Of a DNA stretch of 64,000 nt, positions 1 to 64,000 are shown one piece after another. The DNA comes from Psammoneis japonica (lineage: Eukaryota). The notes below the pieces were generated by a model. It made no database searches. It saw only the letters and a program-made list of their open reading frames with translations, and was not told the DNA's origin. Location: NCBI GenBank assembly GCA_008632985.1, contig QPGO01000048.1, positions 186,001 through 250,000 on the forward strand, in the 5' to 3' direction. Made by a program: the position numbers and the translations under genes. Every line of letters begins with the position of its first letter. The first letter of the stretch is position 1.

Positions 1-999
1 GTATGTTTGCATAAAACTCGACTCTCCGCCGTTCTCTGATGGTCCCTTTACAACCCCAAACGAAAGATAGTGTAATAAACCTGCTGTAGTAATGGGACTA
101 AAAACGACGATTGTTTAGACACCTTATCTACCGCGTCAATGTCATCGTCGGATCCGGCGGTTTTTTGACAAGTTCTCCGTGTTGTCACCGCGGTGATGGT
201 CTGTACGATCATCCGGAGCGCGCCTGCCATGCCAGTTTGAAGTTACTTAAGGCCTGGGTCTCATAGCAGCTACACACCCTCATTTTCTTTTCATAAGAAG
301 CTGGCAAGGAGGGGGTTGCATGCGTGCTGGATGTCGATACCTCTGTAGTTAGCGAGCCATCCTTCACTGTAATGGTTCCGCGATATGGCATTGGAGGAGG
401 GGTGTCCCTTGCTGGCATGTCTGCAGATGACTAATGTCTACTCGCGAGCCAGAGAAGCACCCCATTGTCTATGCTAGTGCGGCGCAAAGTATTCGCTCCA
501 GATCTTCGACAAAGTCGCTTGTGGGTGCGTGAGTTGCACGAGCATCAAAAGGAGCTTGTGATTGATCATTTGTCCACGTCCTTTCGACCAGGATCCACGA
601 CAATTGAAAGAATTAGTGACTCTGCGAGGGACCGCCAGTCAAGAAACACAGTTGATAAAACCAGGCTGTTTTGAAACCGCTGCGATTCGATTTGTCAGAA
701 GTAGGAGTGGCGCGTTGCAACACATGCCTATCGTACTTCTACCACAACGGAAGTCTACGGAACAAGACTAATTGTTGAAAACGGAAAAAGCGAACGGCGT
801 CTGCGTTACACACATGCTTTTACGGTGCATTTCTGCCACATTGTACCTTCTAGAATCCTGTGGGATAGCCACACTCATAGACACCAGGACAAATCTAAGG
901 AGTGCCGGGCAGTTCCCCACGATGTGTGACGTGCTCCTTCTATGCTAACCAAAGAAAGGATGGCTACCCTCGGTGCAGCCACTGGGTGTTTTGTGGGCT

Positions 1000-3900
1000 T
1001 TGTTCTTTGACTTCAGTTCTACGCTGATGTCGATTGACCGACAGGAAACTTAGTGCAGTGGAACCCACACTGGAAACTAAGCAGCAATTCGAAGCCTCAA
1101 GAGATCATTCCAGCTTTTACAATGAACATCTCGTTTAGTGATCACAATGTCTGTTGTTGTTTTTTTGGTCATCGGTGCCCTCAGATGCACCCAGAGCTGC
1201 AGCACCGCCTTGTGGAAACACTGGTTGTAACAGTCACAACATTTCGGTTTCAAACTAGCTGGCACAAACTAGACTACAGGACGAATGAACTGCCATGACC
1301 CCTGCCCCCCCCACCCCCCTGGCAGCTTCTTGCCCCACGGATGTGTGAAATCGGCAACAACAACGTTCAGACAAGCGCTCACCAAGACACCGCAGCCAAA
1401 CTGTTGGAACATTTACTTGCATCTACGCTTTGGGTTTGGATTTGGTTGGAGGAGAGTGCTTCTGTTTTGTCATGTGGCTTTGCAGAGAAAGACCATGATG
1501 CATGATGCTGGCCTTGATTGCGTTGTTTGTGAGCGTCATTTTTTCACGTCCATCTTTGGCAGATCTGCACTGGCTGGCAGCTTTGCGTGCATTGCGTTGC
1601 CCTGCACGACATTTCAATCATGGAGTGATGAGGTGGCAGGACAACTTGAGCTTTGGTTCACCACTTGGCTCAGCAGAAATCAGTTGCCCTGAGACATGTT
1701 GCTCAGCAAATGATGGCTTGGTTTGCCAACTGCTGCTGTTTGCTTGTGGCGGTTCTCCTCCTGTCTTCCTTCATCACATGGCAAAAAAAGGCAAGTCTCA
1801 TCAAATTCCCTGGTCTCAGATTCTCAACTGCATCTGCCACCTCCCACTGCTTTCTTCATAATTTCCAGGTGCACATGTGCTCTTTGTGCTCCAGTGCATG
1901 ATGCCTGCAATGGCTTGGGCTGTTGACTGGGGTGTGGTCATGATCTGTGCTCATGACCTGGCTTCGAAACTCAATGAGCAGCAATCCCTGCAGTGGTTTG
2001 GTGAAACAGCTGGCAGGCACCATGCACCTGAGTTGGGCAGCACTTGATTGACAAGTCTTGAAATCTCTCATGCCAAGTTTGCGCCAAGTCAAACTGACTT
2101 TGGCGGGGCTGGCACCAAAACTCCTCATCATTTCTTTTGTCAATCTTTTGCCAAGTGTGTCATGTTCTTCTCATTGTTGTGGTTGTGGGTGATCAACTTG
2201 ATTCTTGTCCACCACAGTTCAATGGTCTTGAATCGTTTCACAGCACATTGGCAAAACTGTTGTCAGCTTCTGCTGCTTGCTGTGCTGACCCCAAATTGGT
2301 GTGTGCATCTTTTGCACATTGTGTTGGTGCTTTTTTTGGCCCAGATGGTCAGCCAACACCCACTTTTGTCTTTCATTGAAGCCAACACCCACAGGCTTCT
2401 ATTTTGTAAAGTCAACTTTCTCAAGTTGTCCAGTGGTTGCTTTCACACGCAAATGCTGGAGTTGAAGTGTTGCCCCTCAAAGTTGGCAATTTCTTGAGTT
2501 GTTTTTACAAAGGCCTCAGCTTGCTGCCATTTGCTTCCTGTCTGTCACACACAAAGTTGCGCAGCTCTTTTTTTGGTGGCTTGTTGAGCTGCTGCTTGTC
2601 ACAACTTCTGCACCTGCTCTTTGGGCTTGAAGTGCACCAATCATTTGCATCATGACCATCAGTTTGTCTCTTTTTCATTGGTGCTTCTAAATTCTTTTGG
2701 AACATGGCAGCAAATGATGCAAGCAATGCCATCACCAGCAATGCCATCTGTTTGTTTCACTCTTCATTCAAAATGCCTGTCTTTGATGTGTGAGGTTCAT
2801 TTTTGAGCTTGAGTTCAATTCGACACAACTCCAGCAAGACTCATGCTGAGAAATGAGCTCTTGTCTGACAACCAATGAATTTCTCAAGATGAAGAACAAA
2901 GATTTGATTTTGGGTTTGCTCTGTGCAGCAAGCTGACCCATTGTGTCCAAAAGACTCTCTTCTGGGATTTGCTTTGCAGTTTTTTGCTAATTTGGCAATG
3001 CCAACTCATCCTCCAGTTCACGCCACCACAATCAGCAAGGATGATGCGTGCAACCCTCTGTTGTTGTTGTGGTGCTCGACTTTCTAAAACTGCGCAGTGC
3101 AGCTCCTGAGTGAGGATGTCATCAGCTGATGACCCAAGTCCCCAGTGTTTGCAGCCAGTGTCTTTTCAATGGTGGCAACAGGGCAGCTGGTTCAAGATCA
3201 CTCAGCGTCAGCTCTTTGTCTCATGTGCAAGCAATGAATTACACTGGAAAACAAACCTGGGAGCTGTTGCACACCAGCAAAATGAGCCTCTCACACCTTT
3301 GTGACAATTGCTGCAGCTTGGATCATCACAGAAATGGAGTGAGTTGTGAGCAGCTTGTGCTTGGGCACAAAGAGTGCTCATGCTCAGAAGTCATGAGAAG
3401 AAAGCAATGGGAGACAATGGAACCAGCAAAGAATTCTTGGCAACCAAGAAATTTGATGAGATGCACTCAAGGGGAAATGGTGCCAAAGATGTCACAACCA
3501 GAGCTGCGCACAATTGGGAATTGTAAAATGAGAACAATGACAATGAGAGTGGTCTTGATGTAGGCAAAAAACAAGGAGACCAGTGAGGTGAAGGAGCAAG
3601 CAAGACAAGTGGGGTCAGCTTGCTCTGAAAGAACTTTTGATTCTTGTGATTCAGGTGCTGGCCAGAAAGAGTTGATTCTCACTGCTTGGCAGCACAGAAG
3701 CTTTAGATGACAGGCCAATCTGAGATCTGTGATGGAAACAGGAAACAATCCATTTGGAAGCTGTTGGCATGCATGTTGATCTTGCCAAAATGAGAGTGCC
3801 ATGACCAGCAGACTGAGCACTCTCTTTGTTGAAGCAATGGTTTGTGCCAGTGCATGCTGTGAGAGACAGTGATCAGATGGCTTCATTTTTTAAAACAAAG

Positions 3901-4700
3901 TGATGAGCAAGGCAGTGATCATGATGACAAAGAAGGCTCTGGTTGGAAACAAAACAAAGCTGAGCTCAAGTGCTGCCACCTGCAGATGTGAACACATGGA
4001 ACTCTGGTGACAGTGCGCACACATGTGCAACCCTCATTGCTGCTGCTGCTGTTGGCACTTTTAAAGGTGAGGGGAAAGGGGAGTCTTGGTCATTCTTGTG
4101 ACAAACATGCACATTTAGTGCAACAAAACCTCAACAGTTTTGATTGCAACTTGTCTTGCACAACCAAGGGGTCATGACTGCCAATGAACAAGAAATCCAC
4201 AAGTGATGCTCTTGGACTTTTTTCTTAAGTCTGCTGATGATGAACCCAACATTTTTCCTTGTGATGCTGCAGCTGAAGGAGATGGAATGCGATGCCCGAT
4301 GCATGCCAACGGTCGCAGCACCCATCGCATCAATTGTGTGATGTGAATCAACAAATTACTCTCTTTAGAGCTCAATGGTGGAACCAGTTCAACGCTGGGA
4401 AACCTTGATGCAATGGGAAAGGAAGACAACGAAACGACATCACACAAGATCTCAGAGCATGAATCCCATGCACCAGAGCGGTGCCAATTTCCAAGCCATT
4501 CCGCACAGCCACCATGGGTGGCTTGTCGAAAAACACCTTCGCCACACTTGCCGAGTCGGCAACCGTGAGAAGAAGCAAAGTGGCAAAGACAAAAGGAAGA
4601 GTGGCGAGACTGAAGGTAATGGCAACAGCAAAGAGCATGCTAAAGTCGATGATTTATTGGCGCCAACGGGTCTTCCCCAAACGATTCGATCAGTCAAAGC
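1000..4700. repeat. TpA/CpG-depleted degenerate (probably transposon-derived) domain 1; family not identifiable
   Basis: Very few TA and CG in the core (~1430-4340) with excess TG/CA. The ORF track shows only short, overlapping, Tyr-poor, Cys/His/Gln-rich ORFs. Boundaries are approximate. Confidence 0.6.
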
Positions 4701-4943
4701 AGCTGTGATGAGAGTATCTCGCAACCCCGTGAGATGGTCTTGGAAGCTTGGGAAGACCCGTTTGACAATGACGACTAGTGGCAGTTACAAGGGAAGCCTA
4801 AATAACGGCAGCAGCTTCGGCGCCTGTCATGGCAGCAGGGAAGGACGCCAATTTTTACCCAGTTTATAGACGTAAACAAGAGTCGGAAAAATGGAAGGGC
4901 ATAACTTTGAGAAGCAACTGCTAGAACTGAGTCAACGAGTCAT

Positions 4944-6317
4944 TCATGACAAAATACCGCGCTCAATGTCCCAAACGTCGCCTTTGGGGCCCTTTCGCTT
5001 CGCAACAACGGCATCAATGGCCTCACGCTCCGCTGCCGAAAGTTTGAAGGTGTGTGTCAGACAGTTCTCAATGATGTGGTCCTTGTTACGAACACCAATA
5101 ATGATGGCAGCGACAGCGGGAGTTTCAAGTACATATCGCTGCGCAATGTTAGATATGTTGGCATCTTTGCAACGACCATCTGCTCGAACCTCGGCGGCTA
5201 TAGCTTTCATGGTTTCGAGAAGCTCTTGCACCAACTTCCAGTCCCCGAAGCGAGATGCCGTGCTACTGTACATTCTCATGCTGGCTGTGCTTATCTCCTC
5301 CTGTGTTGGCGCGGCCTTACCCATGTATCTATCGCTTAGAATGCCACTCCCCACTGTACCGAACGCGATTAGACTGACTTTGTTTTCAGCACACCAATCA
5401 GTCATTCCACTTTGGACAGGTCGTCGATCAAGAGCTGAACACTGAACCTGGTGTGATACAATAGGGACATCTGCTTCTTTCAGCTCCCTCAGACGCTTTA
5501 AATCAAAGTTCGTGGCACCGATTTCTTGAATCAATCCTTCGTCTTTCAGCTCGGTGAGGTAAAGTGCTACGTCAACATAGCGTTTCACGTCATAGTTGCC
5601 CCAGAAGAATTGTACAAGCGGAATTTTCGAAATCTGAAGTCGTTCACATGCCTACAACACAACAGTCGTCAATGACAATGGAAAATGGAGGTTTAGTTCC
5701 CCCACAGTAAGAACCGACTGAAATGGTGTGCGGTCTCTCAAGTTTCTTCTTCTCACCTGTTCGACTCGCAGCCGCACTTCGTCTCGATTTATTTCTTCCA
5801 GGTATCGAAAGCAACAAAACTTAGTGCAGGGTATTGCTTTTGGCTGAGTACGAACATATTTGCCCACAATCAATTCACTAGGTCCGTATATATCTGCAGT
5901 GTCGAGGGTGGTAACTCCTTCATTGAAATGTGCCTCAAAATTCGAAAGAGCGTCATTTTCGCGATAGCGACCATGCCCTCCAGCAAGTTGCCAACATCCT
6001 TGAATGGTTCGTGACACTTCAAGGGTACTTTCTCCTAATCGAACGGTTGGTATTTTTGAAGTGATCGCAGCGGAAGTTGCACCCGCCTCAGAACGCGTGC
6101 CAAGCACGGCAGACGTTGCAGCTCCGCCGATGAGGATTCGTTTGGCTGAAGACAACGCCTCACGCCGGTTGATATCTGAAGGCCTCAGCATATTATCATC
6201 ATAGCGAATGGCATCAACACTACTCGTTCGTGGCTGAAATTTTGGATGAGTATCAGAAACAAATCCACAAGCTCTACTCTCGATTGTCGCCGCAACAAGC
6301 AGAGCAAGAAGGTACAT
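4944..6317 (-). CDS. Aldo/keto reductase family protein, probably plastid-targeted; 2 exons (6317-5757, 5651-4944)
   Basis: AKR motifs GCWQLAGGHG, TTLDTADIYGPSE, IGATNFD, VSHQVQCSALDRR. GT-AG intron 5756-5652 joins RVEQ|ACERLQ in frame. Hydrophobic N-terminus ending ACGF resembles a diatom bipartite presequence. Confidence 0.88.
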
Positions 6318-6752
6318 ATCTCTGTGCAATGTCACCAAGCGTCGTATTTTTCAATCCTTCTGTGTTCAGCCCTTCTGTCTTGAAGGACGAAGTCCAATAT
6401 GATCGATGCGCAAGATGTGTCGGGTAGAGACTAGCGACATACAATGGGGATACAAGATGATGCACAGCACCTCATTGCGTGTATCATTCCGCACAGTCGG
6501 CACAGTGCACATCACAGAGTAGTGGCAGCGCGCTCCACAGGCGGCAGCAGCCGCGCAGGCGCAGCCAACATCGCGTTGCGTTCGCTGGGTCTGAGATCGC
6601 TTGGTGGCAGAGTGATGTGAGGAACTGCTGCAAGAATTACTTAAAGAATAGAATTCTCGTAGTTTATATCTACTCTACCGTACAAGTAGATAGAAGCAAT
6701 AGCCAATAGGTAGCTCCGTCCGCCATAGCTTCTACTGGTACCGATAGCAGCG

Positions 6753-7718
6753 CTAAGTCTTCTTTGCAAAGTGAGCGGCTGGCGCACCGCGACCACCTCT
6801 CCTGTTTGATCTGACTCGTGAGGATGCCAACCGATTCATCTTTTTGGACCTCTTCCAACCATGTTCGTCTTTTCTTTTCGTCTTGCTTGACCCCTTACTT
6901 GGTGTACTATTATTGGTTGGCTGTTCATCACCTGCAACGAGCCTGCTTCGGGACAATGAAAGTGCTACTTTGGAAGGCTTTGTTCCCATTCTCGCCTCCG
7001 CTTTACGGAACCTCTCACTTTTTAAACCACGTGAGTCCGTGTCCTCTCCAGCGTTTGTACCAAGAATGACGAGTTCAATGTTGTGGTCAGCTGCAACGTG
7101 TGCGGCATCGTCGTCAATGGCTGACACAAAGGTAGTATGACGACCAGTAGGTTGAGGGATTTGATTCCTTCCTCGCAATTTTTGACGTTTGGTAGAAATT
7201 TCTGCATCTACCTCGGAAAAGAAGTCTTCGTCAAACTCGTCTTCGTCGTTATCATCGTTCGCCTCGACGGGACTATCTTCACTGGCTTCAACCGGTTTCT
7301 TTCTCTTCTTTGTTTTGTAGGAATGAAGCTTTTGAGATTTGATAGTCTCGCGTTCTATTGCCCGCTGTTGCATTGCCTGTTTTCGCGCAACATTACTCTG
7401 GACTTCTTCCACTGCACTATCATCGTCACTCTCAGATCCCGAATTATCGTTTTCTGACTGTGCGGAATCTGACTTATTTACCTCGCGATCGATTCTCCCA
7501 GTGTCAAGCTCTTCATCGTCGTTTTCGCCAAACACAACGCGATTGCTCGATATCGACTTGGGCTTCGAAGATATAGAGAGACCAACTCCCAAAGTTCGTG
7601 ATCTGAGACCCTCTCTCGCCTTTCGACGAAGCTCTCGCGGGGACGGTTTCACTCTCTTCTTTTCGTCAATGTCTGACGCCAAGCCGCCCTCGATTTCATG
7701 GTTTTCTACCGGTGACAT
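6753..7718 (-). CDS. Uncharacterised highly charged, probably nuclear/nucleolar protein
   Basis: Uninterrupted 321-aa ORF with acidic tracts (SESDDDSAVEE, DDNDEDEFDEDFF) and basic NLS-like tracts (KTKKRKK). Normal coding composition. Only loose resemblance to U3-associated Bud21-like proteins. Confidence 0.7.
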   Translation of the reverse strand: MSPVENHEIEGGLASDIDEKKRVKPSPRELRRKAREGLRSRTLGVGLSISSKPKSISSNRVVFGENDDEELDTGRIDREVNKSDSAQSENDNSGSESDDDSAVEEVQSNVARKQAMQQRAIERETIKSQKLHSYKTKKRKKPVEASEDSPVEANDDNDEDEFDEDFFSEVDAEISTKRQKLRGRNQIPQPTGRHTTFVSAIDDDAAHVAADHNIELVILGTNAGEDTDSRGLKSERFRKAEARMGTKPSKVALSLSRSRLVAGDEQPTNNSTPSKGSSKTKRKDEHGWKRSKKMNRLASSRVRSNRRGGRGAPAAHFAKKT

Positions 7719-9774
7719 TTTCCAAGTAGTGTTAATAAAACCGATAAATGTCGATCAGCAAGTACTGTAGCTTCATTGAACGGTGGTGTTGCTTTGTCTC
7801 TCTGCCTGCAACGACAACATTCTGCAACCTCCTGCTCGCTCCAAGCTCAGAACTTTTTTGTGGCGCGCTTCACATGTCTCATAACCCATAATTGCGCCTC
7901 GCGCGAAAAAGCGGGATTAAATAAATGTAATAAAATATGTACATGCATGTATGTATCTAAAAAATACGATGACGTCGACAGATAAATATAGTATCAGGAT
8001 GCTAATATAATTTAATAATATTAAAGTCGTTGGTGCAGGCAGACTCCTCACAAAACATCCAAATTTTGTTTCGCACAAAGTTTTGGCGTTTCAAAATGGC
8101 GGTCAAGTCAAACCGACTGACTTCGCTCAACGTTTATCATTTATAACCACATGGATTGATGGTGCCTAAGTCTTATATGTTAGAGGGTGAGTCCTCTCGA
8201 GTTCTGGCAGCAAAATATCGGCGGTCATGGCTCTTTTCGAACATGGACCTGACGGGGATTGGTCTGTTACTGCTTTCCTCTGTGTATTTGGTTGGTTGCC
8301 AGTACCCTCGTTTGTTTCGTATTCGTTGACCCAAGCGTACAACCAACATGTAACTTGACGGATTGCTCATCTACAGTACGAGAACTCGATGAGAGCTGGA
8401 TTAGGGGGCGGAATGCATTCCGTAGTCTCTGTGACCACCGACGGGGCAATTGTCTTGACTCGTTCTCCAGCAACGTTCGCCGCTGTAACTTACATTACGC
8501 TTTTCTTCTTCACAATTAGATGAGAATGGCGATGATAATAATTGGAATCTACGTGATCGGCACAGTGCATCCACTTTTGAAGTTGGCTACGGTTGATTTG
8601 AAGATGGTGGAGAGAGGGGAGATTCGCTATCGTTCGAGAGTCGTTAGAGAGGGAAAGAGATGTGGGAAAGCGTGGAAAATCAAGAGAGATACCAAACACA
8701 TGGCTAACGAAAGAGTCAAAAGCAGAAGACAAAGAGATTGCAGTTAGAAGTGAAGACGAGGCAAGAAGATGAAGACGGCGGCTTGGGAATGCACTGGCTC
8801 CTGATTGCTTTACTAGTTCCAGATGAACACCTTCAAACGAGTTTGACCAGCTACCCAAGCTGATTCCGTGGCTTGTTGAATGATCAAGGTCACGTTATTG
8901 GTTTCAGTAACGATCGGTAAGATTCGGGTGAGCAGCGAAATTCAAAAGAGTTTCGTGGCGCCTGCAGATCGGACACATGCACAACTCGTACCTATGTTCA
9001 GACAGCTAGCGCGGTTCAGCATGTGGAGATGTGGAAAGAATTGACGTTATCGTTGGCGCAATTTGTGGAATCCGTATCGATGAATGCCCAAGGCACTGAA
9101 CGTTACATGCGTGAACGGTAAGCCGGGTGAGCAGCGACATTCCATCCAGAATTTCGTGGCGTCTGCAGTTCAGAACAGTGTACGCACTACCAACACGTAC
9201 CTACATTCAAACGTTACGGATTGTACAAAACTCGAAATGGCAAATCAGCGAGACATGGAACTGCCAAGCAATCATGAGCCAGGTGCAGCGGGTGGGGACT
9301 CAAGTGTAGCGCGGGTGGAGGGTGGATGGGGATTCGAGATCACGCTGATGGATGCTGGCTTGTGCATCGCCAAACGGGCCGAGAAGAAGCTCACAATCCA
9401 AGTCTCTTGTGATACGATAAACTAAATATGGAATAGGCGCCCCACACATCTTGGGGAATAGCCGGCTACGGCCAAAGAGGGAGTGCTAGCACCTTAGGTT
9501 ATCTGGATTGTCGACAAGTCTGAAAAGGCGATGGCGGGCACAAGAGGTTTAAACCCCAAGAGCGTCTAGAGTTACGATACGAAGAAAAAGCTACCGTGAC
9601 TCCCCAAATCGAGGAATTGCTGGCGACATTAGCAGTCGACGTATTGCTTGTACAGTAGCTCCTTCTTGCTACTGTACGGTATGATTCTTACAAGTCCCAT
9701 CGTCTTGGAGCGAACGAAGGGAAACAACTGAATCTAGTAAACTGTCAACGTATTTTCTTTCGAGCTACTACTCT

Positions 9775-10579
9775 TTACTGGAAAAGGAAAGACACCGTTT
9801 TGTTGGTGAGCTTGTGGTAAACAGCAGCAAAGGTATCAGTCCTGCTCTCGACGTTTGCCTGGTCTTTGCTATCGAGATACACCTTGACAACTCTCTTTCC
9901 ATCGACCTTGACCCGAGTCCTCTTTCCGACAATTTCGGTGGGGTAGACCAGATCATCAAGAATAGCATCTTGCACAGCAGTAAGGGTGCGAGAGCGCGGG
10001 CGGGGTCCCTTGGTCTTCTGGCTGCGTGTGTAAGACTTGCCGAGGATGGTGCGCTGGGCAACAATCAAAACGTGACGACCAGAAAACTTCTTCTCAAGCT
10101 CTCGAACGAGTCGTTGCTGAATCTTGTGAAAAGATTTGATGAGTTTGTATGGGACGTAGATAATAATGGCTTTGCGTCCGCCCCCGCAGTCAACCTCCTT
10201 GGCGGCTGTGATAAACAGATCGCGCAAATGCGATTTGAGCTCCGTAGAGGTCATCTCGAGGTTGAAAAGCTCTGTGGCAACGGAGGCCTCGAACTCATCA
10301 GGTTCCTGTTGAACAAGAGATTTATGACGAATCAGCAGTACTGTTAGTTTGACGTCATTTCTGGTGGATCAATCGATGAGTTTCGTGCCGGTATTTTCAT
10401 GCACGAGTCTCATAACCGGAAAGCACAACAACATGATCATGTTCTCGATTCTCGACTCGCAACGGGTTGAATGGAACGCTATTGATTCATCTTCAAGTAA
10501 ATATGTTTAACATCACGACTCTTATCAACGCATCCACAAAACTCACACCGCTGCTCTTTCTGATCTTCTGAAGGCTCAT
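9775..10579 (-). CDS. RPS7: 40S ribosomal protein S7 (eS7); 2 exons (10579-10547, 10305-9775)
   Basis: [43 protein letters not shown]. Exon 1 [17 protein letters not shown] joins via ...AACAG to EPDEFE. Confidence 0.96.
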
Positions 10580-10945
10580 CTTGACCTGCAACGTCGTGTT
10601 GATCTGCCACACAAGGTCGCAACCTGCAAAACACTCTGTGTGCCGCCACTTGATCAACTCGATCTTACAGCTGGGTGCCGTACTACAGCTGTACATACGA
10701 CAGATTTCTCGCGGTTCTCGCCCACGTAACCTGCAGTAGTTTTTCTACGGAAAATACATTCCAAGTACACCGGTAACTTGCACAGTCAGTCTGTGTGATC
10801 GGGAATGCTCGCACACCCGCAGGATTTGGAAAGCCACGCAGACAAACCCACTCCACACCACCATGATGAACATGAAGTAGTGATTGCCGGTGCCGCAGAA
10901 GGCATTACAGGGTTTGCCATTGCCTAATATTGACACAAACTTAGT

Positions 10946-11728
10946 ATGGCATGGAGAATATCTAGACGACTTATGAATCGAAATACCGACGCTGGTCGAT
11001 CTGCAACAAGTTACATCGATCAATGGCATTTGTCCACGGTCAAGCCTGCATCTTTTTACGAGGAACAAGCAGCACCTGGCCTCCGACGAAAAAGCTATTT
11101 TTACAGCGTTGACTTGCAGGGAAGAGTCTTTCTAGAAGAAACGATTCCAAAGAACCTAGCTACGTCAATAAAGAACCACCAATTTCTAGACTTTTTCTTT
11201 CGGCGGATGCGAAGGTTGAAGCCGCGTGAACATGAATTACTTCGTGCAATCCAGGCAGATGGTGACTATCCTTTTGTTTCTCCCTGTGGACCAGAGCTTA
11301 ATTTTGTCAGACCCGCGGATTCCGTGGTTGTATTCCACACAATTGTAAAAACTCAGGACAATGCAGAAGATATTTCTTCGTGGCGACTTGTGTTTGGAGG
11401 ATCCTTGTCGCAGCCGTTTAACCCGACGAAGATCGTCGTATCCAAAAAGAGTGGAAGGCTATACCACGAGCTCGTTTCTAAGGAGGATCATAAAGACAAA
11501 CTGTTGACCTCTCTGCACAGTTCTTTCACGTCAGAATACGGTCTGCTTCGATCCTCGGTAGCCGTTGCCTTATCCGATAATATTGTTGTGACTGATCGTG
11601 CTGCAACTGAAACTCATGCGGACATTGACTTGGAAGTCAGCGACGAAGCATATCCTATCCCATGGCTTCCCGAACATGCCGAACCTGGACCTTGGTCGAT
11701 GCCGATAGTAGATGAAACCGTAACATAG
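10946..11728 (+). CDS. DUF4505 / C8orf82 (UPF0598)-like protein
   Basis: Motifs YFYSVDLQGRVFL, FLDFFFRR, YPFVSPCGPELNFVRPAD match the family as I recall it. Arg-rich N-terminus suggests mitochondrial targeting. Confidence 0.75.
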   Translation: MAWRISRRLMNRNTDAGRSATSYIDQWHLSTVKPASFYEEQAAPGLRRKSYFYSVDLQGRVFLEETIPKNLATSIKNHQFLDFFFRRMRRLKPREHELLRAIQADGDYPFVSPCGPELNFVRPADSVVVFHTIVKTQDNAEDISSWRLVFGGSLSQPFNPTKIVVSKKSGRLYHELVSKEDHKDKLLTSLHSSFTSEYGLLRSSVAVALSDNIVVTDRAATETHADIDLEVSDEAYPIPWLPEHAEPGPWSMPIVDETVT

Positions 11729-11783
11729 ATTCTAGCAAGTAACATATCTTTGTTGTTCGAGGAGTTTTTGTTAGTTCACAGAT

Positions 11784-14266
11784 TCAGTTGTCTTTAGCAA
11801 GGGCGCCTCCGTCAACTTCGTCGTCAGTTATTGGCTCTCCGTCAACGTCTTCGTCCTCTAAAGGCTCGCCATCGATATCGTCTTCGTCAAGCTGCGTTCC
11901 ATCAATATCTTCCTCGCCAGACGTACCAGCAGCATCCGCTTCCTCATTCTCCATGACGATCTCCTTCACTCCATGTTCGTCTGGATGATCCGTAACTTCT
12001 TGCCAATCGCCACGTGGTTTATCAAAGATTACTACGTTATCCAGATCAGATTCTTCGTTTTCAGGTGTAGGAGATTCAGGGGCGTCTTTCCCACTGTCTT
12101 TGTCTTTCTCGAGCTGAACAACCTCCTTGCCTTCAAAACGATCTTGGAGTTCATCCAAAAACGTCGCGGTGTAGACGCTCCAATTCGTCCAGGCACTCAA
12201 TACAGAGCCAACAGCATTCTTTAGCTTGTTCAACGTCATTCGACCAGTCCTTCCCTTTCCGTGTTTCCCCAAGCTCGTAAACACATCTGGCGCCATTGCT
12301 TCGATAGCGCTACGATACAAGAAAGCATTTCGCACCCCAGGCTGCTGCGAGTTGAAAAGCACGTCCGAGAGTAGAAACAGTCTCGCAATCCTTGTTTCCA
12401 CGCTGATTCCCACAGAATCTTCCAGCAGAGTCTCCTTCAAGAGATCCGCAATCTGTTTCGCAGCTCCGCTCTTGTCGTAGCAAAACGCCATTGCCTCGCA
12501 TATTGCTTCTCGAGAAGCACATAGGTTCTTCCTGATGAGCAAATGAAACTGCTTCATTTCTTCCTCTGTCAACTCGGCTCCACCATCTGATGCGCCAGCG
12601 ACGGCTCGTCCAAATTTGGCTTGTTCAAGTTGACGTCCAGTCATGAATTTGGCACTGGCCACTCGCCGCCTTTGTTCCTTTCGATGACGAATATGCTCTT
12701 CTTTCTCGACTTCGGCTTGCTTTTCAAGGAAGGCAGCTTCGCGATTAAGTGGCGGAGGTATCCAAAATCGACCGTAATGCTTTGTCATTACAAAGGGCTC
12801 TGTTCTCCACGAGTTAACTCCATCGCCCTGGCAAAAGGCAAAAACTCTCCAACGATAGAAAACGTGTTCATCTCTCTGCCTTTCATCAGCGCCGTCCATA
12901 GTGAGGAAAGAGAAGTCGGGATTGCCCGACTGCCGTTCGATCAAATGGCCCTCAAGCGCCGCACCGTCTTTTGCGACAAAGGAAGCAACCGTGGTTATAA
13001 AGCGCTGGCGCTGCGGGTCACGTGGTAACTGTACTCGAACCGCGGACACGGCATCAATCGAGGGGTTGTACTCCAACGCTTTTGACGGAGTATGAGAAAG
13101 TTCATTACCAACGTGCTGTGGACGAAAACCTCGCTCTCCTAAACCGTCATTTGACGTTTGGCGTGGGTCCTCAACTTTCCTTCTTTTGCTGCCATCGTGG
13201 CTGAAAGCGCCTCCGTCCATCGACTTTTTCCGAATCGGAGCGATTGGTACTCCACCAGTGCCACGCTTGACAATCTTCTTAACATTCTTTCCCCATCTCA
13301 TCATCAGGCGTCGCCCAACGTTGAATGGATCAGTCTCACTAAATGCATCCATTGCTTCTTCTGCGTCCTCTCGGGACATAAAGCACACAAAACCGGTATT
13401 TCTGTTCCGCGCCCTTTCCTCGTTCGTTCGAGGCCACATGATCTTAACCGAATACTTGGAGATCAAAAATCGAATTATTAATGAGTTAGGCATTGCGGCA
13501 GCGGGCAAATCAGAAAGAGAGCATAAAGAGAGAAAACAAAGAATGGCTTGTTCTGTCGTGTTAGTCGCATATTTCATAGATAATAGAAACGTTCGATCGA
13601 GGGGTTTGTCCAGTCCACGATCTCCCATGAGAGCCCAAGGAAGCACGTGTTTTGTCTCACCAAGTCACCTGTGAAATAAAACATGGGAATGTCCCAAACA
13701 CAAAGTAAGATAAAATGCTACGAAAAGAATAAGCCACTATACTGTAGACACACATGCTAACGCGAATTGCGACTATGGAACTAGACGCAACGAACTTGCG
13801 AGTACGAGTAGCCCTCACCAAACTGCCGAAACATTTCTGTCACTTCTTCTTCCGTAAGAGATGGATCGAGATTACCAACAAAAATGTTTGTAGTCAAATG
13901 TTCTTCTCCAGGTTCAACGAAACTTCCTTTCTTCTCCGGCACGAATCCATCTCGAGATCTGGGTTGGCGCGTTGACCCAGCTGTGATCTTGTCGGCCTCA
14001 AGTCCTTGAAACAACGCATCCATTTTCGCTTTCCGACTATCACTGGCTCCATGGTGGCGTTTCATAGAAGACGTCTGCGCCGAGGGTAGTTGTGTCGAAT
14101 CATTCTTCTGTTGAACGACTTGTTGCACAGCACATTTCGTCTCTTGCTGTGAGGACTTTTCGGCCACTCTCTTTGTCGGCTGAGACATGGCAGCAAATGC
14201 ATCCTCCTCATCAGAAGACGAGGATGATTCCCCGGACGGCGGAGGTGCTTGACGACGTCTGATCAT
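11784..14266 (-). CDS. U2SURP: U2 snRNP-associated SURP motif protein (SR140); 3 exons (14266-13819, 13668-13661, 13454-11784)
   Basis: RRM TTNIFVGNL...SVKIMWPRTNEERARNRNTGFVCFM; SURP region HVFYRWRVF; CID region IARLFLLSDVLFNS; C-terminal DIDGEPL repeats. Confidence 0.93.
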
Positions 14267-14359
14267 CTCATTGACGACTCTGAGACTGGCGGTTCTTCGG
14301 CACGACGGCGACCGACAACAGACAATTTAACTTTGAGACCAAACAAACAAGAAGGCGTT

Positions 14360-17300
14360 ATGCGTGGCACACACGCACCATAGCATGCTCAATGCATCTC
14401 ATGGACGAACTCCGCTCCAAGCAACGCATCGCATGCATGCTACGCATGCAAGAAAAAATGCAGGTCTGTCAATCGCCCGACGTCCGTCCTTTGCTTCACT
14501 GCCCGCTACAAACGCCAAACGCACTTGCTTTCTCCCCTCACAACACTGACCAATGCAACCCCTCGAGGAAAAAAAGGCCTTGCCATTTGAAGCGCGACAA
14601 CTGCGATTGGATGCCTCACTGAACGGCTGTGTCTCATTGTCTTCATAACCATGCTCGCAGAGAGCAGTGACAAAATGTTTGAAGCTCAGATGATGGCATT
14701 GTTGTGTGGCTGGTGTTTGTCAATCTCAGGAGAGGGAAGGGCGGGCATCTGCAGTGTTCTTGGGCTTCACTCAGATGTCCATCACTGGCAAAATAGGACT
14801 TGGCAATTTTTCCACAAGTGTTGTAAAATTTCTCATCAGCATCATCTTCATCATGCACGACCTCCTCTCTGGTCAACTTGACAATGGTGCTGCGCACTTT
14901 GTCCAGCTCACAAAAAACAGACTTGTGCAACAGGTGAAGAGCACACAATGTGTCATGCAATTTGTTGTCATGACAATGTGCTCTGTCTTGCAGTTCTTGT
15001 CTTTGTGCTTTGTCACCCAATTCTTCATGAACTGACAAAGTTGAGTGAGATGTGATTCCATGGTTTTTTCATCCATTGTTGTGTCAGACAATGAGCCCTG
15101 ACATGCCAGCCATTCTCTTTTGGATCCTCGCCATTGTCAAAACTGACTCTCATGGTGACATCTGAGAAAGTTGAAAATCATGACCAATGGCATCAATGGT
15201 TTGATTGTTTTGTCTCACACTCAGAAGAAACCACACCTGTTTTTGAGGATGACAAAGTGTGGAGTGAGATTCTTTCACACTTTCAACAAATCAAAGGCTG
15301 GCTGGAGATGATGCAAAGGTGGTCAACAAGTGCATGAATGTTTCTGGGCTCAGCAATGCTGAAACAAAGAAAAGTGACATCCCTGGCAATGCAGCCCACT
15401 CTGCTGTTGCCACCAATGTTGACAAAAGTGCTGTCGATTGCGGCATTTTCAAGAAGGTGCTGGAGAAGGAGACATGCTGAAAATCTGTTCCACAGCCACC
15501 TCCAACCCACACCATTGTGAGACCCACACAAGCAACCTCAAGTGGAAAAAGTGGAACACTGGGTGAGAGCATGTGGATTTTTTCCAAGATGACCTGTCAA
15601 AGGACTTTTTGTTTGCAGGATGCTCATGTCAAGCAGGCTGGGAATGAATCAAGGCACGTGGACCCGCTTCTCAAGCTTTGCCATGTGGCCACCACCATCT
15701 GGCAATGAAAAGCCTCAACAAGGAGGATGTGAAGAAAAAGAAAGCTGGTGGTGCTGCCAGCTTTTTCAATGGAGTTGAGCTAAAAGAAGGCATTTCTTTG
15801 GATGATTTGGAGTTGATGAGAATTGCCGGTTGGTTGTTGGGTGAGGTCAGCCTGTGTTTTGCAAGTTGAGTCCATTGTCTTGAGGCATGAGAAGAAGATG
15901 GGGTGGGAGCAAAAGGTCTTTTTCATGCAACTCAAAAAGAGAAAGAGAGAAACGTGCTGTCAACTTTCCTGCTCTCCCTGTGGTGGGTTTCATTGACAAA
16001 AGAACTCTGAAAATCAGCAAGAGGCTGCAACAGATGACCCAGCTCCCAGTTTTGTGCAACAGTGCAACACACCTGCTCACAAGTTCCAGGAGAGGACAGT
16101 TGAGAACCTGGTTGTTGACAACTTTGATTGCAGGGTCAACTGTGTTCATGTGATGTTCTGTCTGCTAAAGTCACAACAAGAAAGGGGCTTTCTGTTGGGA
16201 AGAAGCTTGATGGCAGAAAATGAAGGGAGTGCTGTTGGTGTTGAGTGAGTTTCTTGGTCCACTCCAGGCACACAAGAGGGCTCCAAGAAGGTTCTCACAG
16301 GCTTCTGCTGCACCAAGTGACCATGCAAGATACTGCAATTGAAGGTTGTCATCATCAAACATTGATTGTCACAACATGGTGGCAACAACCCAGACTTGTG
16401 TCATGTGATTGCCCTTGTCATGCATGAAAAAAAGAGGGTTGAGTTGTTTGCACACAATCTCTTGTTTGAAAGTGAGCCTTGCAAGCAAAAAGCACAAAAT
16501 CAAAAATCCATCATCTCCGTGAAAAGAAGTTCTGCATCACATCCACAGATGTGGGCAAATGATTGACAGACAACAGCAACTGGCACTCAAGTTGCAGCCA
16601 ACCTCTCACAACAAGGAGCTTGTTGGCAGATGAAGACAATGATGGTGGCAATCATGCCATTGACCGCCACTCTCTCTTTGCAGAGCACTGCCAGGCAGGC
16701 AGGTTGGGCAGCTTGTGACTGCACAAAAGACATTTGTGCCAAGCAGCATGGTCAGCCACTTTGCCCCAGAGTCCAGAGAAGACAGCTGAGTCATGAGCCT
16801 GAGATGCTTGGGCTCTTCAGGAAGCAAAAACAGCAGCAGAGCTGCACACTGCCCCAACATTCTCAAACACATGCCAGCCACAAACACTCACTGCAGTGGC
16901 AAAATAGAAGATCCCAAGCCAAAAGCACCAGCCAGGCAAACCACCAGAAACCAGCTGCAAAAGTCAACAAAAGAAAAGGCAAGCTCCTGTGATGCAATGA
17001 TCTTCTTCAGTTGCCAGAAAATCACTGCCACTTGGAAAGTGGAGACTGGCAGAATTTTGCTCAAGAGGTGAGGCAAATGTTTTTCAACTGTGAGAAGGTG
17101 CAACAAGAGGGCAAAAAACTCAAACTCTTCAGGGGAAAGATGGGTCCAATGATGCTTGCCATTGAAGCTGAGCTGCTGTGGTGGGTGGGTCATCTTGCAC
17201 ACCCCTCTTGGTGATGGCACAGGCAGCTGTGCCTTGTTTTCAGAGTTGTGGAATTTTCAGGAAGCTGTGCTTTTGGAAAAAAAAATGCTGGTGCTGGCAT

Positions 17301-17989
17301 TGTCAAAGCATGAGGGAAGCTGCCAAATTTTGTTGTTGCAGCATGTTTTTTCTCTCCGGGGGGGGGGGGGGGGGGGGAGCAGTGGCTCAGCTTGCAATGA
17401 AAGGTGAGTGTGCATGCAAGCATTCATGCCAGCACTGTTTTGTGGCTCTGGTCAAAATGGTGTGCCAGCTTTGCAAGCTGAGGCTCATGAGAACATTGCA
17501 GCTCATCTGAGTGTGGGTGGTGCAAGAGCTCAAGGCACCTTGCTTCTCAATTGCCAACAGAAAGGAGCAGGCTTTCCTGGGGGGTCTTGCCCCTCAAATG
17601 CCCCAGAAGCCCATCACCAGGGCAAGGCTGCAGAAGTGACGTGCGGGGGCACTGGATGGACATTGTGACAAACAAATCACACTTTGCAATCAAGCAAATG
17701 GGCTGATGGCATGGCAGCCAAGTTCAAGAAGAAAAACAGAAAATGAGTTTTTCCACCCTCCTCACAAGAGGCATCATGAACAAGTTTGCTCCAACAGCGG
17801 CACAAGGGCCAACTTTTGAGGAGCAGCAGAAAAAGACACAAGCACGCAAGTGTCGCTGAGTGGGACTTGGTTGGCTGTGCATGCCTGCCTTTCAACAACA
17901 AAGATGAGAACAAGCATTTTCCCAGTTGCCAAAACAGCCAATTTTTTTCGTGGTGCTCTGCCAGGCATGTCACATGCCCCCCTGCTGTC

Positions 17990-18022
<33 letters not shown>

Positions 18023-21000
18023 CTGGGAATGCAGTGTTCACCATTTCCAACACTTGGTCTGCCTCTGCTGCCATTTTTTCCAGTCTCTCTCATGGACCCA
18101 CAAGTTTCCCCCTCACAGCTTCCACAATTGCTGAAATGAAGCTGGGCTGCACATTCAATGGACTTTGGTCCAAAACAATCTTGTCATTCTTGCACCTGTT
18201 GTGATGCAAGATCAGGGGTTGTGTGGAGGGTGCAACATGCAACAAAGACAAAAAAGTGTGGGCCAGCTTTTCAAAAGCCTGGCTCTGTGCTTCATGATGC
18301 CAAACACGCTCATGCTCACACACCCAAAATGGAGCCACTTGCCAAGCCACTCTTGGCTGGAAACACCAGGGTTGGCCAATTGAGAAATCAGCTGTCAGAT
18401 GTCAAGCATTGCTTGGGAGCTTCATGTTGGTCTCAACAGTCCACTTTTTATGGCAACCGGAGAAACCTCTTTTTGCAAGCAAGTCTTTTGCTGTCCCCTT
18501 GCTCCTGATGCAGCACTCTCTCCAATTGGTGTGAGCAGCAAGCCAGGCCATAGATGAACAACCCTCTTTTCCATGTGCCCTCCTGAGCTGTGGCAAGTTG
18601 GACAGCTGCCGTGGCTCACACAGACCATGTCAGTGAGACCCTGACATCTGACATGCCCCACAAGACCAACAGCAGCACGCTCCCAGTCCTTGACTGCTTT
18701 GACAAATTTGTCACCACACAGGGCACTTCAACAAACAAGAAGTCATTGAATGGCCTGATGCTGCATTGGCACCACAGCTTTCTAACCATGCTCTGTGCTT
18801 GTCCTCACTTGCAGCAATCCTCCGTGTGGCACAGCACACTGACTGAGGAGAAGCAACTCCAGGTTGCACACTCCAGCACATGGGCTGATTTTGGCAATTG
18901 ACATGCCAACCACCTTCTTGCCACTTCTCCCAAACTTGGCTCACAACAAAGTTTTGCATTTTCTTTTAACAACCACAGCTCAAGCCTTGCAAAGCTTCTG
19001 CTGATGGCCCAGGGCTTGTCAGGCTCTGAAAACTGCCTTGGCTTGCTTCAAAAAGTGCACCCGCCAATGTGGCTGCTCCTTGTTGGAGCTCTTTGACAAC
19101 AATGCCACCATCTCTTCCCTTCTTGGGCCAGCTCATTGTCAACTTCAGTCATGATCATCATCCATCTGTGGTTGGTCCTCCCTTGAGCCAAGCTGCCAAA
19201 TGACCCCTTGCAACATTCAGCAAGCAACAGCATGTCAGCTTCAAATGGAGCCCATTTTCACAATTGACATCTGACAAGATTTGGGTTGGCCGATCTCACA
19301 TTGCTCACCACTGCAACCTTTTTGCAAAAGATCTTGTCAATCATTTGCCCAACTCTGTGTTGCAACAATTGCATGCAGGTTGTTCTCTTGCCCTCTTTGG
19401 GCCATTTGCTGCAGGCAAAAAAGGCTTGAAAAATGCAAGCATCTTGCTCTTTGATCAAAACACCTGACAAGCAGAAGTCACCTGCCCTCATTGGTGGCCC
19501 CTTAATCTCATGTCCATGTCAAGAAATCTTGAGGCCTCTCTTTCTTGGCTGACTTCAGGTGCCACTCAAGCAACAGCCACACTGTGCAAAAGCTTGAGTT
19601 CTCATGGTCTTTGGCTGTGGCTTGAGCTTGACCAGCATCTCTGTGCACTCAAAGCTGTCAACTCAAAGCTTCTGCATTGCCACACAGCTTGCATGGTGTG
19701 TCATGAAACAAAAAGCAGTTGTCTGTGTGCAGATTTTTTCTCACACTTTTCTGGCTGCCATCTGCTTTCAACCACGAGCCTGGCCAGATCTTGGCCATTG
19801 TGATGTGCATGCAGTGGATGATCCCCATGCTCAGCACCTGTGCCAAATCTGTGCATGGCAATGAAACAAAGCAAACAAACACACTCTCCTTTTTGAGCTC
19901 TGGAGTGAGACTGGTCTCCACGGCAATGCCCCAGTTTGTGCCAGCGTCAAAGAGAGCTGGCGTCCCCCCCATGCCCATCTTTCATGTGTGCAGCAAATGC
20001 CACAGCAATGTGCAGCATCATTGCTTGTTCATGATCAATCTTTGCACAATTTTCACAATGAAGCTTGACTGCTGAACTTCAAACTTGCTTTTTGCCACTT
20101 TCTTGGGGCCCTTGCCATCACATCAGCACACCCAGTTGACCCTCCATGTGTCTGGCACAAATGTGTGTGCCATGCACTGCCTTTCATCTGTCCAGGCCAT
20201 CAATCCCTGGACTCTGCTGGATGTGAGCACATTTCATTGTCAGGAAAAGTGCACATTTCATTCTGATCAAACACACAAAAGACAGCAGAACTTGGTCTGT
20301 GTTGTGGTGTTTGCAATCAGGTGGGGGTTGATGATCCTGCACATTGCCAGAGTTGTGCTCAGGGAGGGGCACCTCTTGTGTTGGAACAAGAGCTTGGTCT
20401 CAGAGTCAAAAAATGAAAGAGGAGCCAACAAGTGGCTGCCTCATCACTGCTCACATCACAGTGCTTTGCTTCAGAGCATCAACTTCTCACTTGCTCTTTT
20501 TCTTCATCTGACTCTGTTTTGCTTTTGGAGAAGAGCACCAGCAACCCTTTTGAAATGTTTGAGAACAACAGCTTTTCATCAAGGATGGCATTTTTCATCT
20601 CAACTGCCTTGCCCAAGTCAAGTTGAAAGCCACTGAAACATGTGCAAGAAAGCATCTCCAGCAAGCACAGATCCCCCTTTTTTGTGGCTTGTTCTTTGTT
20701 GCAGGCTGTCTTTGCTCATCCAAAGCAGAGTTCAAAGAAGAAAGCAACAACTTTTTTTGAACTGCATGTTGTTGTCCAAATGATGTCATGGACCTTTTGA
20801 CTCTCTGACAAAAACTCTGTGCTTGTCATCAACCTCACTTTCAGCAACAAATTGTGCAACAGCTCACCTCAAAGCAGTGCACCCATTTTTGGCTTTTTTG
20901 CAATGCTCAAGTGCTGGCACTGTGTCAGCATGTTTTTGGGCCTTTCACACATTTTTTCTCACCCATCTTTCTTTCATTGCACAGTTCTTTTGGAGCTGTT

Positions 21001-22700
21001 GTGCAGCTGGCATTTGCTGTTGGTGTTTGCACAACATCTGCTGTGTTGCTCACACCCTTCTGATGATGTTCCTCCCAAAGTGAGCTGACACAAAATGGCA
21101 AGCTTCCCCATGTGGAACCTGTGGCGCCACACTTGTCAACAATGCATCAGGTGCCTCTCAATGCACACTGCTGCCAGCAAGTTCCAACTGTGCTTGAGCA
21201 ACAACTGGGTGTGTGTGCTTTTATGGCCACCAGCAAGCCCTCATGCAGCCTTGAACAACTTTCCACAACCACCTCTGTGCACTTTGTTTGCAGACATTTT
21301 TGACTTGCTGCACTCTTTGTTGAGGAGCTCTCTATTGCCAGTGCCTCTTTCTTCCCATTTTGGCTTGTTTTTGTCTTTTTGGCTGCTGCAAGGAATGACA
21401 GCACTGTGCCAAAAGCCATCTTCTGCCTGTGTGGCTTTTCTCTCCCTTTGTTTGTCTTTTGCATCATCAAGTGGTGTCTCCAATGTGCTGAGAACAAAAG
21501 CAGTGTGAGAAGATCAATTGTGTTGCAGGCTGAAGCAGCAAGAAATTCTGTTTTTGATGTTTTTTCTGGCTTGCTGTGTTTTGTTGCTTTTGCTGCTCTT
21601 TGACTGCTGTCTCTCTCTCTCTCCTTCTCTCTCTCACACACATTTTTAGACTTCTTGCTTGCTTTTGCATCTTGTGCACATGGAGGGGACTGTGCAGGGC
21701 AAGCTGCATTGGCTGGCTTCTGAGGTGTGTTGTTTGATTGCTGCAAAATGTCCCCTTGCACATTTTTCCAAGACTTGCTTTGTTTCTGCTCTTTGTTGGC
21801 TTGGGCATTTGATGCACAATGATGCTTCATCATCATCTTGGCATCTCAACTGGGCTTTGCTGCTTGCCGCAGCACCAGTTGAGAAGGCTGCACCTGCATG
21901 TCCACACATTGCCTCTTGCTGACACCCACTCTCTGGCGACTCTTGTCCAATGGCTTCAAATGAACTGACAATTTCTCAGGGACTTCCAATCTGTTGCCAG
22001 TCAAAACCTTTCTCTCAGCACAGTCTCAGTCAGACTCAACACCATGCTGCAGGCCACCACATGGCCAAAATTTGGTGTGCCGCAGGCTGTTCAAAACCCA
22101 ACATGACTTTGTCTTTGTCAGATGCATCATCTGCAGTCCCCCCCCCCCCCCCCCCCTCCACAAAAGCTCAGCCAGCTGCTGTGCTGGACAGCAGCATGCC
22201 GTGCAGCAGGCGGCTCACCCGCCCCTGGGGGTCTGCAATGAAAGACACCAGCAGGAGATCCAAACTCAGGCAGCCCAAGACACAATGGCAAAACACCATC
22301 ATGAGTGCAGCAGCTCTCACTGTGTTTGGGTGCACCCTTCGGTCAGACTTGGAGTTCTTGCCCAAACTTGTTTGGGGGCTCCCTTGTAAAAAAAAGTGGG
22401 TGGGTGCTCCACGGCAGCTGAGCTCATGCTGGAAGGAACTGGGCTCATCTGCCTTGAAACACTGCCTTCTGTTTCTTGCATGACAAGCATTGATGTGATG
22501 CTCGGAGTGCACCCAACAACAAGGACACATCTCTTCTGGGGGTTTGGGGGCATGGGGAAGAAGAGAGGAGCTGCTCTCACTGCGTTGTTGCTGTGTCTGC
22601 TCCTGTTGGGTTTTTGAGTGCCAGGTGTGCACAGGCTGTGTACACACAGAAATCACACATTCGAGAAACATTTGGTGGCACAGTGGAATCGTGCAATGAT
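14360..22700. repeat. TpA/CpG-depleted degenerate repeat/transposon domain 2 (~8.3 kb)
   Basis: By eye fewer than about 20 TA in 14640-22650, and CG also rare. No credible ORF. Contains a G-run (~17357-17377), (CTG)10 (~17991-18020) and a C-run (~22138-22156). Confidence 0.7.
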
Positions 22701-22978
22701 CCGCAGGATGGAGTGCCCTTCCCTTTGTTTCCAGGTCCCTGGTGTCGCGTCGAGAGATAGATAGACCCCCTCCTCCCGCCCGTCTGTGCTGTGCGAAAAT
22801 CTCATTCTCAATCGAAGCACCCGGAAGTTGAACGACTGACGTAGGTCACGTGCGCGATCTCTGACAAAAGCGGAACGGAAAACACGATGATGGACGTGTG
22901 ACGACTGTTGACTCTACGGTAGACACAGCAACCATCATACCTCGCTTCTCGATTATTGCATTTCACTACCTTTTCAAG

Positions 22979-23791
22979 ATGAAGATTGCCGCTGCTTGTC
23001 TCTTGTTGTTGCCAGCCACCACTGCTTTCAGCGTGGTGGCGCCGATCTCGCGTCGGTCCGCCTCTTCACTCTGTGCTACGGCCGCGGCTAAGTCATACGA
23101 GGAGGATTTGGCTTTGACCATCAAAATCATCTTGGATCACCAGGACGTTCTGCGACGGCATCGAAGGATCAGTTTATCAGTCAAATGAGTGAAGCTGAGG
23201 AGATTGAGGAACCTCCGGAGCCAGTGGATCTCAGCATCCCATACGATGCAGCAGCGCGATTGGCCTACGAAGCTTCGGACAAAAAGATGGAGTACGACGC
23301 CTTCAAAACAAAGTTTGAAGCAGATGCTGTCGCCGACGTAATCGCCAAGCAACCGGTAGATGTGTCCATTCCTTATGATGCGCCCGCTCGACTTGCCTAT
23401 GAAGCCACTGATAAGAAGATGGACTATGCGGATTTCAAGGCTAAGTTCGAAGCCGATGCCGTCGCTGATGTCATTGCGAAGCAGCCAGTCGATGTCTCTA
23501 TTCCATATGATGCGCCCGCGCGACTCGCATATGAGGCGACCGACAAAAAGATGGATTACGCTGTCTTCAAAACCAAGTTTGAAGCCGATGCTGTCGCCGA
23601 CGTCGTTGCAAAGCAACCTGCTAAGGAAGAACAGCCCCAGCGCTGAACCTTCGTCCGACTTGTCCATCCCATATGATGCCGCGGCCAAGCTTGCATACGA
23701 GGCGAGCGATAAGTCCATGAAGTACGAAGATTTCAAGACCAAATTCGAGTCCGACGCAGTGGCCGACGTGATTGCCAAGCAGAACAAGTAG
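22979..23791 (+). CDS. Plastid-targeted protein with four 44-aa tandem repeats (DxSIPYDAxARLAYE...FKxKFEADAVADVIAKQ); two single-base frameshifts
   Basis: Signal peptide MKIAAACLLLLPATTA-FSV then a Ser/Arg-rich transit peptide. Repeat starts at ~23224, 23356, 23488, 23654. Frame shifts near 23145 and 23638. Confidence 0.8.
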
Positions 23792-23980
23792 GTGCTGTAT
23801 AGACAAAGGAGATCGGCCAGATAGAATAACAATAATGGATCGTGAACTGCGAGCGCTGGATTGTTCATCTCTGCTCTTCTCTTTCAAGAACTTCATAACA
23901 GGCAAATCGTTGTGGTGGCAAGAGACCATAAGCGACTTTCAAAGGAAAATACAAGTTCCGCCAAAGAGACCCTGTCACCA

Positions 23981-26900
23981 TCAACCCCGTCGCTTTCTCT
24001 TTGACTTTTTCGTAACTGCTCTGGCCGCCTTCCTCTGTCTCGCTGAAGTGAATGTTTTACGAGTAGGCTTGCCTTTTGGGATGCCGTCTTTTTCCGCTCC
24101 AGTGCCGAGAGACGACAGCACGCCGAATAGCTTACGGCGAGACTCTCTCACGCTGGGAACAGCCGGTCGATCGCCGTCGATCTCCCACACGCTATCATAA
24201 TCCCAAATTGCAATTTCTGTCCGCTTGACAATCAAAGGCAAGGTTGCTGTGGGACCTTGAGATTCCATAAAGTTGAGTCTCACCGTAACCTCGTTCGGTG
24301 CCAAGTCATCGTTGCTCCCTCCCGGGCTCAATACTACCTCGGCCATTTCCCCAGCCCATTCACTGTTTGCAAGAATGACCACAGATTCTCCGTCGCGAAA
24401 TTCATAAGCATCAGGCGCTCTCTTAGCCCACGTTCACGCAACAAATCCTCGTCGCTTTTGACTTTCTTCTTCACTATTCGAAGCTCCTCGAGAGTTTCGC
24501 CCACAAGATCAACAGATTCTTTTCCTTCTTCGGATTTCAATTTCTGAAAAATGCCTTCCAGTCGATTTTCCAACGCAGAGAACTGTCGACTATAGGCCTC
24601 GGCGAGCAAAAGCATGGCTTCCTGGCTTTTCTTAGTGTCATTGAGAACTTTCTCTACAGAAAGTCTTGCTTCCAATGCACATTGTTCCTGCAACTGTATC
24701 GATTGGTACAGAGCGGCCATTCGATCTTCGCGCCCTTTATCACCCTCCAAAGTGTTGGCGTTCAGCAAATCGGAAGCTCGTAACAAAACATCGTCTGGCA
24801 GTTTTGGATCACATCTGTGCGCAGCTGCCAATGCGAATGAATCTCCGACCAAGCCATACTCAAGGCGATACGTAGGAATCAAAAAGGTCTCTTCATTTGA
24901 AACTTCCTGCTTTAGAAGGACGGTGGCGCAGTCGAACTGAGAGTTTTCTAAAGAAAGAGCCTTGAGTTCAGGAGAGTGTGTAGTCGCAACTATCCCACAT
25001 TTTGAAGAGTCAAGAAGTCTCTCCAAAACAGCCTGGGCAATGGCGGAGCCTGCCCTTGGATCAGTACCCCCACCAAGTTCATCCATTAGAACCAACGACG
25101 ACTCCGTAGTAGTTTGTGCGTTTTCAAAATCTTTGATCACGGACGCATACGCTTTCAGTCGGGCCATCAAAGTTGATTCGCCTTTCATTACGTTCTGCTT
25201 GTCTCCGAAGTCAACAACGATATTTTCAACGAAATCTATGCGTGGTTTCTTATTTGTCGTCGATGGAATGGGAAGCCCGAGCTTGCACAGGATGCATACA
25301 AGCCCAAATGCCTTGAGCGCAACAGATTTGCCCCCGCCATTCGGCCCTGATATGATGAGAGCGCGAGACCCTCGATCACCAAGCAGATAAAGGTCGATCG
25401 GAACGACCGAAGCAGAACCACGAGAAGACTCGGCAAGAATCGGATGGACAAAATTCTCCACTTCGATTTTTCCCTTAAGCCCTACGTATGGGATGACTGC
25501 TTTCAACTTGTCGCCCCACGCAGCCTTTGCAAAGATCACATCAAGACGAGCCATCAATTGCATCCCGTCGTCAATCGCCTCAGAAGTCCGTTTGATTGAT
25601 TTAATCAGGCGCTGTTCGATTTCATCTTCAAAAGTAAGCAACTTTTGTCGGACGCTTTCCAACTTATTCCCCACCAACACAATCTTATGAGGTTCCACAT
25701 AGCAACGCCCCCCAGAAAAGCCTCGAACAATACCTAGATCGGACGAACTTGCTACACTTTTAGGAACAGACAATACCTTTCTGTGCAAGGTTGAGCAACA
25801 ATACGTAAAAAACACATTTTCAGAGCATCAAGATCACGTGAACACACCTTCCTTCGAAGTCAATCACTTCGTTACTGCCTTTCAATTTGCGTAGTTCAAT
25901 CAACAACGCCATTTCTATTTGTTTCGTCAGTTCCATTTCCTGTCTGTGAAGCACTTCTACTTCAGGGAACTTATCTGACCGCAACCGAAAACCGTAGCTC
26001 TGCAAGGAAAAAGGGGAAATCACCGTGAGTGAGTCGTCTGATAAATCTTTGATAAGGAAGCTTATAATGATTCGAAAGCGTTGGCCGACTCACTCTCTTT
26101 CCCGTTGGATCCAAAGACGAACGACCGCGAACTACTCCAACTGTTCCCTCGATAACACGGTGAAGAGCGAGAAGCTGTTCTCGAGAAATTTTGCTACCAA
26201 TCTCGGACAATGCGGGCAACCGTGTTCTGGTCGAGACGTCGTCGGCCCATTTCCGCACCTGCAGCATAGAATCAACACTGAAAGAGAAGCAGCTCATGTA
26301 TTAGTATTTGGGATTCGACTTCAATGTACCGGTATCGAGAGAGAGCCTCGACAAACTCACACTCGGTCGGCTTGCAAAACAAATTCCAATGACCATTCAT
26401 CGAGAGGCAACGAAAGCCACTCATCGTAGTCTGTGTCTACTACATTGGTATCCCACGGAGACGAGTCTGAACCATACAGAGGTGGATATGATAGTCCGTT
26501 TCCTTTATCTAAAGCGAGCAGAGCTTGCTCCGTCAATTCATATTCCTTCTGCGCTTCCGATGGGGAAGTTGCCACTGAAAGAAGCTTCAAAATATGTTTG
26601 TTACGTTGAACGCTTTCTTCCGTCTTTGCTGAAGAGCTGGTATTGTCCAAGTTTATAGAAGAGTTTATTCTTTGCCTTCGACGTGAAAGATACTCATTCT
26701 TTCGAACTTTTGCACTGGATTTCCCAACCAACAGGTTTAGAAATGCCTGTCTTCCTCTACGTGTGCCACAATGACTTGCCACGTTATGGACCAAAGGATC
26801 AAGATCCAAAGATTCTATTAGATCACTTGATAAAGTTTCACGTTTTCCTTTCTTGACGCCTTCGGGAGCTTCGTTGGCGTCGCCCGTCCATTCTGCACGT

Positions 26901-27019
26901 GATTGCGAAGTACGACGGTTGTCGAAACGCTGTTGAACGAGACCCCAGCTTTGATGCTTCCGTGATGTCAAGATTGTTAGCCACAGACTTAGAACGAATC
27001 TCGTAAGGGACATTGACAT
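23981..27019 (-). CDS. MutS2-like ATPase, probably organelle-targeted, multi-exon
   Basis: Walker A IISGPNGGGKSVALK, ESTLMARL, Walker B LMDELGGGTDPRAGSAIA, ATTHSPELK, PTYRLEYG..GDSFAL. N-terminal SLDLDPL..VASHCGTRRG. Introns near 26300-26360, 26000-26090 and 25780-25850; one frameshift near 24420. Confidence 0.87.
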
Positions 27020-27383
27020 GAAGGTTTTTATCTGTTTCAGCTCCCGATTTTTCAACCATGCCCATGGCGTTGCGTTCCTTTGGTCGGCGTGCTTTTGAAT
27101 CACTCGTTGTGACGTGTGATACTGGGAAACAGTGAAATTCTACGCGTAACAGCACAATGCCTGACTGAGTCACTACCGGAGCTACTGACTCATTACAATT
27201 ACAAGTACGAGTAGGGCGTTTTTCTTTTGCGTTGCGGCTGTGGGGATTCTGCGGGATGTGCGGATAGACTAAATTGTCTAAATGAAACTGTACTGTAGAT
27301 AGATTCACTGGAAATTAGAAAAGTCGCAGGCCTGTCACAAGACACCACGCCGCTTAAAGAATCGACTGATTACGAGTCGTTCT

Positions 27384-28967
27384 CTAAAACTTGAACTTGC
27401 CCAGGTCTTCTTCGTCATCATCACCTTGTTTTCTTGTCTTTACTTTTTCGTTGGAAGGAATAGCTTTCGATAACACACTTTCTGCACCTTCTGGTGCTGC
27501 TGCAGCATTGGTGCCAATGTCATAAGCCACATCGGAAGCAAATACTGCTCCCTCTTGTTCATCAGCTTGTTTCTGTTGAAGGACGGTGTAGAGTTGCTTC
27601 GGACCGGCATTCAGAGGTGTTTCATCGCCAGCCTGCTTGCGCAAATCTAATCCAGCTGTTGGAGGTTGCATGGTAGGCGGTGCGACATCATTCTTGGCTT
27701 CGACCTCCTTCTCTTCCTCGTCCTCTGACTCCATTTCTTCATCGCTCGACTCTTCCTCGCTTGACTCCTCGCCGCCCTCCTCTTCCTCATCTGCATAATC
27801 TCCAGTCGGGAGCGAACCCCAGGCCGCTTTGCCAATTGTCTTACCATCACTCGTAACCAATCCTCCTTCATGGAAGGGATCTAGGTCCTCACCTCCACCT
27901 GGCTTTGCAAAAGGATTGCCACCGTAAAGAGGCCGACCAAAACCGTCAACGGGAGGCTTTCCCCATCCGCCCGTATGGTACCCATACTGACAAGTTTCAT
28001 CCGGTAGAGGAGCATTCAAACCAGGTATCTTAAGGGCAGGATAGCTAGGCGGTGGCCCATACCGTTGCATATTGACGAGCCACGGTGGAGGTGCATTATC
28101 CGACACCATTCCCAGTGCTTCTCGCAACGCAGCACTGAGTGGAGCACCAGCTTTGAATTTAGTATGAGTCTCAAACTCTTTTCCTTCGTAGTACAAATCC
28201 CCAAACGAAGTGAGATTGTCCGGCTTCGTTTGATACTTAAAGAATGCATCGTGTAGTGTGCGATAATCAACGTCGATTCCTCCCATTTTTGGCGCCACCC
28301 GCGAACGATTCCTTTGCTTTGCTGACATTTTCGACTCGTCCTCTGCCAGTGTATCGCGGATTTCTGTGATGCCAGTCTTGACAATGAAATCTGGAAGCTG
28401 AAAAGGTGGCTTTTCAATTCCCCTCTTGCCTTGAAGGTACTTTCGTTTCCTACCCCAATGCCTTGGAACAGCAACCGTTCCTGCAACACCCTTGAGATGA
28501 ATTAAAAAGTCGGGATCTGGAGCCGTCACATCATGAGCCTCAACTAGATCTGGCCTTTTGACTCTCCGCTTTAATTCAGCGACAGAAGGACGCGATAATT
28601 CTCGAAGTTTCCGCTTGCTAAGTTCCTTACGCTCACTCTCCTCGTTGTCTTCGTCGCCATCATCTTCCACAACTTGTTCTGGCGACCGATTCCTTTCGTC
28701 ATCTGTTACAACTGCAGCTCTCTGCTGAAACCGCTTCAGCACAGACGCCATGCTTTCCTGCTCCGTCTCGTTCCCTCCGACCATGCTTTCCGAGGGCAAG
28801 ATCGCTGTTTCAGCCACGTACTCTACTTCTACCTCTTCATCCTCTGGTTCTTCAGCGAGCTTTTGCTTCTTTAGCGCTTGTTCCTCTTCGAGCTTTCTCT
28901 GCTCTTCGCGCTCACGCTTCTTCCGCTCTCTTTTGCGTCTATTCTTTTCCGCTGTGGTCAACGCCAT
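27384..28967 (-). CDS. SF3B2: Splicing factor 3B subunit 2 (SAP145/Cus1)
   Basis: DUF382 VPRHWGRKRKYLQGKRGIEKPPFQLPDFI, GDLYYEGKEFE; PSP domain PPPWLVNMQRYGPPPSYPALKIPGLNAP; C-terminal FKF. Confidence 0.96.
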   Translation of the reverse strand: MALTTAEKNRRKRERKKREREEQRKLEEEQALKKQKLAEEPEDEEVEVEYVAETAILPSESMVGGNETEQESMASVLKRFQQRAAVVTDDERNRSPEQVVEDDGDEDNEESERKELSKRKLRELSRPSVAELKRRVKRPDLVEAHDVTAPDPDFLIHLKGVAGTVAVPRHWGRKRKYLQGKRGIEKPPFQLPDFIVKTGITEIRDTLAEDESKMSAKQRNRSRVAPKMGGIDVDYRTLHDAFFKYQTKPDNLTSFGDLYYEGKEFETHTKFKAGAPLSAALREALGMVSDNAPPPWLVNMQRYGPPPSYPALKIPGLNAPLPDETCQYGYHTGGWGKPPVDGFGRPLYGGNPFAKPGGGEDLDPFHEGGLVTSDGKTIGKAAWGSLPTGDYADEEEEGGEESSEEESSDEEMESEDEEEKEVEAKNDVAPPTMQPPTAGLDLRKQAGDETPLNAGPKQLYTVLQQKQADEQEGAVFASDVAYDIGTNAAAAPEGAESVLSKAIPSNEKVKTRKQGDDDEEDLGKFKF

Positions 28968-29264
28968 GTTGCCACTTTTCTAGAAAACGTTATAGCAATG
29001 TTTCGATAAGGGCTGATGTGATACAGTATTGTTGCCTTGCTGTTGGTGCTGTTTCCTGTGTTGTGGCGGTGTTGGAGTGTCGCCAGACGCCACTGTGTGT
29101 GGGCTGTGGGTGTGTTTCGCACGTACGACGTACGCACCATACATTCTCTCGTACTGGCTGTACCGTACCGTAGGCAGGTACAAGTACGGTACACACGGGC
29201 GGTACGCGCGCGGTACCAAGGATTTGCGCGGTACGGTATCGTTCGACAAAAAACAGCAGCGACC

Positions 29265-30617
29265 ATGACGAAGCTAGAGCGGCGCCCGTTGTCGCCTTCA
29301 TCGGCCTGGCTTGCCGCGTTTTTACCAGCACTGTCATATTTCATAGCTACTCGCTCAAATATGACGCACCTCTGGGGCCGATCCGCCTCCTTGGGCGTCG
29401 CGACTGTCGTTGACATTGATGGCGACTGCTCTCAGCTTAAAGACGTCTTCTTCACTGAATGCACAGAGTCTGGGACTAGGTTGAAGCACCCCCTGTATCT
29501 CGTACAAAAAGAGGGGCTAAAAGGTGTAGTTTCTACCATTTGGAGGCACGATTCAGAGCTGGGACGGGGTTACCTTTTGCTGTCACAAAATAACGAGAAT
29601 GGCAGGATATGGCGGTGGGAAGTAGGAGGCGGTCCAATCCCAATAGGCAAAACCTTACACATGGATCCTTCTGGGTGCCGATCCAACCATTATCTCTCTT
29701 GTGGACGAGGCTCTGGAAATGCCGGTAGTGCGGGCCTCGCTGTGGACTTTTTAGATCAAGAACAAGCTGCTGAGGGGCGCCTAGTAGTGGTAGAACTGGG
29801 AGAAGGCAGGATCGTAAGGATGGAAGAATCCGGAGCTCGCACGCCATTAATAGTTCAAATTCCAAGTCTTTGCAAAGATGATGATTCTCCGAAACGCTTG
29901 CAGCAGCCTGGACAATTATTTTTTTCGCCATTTGGTGATCTCTTGTTTACGGACAATCAGGAAGATTGCGGAGGAGGAATCCTTCGGCTGCGAAATGCCA
30001 TGCACATTAAGCCAATCGCATCTCTCACAGCAAGTCGGGAGGCACACTTTTGGAACTCGACGTTAAATCACGATGAGCATGTCGAGGTCATTTTCCAAGA
30101 TGGAATCGATCGGATCTGTGGGGTTGCTCTCGACAAGACTTGGACGGGAATTTTCGCAGCTGTGGTTCGCGATCAAAGTTTTCAACTTTTGTATCTCCCT
30201 CTTGGCAATACCGATGATGCAGATGGGGACGGTGAAGGCGACGAACAGTCTGCCTCTAAGGACTCCACGGTTGAGAAGACAAAGTCTCGAATACTAGACG
30301 GCACTGCTCGTGTGCTGCACAATTTTGGCAAGTATCCGCATAATCTCTACGAAAACGTTCAAACTGGGGCACTTGCTGTTGATCGGTTAGGTCGTATCTT
30401 TGTGACTGTTCACGATGGTGTTCATGTGCTGGACCGTCAAGGGAACATGCTGGGTAGCATTCCAATGCACAAACCTCCAACGAGTCTCACTCTGGGCGAA
30501 GATGGCTTTCTCTATGTTTCAACACGGAACGAACTATTTCGAATGAAAGTCAAGGCTGGACCGTTCAAAGTTCCCACTAACCTGGTGCTGAAATCTAGTA
30601 GTTACTCTAGTTCCTAA
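29265..30617 (+). CDS. SMP-30/gluconolactonase-like beta-propeller protein
   Basis: Long ORF with propeller-like blades (GSAGLAVD, GRLVVVELGEGRIVRME, GDLLFTD, GALAVDRLGRIFVT..GVHVLD..GNMLGSI, LTLGEDGFLYVS). Start taken at the first ATG. Confidence 0.7.
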   Translation: MTKLERRPLSPSSAWLAAFLPALSYFIATRSNMTHLWGRSASLGVATVVDIDGDCSQLKDVFFTECTESGTRLKHPLYLVQKEGLKGVVSTIWRHDSELGRGYLLLSQNNENGRIWRWEVGGGPIPIGKTLHMDPSGCRSNHYLSCGRGSGNAGSAGLAVDFLDQEQAAEGRLVVVELGEGRIVRMEESGARTPLIVQIPSLCKDDDSPKRLQQPGQLFFSPFGDLLFTDNQEDCGGGILRLRNAMHIKPIASLTASREAHFWNSTLNHDEHVEVIFQDGIDRICGVALDKTWTGIFAAVVRDQSFQLLYLPLGNTDDADGDGEGDEQSASKDSTVEKTKSRILDGTARVLHNFGKYPHNLYENVQTGALAVDRLGRIFVTVHDGVHVLDRQGNMLGSIPMHKPPTSLTLGEDGFLYVSTRNELFRMKVKAGPFKVPTNLVLKSSSYSSS

Positions 30618-30686
30618 GTGCTTAAATGTTTTGGAAGGAACCACAGATAAATATCTAGTGCCGCTTTGCAATTTGTTGAAATCCTC

Positions 30687-31568
30687 TCAATGCGAGTTCT
30701 CGACAGGCAGAATAGACTGTCTGCAATAAGGGCAAAAGTCATTTTGAGAAAGCCATTGGTCAACACACTCTTTGTGAAAGCAGTGTTCACAGGGTAGCCG
30801 ACTCAAGCATTCTGCTTCTTCATAGGCACATTGACAGACAAGGCATTTAACACTCGAATCGTTTTCGTCCTTGCCCTTTACTTTCAAGGGGTCAAAAGAA
30901 TACGTTGGGAGTTTCGAAATATGATTGGCAGCGACTAGTGCCCAGCGTTCCTTTTTCACGTCACCAATGGTTTCTCCAAGACGAAGCATAGCGTCGTAAG
31001 AGAGCTCCCCTTCAGCAGCATCGACTTCTTCATCAAGGACATCGGCTTCCTCTTCAGCCATGACAGCTTGTAGCGCAGCCAGATCTTCAGGAGAATACAT
31101 TTCCTGGTTGTATCTTAAATGATCAGCGCTCAGTGCGTAACTTTCCATAGCTTCTTGTGCCATGAGCATCCTGGCAAGAGCTATGGATTCTTCTTCTTCG
31201 TTCATCTGTCTCTGACTTTCACCATCACCAATGGAATGATTCTCTAACGTGCCAGATTCTCCTCTTGCATCAATAGCGTCATTGGGACGAAGCGATGTGA
31301 CGCCAGTCCCGGCAGACTGCGTCGGTGGTGTAGGCGACGAGGTTGCGGTCAAAGACATTTCGTCAATAGATAGGGAGGTTACCACGTCACCTGATTCTCT
31401 CTCTGGTGCATAACAAGGCTCTGGTGGAGGTGACGCAGATCGAGGACTACGTACGAGAGGAGGGGACTCGGACCTAACGTCATGTCTCGGGTCTTTCGGT
31501 TTATCGCCAGGTGTAATGAAACACTGATTCTTCGTAACCATTACACGGATTTCAGCCTCTGGAGACAT
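30687..31568 (-). CDS. RING-H2 finger protein (putative E3 ubiquitin ligase)
   Basis: C-terminal CLVC...LPCEHCFHKECVDQWL...CPYCR preceded by LSYDAMLRLGETIGDV. Confidence 0.88.
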   Translation of the reverse strand: MSPEAEIRVMVTKNQCFITPGDKPKDPRHDVRSESPPLVRSPRSASPPPEPCYAPERESGDVVTSLSIDEMSLTATSSPTPPTQSAGTGVTSLRPNDAIDARGESGTLENHSIGDGESQRQMNEEEESIALARMLMAQEAMESYALSADHLRYNQEMYSPEDLAALQAVMAEEEADVLDEEVDAAEGELSYDAMLRLGETIGDVKKERWALVAANHISKLPTYSFDPLKVKGKDENDSSVKCLVCQCAYEEAECLSRLPCEHCFHKECVDQWLSQNDFCPYCRQSILPVENSH

Positions 31569-31888
31569 TTCTTGTGATTTTATTGTGAGGCGCTAGGCGG
31601 CTTTGCAACGAGGCTAAAGAGCAGAGACTTTGTGGCTTGATCGCTTTGGGCTTCGGTGTGGTTTCAAGAGAATGTTCGTGAGATGTTTGTCGTCGCTGAT
31701 TATCGACTTCATTCACGATCTGTCAGGTACCGGTAATACGTTGCAACATACGAAAAAAGTACGTCAGTACATGTGTGCGCAGAAGCGTGTAGAAATGTTA
31801 ACGGCTAGGTAAAATGCGCCACCACCATAAGTTTCAGTCGCGCCTAAAACGGGATCCGACGACGACTCATCTTGGCTGGACGACTCAT

Positions 31889-31990
31889 TCTCATTTTTTT
31901 GGCGGAGGTCCTTACCAAATGCTACTCTAGCTAGATTAGTAGCAGCTAGGAGCTCATAATTTTTTTGGCGGAGGTCATTACCCAATGCCT
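31889..31990 (+). repeat. Short imperfect direct repeat containing TTTTTTGGCGGAGGTC (E2F-like core)
   Basis: ttttttggcggaggtccttacc (~31895) and ttttttggcggaggtcattacc (~31960), separated by CTAG-rich filler. Confidence 0.6.
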
Positions 31991-32327
31991 AGCTAGAGCA
32001 TTGAAAGAGAGAGAGAGCTCAATGCCAGACTAGCTCGCGACGAGGCCAAAGGTTCCATGTACGTCAGTGTTTTCTAAGCAACTCATGGATCTTTATAGAA
32101 GTGGTAGTTGATTAAGATAGAAAGAAAGTGTACGAGATCGGTCCAGCCAATCTAAAGTTCTCAATTGGTCTTCACTGTAAGTTTAATGGCAGCAAAGATA
32201 TGTGCATTTTGTCACAAACAATATTCAACCTTGAACTGAACAGTAAGCTTTCAACATTTGAGTATGAAAGGTCAGAATACGTCTACCTACAGGCAAGATA
32301 TGCGATACAGAGACCCGGCGAGCAATC

Positions 32328-32942
32328 TCAAGAAAAAGCCCTGTTCAGCAGAAGCGTGGCGAATTCTTCGTCAGTCACGCTTTCTAAGCGACACGGCCAA
32401 TCTAAATATGGTATGAGAGCGATTGCCAAAAGATGCTTGCAAAGTGCCTTTGGGTCGTGTTTGGCCTTTTCAAAAAAAGATCGGCAAGAACAATAGCATT
32501 TTCCATCGATCGAAGAGATACTGGATCCCGACGACGGAAACAGACAAAAGTAGTATCCACCCGATCCGGTTCCTCGTGCGCTTGAGGAGGAAACGCCCTT
32601 TACAAGGAACGCTATTCTTTTTGATGGATTTGCACAAATCTGGTGGATGCCGTCCTGCATCTCCAAAACAGCGAGCACGGAGTCCATGAATTGCCCTCCA
32701 AACAAAAAATCCGAGACCCTGAGGACACGCTCCCGTTTGCCCTCCAAGCAATTTGAGCGCCTCACGCCATTTTGCTGTACCGAAACTCGACCCTCCAAAT
32801 TTCTATTTTGTGCATTGCCAACAATCCCAGAGTCCCGGTCCGTGGCATTGAGGGCATTGTCTGGTTCTGCGGCAAGTGACGACAACAGCTCGTCCAACAA
32901 CAGGAGTGGGTGGAGCGCCGACTGGATGGGCTGCGGTACCAT
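32328..32942 (-). CDS. SWIM zinc-finger protein, ZSWIM7/Sws1-like
   Basis: CxC...CxH SWIM motif YCSCRSFF...ALCKHLLAI, preceded by PSKRIAFLVKG. Small size fits Shu-complex Sws1. Confidence 0.75.
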   Translation of the reverse strand: MVPQPIQSALHPLLLLDELLSSLAAEPDNALNATDRDSGIVGNAQNRNLEGRVSVQQNGVRRSNCLEGKRERVLRVSDFLFGGQFMDSVLAVLEMQDGIHQICANPSKRIAFLVKGVSSSSARGTGSGGYYFCLFPSSGSSISSIDGKCYCSCRSFFEKAKHDPKALCKHLLAIALIPYLDWPCRLESVTDEEFATLLLNRAFS

Positions 32943-33339
32943 GGTTTTTCTATCTTTTTTTCTTTTTTGCACCTTAAGCTTACACCAAGTAAAACATTGA
33001 TAACGACTTCAGACCCACTCGGTTCCTTTGATGATTTCTGCTGACTTCAAAAGATAGGCTTTAGAAGAAAAGGATTGGAAATGGAAGTGCTGGTTTTTGC
33101 TCGTTTCTCAACCAGGATCTCCGACGAATAGATAGGAACACAGAAAATTCAGCTCCTCTTTTCTTCTCTCTCCTGGATGGGCTACTAACTTGGACCCGTT
33201 TATCGGTTACTGATTGCTGATTGCTTGCTTAGCCGGTTGCTGGCATGTCGACGGTGCGGTGATTGATGACTGATGCTGAACGCACGGTGGTACGGCCGGT
33301 AGGTTGCGACCGACGGAAAGACGGAGAGGAATGAAGCGG

Positions 33340-33845
33340 ACTAATAATGCTACCGTACTGGTAACTCTCTCTACTAGAGAGTACCCTAGCTCTAGAGAGA
33401 GTAGCTACTCTCTCTCTACTCTAGCTCTAGAGCTAGCTAGAGAGACTACCGGTACCGACCGATCGACGCACGGATGCGATTGATGATTGAATGATGATCG
33501 ATCGTCGCGATCGCGATCAACAAGCCTATAGTCTCTACTTGTAGTCTCTACTGTAGCTACTCTAGGTGCAACTCACAACATACCGGAAGCCTCAACTACG
33601 AAGTAGCTAGAGGCCCTCTCTAGATAGAGCTCTAGAGTATGGTAGAAGGCCCTACTAGAATTATTACTTCCCACTCTTCCAGAGGCATGTAAGGCAAACT
33701 GGAAGAAGCATGGCTCTAGTAGAGCGGCTCAAGCTAATATTTAGAGAGCTAGCGAGCTACTCCACTCCAGCTTTGGAGGTCTGTCTCATACTGTAGGTGG
33801 TGCTCTCTCTCTCTCTGTAGAGAGAGGGCTAGTCTAGCACTTTTG
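33340..33845. repeat. Low-complexity island of nested short palindromes (CTAG, AGCT, TCTAGA, CGATCG, GGTACC)
   Basis: Examples: ctctagagagagtagctactctctc, ctagctctagagctagctagag, gatcgatcgtcgcgatcgcgatc. Confidence 0.75.
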
Positions 33846-34191
33846 CCAGTAAGTGAAGAAAGCTGGGACAGGCATGGCCAGAGTCAGCACCCAAGCCAGC
33901 GAAATCTACTGGACCCGATCTATCTTATTTTCAACAACGAAACACTCTCCTCTTGTTTTCTGTCTTCAACACTTTTCTTGTCTCACAAGAGCAACCTTGA
34001 TTTCCTCAGCAAACGAAATTTCGTTGGTGAATGAGACTTGGAGAAAGCGAATTTTCAACTTGAGGAATATTTTCAAGGCATCATTCACTCGAAGCCTAGG
34101 CCTAGCATAAGGAGGACATTTGTCGCTCTCGCGACATTTGATCAAAAAATGTTTACTCGCGAACTTTACATATACCCCTTCAATAATCTAA

Positions 34192-35854
34192 TTAGTATCC
34201 TGGACTATTCGGACCTTCCACTTTGGAAGGGACAGATCCCATGCATAGCTCATTATATGCACTGTCTAAGCAGCGAGCAACGTCAGCAAAGCTGACCACC
34301 AAAAGACTCTTCCCGTCTCTAGAAGAAAGTACGATCTTCTCTTCATCCGCAGCTTCAAGTTTGTTCAGTGTTGTTACAACGTGTCCCAGATCCATCACGG
34401 GTCGTCCACTACCATCTGCCTGATGGAAGACTGAGAAGTAATTGCGAACAGATAAGGCAGAATTAGAAAGCGCGAACGCGACAAACAACCAGCTCCTGCA
34501 TATGGTAACGTTCTTCGCCATTCACGCATCGACTAAAAGCGTCCAGTGCATTCTACATACCATAGTCACGAAAGAGTTTGAGAACATAGCAGTCACCAGA
34601 TTCACTCCAACGACGATTCATACCAAACTCTGGACGCTCATTCACGAACCCGAGCTTTAGTAACAAGCGGAGAGCCCTTCCCGATTCGTACTCTGCCGCA
34701 AGCGAGGAATCCAATTGATGACAAGTGGTATGACTCGCATCGAGTTCGTCAAACGCCCGACCAGCAATTACGCGACAAACTTCATGTATGGATGGCGGGT
34801 GAGCTGCCATGCTCACCAAGGAAACCGCAAGAGAATGCAGCTCGCGACTATAATTCTGCGCCATGAACGCGTCGCAACGTCGTAGAGCTTGCATGTTGGT
34901 GCTGTTTCGATGGCTCTCACTGCCCGTACACAGGGACAGAATAATGTGCCCAAGATCTCTCATGTCCTCCATCTGTAACTCCGACAGATTTTTCCTGGCT
35001 TCAAACTCCAAGGCGTCCACGATGCCGAGGCAGTTTATCTTCAGCCTCAAGCGACCTTCTCCCCACCCCCCTCCCGAGGGATTGCACAAAATGTGATTCA
35101 GGTGCAAAGTACGGCATGCTAGATTTCCGGCATGAACGCAGCGAATGGCAGAAACAAGCTGGGTTATGCAAGACCAAATGAGAGGCTCTGGCAACGGAAC
35201 ACCACCTCCAGTACTGCGATCAAAGAACCTCTCACGGAGCGAACGCGCTCCAGGAATGTACCGATGAAGGAAAAAGACAGCCCGATTGGACAAAAAACAC
35301 CGAAAGACACGAACAACGCCTGGATGGTCAACGACAGAAGCCCCAAAGCTTGCGCTCCGAGCTGTTGCCCATCGTTCTGTCACTGCCGTCGCTATCTTGT
35401 AAGAAACACTTCTTACATTGTCCAGACGTCTCAGGCAGTACAAATTTCCATCACGACCCATCGCTTTGAATACTGACGTGGGGTAACCAAAAGACGATCT
35501 AACTCCACCGCTACCGCTCTCAAGAGGGAAAACATTCGAGAAGGAGGGTGGCACAGCATTATGTTTTGGGTCTCTGGGTTCCATTTCTCTTCTGCTCTCC
35601 ACAGCAACGTCGCGGTAGTACCGCCAGAGCTCGTCAGATAGCCCGAGTGACTGAAGAGAGTGTACCTTCGGCACTGAAACATCTCCATATGGCTTTGGCA
35701 CAGAGTCGTTATGCGGAGGCCCGTGGCTTTCGTGAGGTTGAGCCTGTTGCTCGTTTGCATCGGCGGCGTGAGATTGCCCAACGTATGCGTTGCCTGGTTT
35801 CCATTCCTTCGCGTCGGTGGACAGCTGTCCCACTGCTTCCGTAATTTCGTCCAT
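34192..35854 (-). CDS. PAN3: PAN2-PAN3 deadenylase subunit PAN3 (pseudokinase plus C-terminal knob); intron 34560-34431
   Basis: GNLYCLRRL, IWSCITQLVSAIRCVH, RLLLKLGFVNERPEF, WSESGDCYVLKLFRDY|VFHQ, DLGHVVTTLNKL, EKIVLSSRDG. Confidence 0.93.
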
Positions 35855-36395
35855 GCCAAAGGTGTCTTACACGGCCTTTTAACCAAGAAGAAGGACCCTG
35901 AAGCGTTGTACTCACTCTCTACTCTAGAGACAGTAGACAGAGAGGCTACCTACACGGTATTTCCTCGAGATGTGAAAGCTGCGCGTACTCTGTAGGAATG
36001 TACTGATGGCGTACGTAAAGTCAAAAGGCATGATGTCTTCAGATGGCACGGAATCATCGCACCGCAAAAGACGATGACGGTGGTAATCAGTGCGGAAACC
36101 CGTTGACGAAAGTCTTCGACATGAAGCGAACATGGACGAAAGTCGAACAGCCGCGTGCCTTTCCAATGTGAGAGGCGTAACCTACCGGCAGAGCGTAGAG
36201 GCCCGCCTGATAGAAACAAACTTTGTCACACAATTCAGTACGCATAAGAAATCAGGTCAATGCTATCATGTTATTCGCCTTATCGAATCATGAAGAAACA
36301 CTATTCTACGATCCGTAAGTCGTCTAGACAATATTTCACCAACCAAACGATGATTGGGATTTTAGATTCATCCATTTCTCGATCCAAAAGCAGTA

Positions 36396-37148
36396 CTAAG
36401 GTTTTTCAATTCTTTTTCCATACTCATCCATGTAAACCCACTCGCCGGTTTTCTCGTCAACAAATTCCGTCCATTCAGGGTTCTGTGGAATCAAACCTTC
36501 GTACAATGCAGGGTCGTTGTCAACCCATTGCTCCTTTCCCACGATATCCGTGATAGTTTCACCCTGCTTCGAAAGCACGTCCTCCACCTCGGCACCTGGG
36601 CTGAGATCCAAATGCTCTACCTCAACGATAAGCGGAGGCTCCTCGAACTGATGCAGTGGTGGAGGCGAGGTCAGGGTCCATTCCAGCGAGTCGGTGACTA
36701 GCGGAACGACAACATTCTCGCCCTCATTCAACTTGACCGATGAGAACGACCGGGCAGCGACCACCTTTGGGGCTGTAAGAGGAGAGGTAAAAAGACAAAT
36801 CTAACTGGGTCAGCTTGGCATAATCACTATTCGACACATTAGAATTCAATCAAAACAAAACATATAAACAAAACCGACAATATACAGTCATCGGAGCGAC
36901 CTACACCTCGTCAAAAAGACAAACATACCGCACTCTCCTCATCGTTTGAATGGCTAGGTAGTACAAAACTCCGTAGAAATGTACGAGAGCGACTGATGAG
37001 TTGGGTATGCACAGTCGCAGTCGATTTCTGTGTCGCTGGCGAGATTAGAGAGGCACACAACGAGACTCGATAACAAAGGTGACTTACCTACTGAAGTCAC
37101 CCGACGGGCCACGGGAGCGGCACAGCGAACAGCGGCAGAAATCATCAT
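36396..37148 (-). CDS. Nucleus-encoded C-terminal fragment of cytochrome c oxidase subunit 1 (Cox1-c) with mitochondrial presequence; intron 37087-36773
   Basis: MMISAAVRCAAPVARRVTSV|APKVVAARSFSS presequence followed by SLEWTLTSPPPLHQFEEPP, the conserved Cox1 C-terminal motif. Confidence 0.82.
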
Positions 37149-37602
37149 GGTGCCGATGCGAAGACCCGAAGTGGATGACGAATACAAGCGCCTTCTACGT
37201 ACGCGTTAGTACTTCCGCACGTAGCTCGCTCTCGCAAGCTTCGTCAGTAAATTGCAACCGCATGTACCGTATGTACAATTGTACCAGAGCGCGTCGGTAG
37301 GACATCTTCAGCCCACCGAATACAAAACACAAAGCTTTTTCCTTAGTCGATTGAAAAATATCTTTACCAATTCCTTATTCGATACAAGTAGTTCGAATCT
37401 CATAATCATCCTTCAGCAGCAACCTTGAACCTGCCTCGACCTCCGACCTCGCGTCTCACAACAAACAACAACATCATGTTGGTGATCGTACTGTAAGGAC
37501 AAGTTTATTGTGATGCTGTGTGTCTCTTGCTTTTGAATTGTCTATTCGATCTACTTTTTAAGAGGTTCTAGTTCAGCCATAGTGGTGTAATTTCGACGAA
37601 TA

Positions 37603-40600
37603 ATGTCGCAAGCTGAAGGAAGAGGTGGGCCCGCGACGGCTTCGAATCAGCCCGCAGCAGCGACACCAGTCGTTCCTGCAGCTACCCAACCGGAAGACTC
37701 TGCTGTGAAAACTGGTCAACCGACACCTAGCCTAATGACTGAGCCGTCCGATGAAGCGGTCATGAGCTACCTCAAAAAACGAGGCATGGGAAATGCCATG
37801 CTGGAACTGAGTCAAATCGTAAAGGACCGTCGGCAGAACCAAGCATCTCCCTCTCGCAGGGCGCAGCTCGAAATGGATGAAACGATTGCTCGGAATCAGC
37901 GCATGCTTCTGTCCCAAGCTACAGGAGGTGGCTTTGGTTATGACTTGGATGGATTGCCCTCTGTTGCTCAATGGGGAGTTCCAGATATACTTGCAGACGG
38001 CGGTGCCGAGCAGACCAAGGACTGAGTCTGGCGGAACGACTGGGCAGAGACGAAGCAAGGTCCTATGTGGATAGCTTTACTGCACTTCAGACGTGGGTGT
38101 TGTCTCTCCCAGAAGATCCTGCTGGAATGAATAAGACCCAGAACGTATTACAGAACAAGGACGGAAAGAAGGATCCCCTCGGCATTTCACTTGCTTCGCT
38201 CGCGCAGCGCGCTGCTTCCGGATCGCAGTGCCAGATGACGTTCTAGACAGCGCGAAGAAGTTAGATCGAGGATCCGTAGCACCGTGGATGCCGCCATCAG
38301 CAAAACCAGAACTCCTTGGAGTGGCTTTTGCTCTGCTTGTGCAAACGTATTGTGAGTTACTTGAGGTTCGCATGGAGCAAACGGCGAAACGTCTCTTGGA
38401 TGTATTCTCTCCTGTCTACGATTCACTCTACGAGGAAGAGATGGCCGACCTTAGAAAATGCAACTCCACGGACTTAATGATTCGTCTCAAATCCCATAAC
38501 TCTGACCACATTGATTCTTTGTCGAAACTGAAAGTAATCTCGCTTCAAATTGCCAGTTTCGAGGCAAAAATCGCCGAACTGAAGAAGGACCCGTCGGCGT
38601 CGAATCCTCAGCTAGCAGCAGCCAAACAACGAAAAGTGGCTGAATACGAGCGAAATGTTCAAATCCTAAAACAGAAACAAGAAGAAGCTTCCAAGCGGGC
38701 CGCAGCAGCAGCTGAAAAGACTCAGGAGTATCCATTTCTTCGGCGTGCGCGTGCCGTCAGGTGGCAGCTCACCCTCAGTGCCACGTCGTACGGAATGCTC
38801 GCTGCATTCTTGTCATCCCGGGAGTTATTACTTCCCATAAGTACTCTACTACAGACAAAATGTGAGATTCACGTGGAACGACGAGACCCGCTTCCATACA
38901 CTCCACCTTGTATTTTGGACGATATGGTGCCAGAAAAAGGCTTGGCCACGAAGGAAGTCCGGTGGGCAGCACCAATCCCCCCTGCAGCTAGGATGGCTGC
39001 TTCCGGAGAAGAGTTAGAAAAAGCTTCCATCCTAGGCGAATCTGCACGGTTACCGTTTCCACGGTATCATCTTGAAGAAGAGTACGACTCACAGGACGCT
39101 GCTGACGAGGCTAAGCGCAATGTGGAATTCAACAGATCTCTTCTTGTGAACGGGTTTCGCCGCTTGGAAGCAATTGAACGAAAACAAGAGTATGATGTTG
39201 GAATGCATCCATCAGTCGATGCGAGCGCCAAAAGTGAAGGACCGACCGTTGGGAATCCGCTGGAGCCTTCAGTTCTGTTGTCGACACTTTGCTCGTCATC
39301 TTCTCCTGGACCGTCCGTGGTGAACACGTCCAGTCGTTCAGGTGCCATGGCTTCGCTTTGGGAGGAATCTGGGGTTGGCTTATCATGTGCTAGATGTTGC
39401 CCTCCTGATGGACGTCGAGTAGCAGCGGGTTGCGACGATGGCGCCGTTAGAATCTGGTCGATCTACGATACGGTTGCAAAAGGAGAAAGCAATTCCGGCA
39501 ACGCATCTTCCTTCTCATCGTCAGATGTGTCAGAGACAGCAGCTGTGTTACTAGGTCATAAGAATGGATTCCCCGTTTTTGATGTTGAATGGAATCGTGA
39601 TGGACGCACCCTCTTAAGTGCTGGCGGGGACGGGTCAGTTAGACTCTGGGATACAATGGCTGTGGGTCCGTATGGTCGACTAGCCAAGGTGTCAGCAACT
39701 AGTGTCGCGGCTTCAAACACGCCCACGCCCGCCTCAAATGCAGACTCGAGTGGCACTATGGTAGTTCCAGGGGAAAGACCTGAGTCAGACGTGGAACGGA
39801 GCGGCGCAGCCTTGGCAGTTTACCGTGGTCATGCACCGTCATCCCCTGTATGGTCTGTTGCCTTTGCTCCCTCCGGTTTCTATTTCGCATCTGCCGGATC
39901 CGATGGGACCGCTCGTGTTTGGACAACGGATAGACCGGCACCAGTGCGAATCCTTGCCGGACATACCAGTCCAAGCGTCAACACAGTTACTTGGCACCCA
40001 AATTGCAACTATGTTCTGACCGGCAGCGACGACAAGACTGTTCGGATGTGGGATGTCCAGTCCGGTCAGTGCGTTCGACTCATGAGTGGATGTGCCAAAG
40101 GACTTAGCGTTGTTGCTGCTTGTCCATCCGGACGTTTCGTGGCCGGTGCTGATCACTCGGGTAGAATCAGCATCTGGGATCTGGGGAGTGGCAAGAAGGT
40201 AAACGAGCTAAATGCTTCAGGAGACTCTTTGGCGGGGTCAAAAAGAGGAGCTGGTGGCGAACCCAAGTGGAAATCTTCTCCTTGTATGATTCATGCTCTG
40301 AGCTACAGTGCCTGTGGGACGGCGCTTGCAGCTGGCGGCGACGATTGCGCGGTACGAATATGGGATGTTCGTGGGGTTGCATATAATATGGCGAACGAAG
40401 AGTATGCTGCTTCGCAAGGATGGGGCGAAGGTCCCACAGTGGCTACTTCCAGGCCAGTTTCGAATGCACCTGTGCTAGGTGATTCCAATCGTCCAGGAAC
40501 CAGACAGCCGAGCAAGACGTTCACAACACGCCATACTTTGATCATGGATCTACAGTTCACAAAGCGAAATTTGTTGCTTTCTGTCGGTAATTATGTTGCT

Positions 40601-40627
40601 CCGCTGCCAGTTCCTATCACTGACTGA
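37603..40627 (+). CDS. TAF5: TFIID subunit TAF5 (WD40); two single-base frameshifts
   Basis: LisH-like EAVMSYLKKRGM. WD40 repeats YRGH..PVWSVAFAPSGFYFASAG.DGTARVW, HPNCNYVLTGSDDKTVRMWDVQSGQCVR. C-terminal FTKRNLLL. Frame shifts near 38020 and 38225. Confidence 0.9.
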
Positions 40628-40899
40628 AGGCTAGCGCCTGTAATGGTAAGACTAAAGTAGTAATGGTACGATGAAGCATTCGGTCGCTCTCGAGAGAGGT
40701 ACGTACTCTCGCTCTACTGCACTCTCTTGAGTAGCCGGTGGAGCCCGCCAAAGACTACTCTAGCTAGCTAGTTAGGTTTCTGTGCGAGTTCCTACGCCGA
40801 GCGATCTTTGCAGAGAGAATGCAGCTGATGTCTCAATAGGACTTGAGAAGGAGGAGGGTATATGGATACGCATTCACAAGCGATCTGTTGTATTTCATG

Positions 40900-42310
40900 T
40901 TGCACATGATGGGTGCATGACTGAATCCGTGGACTGAATCCTTGGATCGTCCTCGCCTGGAACTGCACACGGCAGAATCGCATGATCTTGTTGAGACACA
41001 ACATGCACCAGTTGATTTGTTGACGGTTCCCCTTGCGTTGACGGGCGCCATGGAACGATGGACAACTGCCAAGCACGAGAATTATGACAGACATGGACAC
41101 ATTTGGTTTGTGTCTGTGTAGGACTTGGAACTTCACCTGCTGCATCAAACAAGCGATGACTCAGAACTTCACCCACTGCATCTTACAACTGACCCAATTC
41201 ACCATGTGACTCAGATTGGGACACAAAGAATGTCCGACTCTTGAGATCTCACTTGCCCATGCTTGCACAAAAACTCTCTTGCAGCACCAATGTTCTGGAT
41301 GTGAAACAATTTTGGCTTCCACAACAACATTGTCTCACACATTTTTCATGCAAAATGCAAGCCTGAGTTTGAAAGTGATTTGTTGATTCTTGAACTCTTG
41401 GCCACAAATGTTCTGATGACATCCACCAATGTTCCAACAACAATCTTGGCTTCTGAAATGGCATCAACTCATCTTCTTTCAAAATGTGAGCCTGAGTTGT
41501 GCTGGCTGGGGTGAGAGAGTGGTGCAACAAGCACTGAATTCCCTTTTCCACACAGCCACAACTTCCAAATGCGAGCCTGAATTTGGCCTTTGTGACGAAG
41601 GTCTTCAAAGAGTCGTGGATAATCTGGTGAAAGCTTGAAGCAGTTCTCACAAACAGACTTGGCTTTCAAGAAATGGGAGCTGTGGAAGATTGTGTGAAGC
41701 CTGTGTGGGGGGGTTGTGTGACACACCTTGCTCTGTTGCACCAAAGATGGCACAATGCAGGCTGGCAAAGGGGGGGGCTCATGGCACCAGCAGCAGTGCC
41801 AAGGGTTTCCCAGCCAAAGAGAAAGGGTTGTGAAAGAATTGAAAGCAAAGATTAAGAGGCATCCATCAAGAGAAAGTGTCAACATCAAGCACCAGACACA
41901 AAGAAATCTGCGGGCATGTGTGCCTCAAAGAGAAATTGCCTGTTTTGACCATGCTGTCTCTCCAGAAAGGCAAAGATGGTGTTGGCACCACCCACAATGT
42001 GCAAGATTGGGTGATGAAGGGAGCTCAGGCTGCATGAACAACAGCGGGGTGGTTTTGGTGAGGTCGGAGGGAGATTTGGAAGTGGAAGCGATTTAGCTCG
42101 TGTGTCATTCAAATCATGACATTGCCCCTCGTGCCGTGCCTTAGCGGCGCCGCACCTCGAAATCATTGGCCCATTCGGGCGACGCCAGGAAACCAGCAAC
42201 CGAGAAGCGAGCCCGCAACCGACCCACTGCCCACGGCACGTTGCGATTTGCGATGAAGAAGAGCATGAAGACGCAAGACAAGCATCACGCAAGAAGCGCA
42301 ACAGCACAGC
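40900..42310. repeat. TpA-depleted degenerate domain 3
   Basis: Few TA and excess TG/CA. CG scarce in 41200-42000 but retained at both edges. No credible ORF. Confidence 0.55.
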
Positions 42311-42350
42311 GATAGGTCATACTGTACTCTAGAGAGCAGACGCACTCACC

Positions 42351-43136
42351 ATGGCAACCAGCGGCATGTACAAGAAGCGCTTAGAGGGAGTGGAATCAAC
42401 TGATGAGCTCAAATCTCTCGTTAAGGAAGCTTCTGGCAAATCGATAGTTCGAGGAAACAACACGCAACAGACGGAGGCGACTTCGGCTGTTGTCAAGGCC
42501 ACCGCTATGCTACCGTGTGACGAAGCCTTGTCAGTCCTTGAACAATACTCCTCCAAGCAAAAGAATACCAAAACAGTGATCCCAATCTCAGTTGTAAGAG
42601 CCATGAGCGCGGTTTTTGCGTCCGACGAAAAACTTTCAGATCGGCTGGAAGAGTCGTTGTCCAACACGTCATTGGTGTTCACCCCACCGCCGCCAGCGCC
42701 AGAGCTATCCGCGGAACAACGGAAATTCAAGCGTCGTATCGAGCGACTGAAGCTCAGAGCGGAAGAAGGGCGGTATAAGAACTTGACGTCTAATCTCGGA
42801 AAGCCTGTCGAAGACGATGTTACAATGCGGTCCATGACATATGCCGCTTCAGTCGGTCTCAACATGATAATAGCTCCTTTATCTTTTGGCGTTTTCATGT
42901 TCTTTTTCGCCGGCAAAATGTTTTCGTGGATTGGCGGCGAAGATACAGAACCGGATCCCCACAAAACAGACATTGGAGCAATCATGGCGGGTGTGATATG
43001 CGGAGTCGGTATGTTGTTCATTGAAATGATTCTCTTTGTTATTCGCACTCATGAATTCGATGCTAGCCTCCGTAAGAAGAGCAAGAGAAAGTCTCCTAGC
43101 CCCTTTGGAAACACAAAACCGAAGCCCAAAGCTTAG
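42351..43136 (+). CDS. V-ATPase assembly factor VMA12/TMEM199-like
   Basis: RRIERLKLRAEEGRYKNLT followed by two TM helices (GLNMIIAPLSFGVFMFF; AGVICGVGMLFIEMILFVIR) and a basic tail. Confidence 0.78.
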   Translation: MATSGMYKKRLEGVESTDELKSLVKEASGKSIVRGNNTQQTEATSAVVKATAMLPCDEALSVLEQYSSKQKNTKTVIPISVVRAMSAVFASDEKLSDRLEESLSNTSLVFTPPPPAPELSAEQRKFKRRIERLKLRAEEGRYKNLTSNLGKPVEDDVTMRSMTYAASVGLNMIIAPLSFGVFMFFFAGKMFSWIGGEDTEPDPHKTDIGAIMAGVICGVGMLFIEMILFVIRTHEFDASLRKKSKRKSPSPFGNTKPKPKA

Positions 43137-43295
43137 ACGTAAACGGGGTTGCGTACTGTATGCACTCTGTGTGAATAAAACTGAATCCAACAAAGAGTGT
43201 GGTATGTCATGTAAAATCATACTCCTTACTTCGATAGCTCTTAGTGTCTTCAACTTGCATAGAGCAGTGCAAGAATAGACCATACTAAACACAGC

Positions 43296-45123
43296 TTACC
43301 CAATCTGACTAAATTCAACATCCGACTTGATAACCTCTTCTCCGCGTCGCATTGCTACTACGGTTGGTCGATACACAACAAAGTTAAACTCGTCGCTGAA
43401 AGCACCGGGATTCAGAGCGTCGCATTCCGCATAAGTTTCGTAGAACTGTTCGACCCGATCCCCTAGAATGACAGCATCTGGAAATGGATATAGACGGAGG
43501 GCATGGTCATACTGCCAATAAATGGGACACGATGACAGCGGTAGCGGGCACAAATGACTTTGATCCAAGATGGTCTTCACAGCGTGCTGCACAAACGCGT
43601 CACCATTGCCTGCATCACGCGGTTTCAAGATGCAATTTCGCCGTAGCTTATGAATTAGATTCTGACGAAAGAAAACAAGTTCCTTGGTGAAGTAACGGAT
43701 ACGACATGGGTTGGTGGTGAACAAGGCATTCTGCACCTTTGTGTGGATTGATCCTCGAAAGTAAGTCGGTATCGGTGGACGTGGAAGGATCTCTCCCGTC
43801 CCTGGATCGTTTGGACCTGGAACGAAGACAAAGCGTCCGTCATTGGCAAGACGAGGAAACTTGGAAATCAGGGTGGCAAGCTCGTCAAAGTATCCAATCA
43901 TGGTCTTGGTGCCGTCCCGAGCAGATGACATGGGCGTCGAAGAGAAGTTTCCCATAAAGACAAAGGCTGGAAGTGGATCTAGTTCATGGTATCCTTGAAA
44001 GAGTACTTCCAACTTTTCCATAACGCTGGGGTTGTCAAGATGGACGTCCGACAAAACCACAAACATCCCATCTGGACCATGTTTCAACTCTTGTTGACTC
44101 ATTTTTTCAATCTCAGACATGGAGGAGATGGATTGGAACAAATCACTGTTAAGTAGGCCAATAGCATCAATAGCCTCGGATCGCTTTTCGATGAGCGGGT
44201 TTCCCATTCGATGAACATGCAGAACCCCGTCCACCATTTCACCCTCCACTAACATGATGCAGTTCTCGGCAATGAATCCGTCCGTCAAGACTGACGTCTC
44301 GGAAAGGTCCATTGGTACCTGAGCTGTATGATCCTCGAGATAGTAACGCCCTTCTTCCACCTGGTGTTCCAGTCGGAATTCGGTACGTGAGGCGAGGCAC
44401 TGCAAAAACCGACTTTCCGTAGCACAAGAGAAATTGTGTGGTGGCCTTACCTGAACAATCATACCGAGCAAGAACTTGACGCCACTCACACCCAAAAGAC
44501 TTTCCAATGGAGTGATGGTATGGGTCACGCTTCTTCCGTCCCCAGATGCATGTCTCCCATCCGCTGTAACTAGTTTTGGGCAGAACAAGTCCTGTCTAAG
44601 AATTCGTTGCTGAATGAGCGAGTGTCGCTGTGCAAACATATCCGCCTAAATAGCAATAAAAAGAGGATCGTGAGGAAGCGTATCATACTTTGGAAGAAGA
44701 CTTTTATCGAAGAGCAACCCATTCACATACCTTGTCTGACGCTTCGCCAAACAGAGAACGGCGCTCCATATCCTTCGACACGAGTGTGAATTGCTTTCTG
44801 GTGTCGTCATAAGCAATCCGAGGCGTATCAAAGGCGTCAAGGAGCTGCAGTGCCTCATCTGCAACATCACTGTCACTACGACTCATCTCCGCCACGACAT
44901 CGGCCAACACCTTTTTGGTAACGAGAAACTGTTGACGAGACGACGCCAGCATTCGTTCGCGGATTTCGTCAACAATTGCTTCAAGCACTTGTTCGCCACG
45001 TTCTGGAGACTCGCGACTCAACACGTTCATCATTCCATCCAGAGCAGAGGCTTGAAGGGATAAACCCCTCAACTTGAAGGCTCGTGCAACCTTACGGCGG
45101 CTGTGATGAGACGACTCCGCCAT
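43296..45123 (-). CDS. POLE2: DNA polymerase epsilon subunit 2 (Dpb2), multi-exon
   Basis: AFKLRGLSL N-terminal domain; FVVLSDVHLD, FVFMGNF, FVFVPGPNDPG, TNPCRIRYFTKELVFFR, QSHLCPLP, YDHALRLYPFPD. Introns near 44645-44730 and 44362-44450. Confidence 0.95.
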
Positions 45124-45252
45124 GGTCTCTATCAAACTCATTTTCAATTTTGTGTTTGAGAGCACAGTTGCGTTGGGCTCTCGTGAGGGCAATAGCTGGC
45201 GGATTATCTCAACGGCAGATTCTGTACTGAATTCTACGTGGCTTTTGCCTCA

Positions 45253-45317
45253 TTTTTGGCGCGAACCGTTAAAGTGCGCGAAACAGCGCGAAATAGGAGA
45301 ACCCGGAAATTTCGCGA
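45253..45317. promoter_or_regulatory. Cluster of E2F-consensus sites in the POLE2/METTL16 divergent promoter
   Basis: TTTGGCGC at 45255-45262; GCGCGAAA (reverse complement TTTCGCGC) at 45276-45283 and 45286-45293; TTTCGCG at ~45310. Confidence 0.55.
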
Positions 45318-45595
45318 GCAGGTCGAAGCGCGCGGTCGAAGTCGAAACAAATTTTCAATTTTCGCATCTTGCTTCCTGGCGGGGGACGGGGGACGTCTCC
45401 ATCAAAACGTTGCTACAATCGATTGATTGGTTTGGTTGCTGTCAGACGTACTATTCATTATACTCTCTAGCAAGTTCAAGTCTCCCTCTTCCTAGCGAGA
45501 GAAGTTCTAAAGTCGAGGAAAAAGGATTCTCAATCAGGTTACACGCACGTCAGAATTCAAAGCAGCATACGGTACTTGGTCGAAGGAAGTACAGT

Positions 45596-47279
45596 ATGTC
45601 CGAAGCTGCTTCGAGCGTTTCGACTCAAAAGAATGGAGATCAAAGTTGTGATCGTTCAAGGAAGAGGAAGCGCCGACTCGATCCGTTTGATTTCCATGTT
45701 AGTTTTGAAGAGCTATCAACTCGATACCCCGACTTTGAGAAAGAGTATCGAAAGCTTTCCCGCGCACAGCAGTCTTCTGGCAAGTCTTTCTCTACTCTCG
45801 TTACACAGGATTTCAACATAGCCTTAACTCGAGCTTTGCTTCGTGACAACTTCGATTTGTCCATGACGAGGTTGCCTTCTGATCGACTGTGTCCTCCCGT
45901 GCCGAATCGTTATGCCTACGTACACTGGATTAAGGACAAACTGCTGCCGATGCTGCAACGTGATGATTATTTTCAAGAGGAAACATCACTTACACACTGT
46001 GGCATCGACATTGGTACAGGAGCTAGTTGTATTTATCCGCTTCTGTTTTGTGCGTCAGAGCCTGCAGAGTCCACGTCAACGACATGGAAGATCGTCGCCA
46101 CTGATGTCGACCCAGAATCAGTTAGTCATGCTCAGATGAACGTTGCTGCAAACAACTTGAGTGATTGCATTCATGTGGCTTTAGTAGAGCCAACAAATTC
46201 TACATCAAACAAAGGACCTGTTGCTCGATCCTTCGAGGTTGCAGCTAGCAGTGCCTTTTTGCAGTGTGCCGATGGTTCAAGCTCTCCAAGTACCTTTGAT
46301 TTCGTCATGACGAATCCGCCCTTTTATGACGACGAGCACAGCACGGAAAGGACTGATCCACGGGTAGGGGATGATAGGAGTCGAATTCCCATGTCTTCAA
46401 ATGAAGGCAGTTATCCTGGTGGGGAGGTTGGATTCGTCCTGGACATGCTGCGTGATAGCTTGGTCTTTCAACGCAAAGTTTCCTGGTACACCGCAATGTT
46501 TGGAAAGAAGGCGTCATTTCTCAAGGTCAGAGAGTTGCTATTTCAGCTTCTGGGGACAAGCTGCGTTCAAGAAACAGAAGTTACTTCTGGCCAGATGACT
46601 AGATGGTTCCTTGCATGGACGTTCATGAGACCGCGGATAAGATCCCCAGGTAAGATGGTTGGCAGAGCATATCGACGAAATTTCATCCTCTCTCTTTCCA
46701 TATGTGCCTTCTCATCTTGAACAATTGCTGTCTTTTGTAGCTGCAAGAATTAAAAGTGCTTTACAACGATTCGAGGTCCATCTCGAAGCACCTACCGAGT
46801 CTGACGCTATCGCTGAAGTCGCTGAGCGCATACGGGTATATTGCGACTCGATGTCCCTTTTGAATGAAGTATGCAGTGTTACGTTGAATGTGAATTGTCC
46901 AGAAAAAGCTGTCGTCACGGTCTGCGAGAAAAATCCTCCGGCATACACGCTGAATTTAGATGATATAGAGACTGCAAAACCAATACCTCAACGAGTGTCC
47001 CGAGGTATGTGCCAAACTTGGAACGTTCATGACTTCCTTCCCATAGAAGGCCACTTTGTGGTGGACTTTGCAATCTGTTCCTCCAACACTAGAAATTTAG
47101 GCTCGGCAAAGTCAACTGACGGAAACAAGGGAGCCACAGTTTCTGTCAGCCTCGATTGTTACCGTCACTCGGTCCGAGGAGGCAGGTTTGTTGAAAAAAT
47201 CCGCCGGCTTGAAGGTGAGGTTTGCAGAACAAATCGAAAATGGCGCCGATTCCAGAAACAAAGAGGAAAGACGGGCTGA
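45596..47279 (+). CDS. METTL16: RNA N6-adenosine methyltransferase METTL16/RlmF family; intron ~46650-46740
   Basis: RLCPPVPNRYAY, GIDIGTGASCIYPLL, FVMTNPPFY, GGEVGFV, WYTAMFGKK, TRWFLAWTF. C-terminal RTNRKWRR. Confidence 0.9.
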
Positions 47280-47355
47280 TGATATCTAGCAAAACCAAAG
47301 AGTAATGTATCAAACTTCAGAAAGGATAAGTCAAACATGCACTAGCTAGACGGTG

Positions 47356-48609
47356 TCATTGATTAGCCGGTAAGGGATGATATAGCTTCCGAATGTCCTT
47401 AACAAATTGCTTTGCGCCCTTAACGCCGACTTTTGACGCCAGGACGATGGGGACAGATGGCGAATGAACGTGCGTTACCGCTGTTAAGAGGCTTGCATCG
47501 GGATCGCCATTGGGTGCGGGTTGAATTAAGTTAACCCCCAGCAAAATCTCGTTGCGAGTCAAAGATTCTTCTGCTTCGGTTGGTCCGCCCCACGTATCTC
47601 CTCCGACCGCCCTACTCACAACTAGATATCCACCACCCTCAACCCCATCGTCCAGGCGAAGGGGGCGAGCATGCATCATCGTCACGAATTCCATTTTCTG
47701 TTTGGTAAGAGGGGGCTTGGTAAGGTTTCGTACAATCTTGGTCTCGCCGTCCCCAAAGTCCCCTCCAGTTGAATCCAACCCCTCTTGCATGACGTGGATG
47801 TCTGTGCGACCTAGGCTCATGTGGTTGTACTTTTGAACACGTGACGAATCCATCAAGAGTTCTGCTAGCTCTTGTGGTGATAGTGGAAGGATAGAGCGTG
47901 TCTTTACTACCGGGAGCTGAGAACCATACCCCTCTTTATGAAATTTTCCCAGATATGCCAGTATTTCTCCATTGTCCAGTGCTTCTGCTTTATCCATTTC
48001 ACTCCCCACGGACGCAGTGCGCTTGTCAGCTGGTTCCCAGTCAACCCACTGGTTATTCGAATGCTCCATAGCAACATCTACACAAGTCGAGGAGAACAAG
48101 TTGAGCGCTTGGGGTTCGTCGAACTCACGTCCTGTCAATTGATTCCAAACATCGGTAGGTATCAACGGCTTTGCAATGCCCTCCAAGAGTTCATTTGGTG
48201 GTATTTTTCCTATGGTTTCCGCTGAGTCAGTCTGTGGTGATGTAGGCGAAGAGAGAAATGATGAGTCTGAGGCTTGTGTTTTTGCTTGTCTGCGAAAAGA
48301 TCGCAGGGTATACATTTGCTTGCTTGCCCTGGTAGTGCCTAGCCGCCCTGATATTGTGAGTTCCTCCACTGGTGAAGCCCAACTAGATATGTCAAGATCA
48401 TCATTAGTGGTCTCTGCCGGCTTCCCTTCGTCTTCTGGAATAATTTTCACTGTCAGATCATTTGCTAGATCGAGAGAAACTCGTGCGAAAGTGACATGAT
48501 CTCTAGAACCATCCATTCCAGAGCTGCGACTTGGCGAAACAGTCCAAAGAGCACTCCCTGTACGACAAAAGAAGATAAATGGTATGCACTTGAACTGCGG
48601 TCGCATCAT
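47356..48609 (-). CDS. START/SRPBCC-like lipid-binding domain protein
   Basis: LSPQELAELLMDSSRVQKYN, TKIVRNLTKPP, EFVTMMHAR, GYLVVSRAV, NEILLGVNLI, LTAVTHVHSP pattern. Start taken at MMRPQF. Confidence 0.68.
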   Translation of the reverse strand: MMRPQFKCIPFIFFCRTGSALWTVSPSRSSGMDGSRDHVTFARVSLDLANDLTVKIIPEDEGKPAETTNDDLDISSWASPVEELTISGRLGTTRASKQMYTLRSFRRQAKTQASDSSFLSSPTSPQTDSAETIGKIPPNELLEGIAKPLIPTDVWNQLTGREFDEPQALNLFSSTCVDVAMEHSNNQWVDWEPADKRTASVGSEMDKAEALDNGEILAYLGKFHKEGYGSQLPVVKTRSILPLSPQELAELLMDSSRVQKYNHMSLGRTDIHVMQEGLDSTGGDFGDGETKIVRNLTKPPLTKQKMEFVTMMHARPLRLDDGVEGGGYLVVSRAVGGDTWGGPTEAEESLTRNEILLGVNLIQPAPNGDPDASLLTAVTHVHSPSVPIVLASKVGVKGAKQFVKDIRKLYHPLPANQ

Positions 48610-49528
48610 GATATCTTCCAGGTCTGTTATCCGTGCGAAGGACAAAAGGTGTTGCCGTAAAGAATAGTGATTGTTCGGAACCGATTGCAAAGCTTTTCTA
48701 ACAGTACTACAGGCGAGGTTAGGAAGCGAAGGATTGCTCGTTGCAACTGTTGCAGTGATTTCCAGGTTGCTTTGCGTCCAATAAAAACGACACCATGGCC
48801 TTCCGCCTTTATTTCGCGCAAAGCATGCCCGAACCCCGAACCCCGCACCCCGCCCGAACCAACAACAATGAGCCGCGCAGCTTCCGCAACAGAGTGGCAT
48901 TTGACGGCGTGAGAACCCTGACAGCACAATGACAACATTGTTCGATCGATCGTGCTCTTTCTCATGATGACGTGTCAACATTCAGATGGCCTCCAATGTG
49001 GCTGGCTGTGCTGTGGCGATGAACTGCACGAAACCAAACAACGCCATTTTGTTTGGGCCGGGGCGAGAAGCACGAGAGCCATGATGGTGACATCACAATT
49101 GCCAAATGGGTTGGGAATTCTGCCAAGGTCATTCGCACTCAGTCATGTCTGCTGTTTTGTGAAAAGGAGCCCATGCTGGAAGAAGTTTGCTGCAAGTTTT
49201 TTGCACCAGCAGCCTTTCTGCAAACAAGAGAAGCGGGTTGCAGAGAGGCTCGAAGATGCAGCGATGGCAAACAAACAGTCACTCAGTTGCTTCAAGCTGT
49301 TGAAGCAATGCATGCACTGAGCTGGATTTGGCACTGCTGGATTTGGTGTTGCTGGATTTGGGTGAAGAAGGAGTGTGATGTCTGGCTGAACAATTCCCGA
49401 AAATCATGACGCGGCAGCAGAAGATGTGTGCTCCTCAACGTGATGACAGAGCAGAGCAGGAGACAAGGCTGACAAAGGACAAACTTTGGGCTTTGCTGCA
49501 ATTTTTTGAATTGGACAAGAACAACATC

Positions 49529-49766
49529 AGCTGAGATGCAGTCCTGCAGCGTGGCAGGGTGGATGTGACCTCAGAGGTTGGCAGCAACGTCAGCGGCAAC
49601 AGAGCAAGCAAACAGACGCTTTGTTCAAAGTCGTTGTCTGGAAATCACGACGAAAGTTCGTTGTTGTTTTTGAATCGGATTGTGAGTTCAGCTGAACAAA
49701 TCAATGAAAAGAGCTGAGTTTGGGATGCAGTCGTGACGTGCAACCAAATGACATTAAGTCGTGACT
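49529..49766 (-). repeat. 3' LTR of the copia element
   Basis: Aligns to 55396-55611. Immediately preceded on the minus strand by the polypurine tract GAGAGGGAG (plus 49767-49775). Confidence 0.9.
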
Positions 49767-52700
49767 CTCCCTCTCAACCGAGAGAGCGCACCAGCCTGTG
49801 AGAGCCTTTCCAGCTGTGCGGAGCGCATCGGTCTGTGGTCCCTTCGTGAGCTGATCGGCCAGTTGCTCTAGAGTGCTGACAGGTTGAATGTTGATCTCCA
49901 ATTGTTTGACATCAGTCCAAAACCAGTGGTGTGGGACACTGATGTGCTTGGTTCATGGAGACAACTTGGGCATGTGATGTGTGCAAACTTGAGGCATGCG
50001 GAGTTGTCTTCGCACACAACGGACACAGGTGGGACATTCTGCTCACAAAAGCACTTCAGAGACTGCTTGAGACCATGCAGTCCTTTCAGCAACCTGAGAA
50101 CCATGTTGAGTCCTGATTTTGGTGTGAAACCTTTGGGTGGTGACATGCAGACTTTCTTTGGCAACATCTGCTTGGCAAAAGGCTGCAGCACAGTCTGCTT
50201 GACATGCTTTCCATCCTTCTTTCAATGCTGCAGTGAGCATGAGTTGGATGCTGGACCACTGCACTGCCGGCGCATGGGCTTCAAAATGATCCACACCTTC
50301 TTTCTGCAGATCTCCTTGGACACAGCACCGGGCCTCACATTTCAATGGCGTTCCGTCTGGTGACCTTTTGAGCTTAAAAGCCCATGCACTGGGGAGCACA
50401 TTCATCTTCAGAGTGCATTTAACTGCTTTCCAGGCACGATGGTGGATGAGTGCATTCACTTCAATTTTCATTGCCTTGATCCACTTTTCTGCATCTGGGC
50501 CCTTCAGAGCATTGTGCAATGAAGGCATGTGGGGGTTCTTGGCATTCTTGGTTGCCGCATGAGCCCTGGGATCACCAATGTTGCATGTGCCAGCATCCAC
50601 ATTGGTCTTGAGAGTTGCCAGATGAGCTGGTTGAGCTTGGTGTCCAATTGGCACCTCTTCTTCCTTGATGGAGCTAAGGCAGACTTTGTCTGTAAACTTG
50701 GTAGAATGGAGCTGTCCTTTGGTTGACCTGGAAGACCATTGCAGCCCCAATTCTCCCTCTGAATTTGTCACAGGAGGCGCTTCAACTGGAGCAGGTGCTG
50801 TTGGTTTGGAAGGTGCTTCAGGTGGCAGAAGTTCATTGCTTTCCTGAGGTGGAGGTGCCTGAATTGGCACAGGCTCTACAGAGTCTGCACTGTCTTTAGT
50901 TGCAGGTGGGGCTGGAGGCACAGGCATTGCAGTCATGGGCGTGACTCGATTTGATGCATCTTCGAAAGGAACAACTGGATCCGGCGCAGATGTTGATGGA
51001 TTTGGTTGGAAGTTGCCTCAAACACGAGTCTCTCTGGCCAGTTCTTGTTCCTCACATTGGCGTTCAGAAGGAGCGAGCCACTCATTGTTCAGATGGACAG
51101 TCTGATCTTTCTCCAATGGGATGAGAATGGACTGGTTGAGACAGAGTTGCTCCCAGTGGTCGGGTGCATCCGTCTCCCTCTCGATCAATGGTGCGGCAGA
51201 GAATTGATTGTCAAAAACCACATGATGCTGAGGAGCAACGCTTCCAGTTTGTAAATTGAGGACCAGGGGTGCCTCACTTGAGTGGCTTGCACTCAAACCA
51301 ACAAAAAGAGCATGGTGAGTGCGAGGTTGCCATCAAAAGGCAGTTTCTTCCTGGGTGCAAGGACCGGGTCAAGGACATGCGCTGGACAACCCCACACACG
51401 AATGTCTTGCAACCAATGTCGAGGCACCATGGAGCTGGTGAAAATGTCTGCTGGGCAATGCCCTTTGTTGGCATTGGGGGTGATGTTGTAGATGTGCACA
51501 GCATGAGAAACAGCCATGGGCCATGGTGAGCTGTTGACCCCCCCTTCCAGTGGATTGATGCATGAAGTGTCACACGCTTGTTTTGCTTGAATCGTCTCCA
51601 CAGCAGAGAAACCCAGTTGATGTTTGACATGGAGGCAGCCGGAGGTGTGGTTGACAAAGATGCACCCTCCCTTGAATTGCTTGAATGTGGCTTTGCTGCA
51701 TGAGTCAAAGGTTTGGCCAAGCAGGCGCAACTCAAAATGATCAATGCTGACAGCCTGAACCAGTCGTTTTTGGTCAGCTTGGAGGGCCCCATCACGTTCA
51801 GGGACTGTCTTCTTGTGGGTGGAGCCCAGAGATTGTCTGTGACCTTTGGCATGTTTGCATGCTTTGCATCTTGGGTGGTCACACTTCGCCGCTGCCTTGA
51901 ACCAATTTGACAAGAAAGGAACCACGCAAAGAAGGGCTTGTGTGCAACCAAAGTTCAAATGACCAAATCTGGAGTGCATGTTCACTGAAAGTTTCTGACC
52001 CGCTGTCAGATTCTGATTTTCCTTGTTCAGGATAATTGGGTTCACTTGAGGAGCCTCAGATGCGCCCTTGATCATTGACACAACAGGCAAGTGGCTTGGT
52101 TGATGATGCGGCATGCCCAACTTGCCTGCTCCGTCAATGCACAACTTGAAACTGTGCTTGTCCCCCTCATGCTTCCCATGCACACCTTTCTCTTTGTCAA
52201 AGAGGCATTGAGGTGACAGCAGGCATTGACGGGCTCCAGGGAGGATGTGGCATGCCACAGTGTTCAATTGGGTGGTGGCACTGCTTGGTGTTGTGAAAAC
52301 CCATGCAACCAGGCCAGCACCTTGTGTGGTGAGACCATTTGCTGTCCCATTGATCTGCAAGGGTTTCTTGGGAATGGTCACAGGGCCAGCAAAATTGGCT
52401 TCATTGGGAGCAACAGCTAGCATGACACCAGCATCCATCACTGCAGCCAGAGTCTTGTCCAACAGACCAATGAGCGCCTGCGGATCGGATGCTGACAGCT
52501 TGGCTTGAGATGCTCCGGCAAGCAACTGAATGGTTGATGTGTTGCAGACAATTGCTCCAACACATGCTTCTTCCAACAGAGCAAAAGGATCTTGAGAACG
52601 AGTGGCATCCATGACGTGATGAGGGATGCAAAGTTCGTCGAACTGAAAGAAGTCTGGACTGAACTGCTTGAGAGCGTCAAAGAAGCATTTCTGCTCGTCG

Positions 52701-55383
52701 AGAGGTTCCAATTCCTTGCAGGCATCAAAGAAGGTTGATTCATCAATCGAATCTGACTGTTCAACTGGACGGCGCATGACAAACTTGGCGAGCACTTGCA
52801 CGCCCTTGATCTTGTTGCATTCGAACAGTGAGCAGGCATCCAACACAATCCAGTCATCTGACTCCTCCACAATGTGGTGGACTTGAGAGCCAGCTGTCGA
52901 AAATTGGCTTGATGCGTTTGTGAACGGATGCTTGGGCTGTTGACAGGCACAAACTGCTGACCACACCACAACTGCAACAGACAGGACCATCCAGGAGGCC
53001 GGAAACCCGTGCAAGGTTGAGAGTTTGTGCTGGCAACACAGAGCTTGAGGGATGCTTGGGATTGGAGCAAAGCAGACATGTGGCACCATTGCCCAAAACA
53101 TGGCGGCGAGCCAGAACACGAAGAGCTTGACTCATCCCAAAATTGATCAACGCAAAGAGGTCTCTTCTTTGTCGTGCTTGTGACAATCATCCACACCCAG
53201 GTTCTCTGGATCATAAAAATCAAAGCCACAATGTGCAACACATGGAGGCAAGTCATCACATGCATCTTCAAAGTGTGGTTCATGTTCAAGAAGGAGCGGA
53301 GATCCAACTTGGCATCATCTGACAGCATGTCCATCAGGTTGACAGGAGCATCACAGAACTCATCTGGGTGCTTGTCAGAGTGCAGCTTCAAGGCCGGGAA
53401 CAACTCAACAACTGGTGGTTGGTTCTCAAACGCAGAGAGAGCATCAGCACATTCGCAGAAGTCATTGGTGTCCTCAGGAGTGATGGTCTCAACCACGATT
53501 GGAGACACATTTGGGCCCACAACTGAGTGAGTGTTTTGTGAGCTCAATTCCATGCATGCTTTGTCAAAGCTGACTTCCTTGTTGTTGTCTCTCCCTCTTG
53601 GCCAAAGGTGCTGGAGCAACAAATGCTGTTGCAGCAACAGGGGCAGTGAGGAAATCTGGGTTGGCAACAGCATCTGTGGCCGCGCACCACATCCCTGTGA
53701 AAACCAACACGTTTGGGTTGGATTTGTCTCCCTCTGGTTCCTTGGCAGTCTGAGCTGGCAGACCCATGGGCACACTGCCATCTGGATCAGAGACTTGGGA
53801 CAAAGTGCTTGCTGGGGTTTCCTGGGTGGGGTGCTTGAAGTTCTCCTTGTGCTCTGCAGTGGAGTGACGTTTGGCAGATGCCCAGCTTGTTGGCTCCCTT
53901 TGCCATGCATGTGGCACACCACTTCCATTCCTTGCCATTCTCACCCGTGGTCATCTCCCCATTAAACTTGGTGCGCCATGCAGTGATTTGTTGCTGCTTC
54001 TTCTTGGAAGGGTCATCTCTGCAGGTGGTGGATTTGGAGGAGGATCACCACGTGGCAGTGGCGGGTTACACTTTGGGCACATCTTCTTGGTGCACCCCTC
54101 AAGACCACAACTAAAACAGTGCGCCATCTTCCCAGGGTCATCCGTGGATGAAAGGTTGCTCTCGGGCAGCTTGGCAACCAATGCAGGCCACTCACTGTCC
54201 TTCACCACAAGCTCGTTGTGCTGCTCTTGGATCCATGCAATGATGCCGACCGGTCCGAGTGTGTTGCAGTCTCTGTCAGTCTTGATTGCAGCGGGATCCT
54301 GCCTTGAGCCTGTGCTTGCATTCCATCTTCTTCACATTGTCAATCTTGTTGTGGATGACCCGATTGAAGCAATCAGAAGACGTGCTGGATGCCTTGTGGA
54401 GCAGCTTGGAGCCAGTGTTTGTTGGAAGCACGCAGTTGGTCTGCATCACCTTCACAATGCAAAGTGCTTCAGTGGCGAAGTCCATGCAATCCTTGCTGGC
54501 ACAGGCAGCCAAACTGAGATCCTCTGGCTCCTTCTTTGCTGTCTCAACATCCGTTAGAGTGCCAGCATTGCAAGCATCAAGTGCCATCATGAATGGAGTT
54601 GACCCAGGAGGGCAGTCTTGGAAGTCCTTGAGATGGTTGAACTTGGTTTCGATTTTCTTGCAAAAGGTGTTCGAGATTCTAGAGTGTGCCAGAAGCTGAG
54701 AGAGATGTCATCAAGCTTGATCTCATCGTAGCATGTGTCATCCCCAGCCACGTTCCTGGTGTTGTGCTCATTCACAAGATTGGTCACGGTGAAATCATGG
54801 AGATGATCAAAAAGACATGGAACCTTGCTGTTGCTGTTCTTGACATGGCAGAAAGTCTGCTGGCCGTGGGCTTCAACTGGGTCTCAAACAGTCTTGACGA
54901 AATGGTCCTTGTCAAGCTCGTTGATGGGACCGTTTGAAATCTCAAGTCAACTGTTGAACTTGGAAGTCATTGTGGAAGTTTGTTGATCTCGGAGGGATCA
55001 TTCTGTCGAGTCGAGAGCCTTGGGATGACGGTGCTGCAAGGCAAATTGGCAGGTTCTTGATGAGGTTTGGGTGCAGGCATTGTTGAGTTTGGAGCCACCA
55101 ATGCAGACCCTGTGGGTCTGGTGAATTCCACCGCGCAACGGCATGGTTTGAGTTGGAGGAGCGTTCTTGGTGGCATTTGCAGCCATTGCATTGGCAAACG
55201 CCTTTGCCAGGACATCCAAATTGACAGCAGTTGTGGTGGAGAGTGCAGTGGGGAAGGTTCTTGATGGCATGAAGACAAGAGAAGCAAGTGAGTCTCAGCT
55301 GTTTCCTGGGTTTGCTTCAAAATCAAAACAGAAAGTGTCTGTGATGATGACTCAGTCAGGAGCTCTCGTCAATGCACAAGCTT

Positions 55384-55395
55384 GGGCTCACAACC
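55384..55395 (-). promoter_or_regulatory. Primer-binding site complementary to the anticodon arm of initiator tRNA-Met (half-tRNA priming), one TA->TG change
   Basis: Minus strand GGTTGTGAGCCC versus expected GGTTATGAGCCC (compare Drosophila copia GGTTATGGGCCC). Confidence 0.8.
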
Positions 55396-55611
55396 AGTCA
55401 AGATGCAGTCCCGCAGCTTGGCAGGGTGGGTGAGACCTCAGAGGTTGGCAGCAACATGAACAGCAACAGAGCAAACAGATGCTTTGTTCAAAGTCGTTGT
55501 CCAAAAATCACGACAAAGTTCAGATTGTGAGTTCAGCTGAACAAATCGATGAAAAGAGCTGAGTCTGGGATGCAGTCATGACATGCAACCAAATGATGTT
55601 GAGTCGTGACT
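55396..55611 (-). repeat. 5' LTR of the copia element
   Basis: Aligns to 49529-49766. Terminal inverted repeat AGTCA...TGACT. Followed directly by the PBS. Confidence 0.9.
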
Positions 55612-56734
55612 GCATCTCTGGGCTCCTCAAAACAGTCAGAGTCACAACAGCAAATTTTTGGCAGAGCAAGAGCTTTTCTTGACCCAGCCACATGCTGTCC
55701 AAAATGTCAACAACAGCCGTTTCTCACAAAGCTTGTGCCAGCTCAACAGATTTTGGTGGTTCTGAGAACAGATGGGAGAACAAAGGACACCAATTTCTTG
55801 CAAGGCAACTGAGTGTAAAGCTTTGCCAGTTGTTTTGTGCATGTGAACAAGATCCACCAGTCACTGTGTGCCAGTGGAGCGAGCGGGACAACTGCACTCA
55901 TGATTTGTGTTTGCAGCTGTGTTTGTGCTGCATGCCAGCTCAATGCTCAGTGGGCATTGGTTCTTCACATGGACATGACATGAACCTCTTCCAGCTTTGA
56001 GCTGTGATTTGCCAATTGGTTTGGAAAATGAAAATGAAAACCTTGGCAGTGCCCACATGTTGGCTGAACTTGGACATGCACGGCCCAGAAAGCTGTTCCC
56101 AAATTGCCAACAGGGAAAAGTGCCAAGAGGCTCAGTGTTGATGTGAGCCTCATCTTTGCTCAAAAACCTGTGTGGTGCATTTCTTGACAAGTGCAATGGC
56201 ATCCCTTCATGAGGGCAACACATGTGGAGGTGAGCAAATGTTTGTGTGCCTGCCTCCCAGCCGGCCATCACATCTGAGTGGTGCCCCATGTCAGCAGATT
56301 GAATGTCATCAGCACATGTCAGATTGAGGCTTTCTGCTGTCATGTGGCTTTCAAAATGCATCAACAGATTTTAAAGCTTTCTGACATCATGCAACCCATG
56401 TGACACATGTTGTCATTCTAAAAACATTGTTCACAAGTCCTCACCATCTTTGAATCATCCAAGTTAATTGTGCGCTGGAAAGCTGTTGTTCATTGCTGTG
56501 ACAGTCTTGTTCTTGGTGGCCACAAGTTGATGATGTCATGTTGCACTCATCAAGACATGCACAGCTCCCAATGCTGCACAAACAACAACAGCACTTTTTT
56601 CAAAGTTTGTGCTCTTGTTGTTTGATGACCATGAACCAAACTTGGAGCTGCAGTCTTGATGTTCTGCCTCATCTCCTGTCCCAGTGGGCTTGCTGGGCTT
56701 GCAGCAGTCACAACAGCCACAGCAGACCAATTGA

Positions 56735-57295
56735 GATGCTGGACCCCAATCTGCATCCCTTCAGCATGACAGCAAAAAGAGCAAAAAATGTTTCCATGAT
56801 GACAGAACAAAAGGAACAAACTCACAATGTGAACAGCACTTGTGCTGGCATTTTCAGCCTTGCTGCACAGTCATTCTTTCAGCACAGCTGCTCAAGGAGT
56901 GGGGGCTGTTTTAATGAAGACATGACAACAACAAACACAGAGTGTGAGCAGTGCTTGCAGCAGCTTCCTCAGTCCATTTGGATGACACTTTCTTGCTTGA
57001 TTGGCCTTTTGATCCTCTTGTGCATCCTTCCAGCACAACAACTTAAGAGACAAGAAACATTTCAACAATGACAAAAAAAGCAAAACCCACAACATGAACA
57101 TTGCTTCCATCAGCATTTTTGGCTCCTTGTGCTGCCCCTTTCAACAACTCATTCAATTGGTTGGCCCTTTGATTCTCTTGTGCACTCTTTCAGCATGACA
57201 GCACAAGGAGCAAAAAATGTTTCAATGACAACAAAAAACAACAACAGCAAAACTTGCAATGTGAGCAGTGCTTGCATTGGCATTTTCAGCTCCTT
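56735..57295 (+). repeat. Degenerate tandem array, ~140-160 bp unit
   Basis: ttcagcatgacagca...gagcaaaaaatgttt...ggcattttcagc at ~56760-56858 and ~57189-57289, with partial copies near 56880 and 57000-57120. Confidence 0.65.
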
Positions 57296-57499
57296 CATTT
57301 TCACAAAGACAAAACAACACATCAACAAACATGCAATGTGTGGGCAGCACTCATGCCCGGCAATTCATTCTTGTTGTCTTTGGGTTGAGACTGCTTGAGA
57401 CACAACTGCATCTCCTTTTTGCTTCATTGACATTGCCGAGTGATTGGGGGAGCCTTGCTGCAGCATCAAGATGCGCGCCATTCTGGTTGTTCTGATTTT

Positions 57500-60400
57500 C
57501 TTGCAGAACTGCCATCAAGGAGCACATTTGTCCCACCCTTTTTTGTGTGTGCATCCACAACACCTCCTGTCAAAATGACTTCAAGCTGTCAATGACTGAC
57601 TTGGCATTTGAAATGATGACATCTGTTTTTGTCTTGTTTGCACATCCAAACTGCACACCACTGCCCTTCTCCATCTCCAAATCATCCACCAGCACCATGG
57701 CATCATTGTGTCATTGTCAATGCTGCTCTCTTTGAAGACATTCTCTGTTGTTGCACATGCTGCCATTGCAGGCTCCAAGCGGGCAAGATTTTGTGCAATG
57801 CTCTGCATGGCCACCTCCAACATGTCCCACAATGCCCACCAGGATGTCACCAAATTTGCCTCATGGTGCCATGCCCATGTTGCAACACTGCTTGCAAATG
57901 TTGTCTTGGATTTCCAAATGGCTCACTTGTGTCCTTTCTCTTCCATTTGTCATCCATCTCCTTCACAGTCTTTTCATGCTGCATCTTCTGCTTGGCTGCC
58001 ATGGCCCGGGCTTCTGGAAAACCTGTGGGGGACTGTTCCCTTCCAGAAAACTCTGCTGCCTTCTTTGTCAGCTCCCCAGGATCCTTGAGAGGTTTTGCTG
58101 CAGAGCTTGAAAGACAACCTGGCTCAGAAAACAAGTTCATGTGCAGGTTCACCCAGCCACTCCTGTGCTGCTGTCAAGATGAGAAAGTGTTGGTTGTGCA
58201 TGGGGTTGAAGCACCACCTGTTTGGTGAGCCACATTCAACACATCTGTCACAATCTGTTGCAAGCCTTTGACAACCTGTGCAATGAACCTCCCAGTGAAG
58301 ATCATTTTCTTGACCATGCTCACTCTGCTTGGGTGTGCAAGATCAAGGCCACCCCACAAGTGGTGCCAAACAAACCCTGCTTCACATTCACAGGTGAACA
58401 TTTGTTTGACAATTGCCCTCTTCTGAACAGCAATCCCTGCATCAAGAGGGGCTTCACATCTGCTTCTGTCAATTTCTGAAGCACGAAGCAATGGTCCAAG
58501 CATCTCAATTCATGAGGAAGCAAGGTCTTGTTCTTTCATCTGCCAATGAGGAAACTGTGAGTCCATCCACACCAGCAACAGACCTCTGGATTTTTAGCAG
58601 AGCCATCACAGCCAGTTTTGGAACTGTGGTGCTGCCCACTCTCTTCTCACTGAGACCACAAAACACATGCTGGCAGGGTGATTGTGAAAGAGGGGCTCCC
58701 AGTCTCATTGACTTCTGCTGAAATGCCTCTTTCTTCATCAAGTGACACCTTCAGCACCAGTCAAGACCTCACCCTTTCATCATCTCCTGATGCAACTGCA
58801 CTGCCTGATGATGATCTGACCATGCCATGCATCAATCAGGGGAGGGCACAGATGAACCTCAAGTCACTCCAGTTTGGAGCACAAAGGCAAAACTCTGCAG
58901 CAACGTCATGCACATCCACAGGCATGTGCCGGTGGTTGAACCCAGCATGGCATCTCATGCCCCATGAATCAGCACACAAATCCTCAATGCTCTCACTTGC
59001 AAGAGAAAGGCAAGCAAGCTGTGGTGCTGACACAGACTGCACAGGAGAGTGCAACAATGAGCACTTGGAGTGAAAAGCTGGACACCTGCATTGTTTCCGT
59101 CAATGGCAAACATGTTTTTGCCCAGGAAGAAGTGACAGATCAACTTCAAGGAGTTTGCAATCATGGCAGGGTGCATTTTGACATTGAAGTTGTGAGCTGT
59201 GATGAGGAGTGTGGGTTGAGCACAATTTGGTTTGCTCCCCCCTCCCTCTGACACTGATGAGCACCACATTCAGGAGCTCACTCAGGTGGATGTTTGCGCC
59301 ATCATGGAGATCCGACACCCTGACACTGATTTTTCAGCTCTTGACTGACCCACCAATTTTGCACCATTGAATGTTTGTCATGAAAATGGCATGGTGAATT
59401 TATTTGCCATCTCTTCTCATGTGCTGTTGCTCCAGAAGAATGTGTGCTGGATGCCTTCAGACATGGCTCTTCACTCAATGAGCTTGACATGATGCCAGAA
59501 TGACATGCTGGCGAGGTCAAGCAACTCATTCAGCATGATGAACTTGACATGTTTGGCATGCCCATCAAGTGGCCAAAGGGCACCACAATTTTGTGTCCAC
59601 ATTGGCAGCATCACCTCCAGCAGGATGGCACTCAACAGCAGTCATGCAAATGCTGCAATTGCTCTCCTTGAGCTCACCTGCCTTCCATGCACTCATCTTG
59701 TGTGGAACAACCCATCTGATGGATGTTTTTTGCTCTTGCAACAATGACAAGCTGCAGCATTTGCAACGGTGACACTCAAGTTGCACGCGCGCACCTCCTG
59801 AGCCCCTCCAATCCCCAGCTTGTGTTGCTGTTGATGATGCATGTGCTGCTTGTCACAAGTCTCACTTTTGGAGTTGACCCAGACCACTCTTTGGTCTTGC
59901 CAATGCTGCAAGCACTTTAAAGACAACCCAAAGCTGGCATGCTGTGGGAGAAACATGGCAACAAGATGCTCGTGGATGCCAAGCTCTTGTTTTGCAACAC
60001 CGCTCACAACCCACAACAAATGTGCATTCATTCTGCAACCTGCAAAAGGAAGAAGATTCTGCTCTTGCACACCAGGTTGATGACTTCTCCACTGCATCTC
60101 CAGTGGAAGCTCTTGTGGCAAAGATTTTTGACACTGTTGGTCAAGCTTTGCAATTGCCTGGCAAAGCCATGCTGCCTTTCAAGTGTTTTGGGTCTGTTGC
60201 ACTGAATTTGATGGTGTGGACATGCACCAGCCAACATGATCATTTGATCAGTGTTGCTTGTCACAGCTGTGTCAATTGGGTTTTGTGGCAATGCACAGTT
60301 GGGAGACACCAGCTGTGGATGAACCAACATCAGAATCCATTCCTGGCAGATTCAGTGTCTAAGTTGCACTCTGAAGTTGGTTGCCTTGAAGGCACTCCAG

Positions 60401-61000
60401 AGCAGGATGAACTTGCACAGGTCTCCAGCTTCAGCTGTTGCACCCAGCTTGGCAAGTTGTTGTGCACACATGCCCCATGTTGTCTTGACATCAGATTTGC
60501 CATTGCCACCCGCTGTCTCCAAGTTTGCCTCAGCTCTGGCTTCTGCTGCACATTGCTCTGCGTTGAAAGGTGGAGCAAAACATTTGCACTGAACCAAGAT
60601 GTGGAAAATCAACCACAAGAAGCCAATGCAGCAAAGTGGAGCCAATCACCACCTCCATGACCCCACGAACATCTTTGCCAAAGACCCTGCTTTGCCAACA
60701 TTCCCACCTTGGATTGTTCCTGTCAGCTGCTTGCCTTCTTGGGTGTGGCCTGTGGAAATGATTTGTGCAATTGCTGGTCTGCTGAAAAGCATGGATGCAC
60801 ATTGGTGGGTGCCGTGACATTGCTTTTCAATGCAAGACCCAGTCCATGACTGACAATTTTGTGCTGTTGGCAATGCTGTCAAGCATGCTCTGCATCTGCA
60901 CCATGTTCTTTGCAAGTTGGAGGGCCCTTGGGAGGGGCCCATCCTGTTTTTTGTTGTTGACAATGAATCTGCACCCAAGATTCTCAACAACCGCACCCCT
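57500..61000 (+). mobile_element. Second, older Ty1/copia remnant (RT with QVDD motif), heavily mutated
   Basis: 59700-60700 translates as VLPMLQAL, GMLWEKH, ILLL/HQVDDF, LQLPG..PFKC.G, EGTPEQ, FSCCTQLGKLLC...DIRFAIAT, a recognisable CoDi RT with Y->C/H and R->C/H/Q. Outer limits uncertain. Confidence 0.72.
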
Positions 61001-61851
61001 CTGCTGAGTGCTCATGACACACTGACATTCAATTTTTTGCAACCCAGGATTGGAAAGAGGCCAGCAAGATTGCCACATGACATGTTCCTGGTGTTGTCAA
61101 CCCAAGCCATGACTTCACCAAGGCTTTGGGGTGGGCACTGCATGCCAGGCATGCATGCCAAATGATGGGATTACGCCGCTGTTGAGACATTTTGTTCATG
61201 ACTGTGGTGCCTCTGCAATGTTGCCCTTTGTTGTTTTGTGTTTTTGGTTTGACATCATTTTTGTCATTTGGTCTGATTGCATGTCATCATCTTCATGTGA
61301 CCTGCAGTGTCTTGAGCCAAACATTGCAGATGAGGGATGAGTGGTGTCAGCACCTCTCACCCCCAGGTGTGTGCACTGCATGTGTTCAGATGGTCCACAT
61401 CCATGGACAGCAGGTTATGTTGGACCTCATTTACACAGCACTGTACAGGCAGATGTTGCGTTGGCTGAACAGGCCTCAATGTGACATTCCAGCCCCATTG
61501 GTGGGGCATCTCGAAACAGTGTAACAAGAAAGGCAGTTGCAGTTCACAAGGCACAGACTAACGATGATTTTGATTTGAAGGTTGAGCTACAAAAGCACCT
61601 CGAGACACAAAAGAGAGAGCTGACGAAGCAGTAAGAGAGGAGGTTGGCAAGGTTGTGGGTGGCACAAAGGGGAACAACATTGGACTATGTCAGTGGGTCT
61701 CCCAATAAAGCTTTTTTTTATTGAAGAAGAGCCAAACATATTTGACTATGTCCAACTCATGTTATCTACATCTTTAGCTAGCCCTAAGTACCAATTGCTG
61801 CACAAAGCACCTCGACAAAAGGAAATTGAACCTTAACCTACACTTCATGTT

Positions 61852-64000
61852 CTATTTTTTCACAAGCTTGTACATTCCGTCTGGGCCGCATTCGATCTTC
61901 TCTTGTTTGCACAGCTGCTTAAGAAAAACGGTCAACTGGTGTGGTGTCTTATTGTACTTGTGGTCTGAACCTGCCACAAATGTTTTGAGGTTGTTGTGAA
62001 TGCGATCCAACGGGAGTTGCTCTAACCGATTGAGCATGCCGATAATGTACGACTCGTAAATCTCCATTTCTTCTTCTTCCTGAGCGCCAGCTGAGACTGC
62101 TTGCCCCACAGAACCATCTTCCTCATCCATTGCACTGCCCAGTTCGTGCTTAGAATACCAATGATCCCTCGATCCAAGTGCGTAATGAACAGTACCAACC
62201 AACGCAGAATCCGTAGCTTTGATCACACGGTTGCTCACCCAGTAGTTCATCCGCCGTTGGATGATGTGCTCGGCAATGCCGGTTTCATTGGAAAGCTCTT
62301 GCGAAGTCCATTCATCCTTGTCTTCGAAATGGGAAATAAGAGTCGCCAAGAGCGGTGAGCACGAGAATTCTCGCGTTTCTACCACGGAACGTCCATCGGG
62401 TCCTTCCTCGACGACGTCGAGTTCCAATTGGACCGAACCCAACTGATTGAGCCAAACCAGCTTTCTTGGACTCTTAAGTTTCCCATACTCAAGACCAAAC
62501 TGATCCAATCCACTTTGAATCCGTGGGTGATGCTTGAGTTGCTCCTTCTGAAGCGCTGGCCAGAAAATATGGGAAATGATGATCGAATCCACCGGGAGCT
62601 CCTTGTCTGACTTCTGCTTTGCTTTGAGAGTGGAACGTATGTTGGAAACGATTCGTTTGGAGTCATCCGTATCCTTGATCATGATTTCACATTGGCGCAT
62701 ACTCATTTCACCAAATCGTAGCTTCAGCAGTTCCAATGTGTGAACCTCTCTATCCGTGTCGAAATCAAGGTTGGCTATGAGCTTATCGGCCAGCATCAGC
62801 CGATACTCATTTACGAACAGCTCCTTGCTTCCGTAAATGCTTACTAACATTGAGAGAATATCACCTCCACCTCCATGAGAACAGCGAGAATCACCCCTAT
62901 GTTTTAACAAGGAAGGAGCAGGCTTCCAATCAAAGGGAGGCGGTTCTCCCTCATCATCGGAATCCAACTCTACTTGTTCCAAGGGACGAGCATCCTGCCG
63001 CCGAAGTTCGTCGTAAAGAGTATCCCCAGCCTCTTCGTCCGTCAGGCTTGTGATGATACATCGAACTGTGTCACTGCGACCGCGTAGATATGATCGAACG
63101 GGTTGCGCCACCTTTTCAAGCAAGCGATCGGAGGGATCGATCTCACGCAGAACCTTTATTGTGTTGATATACACATCAATAATCTGTGACGTGTTGGCTC
63201 CGGGATGTAGTAAACGACGCATTAGGCTGTCTCGGAGGGCGTTACCCAATTGCTCATTCATTCTCGTTCTTTCCATCACTCGCCCAAGTTCCGTAATTGC
63301 ATTCACGGAATTGGGATAGTCAACCACGATATTAAAAATTTCTTCAATTCTCACGAGACAGAAGCATTCTGCGACACGATAGTCCAGCTGATCATGCCAA
63401 TTGTCTACTTTGTACGCATCAATTCCAACCAAGTCCTGCACCCATGGATCCTTTGCAACGAACACACACAAATTGAGGTCGAGCGAGTGTGGGTGAGTGT
63501 GTTGAAAAAGCTGCTATTTGGGGCATACTCTTTGGACTTACCACGACTTCATTCTTCCATTCCTCGACTGAAGCATACAACGAATCATCTTCGAATTCAC
63601 CTTGAATCTTTCCCCTCACATGCGATAGAATGGCTTCGTGCAAGGTCTCAAACAGAGGGCGAAGAAGCTTTCCGTCCTGTCCCATCCAGCCCAGAGTACG
63701 TAGACTCTGGTAAACCGAGTCCTCGTCGTCCAGCGGTTCTTCTTCCCTCTCTTCCTCCATTTCTTCATCGCTGTCATCAAACTTTGTCTGACGAGTTCGA
63801 AGCGTTGCACGAAAAAGAGGTCTGAAAGAATTTACAAAGCCTGGTGGAGCTGCTAAGAAAACTGCAGCGCTAATGGCTAAACGACGAGACTCGTCCGTTG
63901 AATATTCCGCAACACCAGTGCCATCCGCATTCTAGAGAAAACAAAACAATGGTTTAGAGCAGCATCAGTCACCCCGCAGCAACGTTGTCTTTAAATTTCA
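61852..64000 (-). CDS. ANAPC2: Anaphase-promoting complex subunit 2 (cullin-like), 5' end outside the window
   Basis: RRLLHPGANTSQIIDVYINTIKVLREIDPS, YLRGRSDTVRCII, LVSIYGSKELFVNEYRLMLADKL, LELLKLRFGE, C-terminal winged helix YIIGML...LDRIHNNLK. Confidence 0.94.

Follow-up and report, generated by a model that had tools for sequence, protein, structure and literature searches.

The Ty1/copia element at positions 49529-55611 of the 64,000-nucleotide stretch of Psammoneis japonica DNA analysed here (contig QPGO01000048.1; hereafter the window) has lost nearly all of its TpA dinucleotides, and this loss is probably the product of a strand-symmetric hypermutation that acts at the DNA level on restricted loci, where mobile or foreign DNA is silenced. 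It would proceed through adenine deamination alongside CpG decay and is of the kind described in Bigelowiella natans. The depletion itself was confirmed and is real: the element contains 20 TpA, compared to 369 +/- 14.9 in 500 mononucleotide shuffles (lowest value 313; z -23), and the observed/expected ratios (O/E) are 0.054 for TpA, 0.359 for CpG, 1.80 for CpA and 1.61 for TpG. Relative to the same shuffles, CpG was reduced (139 versus 388) and TpG and CpA were increased (696 versus 431 and 596 versus 331, respectively); the deficit in TA and CG amounts to about 598 and the gain in TG and CA to about 530.

The TpA-poor pattern extends past the coordinates that the initial annotation had given to it, those of the copia element, and is sharply confined to non-genic blocks. 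Four such blocks, covering about 25 of the 64 kb, show a TpA O/E of 0.03-0.11 and a CpG O/E of 0.11-0.43, compared to 0.48-0.60 and 0.79-1.05 in the gene regions between them. The copia element is nested inside a block of 12.6 kb (about 48811-61415; 31 TpA and 201 CpG in 12605 bases, TG 1473, CA 1371), in which no Pfam domains were found outside copia. The second block (about 14825-22640; 13 TpA and 40 CpG in 7816 bases) carries 15 ORFs without a credible Pfam match. In the third (about 1425-4620; 18 TpA and 38 CpG in 3196 bases) the depletion is less complete, and a search gave neither a Pfam match nor convincing terminal repeats. The fourth is small and lies between two genes (about 40892-42312; 7 TpA in 1421 bases). 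None of 37 ORFs of at least 110 aa in these other blocks had a Pfam match above the curated cut-off. When delimited by TpA positions, the edges of the 12.6-kb block are sharp to less than 50 bases; for instance, the TpA at 48810 is followed by another only at 49755. The trinucleotides TAA and TAG together occur 5 times per kb versus 37 times per kb in genes, and 41 ORFs of at least 80 aa were present in 8 kb. Self-BLAST within the window revealed no families common to different blocks. The initial annotation had described the process as repeat-targeted, and this holds insofar as the changes are confined to mobile or repeat DNA; a trigger by duplication, as in the repeat-induced point mutation (RIP) of fungi, lacks support since the non-copia blocks are mutually dissimilar and word depth over the 56-61.5 kb part, measured in the public run X1, is only about that of a single copy.

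Within this last part lies a degenerate tandem array (56740-57330) with four units, each about 150 bases long, in which a given dinucleotide position can read CA in one unit and TG in another. The CA/TG type accounts for 28 of the 112 adjacent double differences (7 for the next class), and 14 dinucleotide columns hold both forms. This alternation speaks for an action on DNA subsequent to the duplication, and the ancestral dinucleotides may have been TA or CG.

Judged from its sequence, 49529-55611 holds a Ty1/copia LTR retrotransposon on the minus strand that is dead and has undergone an internal deletion. Its 3' LTR (49529-49766), with a purine-rich tract just internal to it, forms a direct repeat with the 5' LTR (55396-55611, the repeat starting at 55396 or 55401 and its inner boundary being fixed to within a few bases), and the pair shows 23 differences over 211 aligned positions. 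Between the LTRs, the element is collinear with the gag-protease-integrase-reverse transcriptase-RNase H polyproteins of two intact relatives, P0001 and P0002, which bear PF07727 and PF13976. All the parts lie on the minus strand. A frameshifted gag-like region (53603-55156) was recovered as tblastn pieces matching P0001 residues 42-528 and P0002 residues 1-446. A 612-aa open frame for protease and integrase (51293-53131) aligns with P0001 residues 622-1126 at 35% identity and has a weak gag_pre-integrs Pfam match under the cut-off. The integrase C-terminus, a linker and the N-terminal reverse transcriptase (50043-51332) align with P0001 residues 1260-1705 and match Pfam RVT_2 with 45.8 bits (cut-off 31.6); this segment has one in-frame stop at 51018-51020 and is frameshifted relative to the 612-aa frame near 51300-51330. 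A remnant of the RNase H C-terminus (49791-50046, including the deletion junction) aligns at 50029-49791 with P0001 residues 2007-2084, and P0001 residues 1705 and 2007 meet near 50029-50046, which corresponds to an internal deletion of about 300 codons. A target-site duplication is tentative, with a CATC core common to both sides, and the joint 49521>55617 of run X1 gave no clean empty site under the target-duplication models tried.

The proteins of the element are nearly devoid of Tyr. The stop-to-stop ORFs at 50043-51017 (324 aa) and 51293-53131 (612 aa) contain 0 and 1 Tyr, as the initial annotation had counted, and five further ORFs of the element contain none. The lengths of 297 and 608 aa given in that annotation presumably refer to the ATG-started forms of these two ORFs. 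Median Tyr content is 2.65% in 150 representative relatives and 2.8% in 114 further relatives.

To polarise the changes, we used the two intact relatives found by search and considered the 721 codons where both agree. Conserved Tyr was kept at 1 of 22 codons (9 became His and 7 Cys) compared to 457 of 699 for other residues (Fisher p 6e-9). Thr was replaced by Ala at 12/34 positions, Val by Ala at 8/40 and Ile by Val at 7/22. Among 171 unambiguous single-step changes, 45 of which are transversions, A:T>G:C changes fell at TpA in 46 of 63 cases and split evenly between the strands (23/23); both TA to CA and TA to TG, reported in the initial annotation, are thus directional changes affecting both strands. 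The enrichment of A>G for a 5' T, on which that annotation had staked its reading, was found: the 5' neighbour is T in 23 of 35 cases (p 2e-6), A in 6, G in 4 and C in 2. Likewise, the 3' neighbour of T>C is A in 23 of 28 cases (p 4e-10) and C in 2. Pooled counts of Tyr>Cys and Tyr>His are 35 and 23 (p 0.15). ApA and TpC are not depleted in the element (O/E 1.13 and 1.08, respectively). The context of the surviving TpA is non-random, and the loss has a wider preference, falling on VTAB and sparing TTAA.

The same changes are visible in the conserved motifs, where all six examples first quoted against a copia consensus are present when the two intact relatives serve as reference. In the reverse transcriptase, LYGLKQ or LYGLRQ of the relatives became LHGLKQ (CAT at 50075-50077). 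GVDYFETYSPV or GVDFFETYAPV became GVDHFEAHAPA, KSTW or KGTW became PSAW (AGT GCA), and the protease motif FDTGA became MDAGV (GAT GCT, inside 52424-52438). CPVY[IV]LDP and SGY[MI]H became CPAHVLDP and SGCLH. A further motif, in the RNase H remnant, changed from YHWFR to HHWFW.

The loss of TpA is independent of the decay of CpG, which also occurred. G:C>A:T changes fell at CpG in 50 of 63 cases (the 5' neighbour is C for 37 of 44 G>A, and the 3' neighbour is G for 13 of 19 C>T), and conserved Arg was kept at 14 of 43 positions, with Q (9), H (5), C (5), W (2) and a stop (1) accounting for 22 of the 43 columns; the CpG decay proposed in the initial annotation is borne out by these losses, including the stop. 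The two processes are separable because a 2061-aa open frame from another record, P0233, lost its Tyr and mostly kept its Arg (Tyr 0/28 kept, with 18 Cys and 10 His; Arg 37/44 kept). A partly converted relative, P0321, kept 3 of 17 Tyr and 28 of 30 Arg. Furthermore, at 5 of the 8 edges of the blocks the TpA-free zone reaches 150-300 bases beyond the CpG-poor core.

The timing of the loss relative to insertion was approached through the LTR pair and related copies. The LTRs differ at one clear TA/TG site and two CA/TG doublets, compared to 9 CpG-type sites; by a rough calculation, a CpG-only model could account for both doublets. Among 31 variant places between related copies in run X1, where contigs were filtered near their ends, 17 are CpG-type, a single TA/CA variant falls beyond the limits of the block, and CA/TG doublets are absent. 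These data lean, weakly, towards TpA having been lost ahead of the multiplication of this copy or of its high-copy relatives, and they fit poorly with the simple picture of each insertion being mutated in place.

Several other explanations were weighed against hypermutation by adenine deamination. The one that survives best, although we consider it unlikely, is a targeted hypermutation in which a mutagenic modification of thymine at TpA (5-hydroxymethyluracil (5hmU) or a base-J-like modification) mispairs with G and yields T>C. In sequence, T>C at TpA on one strand and A>G on its partner look alike. Dinoflagellates are also members of SAR, and there loci with 5hmU are reported to be enriched in repeats and to act in transposon silencing, and older dinoflagellate work cited in the same source found T replaced preferentially in TA and TC (PMC11572971, in the part available to us). 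In the element, however, TpC is unaffected, as seen from its O/E and from the 2/28 T>C changes with a 3' C.

Editing of RNA or cDNA during retrotransposition, by an APOBEC- or ADAR-like logic and with copies arriving TpA-free, is somewhat less probable still. The few TpA-type differences between the LTRs (one clear and two ambiguous, versus 9 CpG-type) and the absence of TA-versus-CA/TG variants among the related copies listed in run X1 would fit it. Against it stands the strand symmetry (23 versus 23, and Tyr>His 9 versus Tyr>Cys 7): RNA editing would mark one strand only, and both are equally affected. Moreover, about 19 kb of blocks without a retroelement signal are equally TpA-free, the tandem array alternates CA and TG after its duplication, and the targets in B. 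natans are integrated DNA viruses reported to mutate in place (bioRxiv 10.64898/2026.01.13.699255, as far as the available part of the preprint goes).

Selection rather than mutation, whereby words containing TpA are read or cut and TpA-free mobile DNA survives, is very improbable. Related copies seem to share the TpA-free state, and the non-random context of the surviving TpA would also be expected. However, 21 of 22 conserved Tyr were replaced, including motif residues of the protease, integrase and reverse transcriptase, and the copia copy has frameshifts, a stop and a 300-codon deletion; such losses cannot be reconciled with selection on an element that works. Depletion is also just as strong in non-coding blocks.

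We give even less credence to an artefact of modified-base calling or polishing in the assembly, which the initial annotation had listed as a possible refutation. TpA and CpG could both plausibly carry a modified base, no library type is recorded for run X1, and its reads may be those from which the assembly was built. Nevertheless, accurate-read contigs of X1 (up to 315 kb, word depth about 60) reproduce the bases of the window at 0-4 differences per piece: at a word depth of about 55-70, each piece matching 50649-54421 differs from it at 0-1 positions, and the match to 55562-61708 contains 4 differences. Such agreement is not expected from noisy long reads. The signature is also present in the independent database proteins P0233 and P0321 and in the metagenome locus L019 (TpA O/E 0.04; 22 of 23 related metagenome loci are at 0.44-0.82), and it is accompanied by real decay in the form of frameshifts and the deletion. 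Finally, error-prone patch repair of the Pol eta type in heterochromatin, a candidate of the initial annotation in view of the A>G changes that Pol eta makes at WA motifs in immunoglobulin hypermutation, is scarcely credible as ApA is not depleted, a 5' A precedes 6/35 A>G changes versus 23/35 for a 5' T, and transversions are few (45/171).

Under the preferred reading, hypermutation by adenine deamination, the copia element would be nested in a block that is a graveyard of transposons, in the nuclear genome of its host, a pennate-type diatom, and two context-specific transition processes would have rewritten its sequence and that of the three other blocks in the window. The first would change TpA to TpG or CpA, that is A:T>G:C at a palindromic step on either strand, and the second would be the ordinary decay of methylated CpG to TpG or CpA. 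In the first, an enzyme may deaminate DNA adenine to hypoxanthine, a base that is read as G, and a candidate enzyme is a deaminase of the TadA/ADAT2 type, possibly recruited by the silencing state of the locus. In the natural tRNA substrate of TadA/ADAT2, A34 is preceded by U33. The conversion would disable proteins by mass replacement (Tyr by His or Cys, Thr by Ala, Ile by Val, Val by Ala) with long open frames left, because it creates no stop codon and removes TAA and TAG. As proteins are destroyed without the introduction of stops, long 'genes' devoid of Tyr will appear among gene-finder predictions for such regions, and Tyr-free reverse transcriptase or integrase ORFs offer a cheap search key in any protein database. 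The four-base context, VTAB preferred and TTAA spared, constrains the enzyme, and a natural TpA-specific DNA adenine editor would be of interest for base-editing work.

If this reading holds, a mutational genome defence known from one 2026 preprint on one rhizarian alga also runs in diatoms, a major and experimentally tractable group of phytoplankton, which argues for deep conservation or convergence. We tentatively raise the further idea, for which we see less than even chances, of an old enzymatic defence common to diatoms and chlorarachniophytes and perhaps SAR-wide, that would recognise the symmetric four-base word VTAB in silenced integrated DNA and turn the adenines of its TpA step into G for as long as such words remain. 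It would not depend on cytosine methylation, would outpace the decay of CpG and would never give rise to a stop codon; some dead, TpA-free and 'immune' elements may still multiply afterwards. If true, it would be the first natural DNA adenine-editing defence in eukaryotes.

The signature was compared with those of known systems. Deamination of 5-methylcytosine in methylated transposons acts at CpG and forms the second process seen here, the methylation being predicted from sequence, but it cannot remove TpA, and P0233 shows loss of TpA without loss of CpG. Fungal RIP is likewise a dinucleotide-specific transition hypermutation that inactivates mobile or repeated DNA in place. It differs in producing C>T mainly at CpA, creating TpA and stops and lowering GC, whereas here TpA is destroyed, no stops arise and GC is unchanged. 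The initial annotation was right to set it aside: TpA/ApT is 0.061 and (CpA+TpG)/(ApC+GpT) is 1.86 in the element, compared to 0.69 and 1.18 in the gene region, and RIP was rejected as both indices are inverted with respect to its thresholds (at least 0.89 and at most 1.03, as quoted in PMC7884421, a Rhizoctonia paper on ordinary RIP indices). Editing of the RNA or cDNA of animal retroelements by ADAR and APOBEC shares the deaminase logic, but affects one strand before integration, whereas here both strands are affected equally and stretches without a retroelement signal are included. To our knowledge, ADARs are known from animals only. ADAR-type editing of an RNA intermediate was rejected since A>G is not restricted to the sense strand and is equal on both.

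The closest likeness is with B. natans, and the process, which the initial annotation had thought undescribed, carries the same signature as that reported there by Mettrop et al. 2026 (bioRxiv 10.64898/2026.01.13.699255, unreviewed; statements on this work refer to the part of the preprint available to us). The hypermutation described there affects integrated NCLDV and virophage DNA. In mutation-accumulation lines of B. natans, de novo TpA>TpG/CpA changes were observed: of the 231 new mutations counted in two viral regions of the genome, 230 were A>G or T>C, all at TpA. A regional rate of de novo mutation about 1000-fold higher characterises hypermutation of this type. Among TpA-depleted coding sequences, reverse transcriptase and DDE domains were enriched. 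Those authors propose an ADAT2-like adenine deaminase, and the preprint cites a preference of ADAR for a 5' U. Both systems thus show near-exclusive A>G and T>C changes at TpA giving TpG and CpA, restricted to certain integrated or foreign regions, with a long-term footprint of low TpA and high CpA and TpG. A literature search gave nothing comparable to this TpA loss for diatom transposons. New here are the near-saturation of TpA loss, its separability from CpG decay and the VTAB/TTAA context. The strong CpG decay that coincides with TpA loss here is not reported in the available account of B. natans, nor is a preference for VTAB over TTAA mentioned in it. Furthermore, the lineages differ, a chlorarachniophyte (Rhizaria) in one case and a diatom (Stramenopila) in the other, and so do the targets, integrated viruses there compared to an LTR retrotransposon and unidentifiable repeats here. 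Depletion is also deeper in the diatom, where TpA loss is near saturation (O/E 0.03-0.1), compared to a Rho of 0.45 in the NCLDV region of B. natans.

The window is diatom nuclear DNA. Its ORFs include the housekeeping genes SF3B2, a TAF5-like WD40 protein, DNA polymerase epsilon subunit B and PAN3, and the best named matches of the SF3B2 ORF are from Cylindrotheca, Mayamaea, Seminavis, Amphora and Nitzschia (identity of at most 64%). Further ORFs encode a METTL16-type N6-adenine RNA methyltransferase (45110-46720, plus strand; Methyltransf_10, 1.4e-46) and a MutS-like protein (24334-25827, minus strand; match to MutS domain V); both have the look of ordinary housekeeping genes and no connection to the mutation pattern was seen. 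The segment 49529-55611 is a minus-strand LTR retrotransposon of the Ty1/copia type, with LTRs in direct repeat at 49529-49766 and ~55396-55611 (minus strand). A match to RVT_2 (Pfam) exceeds the cut-off, and searches returned two intact related polyproteins, P0001 (2084 aa) and P0002 (2256 aa), with which the element is collinear from gag to RNase H. The copia element is dead, as it carries several frameshifts, one in-frame stop and a ~300-codon deletion by which the RNase H end is now fused to the reverse transcriptase.

The element contains 20 TpA dinucleotides compared to 369 +/- 15 in 500 shuffles, so the TpA loss reported in the initial annotation lies far past chance. CpG is also reduced (139 versus 388), TpG and CpA are raised (696 versus 431 and 596 versus 331, respectively), and a deficit of ~598 TA+CG stands beside a surplus of ~530 TG+CA. 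Depletion extends past the copia element and is present in four blocks (1425-4620, 14825-22640, 40892-42312 and 48811-61415, the last enclosing the element) that cover ~25.0 kb of the 64 kb. The observed/expected ratio (O/E) in these blocks is 0.03-0.11 for TpA and 0.11-0.43 for CpG, compared to 0.48-0.60 and 0.79-1.05 in the gene regions separating them. The non-copia blocks yielded no credible Pfam domain among 37 ORFs scanned and no mutual similarity within the window. Block edges are sharp, as at the left end of the 48811-61415 block, where TpA recurs at intervals of a few tens of bases up to 48810 and is next seen at 49755. A (CCCGAAC) repeat of 3.6 units (48828-48852) sits exactly on this left edge. 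At five of the eight block edges, the TpA-free zone exceeds the CpG-poor core by ~150-300 bases, and dinucleotide counts delimit strips with no or almost no TpA and normal CpG density at 1425-1607, 4290-4617, 40892-41076, 42045-42312 and 48811-49073. TpA loss thus covers more sequence than CpG loss at these edges.

To polarise the changes, ancestral states were taken from P0001 and P0002, whose Tyr content is ordinary (57/2084 and 67/2256 residues), in place of the copia consensus used initially, and the comparison was made over the 721 element codons at which both agree. In these conserved columns, Tyr was kept at 1 of 22 positions (9 His, 7 Cys) compared to 457 of 699 for all non-Tyr residues (Fisher p 6e-9). 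Thr was kept in 16/34 columns (12 Ala), Val in 23/40 (8 Ala), Ile in 9/22 (7 Val), Asp in 27/46 (12 Asn) and Arg in 14/43 (9 Gln, 5 His, 5 Cys, 2 Trp, 1 stop). The element differs in 263 columns, 171 by one unambiguous base change, 14 ambiguously and 78 by at least two steps. The 171 changes comprise 35 A>G (23 with a 5' T), 28 T>C (23 with a 3' A), 44 G>A (37 with a 5' C), 19 C>T (13 with a 3' G) and 45 transversions, and all four context excesses are significant against base composition (p 1e-4 to 7e-17). The direction TpA to TpG/CpA first proposed is thus right; all six motif changes on which it had been based hold against P0001 and P0002, and a further case was found (YHWFR > HHWFW). Two processes have therefore acted, TpA>TpG/CpA and CpG>TpG/CpA.

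A basecalling artefact, which the initial annotation had named as a way out, is unlikely. The public sequencing run X1 contains 0.90 of sampled words from the stretch, in contigs of up to 315 kb and with a word depth of ~55-70 across unique parts. Its contigs show 0-1 differences per piece against 50649-54421 and 4 differences against 55562-61708. Accurate reads do not convert modified bases into other bases. As the X1 contigs are nearly identical to the window, the bases are probably real, X1 behaving like accurate reads (its library type is without record and it may be the assembly's own sample). Coverage by X2, a run from the same sample whose kind is only guessed, is limited to the genic flanks 47500-48823 and 61761-62500; one contig ends at 48823, ~12 bases away from the final TpA (48810), and depth is nil over 49003-61527. 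If X2 represents transcripts, this would mean a silent block with the start of a gene at its edge.

The relatives are normal overall, and the same pattern was found in a few other carriers. Among 150 representative relatives of the 612-aa protease-integrase frame (51293-53131, minus strand), median Tyr content is 2.65% and three are Tyr-poor: P0142 (0/267), P0207 (2/774) and P0233 (1/2061). P0233 is a copia polyprotein with an uninterrupted 2061-aa frame (contig of 8476 bases, source label 'ena'), in which YVDD has become CVDD and Arg content is normal. In columns with agreement among at least 9 of 11 relatives, P0233 kept 0/28 conserved Tyr (18 Cys, 10 His) and 37/44 conserved Arg, no lost Arg having become Gln, His, Cys or Trp; it is a nearly pure instance of TpA conversion. 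Its 114 further relatives have a median Tyr of 2.8%, and one of them, P0321 (12 Tyr in 1352 residues), is partly depleted (Tyr kept 3/17, Arg 28/30); three intact controls kept Tyr at 8/8, 3/3 and 24/27. TpA O/E is 0.44-0.82 in 22 of 23 related metagenome-contig loci, and the sole patterned locus, L019 (1-1516, 1516 bases, related integrase), has a TpA O/E of 0.04, a CpG O/E of 0.05 and conserved-column tallies closely resembling those of P0207. Hence the TpA process exists elsewhere, does not require CpG decay and can reach completion with hardly any other change.

In a degenerate tandem array at 56740-57330, CA/TG is by far the commonest adjacent double difference (28/112; next class 7) and 14 dinucleotide columns contain both CA and TG. 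This mixing is the independent resolution of palindromic TA or CG, ancestors that are indistinguishable, after DNA duplication. The LTRs align over 211 positions, of which 23 differ: 9 CpG-type differences, 2 CA/TG doublets (with 2 extra positions), 1 TA/TG, 5 other transitions and 4 transversions; by a rough calculation, the doublets could be explained by CpG decay alone. Summed X1 contig depth reaches 400-1900 over parts of the element compared to ~62 for unique DNA, indicating numerous related copies. Of 31 variant places listed in X1, 17 are CpG-type and one, outside the block, is TA/CA; none is a CA/TG doublet or a CA or TG of the window with TA in the others, variants near contig ends being hidden. 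At face value, the TpA-free state is common to the copies and what separates them is later CpG decay; on this basis we lean, but only lean, towards TpA loss before multiplication. Outside the LTRs, 49524-49528 and 55612-55616 form a candidate 5-base target duplication (ACATC versus GCATC, with only CATC a secure core), and the A/G mismatch lies where, once insertion had taken place, the terminal T of the LTR and the duplicated A would have made a new TpA. With correct boundaries, this difference would be a TpA>TpG change in place. One contig of X1 (depth 46) links 49521 to 55617 through the letters TG, bypassing the entire element; none of the target-duplication models tried turns this joint into a clean empty site, and the contig may represent a paralogue or another allele of the outer sequence.

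With regard to mechanism, thymine modification is an unlikely rival; for it, PMC11572971 describes an enrichment of 5hmU in dinoflagellate repeats and refers to older work on TA/TC preference. Against a dinoflagellate-like TA+TC mark, however, TpC is unaffected in the element (O/E 1.08) and only 2/28 T>C changes precede C. Error-prone synthesis by Pol eta at WA, a candidate of the initial annotation, is unlikely since ApA is intact (O/E 1.13) and only 6/35 A>G changes follow A. Editing of an RNA intermediate is disfavoured by strand symmetry at TpA (23 versus 23 changes; pooled Tyr>Cys versus Tyr>His 35 versus 23, p 0.15). If TpA density and flanks in the blocks were originally those of the remaining window sequence, as assumed here, survival is 2.4% for VTAB (14 observed, 593 expected), 11.7% with one T- or -A flank (40 of 343) and 40% for TTAA (15 of 37). 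At least one such flank accompanies 55 of the 69 surviving TpA, with the trend in all four blocks. Protection of both strands by a single flanking A:T pair suggests that the process reads a symmetric four-base word.

TpA>TpG/CpA eliminates TAA and TAG and is incapable of making a stop codon. The density of these two stops over six frames is 5.1 per kb in the element compared to 37.2 in the gene region, and their loss inflates open frames in all six frames, giving 41 ORFs of at least 80 aa in 8 kb (48500-56500). In such regions, gene callers can be expected to predict long phantom proteins that lack Tyr.

The description 'reverse of RIP' is apt, as fungal RIP is opposite in both chemistry and outcome. 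Full-text literature searches yielded no paper describing TpA loss in transposons of diatoms. The claim of an undescribed system has been overtaken by a 2026 bioRxiv preprint on Bigelowiella natans (10.64898/2026.01.13.699255). According to its main text, 231 of 302 nuclear mutations in mutation-accumulation lines fell in integrated NCLDV and virophage DNA, and all but one of these (230) were A>G or T>C, every one at TpA, with a rate of ~6e-7 per site per generation compared to 3.5e-10 elsewhere. Reverse transcriptase and DDE domains were overrepresented among TpA-depleted CDS, and the enzyme put forward by its authors is an ADAT2-like DNA adenine deaminase; the searched main text makes no mention of diatoms or of flanking-base context. 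From that rate and a TpA share of 3.3% of dinucleotides, our own rough arithmetic gives ~2e-5 per TpA per generation and a half-life of ~4e4 generations, so TpA could disappear ahead of background change, matching the look of P0233. In conclusion, the window case belongs to the barely known kind described in B. natans, to which it adds a diatom case, a retrotransposon target, saturation, a context rule and separation from CpG decay.

Follow-up and report, generated by a model that had tools for sequence, protein, structure and literature searches.

The closest described counterpart of the mutation process considered here is found in Bigelowiella natans, a rhizarian alga in which integrated NCLDV and virophage DNA is hypermutated at TpA (Mettrop et al., bioRxiv 10.64898/2026.01.13.699255, 2026 preprint). 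According to the main text of that preprint, the changes are A>G and T>C at TpA only, yielding TpG and CpA; the target is chromosomal DNA, in foreign or mobile domains only, and these domains are depleted of TpA and have an excess of TpG and CpA. The rate per generation is reported to be raised about 1000-fold, in some lines only, and an ADAT2-type deaminase is put forward as a proposal. The words "diatom", "stramenopile" and "LTR" occur nowhere in the text of the preprint, which links transposons to the process by Pfam enrichment only.

Several other systems share some of these features. RIP of ascomycetes is also an in-place hypermutation of repeats that affects both strands and serves genome defence. 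RIP makes TpA from CpA, opposite in direction and chemistry to a loss of TpA. Editing of retroelements by ADAR and APOBEC takes place before integration, and its signature is on one strand. To our knowledge, no natural enzyme has been established as deaminating adenine across genomic DNA for defence. TadA-derived base editors, which are engineered, are described as leaving A>G and T>C at TA in DNA (PMC13225742) and as favouring UACG in RNA (PMC8052359). Concerning the elements themselves, 23/26 of the CoDi Ty1/copia families of diatoms are listed with TG/CA termini and 3/26 without (Maumus et al. 2009, PMC2806351).

Here we compare with these systems a Ty1/copia element in a diatom-like stramenopile genome, found in a 64,000-nt stretch of DNA that was analysed as a whole (the window). 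Of the homologs of the neighbouring host gene, the two that are named with an organism come from diatoms. Similarly to B. natans, the A:T>G:C changes are restricted to TpA, affect integrated chromosomal DNA on both strands and are confined to mobile domains. Unlike in B. natans, the targets are LTR retrotransposons and not viral inserts, TA loss is near saturation (TA O/E 0.03-0.05 in the repeats, against 0.49-0.56 in neighbouring genes) and is accompanied by CpG decay. There is also a preference for a pyrimidine after the A (TAY), which the main text of the preprint, figure 2B and the supplements aside, does not contain. Literature searches covering listings and abstract starts returned no paper on a TpA process in diatoms, and a term search of a 2025 diatom transposon preprint (10.1101/2025.10.24.684338) gave no TpA, RIP, hypermut or deamin. 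As far as these searches went, B. natans is the only other alga for which a TpA mutator was found described.

The copia element and its target-site duplication

The element occupies positions 49529-55611 on the minus strand (6083 nt, Table 1). It has a direct LTR pair with a primer-binding site (PBS) and a polypurine tract (PPT), and RVT_2 lies downstream of the integrase region, the integrase side being represented by the weak PF13976 match. The PBS may resemble the half-tRNA-iMet PBS of copia and Ty5. Canonical TG...CA termini, usual but not universal in Ty1/copia elements, are absent, and the ends read AGT...ACT. The element is thus similar to the CoDi elements in its copia reverse transcriptase, LTR pair, 5-bp target-site duplication (TSD) and diatom host, and differs from 23 of the 26 families in the termini that are the source of the junction TpAs discussed below.

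Table 1. Positions of the element, its duplication and the surrounding repeat in the window
Feature	Position	Strand	Remarks
TSD, left copy, ACATC	49524..49528	+	first A preceded by A, no TpA; unchanged
TSD, right copy, GCATC	55612..55616	+	changed base is G55612
Junction dinucleotide (LTR terminal T and first TSD base)	55611..55612	+	now TG; probably TA at insertion; context C-T-A-C
5' LTR	55396..55611	-	216 nt; AGT...ACT in element sense
3' LTR	49529..49766	-	238 nt; ends ...AGCT (family ...GACT or ...AACT)
Primer-binding site	55384..55395	-	GGTTGTGAGCCC; directly behind 5' LTR
Polypurine tract	49767..49779	-	GGTTGAGAGGGAG; directly before 3' LTR
Decayed pol frame, Ty1/copia reverse transcriptase	50043..51017	-	PF07727 RVT_2, E 7.5e-12
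Decayed pol frame upstream of reverse transcriptase	51293..53131	-	weak GAG-pre-integrase match PF13976, E 0.007, below cut-off
Host repeat, left part, and domain edge	48812..49523		older repeat entered by the element; 0 TA in 48812-49528
Host repeat, right part, and further relics	55617..61400		

On the left the letters read ...GAACA ACATC, followed by AGCTGAG, and on the right GTCGTGACT, ending in the terminal LTR T at 55611, followed by GCATC TCTGG. The LTR limits are fixed independently of the TSD, because the purine tract abuts 49766 and the PBS abuts 55396. Inner LTR ends in the family begin with A in 39/39 cases on the PPT side and end with T in 36/36 cases on the PBS side. Shifted LTR limits or a 4-bp TSD are ruled out by the PBS and PPT positions and the family ends, and by inspection of the LTR alignment no shifted boundary gave a better duplication.

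Short-read contigs, possibly from the source sample, span 47500-49637 and 55562-57500, and each differs from the window at one other letter (by depth, 49551 and 56121). Both TSD copies read in them as in the window; these are readings of the same sample and not independent biology. They rule out an assembly error at the TSD. The preliminary description of this DNA had read ACATC after an A on the left and GCATC after the terminal T of the LTR on the right, and both readings were confirmed in the window letters and in the short-read contigs. At 49551, 50384, 53623 and 56121 every covering short-read contig gives another letter, so these are probably assembly errors of the window; correcting 49551 takes away one apparent transversion between the LTRs.

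The element sits in a 12.6-kb domain (about 48812-61400) that is almost without TA. TA O/E is 0.054 in the element and 0.028 in its right flank, CG is low too, and TG and CA are high; over 55612-61400 the values are 0.03 for TA and 0.10 for CG. The host of the element is an older repeat, paralogs of which are uninterrupted at the insertion point. In 18 host-like flanks TA loss has spread only weakly, with 33 TA counted in the nearest 75 nt vs 44-70 in later bins. TA is gone from 48812-49100, at the domain edge close to where the host gene 47356-48981 starts, and CG is intact there (23 CG in 48801-49100), which is TA loss without CpG loss. The nearby host genes for a DNA polymerase epsilon subunit B (43296-44645) and for an APC2 subunit (61852-63513) have a normal TA content.

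Junctions across the family

Elements with AGT...ACT termini create a new TpA on insertion if the last base of the TSD is T or its first base is A. At the window locus, the element would have inserted with a 5-bp duplication of ACATC, and the terminal T of its LTR would have been joined to the A of the right copy to give such a TpA. Later, a mutator of chromosomal DNA acting in transposon-rich domains would have turned that A:T pair into G:C. We consider a post-integration change at TpA by a chromosomal mutator to be very probably the best explanation of the mismatch. In the preliminary description it was warned that a single site could be due to chance, and indeed one site is weak evidence and the family is needed.

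Copies of the family were located by one DNA search and two patterns, the pattern counts standing for at least that many copies. Besides the window copy 40 stretches were fetched, and about ten further single-LTR matches were not included as whole elements. Before the TSD count 11/41 stretches were left out: L056, L057 and L062 (a shared odd 3' flank without TSD), L060 (contig end), and L063-L066 and L068-L070 (one LTR only). Both outer ends could be scored in 30 insertions, namely 28 two-LTR copies, one solo LTR and the window copy; the 3' end of L043 was placed by re-alignment. The test covers one family, with AGT...ACT termini.

The 5-bp TSD holds for the family, as the pairs are identical in 20/30 insertions and carry one to three mismatches in 10/30, at 13 positions in total. 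Twelve of these positions fit TA>TG or TA>CA, the exception being CG/CA. Under context-free transitions a TpA-compatible mismatch is expected at 64/200 (0.32), and the concentration of mismatches at TpA proposed in the preliminary description is therefore borne out in the 30 insertions of this family (p=1.1e-5). Junctions with a TpA in either TSD copy were changed in 13/23 cases (7 CA, 6 TG; 4 of the 13 on the less favoured strand) and all others in 0/37 (p=2e-7), a classing that is partly circular for changes on the TSD side. For this reason the terminal base of the LTR, the original state of which is known from 75/75 intact inner ends, was scored as well. In this non-circular test it was changed at 6/16 TpA-forming junctions vs 0/44 others (p=1.6e-4).

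Some copies deserve separate mention. L056, L057 and L062 (on C154, C201 and C375) have one sequence in common behind an altered 3' LTR end and differ in their 5' flanks, which is perhaps a variant with extra 3' DNA or the result of recombination. L046 (C51:395770-403315) carries three LTRs, with about 300 nt between the first and the second. The same LTR-flank junction is found on several contigs or twice on one (L003/L006/L008/L009/L012; L011 and L022; L063 and L064), and we read these cases as duplicated segments or haplotigs.

Signature, timing and direction of the changes

At 171/203 TA-type sites of the family TA, TG and CA are all present, which identifies TA as the ancestral state. The A of TA is changed at about 0.3 per A and other transitions run at 0.003-0.010. 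Sense/antisense change rates are 0.45/0.41 for TAC, 0.42/0.42 for TAT, 0.22/0.17 for TAA and 0.25/0.16 for TAG, so that a pyrimidine after the A raises its change frequency about twofold; at asymmetric sites the pyrimidine-bearing strand is favoured in 107/119. The C-T-A-C junction of the window copy offers this favoured context on the plus strand. Strand-coordinated runs were not found, the adjacent same-strand fraction being 0.511 vs 0.512 when permuted, and no sign of processive or strand-coordinated action was seen. In the LTRs of 21 young copies 322/544 TA-site calls (59%) are changed vs 40/500 CpG calls (8%), from which our own arithmetic gives a TA loss about tenfold faster than CpG decay. 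The change is thus specific for TpA, prefers a following pyrimidine, affects both strands in place after insertion and accumulates with age site by site. Here TpA is the substrate, not the product as in RIP, the change is other than C>T at CpA, and the strand-coordinated rounds of RIP are absent.

In silenced chromatin, TpA might carry a modified base, such as a modified adenine or oxidised thymine, that mispairs or is repaired to G:C. This would explain the domain restriction, the clock-like unclustered accumulation and the strand symmetry as well as a deaminase does, and we regard it as unlikely but the strongest of the alternatives. The TAY preference matches TadA-type enzymes, and known eukaryotic 6mA is at ApT, not at TpA; both count against it.

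A route by error-prone repair after integration, in which deamination of 5mC in methylated repeats sets off mismatch repair with polymerase eta, appears improbable. It would account for the loss of TA and CpG in the same domains and its correlation across copies, and changes of A:T pairs at WA hotspots are described for the polymerase (PMC6423074). WA includes AA, yet AA>AG is found at only 0.007 per site (102/14094), so that AA is not mutated along with TA. Moreover, TA loss outpaces the CpG decay by which the repair would be set off, strand-coordinated tracts are absent, and the domain edge at 48812-49100 has lost its TA with CG intact.

The next possibility is that the TA changes were made before integration, in RNA (ADAR-like) or in cDNA (APOBEC-like), the TSD mismatches being separate noise. 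The raw sense-strand excess (TG 1518 vs CA 1014) and the agreement of the window LTRs at 9/10 informative family TA sites speak for it. The interior, LTR-concordance and strand tests cover the 21 young copies, to which the older window copy does not belong. Any pre-integration change should appear in both LTRs of the resulting copy. Identical changes in the LTR pair of a copy were counted 58 times vs 63 +/- 4.7 when permuted between different copies, and this lack of excess concordance speaks against an origin in RNA or cDNA. The sense excess disappears in matched context (35 vs 34 sites in symmetric contexts), same-strand runs are absent, and both TG and CA outcomes are found in every copy. 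Host bases, which were never in the RNA, change at the interior rate: junction TpAs are changed in 9/18 cases, with 9.9 expected. The one-strand signature common to both LTRs that ADAR or APOBEC editing would leave is thus absent, and no RNA or cDNA share of the TA changes was detectable in the concordance and strand tests of the young copies. Editing before integration as the main route is refuted for these copies, and as a general account of the TA changes we consider it very improbable.

TA loss per copy ranges from 35 to 81% and increases with CpG loss (rho 0.82), as would be expected from a continuing process. No two copies have clearly more changes in common than site bias explains (highest z 2.2 over all pairs). 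From the family evidence we conclude with high confidence that the mutator acts on chromosomal DNA after insertion. The preliminary description had drawn this conclusion from the TSD mismatch, and it is supported by the family junctions, the independence of the LTRs and the strand tests. The mismatch itself does show that some changes occur after integration; the exclusion of element RNA and cDNA, which was also read from it, needs the LTR-concordance and strand-symmetry tests of the young copies.

The window copy is old, its nearest copy lying at a transversion distance of about 6%. Its LTR pair is noisier, with 23 mismatched columns comprising three TG/CA doublets, one TA/CA, eight CpG-type changes, three transversions and five others. 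Part of its TA loss may be inherited, the parent element having itself been mutated in the chromosome, or the nine agreeing sites were not TA in its lineage.

That the site was originally GCATC and the left copy underwent an ordinary G>A unrelated to the TpA mutator is also highly unlikely. In favour of this are the age of the copy, with five transitions between its LTRs that are neither TpA nor CpG, and the allelic empty site, which was not found in flank and contig searches: genome searches with both flanks gave only paralogs, the exact empty junction was not among the 15 joints listed in contigs from three runs of one sample (in which flank depth resembles that of the neighbouring gene), and no RNA data set was listed for it. 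Against it, a G in the left copy would be non-CpG, with a background transition of about 0.012 vs about 0.76 for a junction TpA changing as seen, given that 96% of the family TA sites are lost in this copy, a ratio of about 65. The matching position is A in the paralogous empty copies L072, L073/L074 and L076 and in two contig joints, in an alignment that is not unique (GACGTC, GATGTC or GATGTT vs AACATC in the window). The C/T mismatch of the window copy recurs, at an identical TSD position, in four other insertions (L034, L035, L043 and L046). An A>G change in the right copy, as first claimed, is therefore favoured at about 65:1 over background, which is suggestive, although a single site cannot set the direction alone. 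The window target (49520-49528 / 55612-55622) is 5 nt longer than in all empty paralogs seen, with three extra bases left of the TSD and two right, possibly from slippage or an older footprint.

The relation of diatom DNMT4 enzymes to RID (PMC9998398) might suggest a fungal-type RIP read backwards, with TG or CA ancestral and TA as the product, but this reading is refuted, as one step from TA explains the three states at the 171 sites, TA declines with age, and the terminal A of the LTR, invariant in the 39 inner ends, is replaced by G only where T precedes it.

Candidate enzymes and implications

The post-integration TpA mutator could work by adenine deamination, A being converted to inosine and read as G. 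The A>G change with a 5' T preference resembles that of the TadA-derived editors, which favour UAC(G), and a candidate would be a TadA/ADAT-like enzyme directed to chromatin that is silenced and CpG-methylated. We give this deaminase step an even chance. It might serve genome defence, since it would destroy Tyr codons and thereby the element. As for guidance, we infer chromatin rather than homology. Somewhat more tentatively still, diatoms may have a natural DNA adenine editor, a chromatin-guided T-A-pyrimidine deaminase that continually rewrites silenced transposons at about ten times the pace of methyl-CpG decay. If so, an A>G counterpart of RIP would be common to distant SAR lineages.

A profile search limited to PF14437 and PF02137 gave five and four matches, respectively. 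They include the tRNA-deaminase-like frames L082 and L086, as expected in any eukaryote. No unusual deaminase was seen among these matches, and the four PF14437 frames scanned look like housekeeping enzymes. In the frame L085:316-1791 a nucleobase deaminase domain is combined with a 2OG-Fe(II) dioxygenase domain. Two properties of the signature, its TAY preference and the unclustered changes, limit the range of enzymes to be considered.

The mismatch in the window TSD is a small footprint of a real, little-known mutator, and the family junction test makes the post-integration claim firm. Such a test does not depend on the enzyme and distinguishes mutation in place from editing of RNA or cDNA. 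Through it, the process described for viral inserts of a rhizarian is extended to the retrotransposons of a diatom-like genome. Because junction TpAs arise at insertion, AGT...ACT elements may carry a built-in clock. The LTR divergence of the young copies (3-9%) consists mostly of TA changes; in genomes of this kind LTR-divergence dating, TSD-based element finders and transposon annotation will be misled.

Elsewhere in the window there are three further domains in which TA and CG have been lost (1001-4600, 14800-22600 and 41000-42000), with sharp edges against host genes. A unit in four degenerate copies, spaced 115-167 nt apart, lies at 56750-57290 within the TA-depleted domain. Outside the depleted domains, a 132-nt coding-like repeat is present three times in tandem at 23221-23618.
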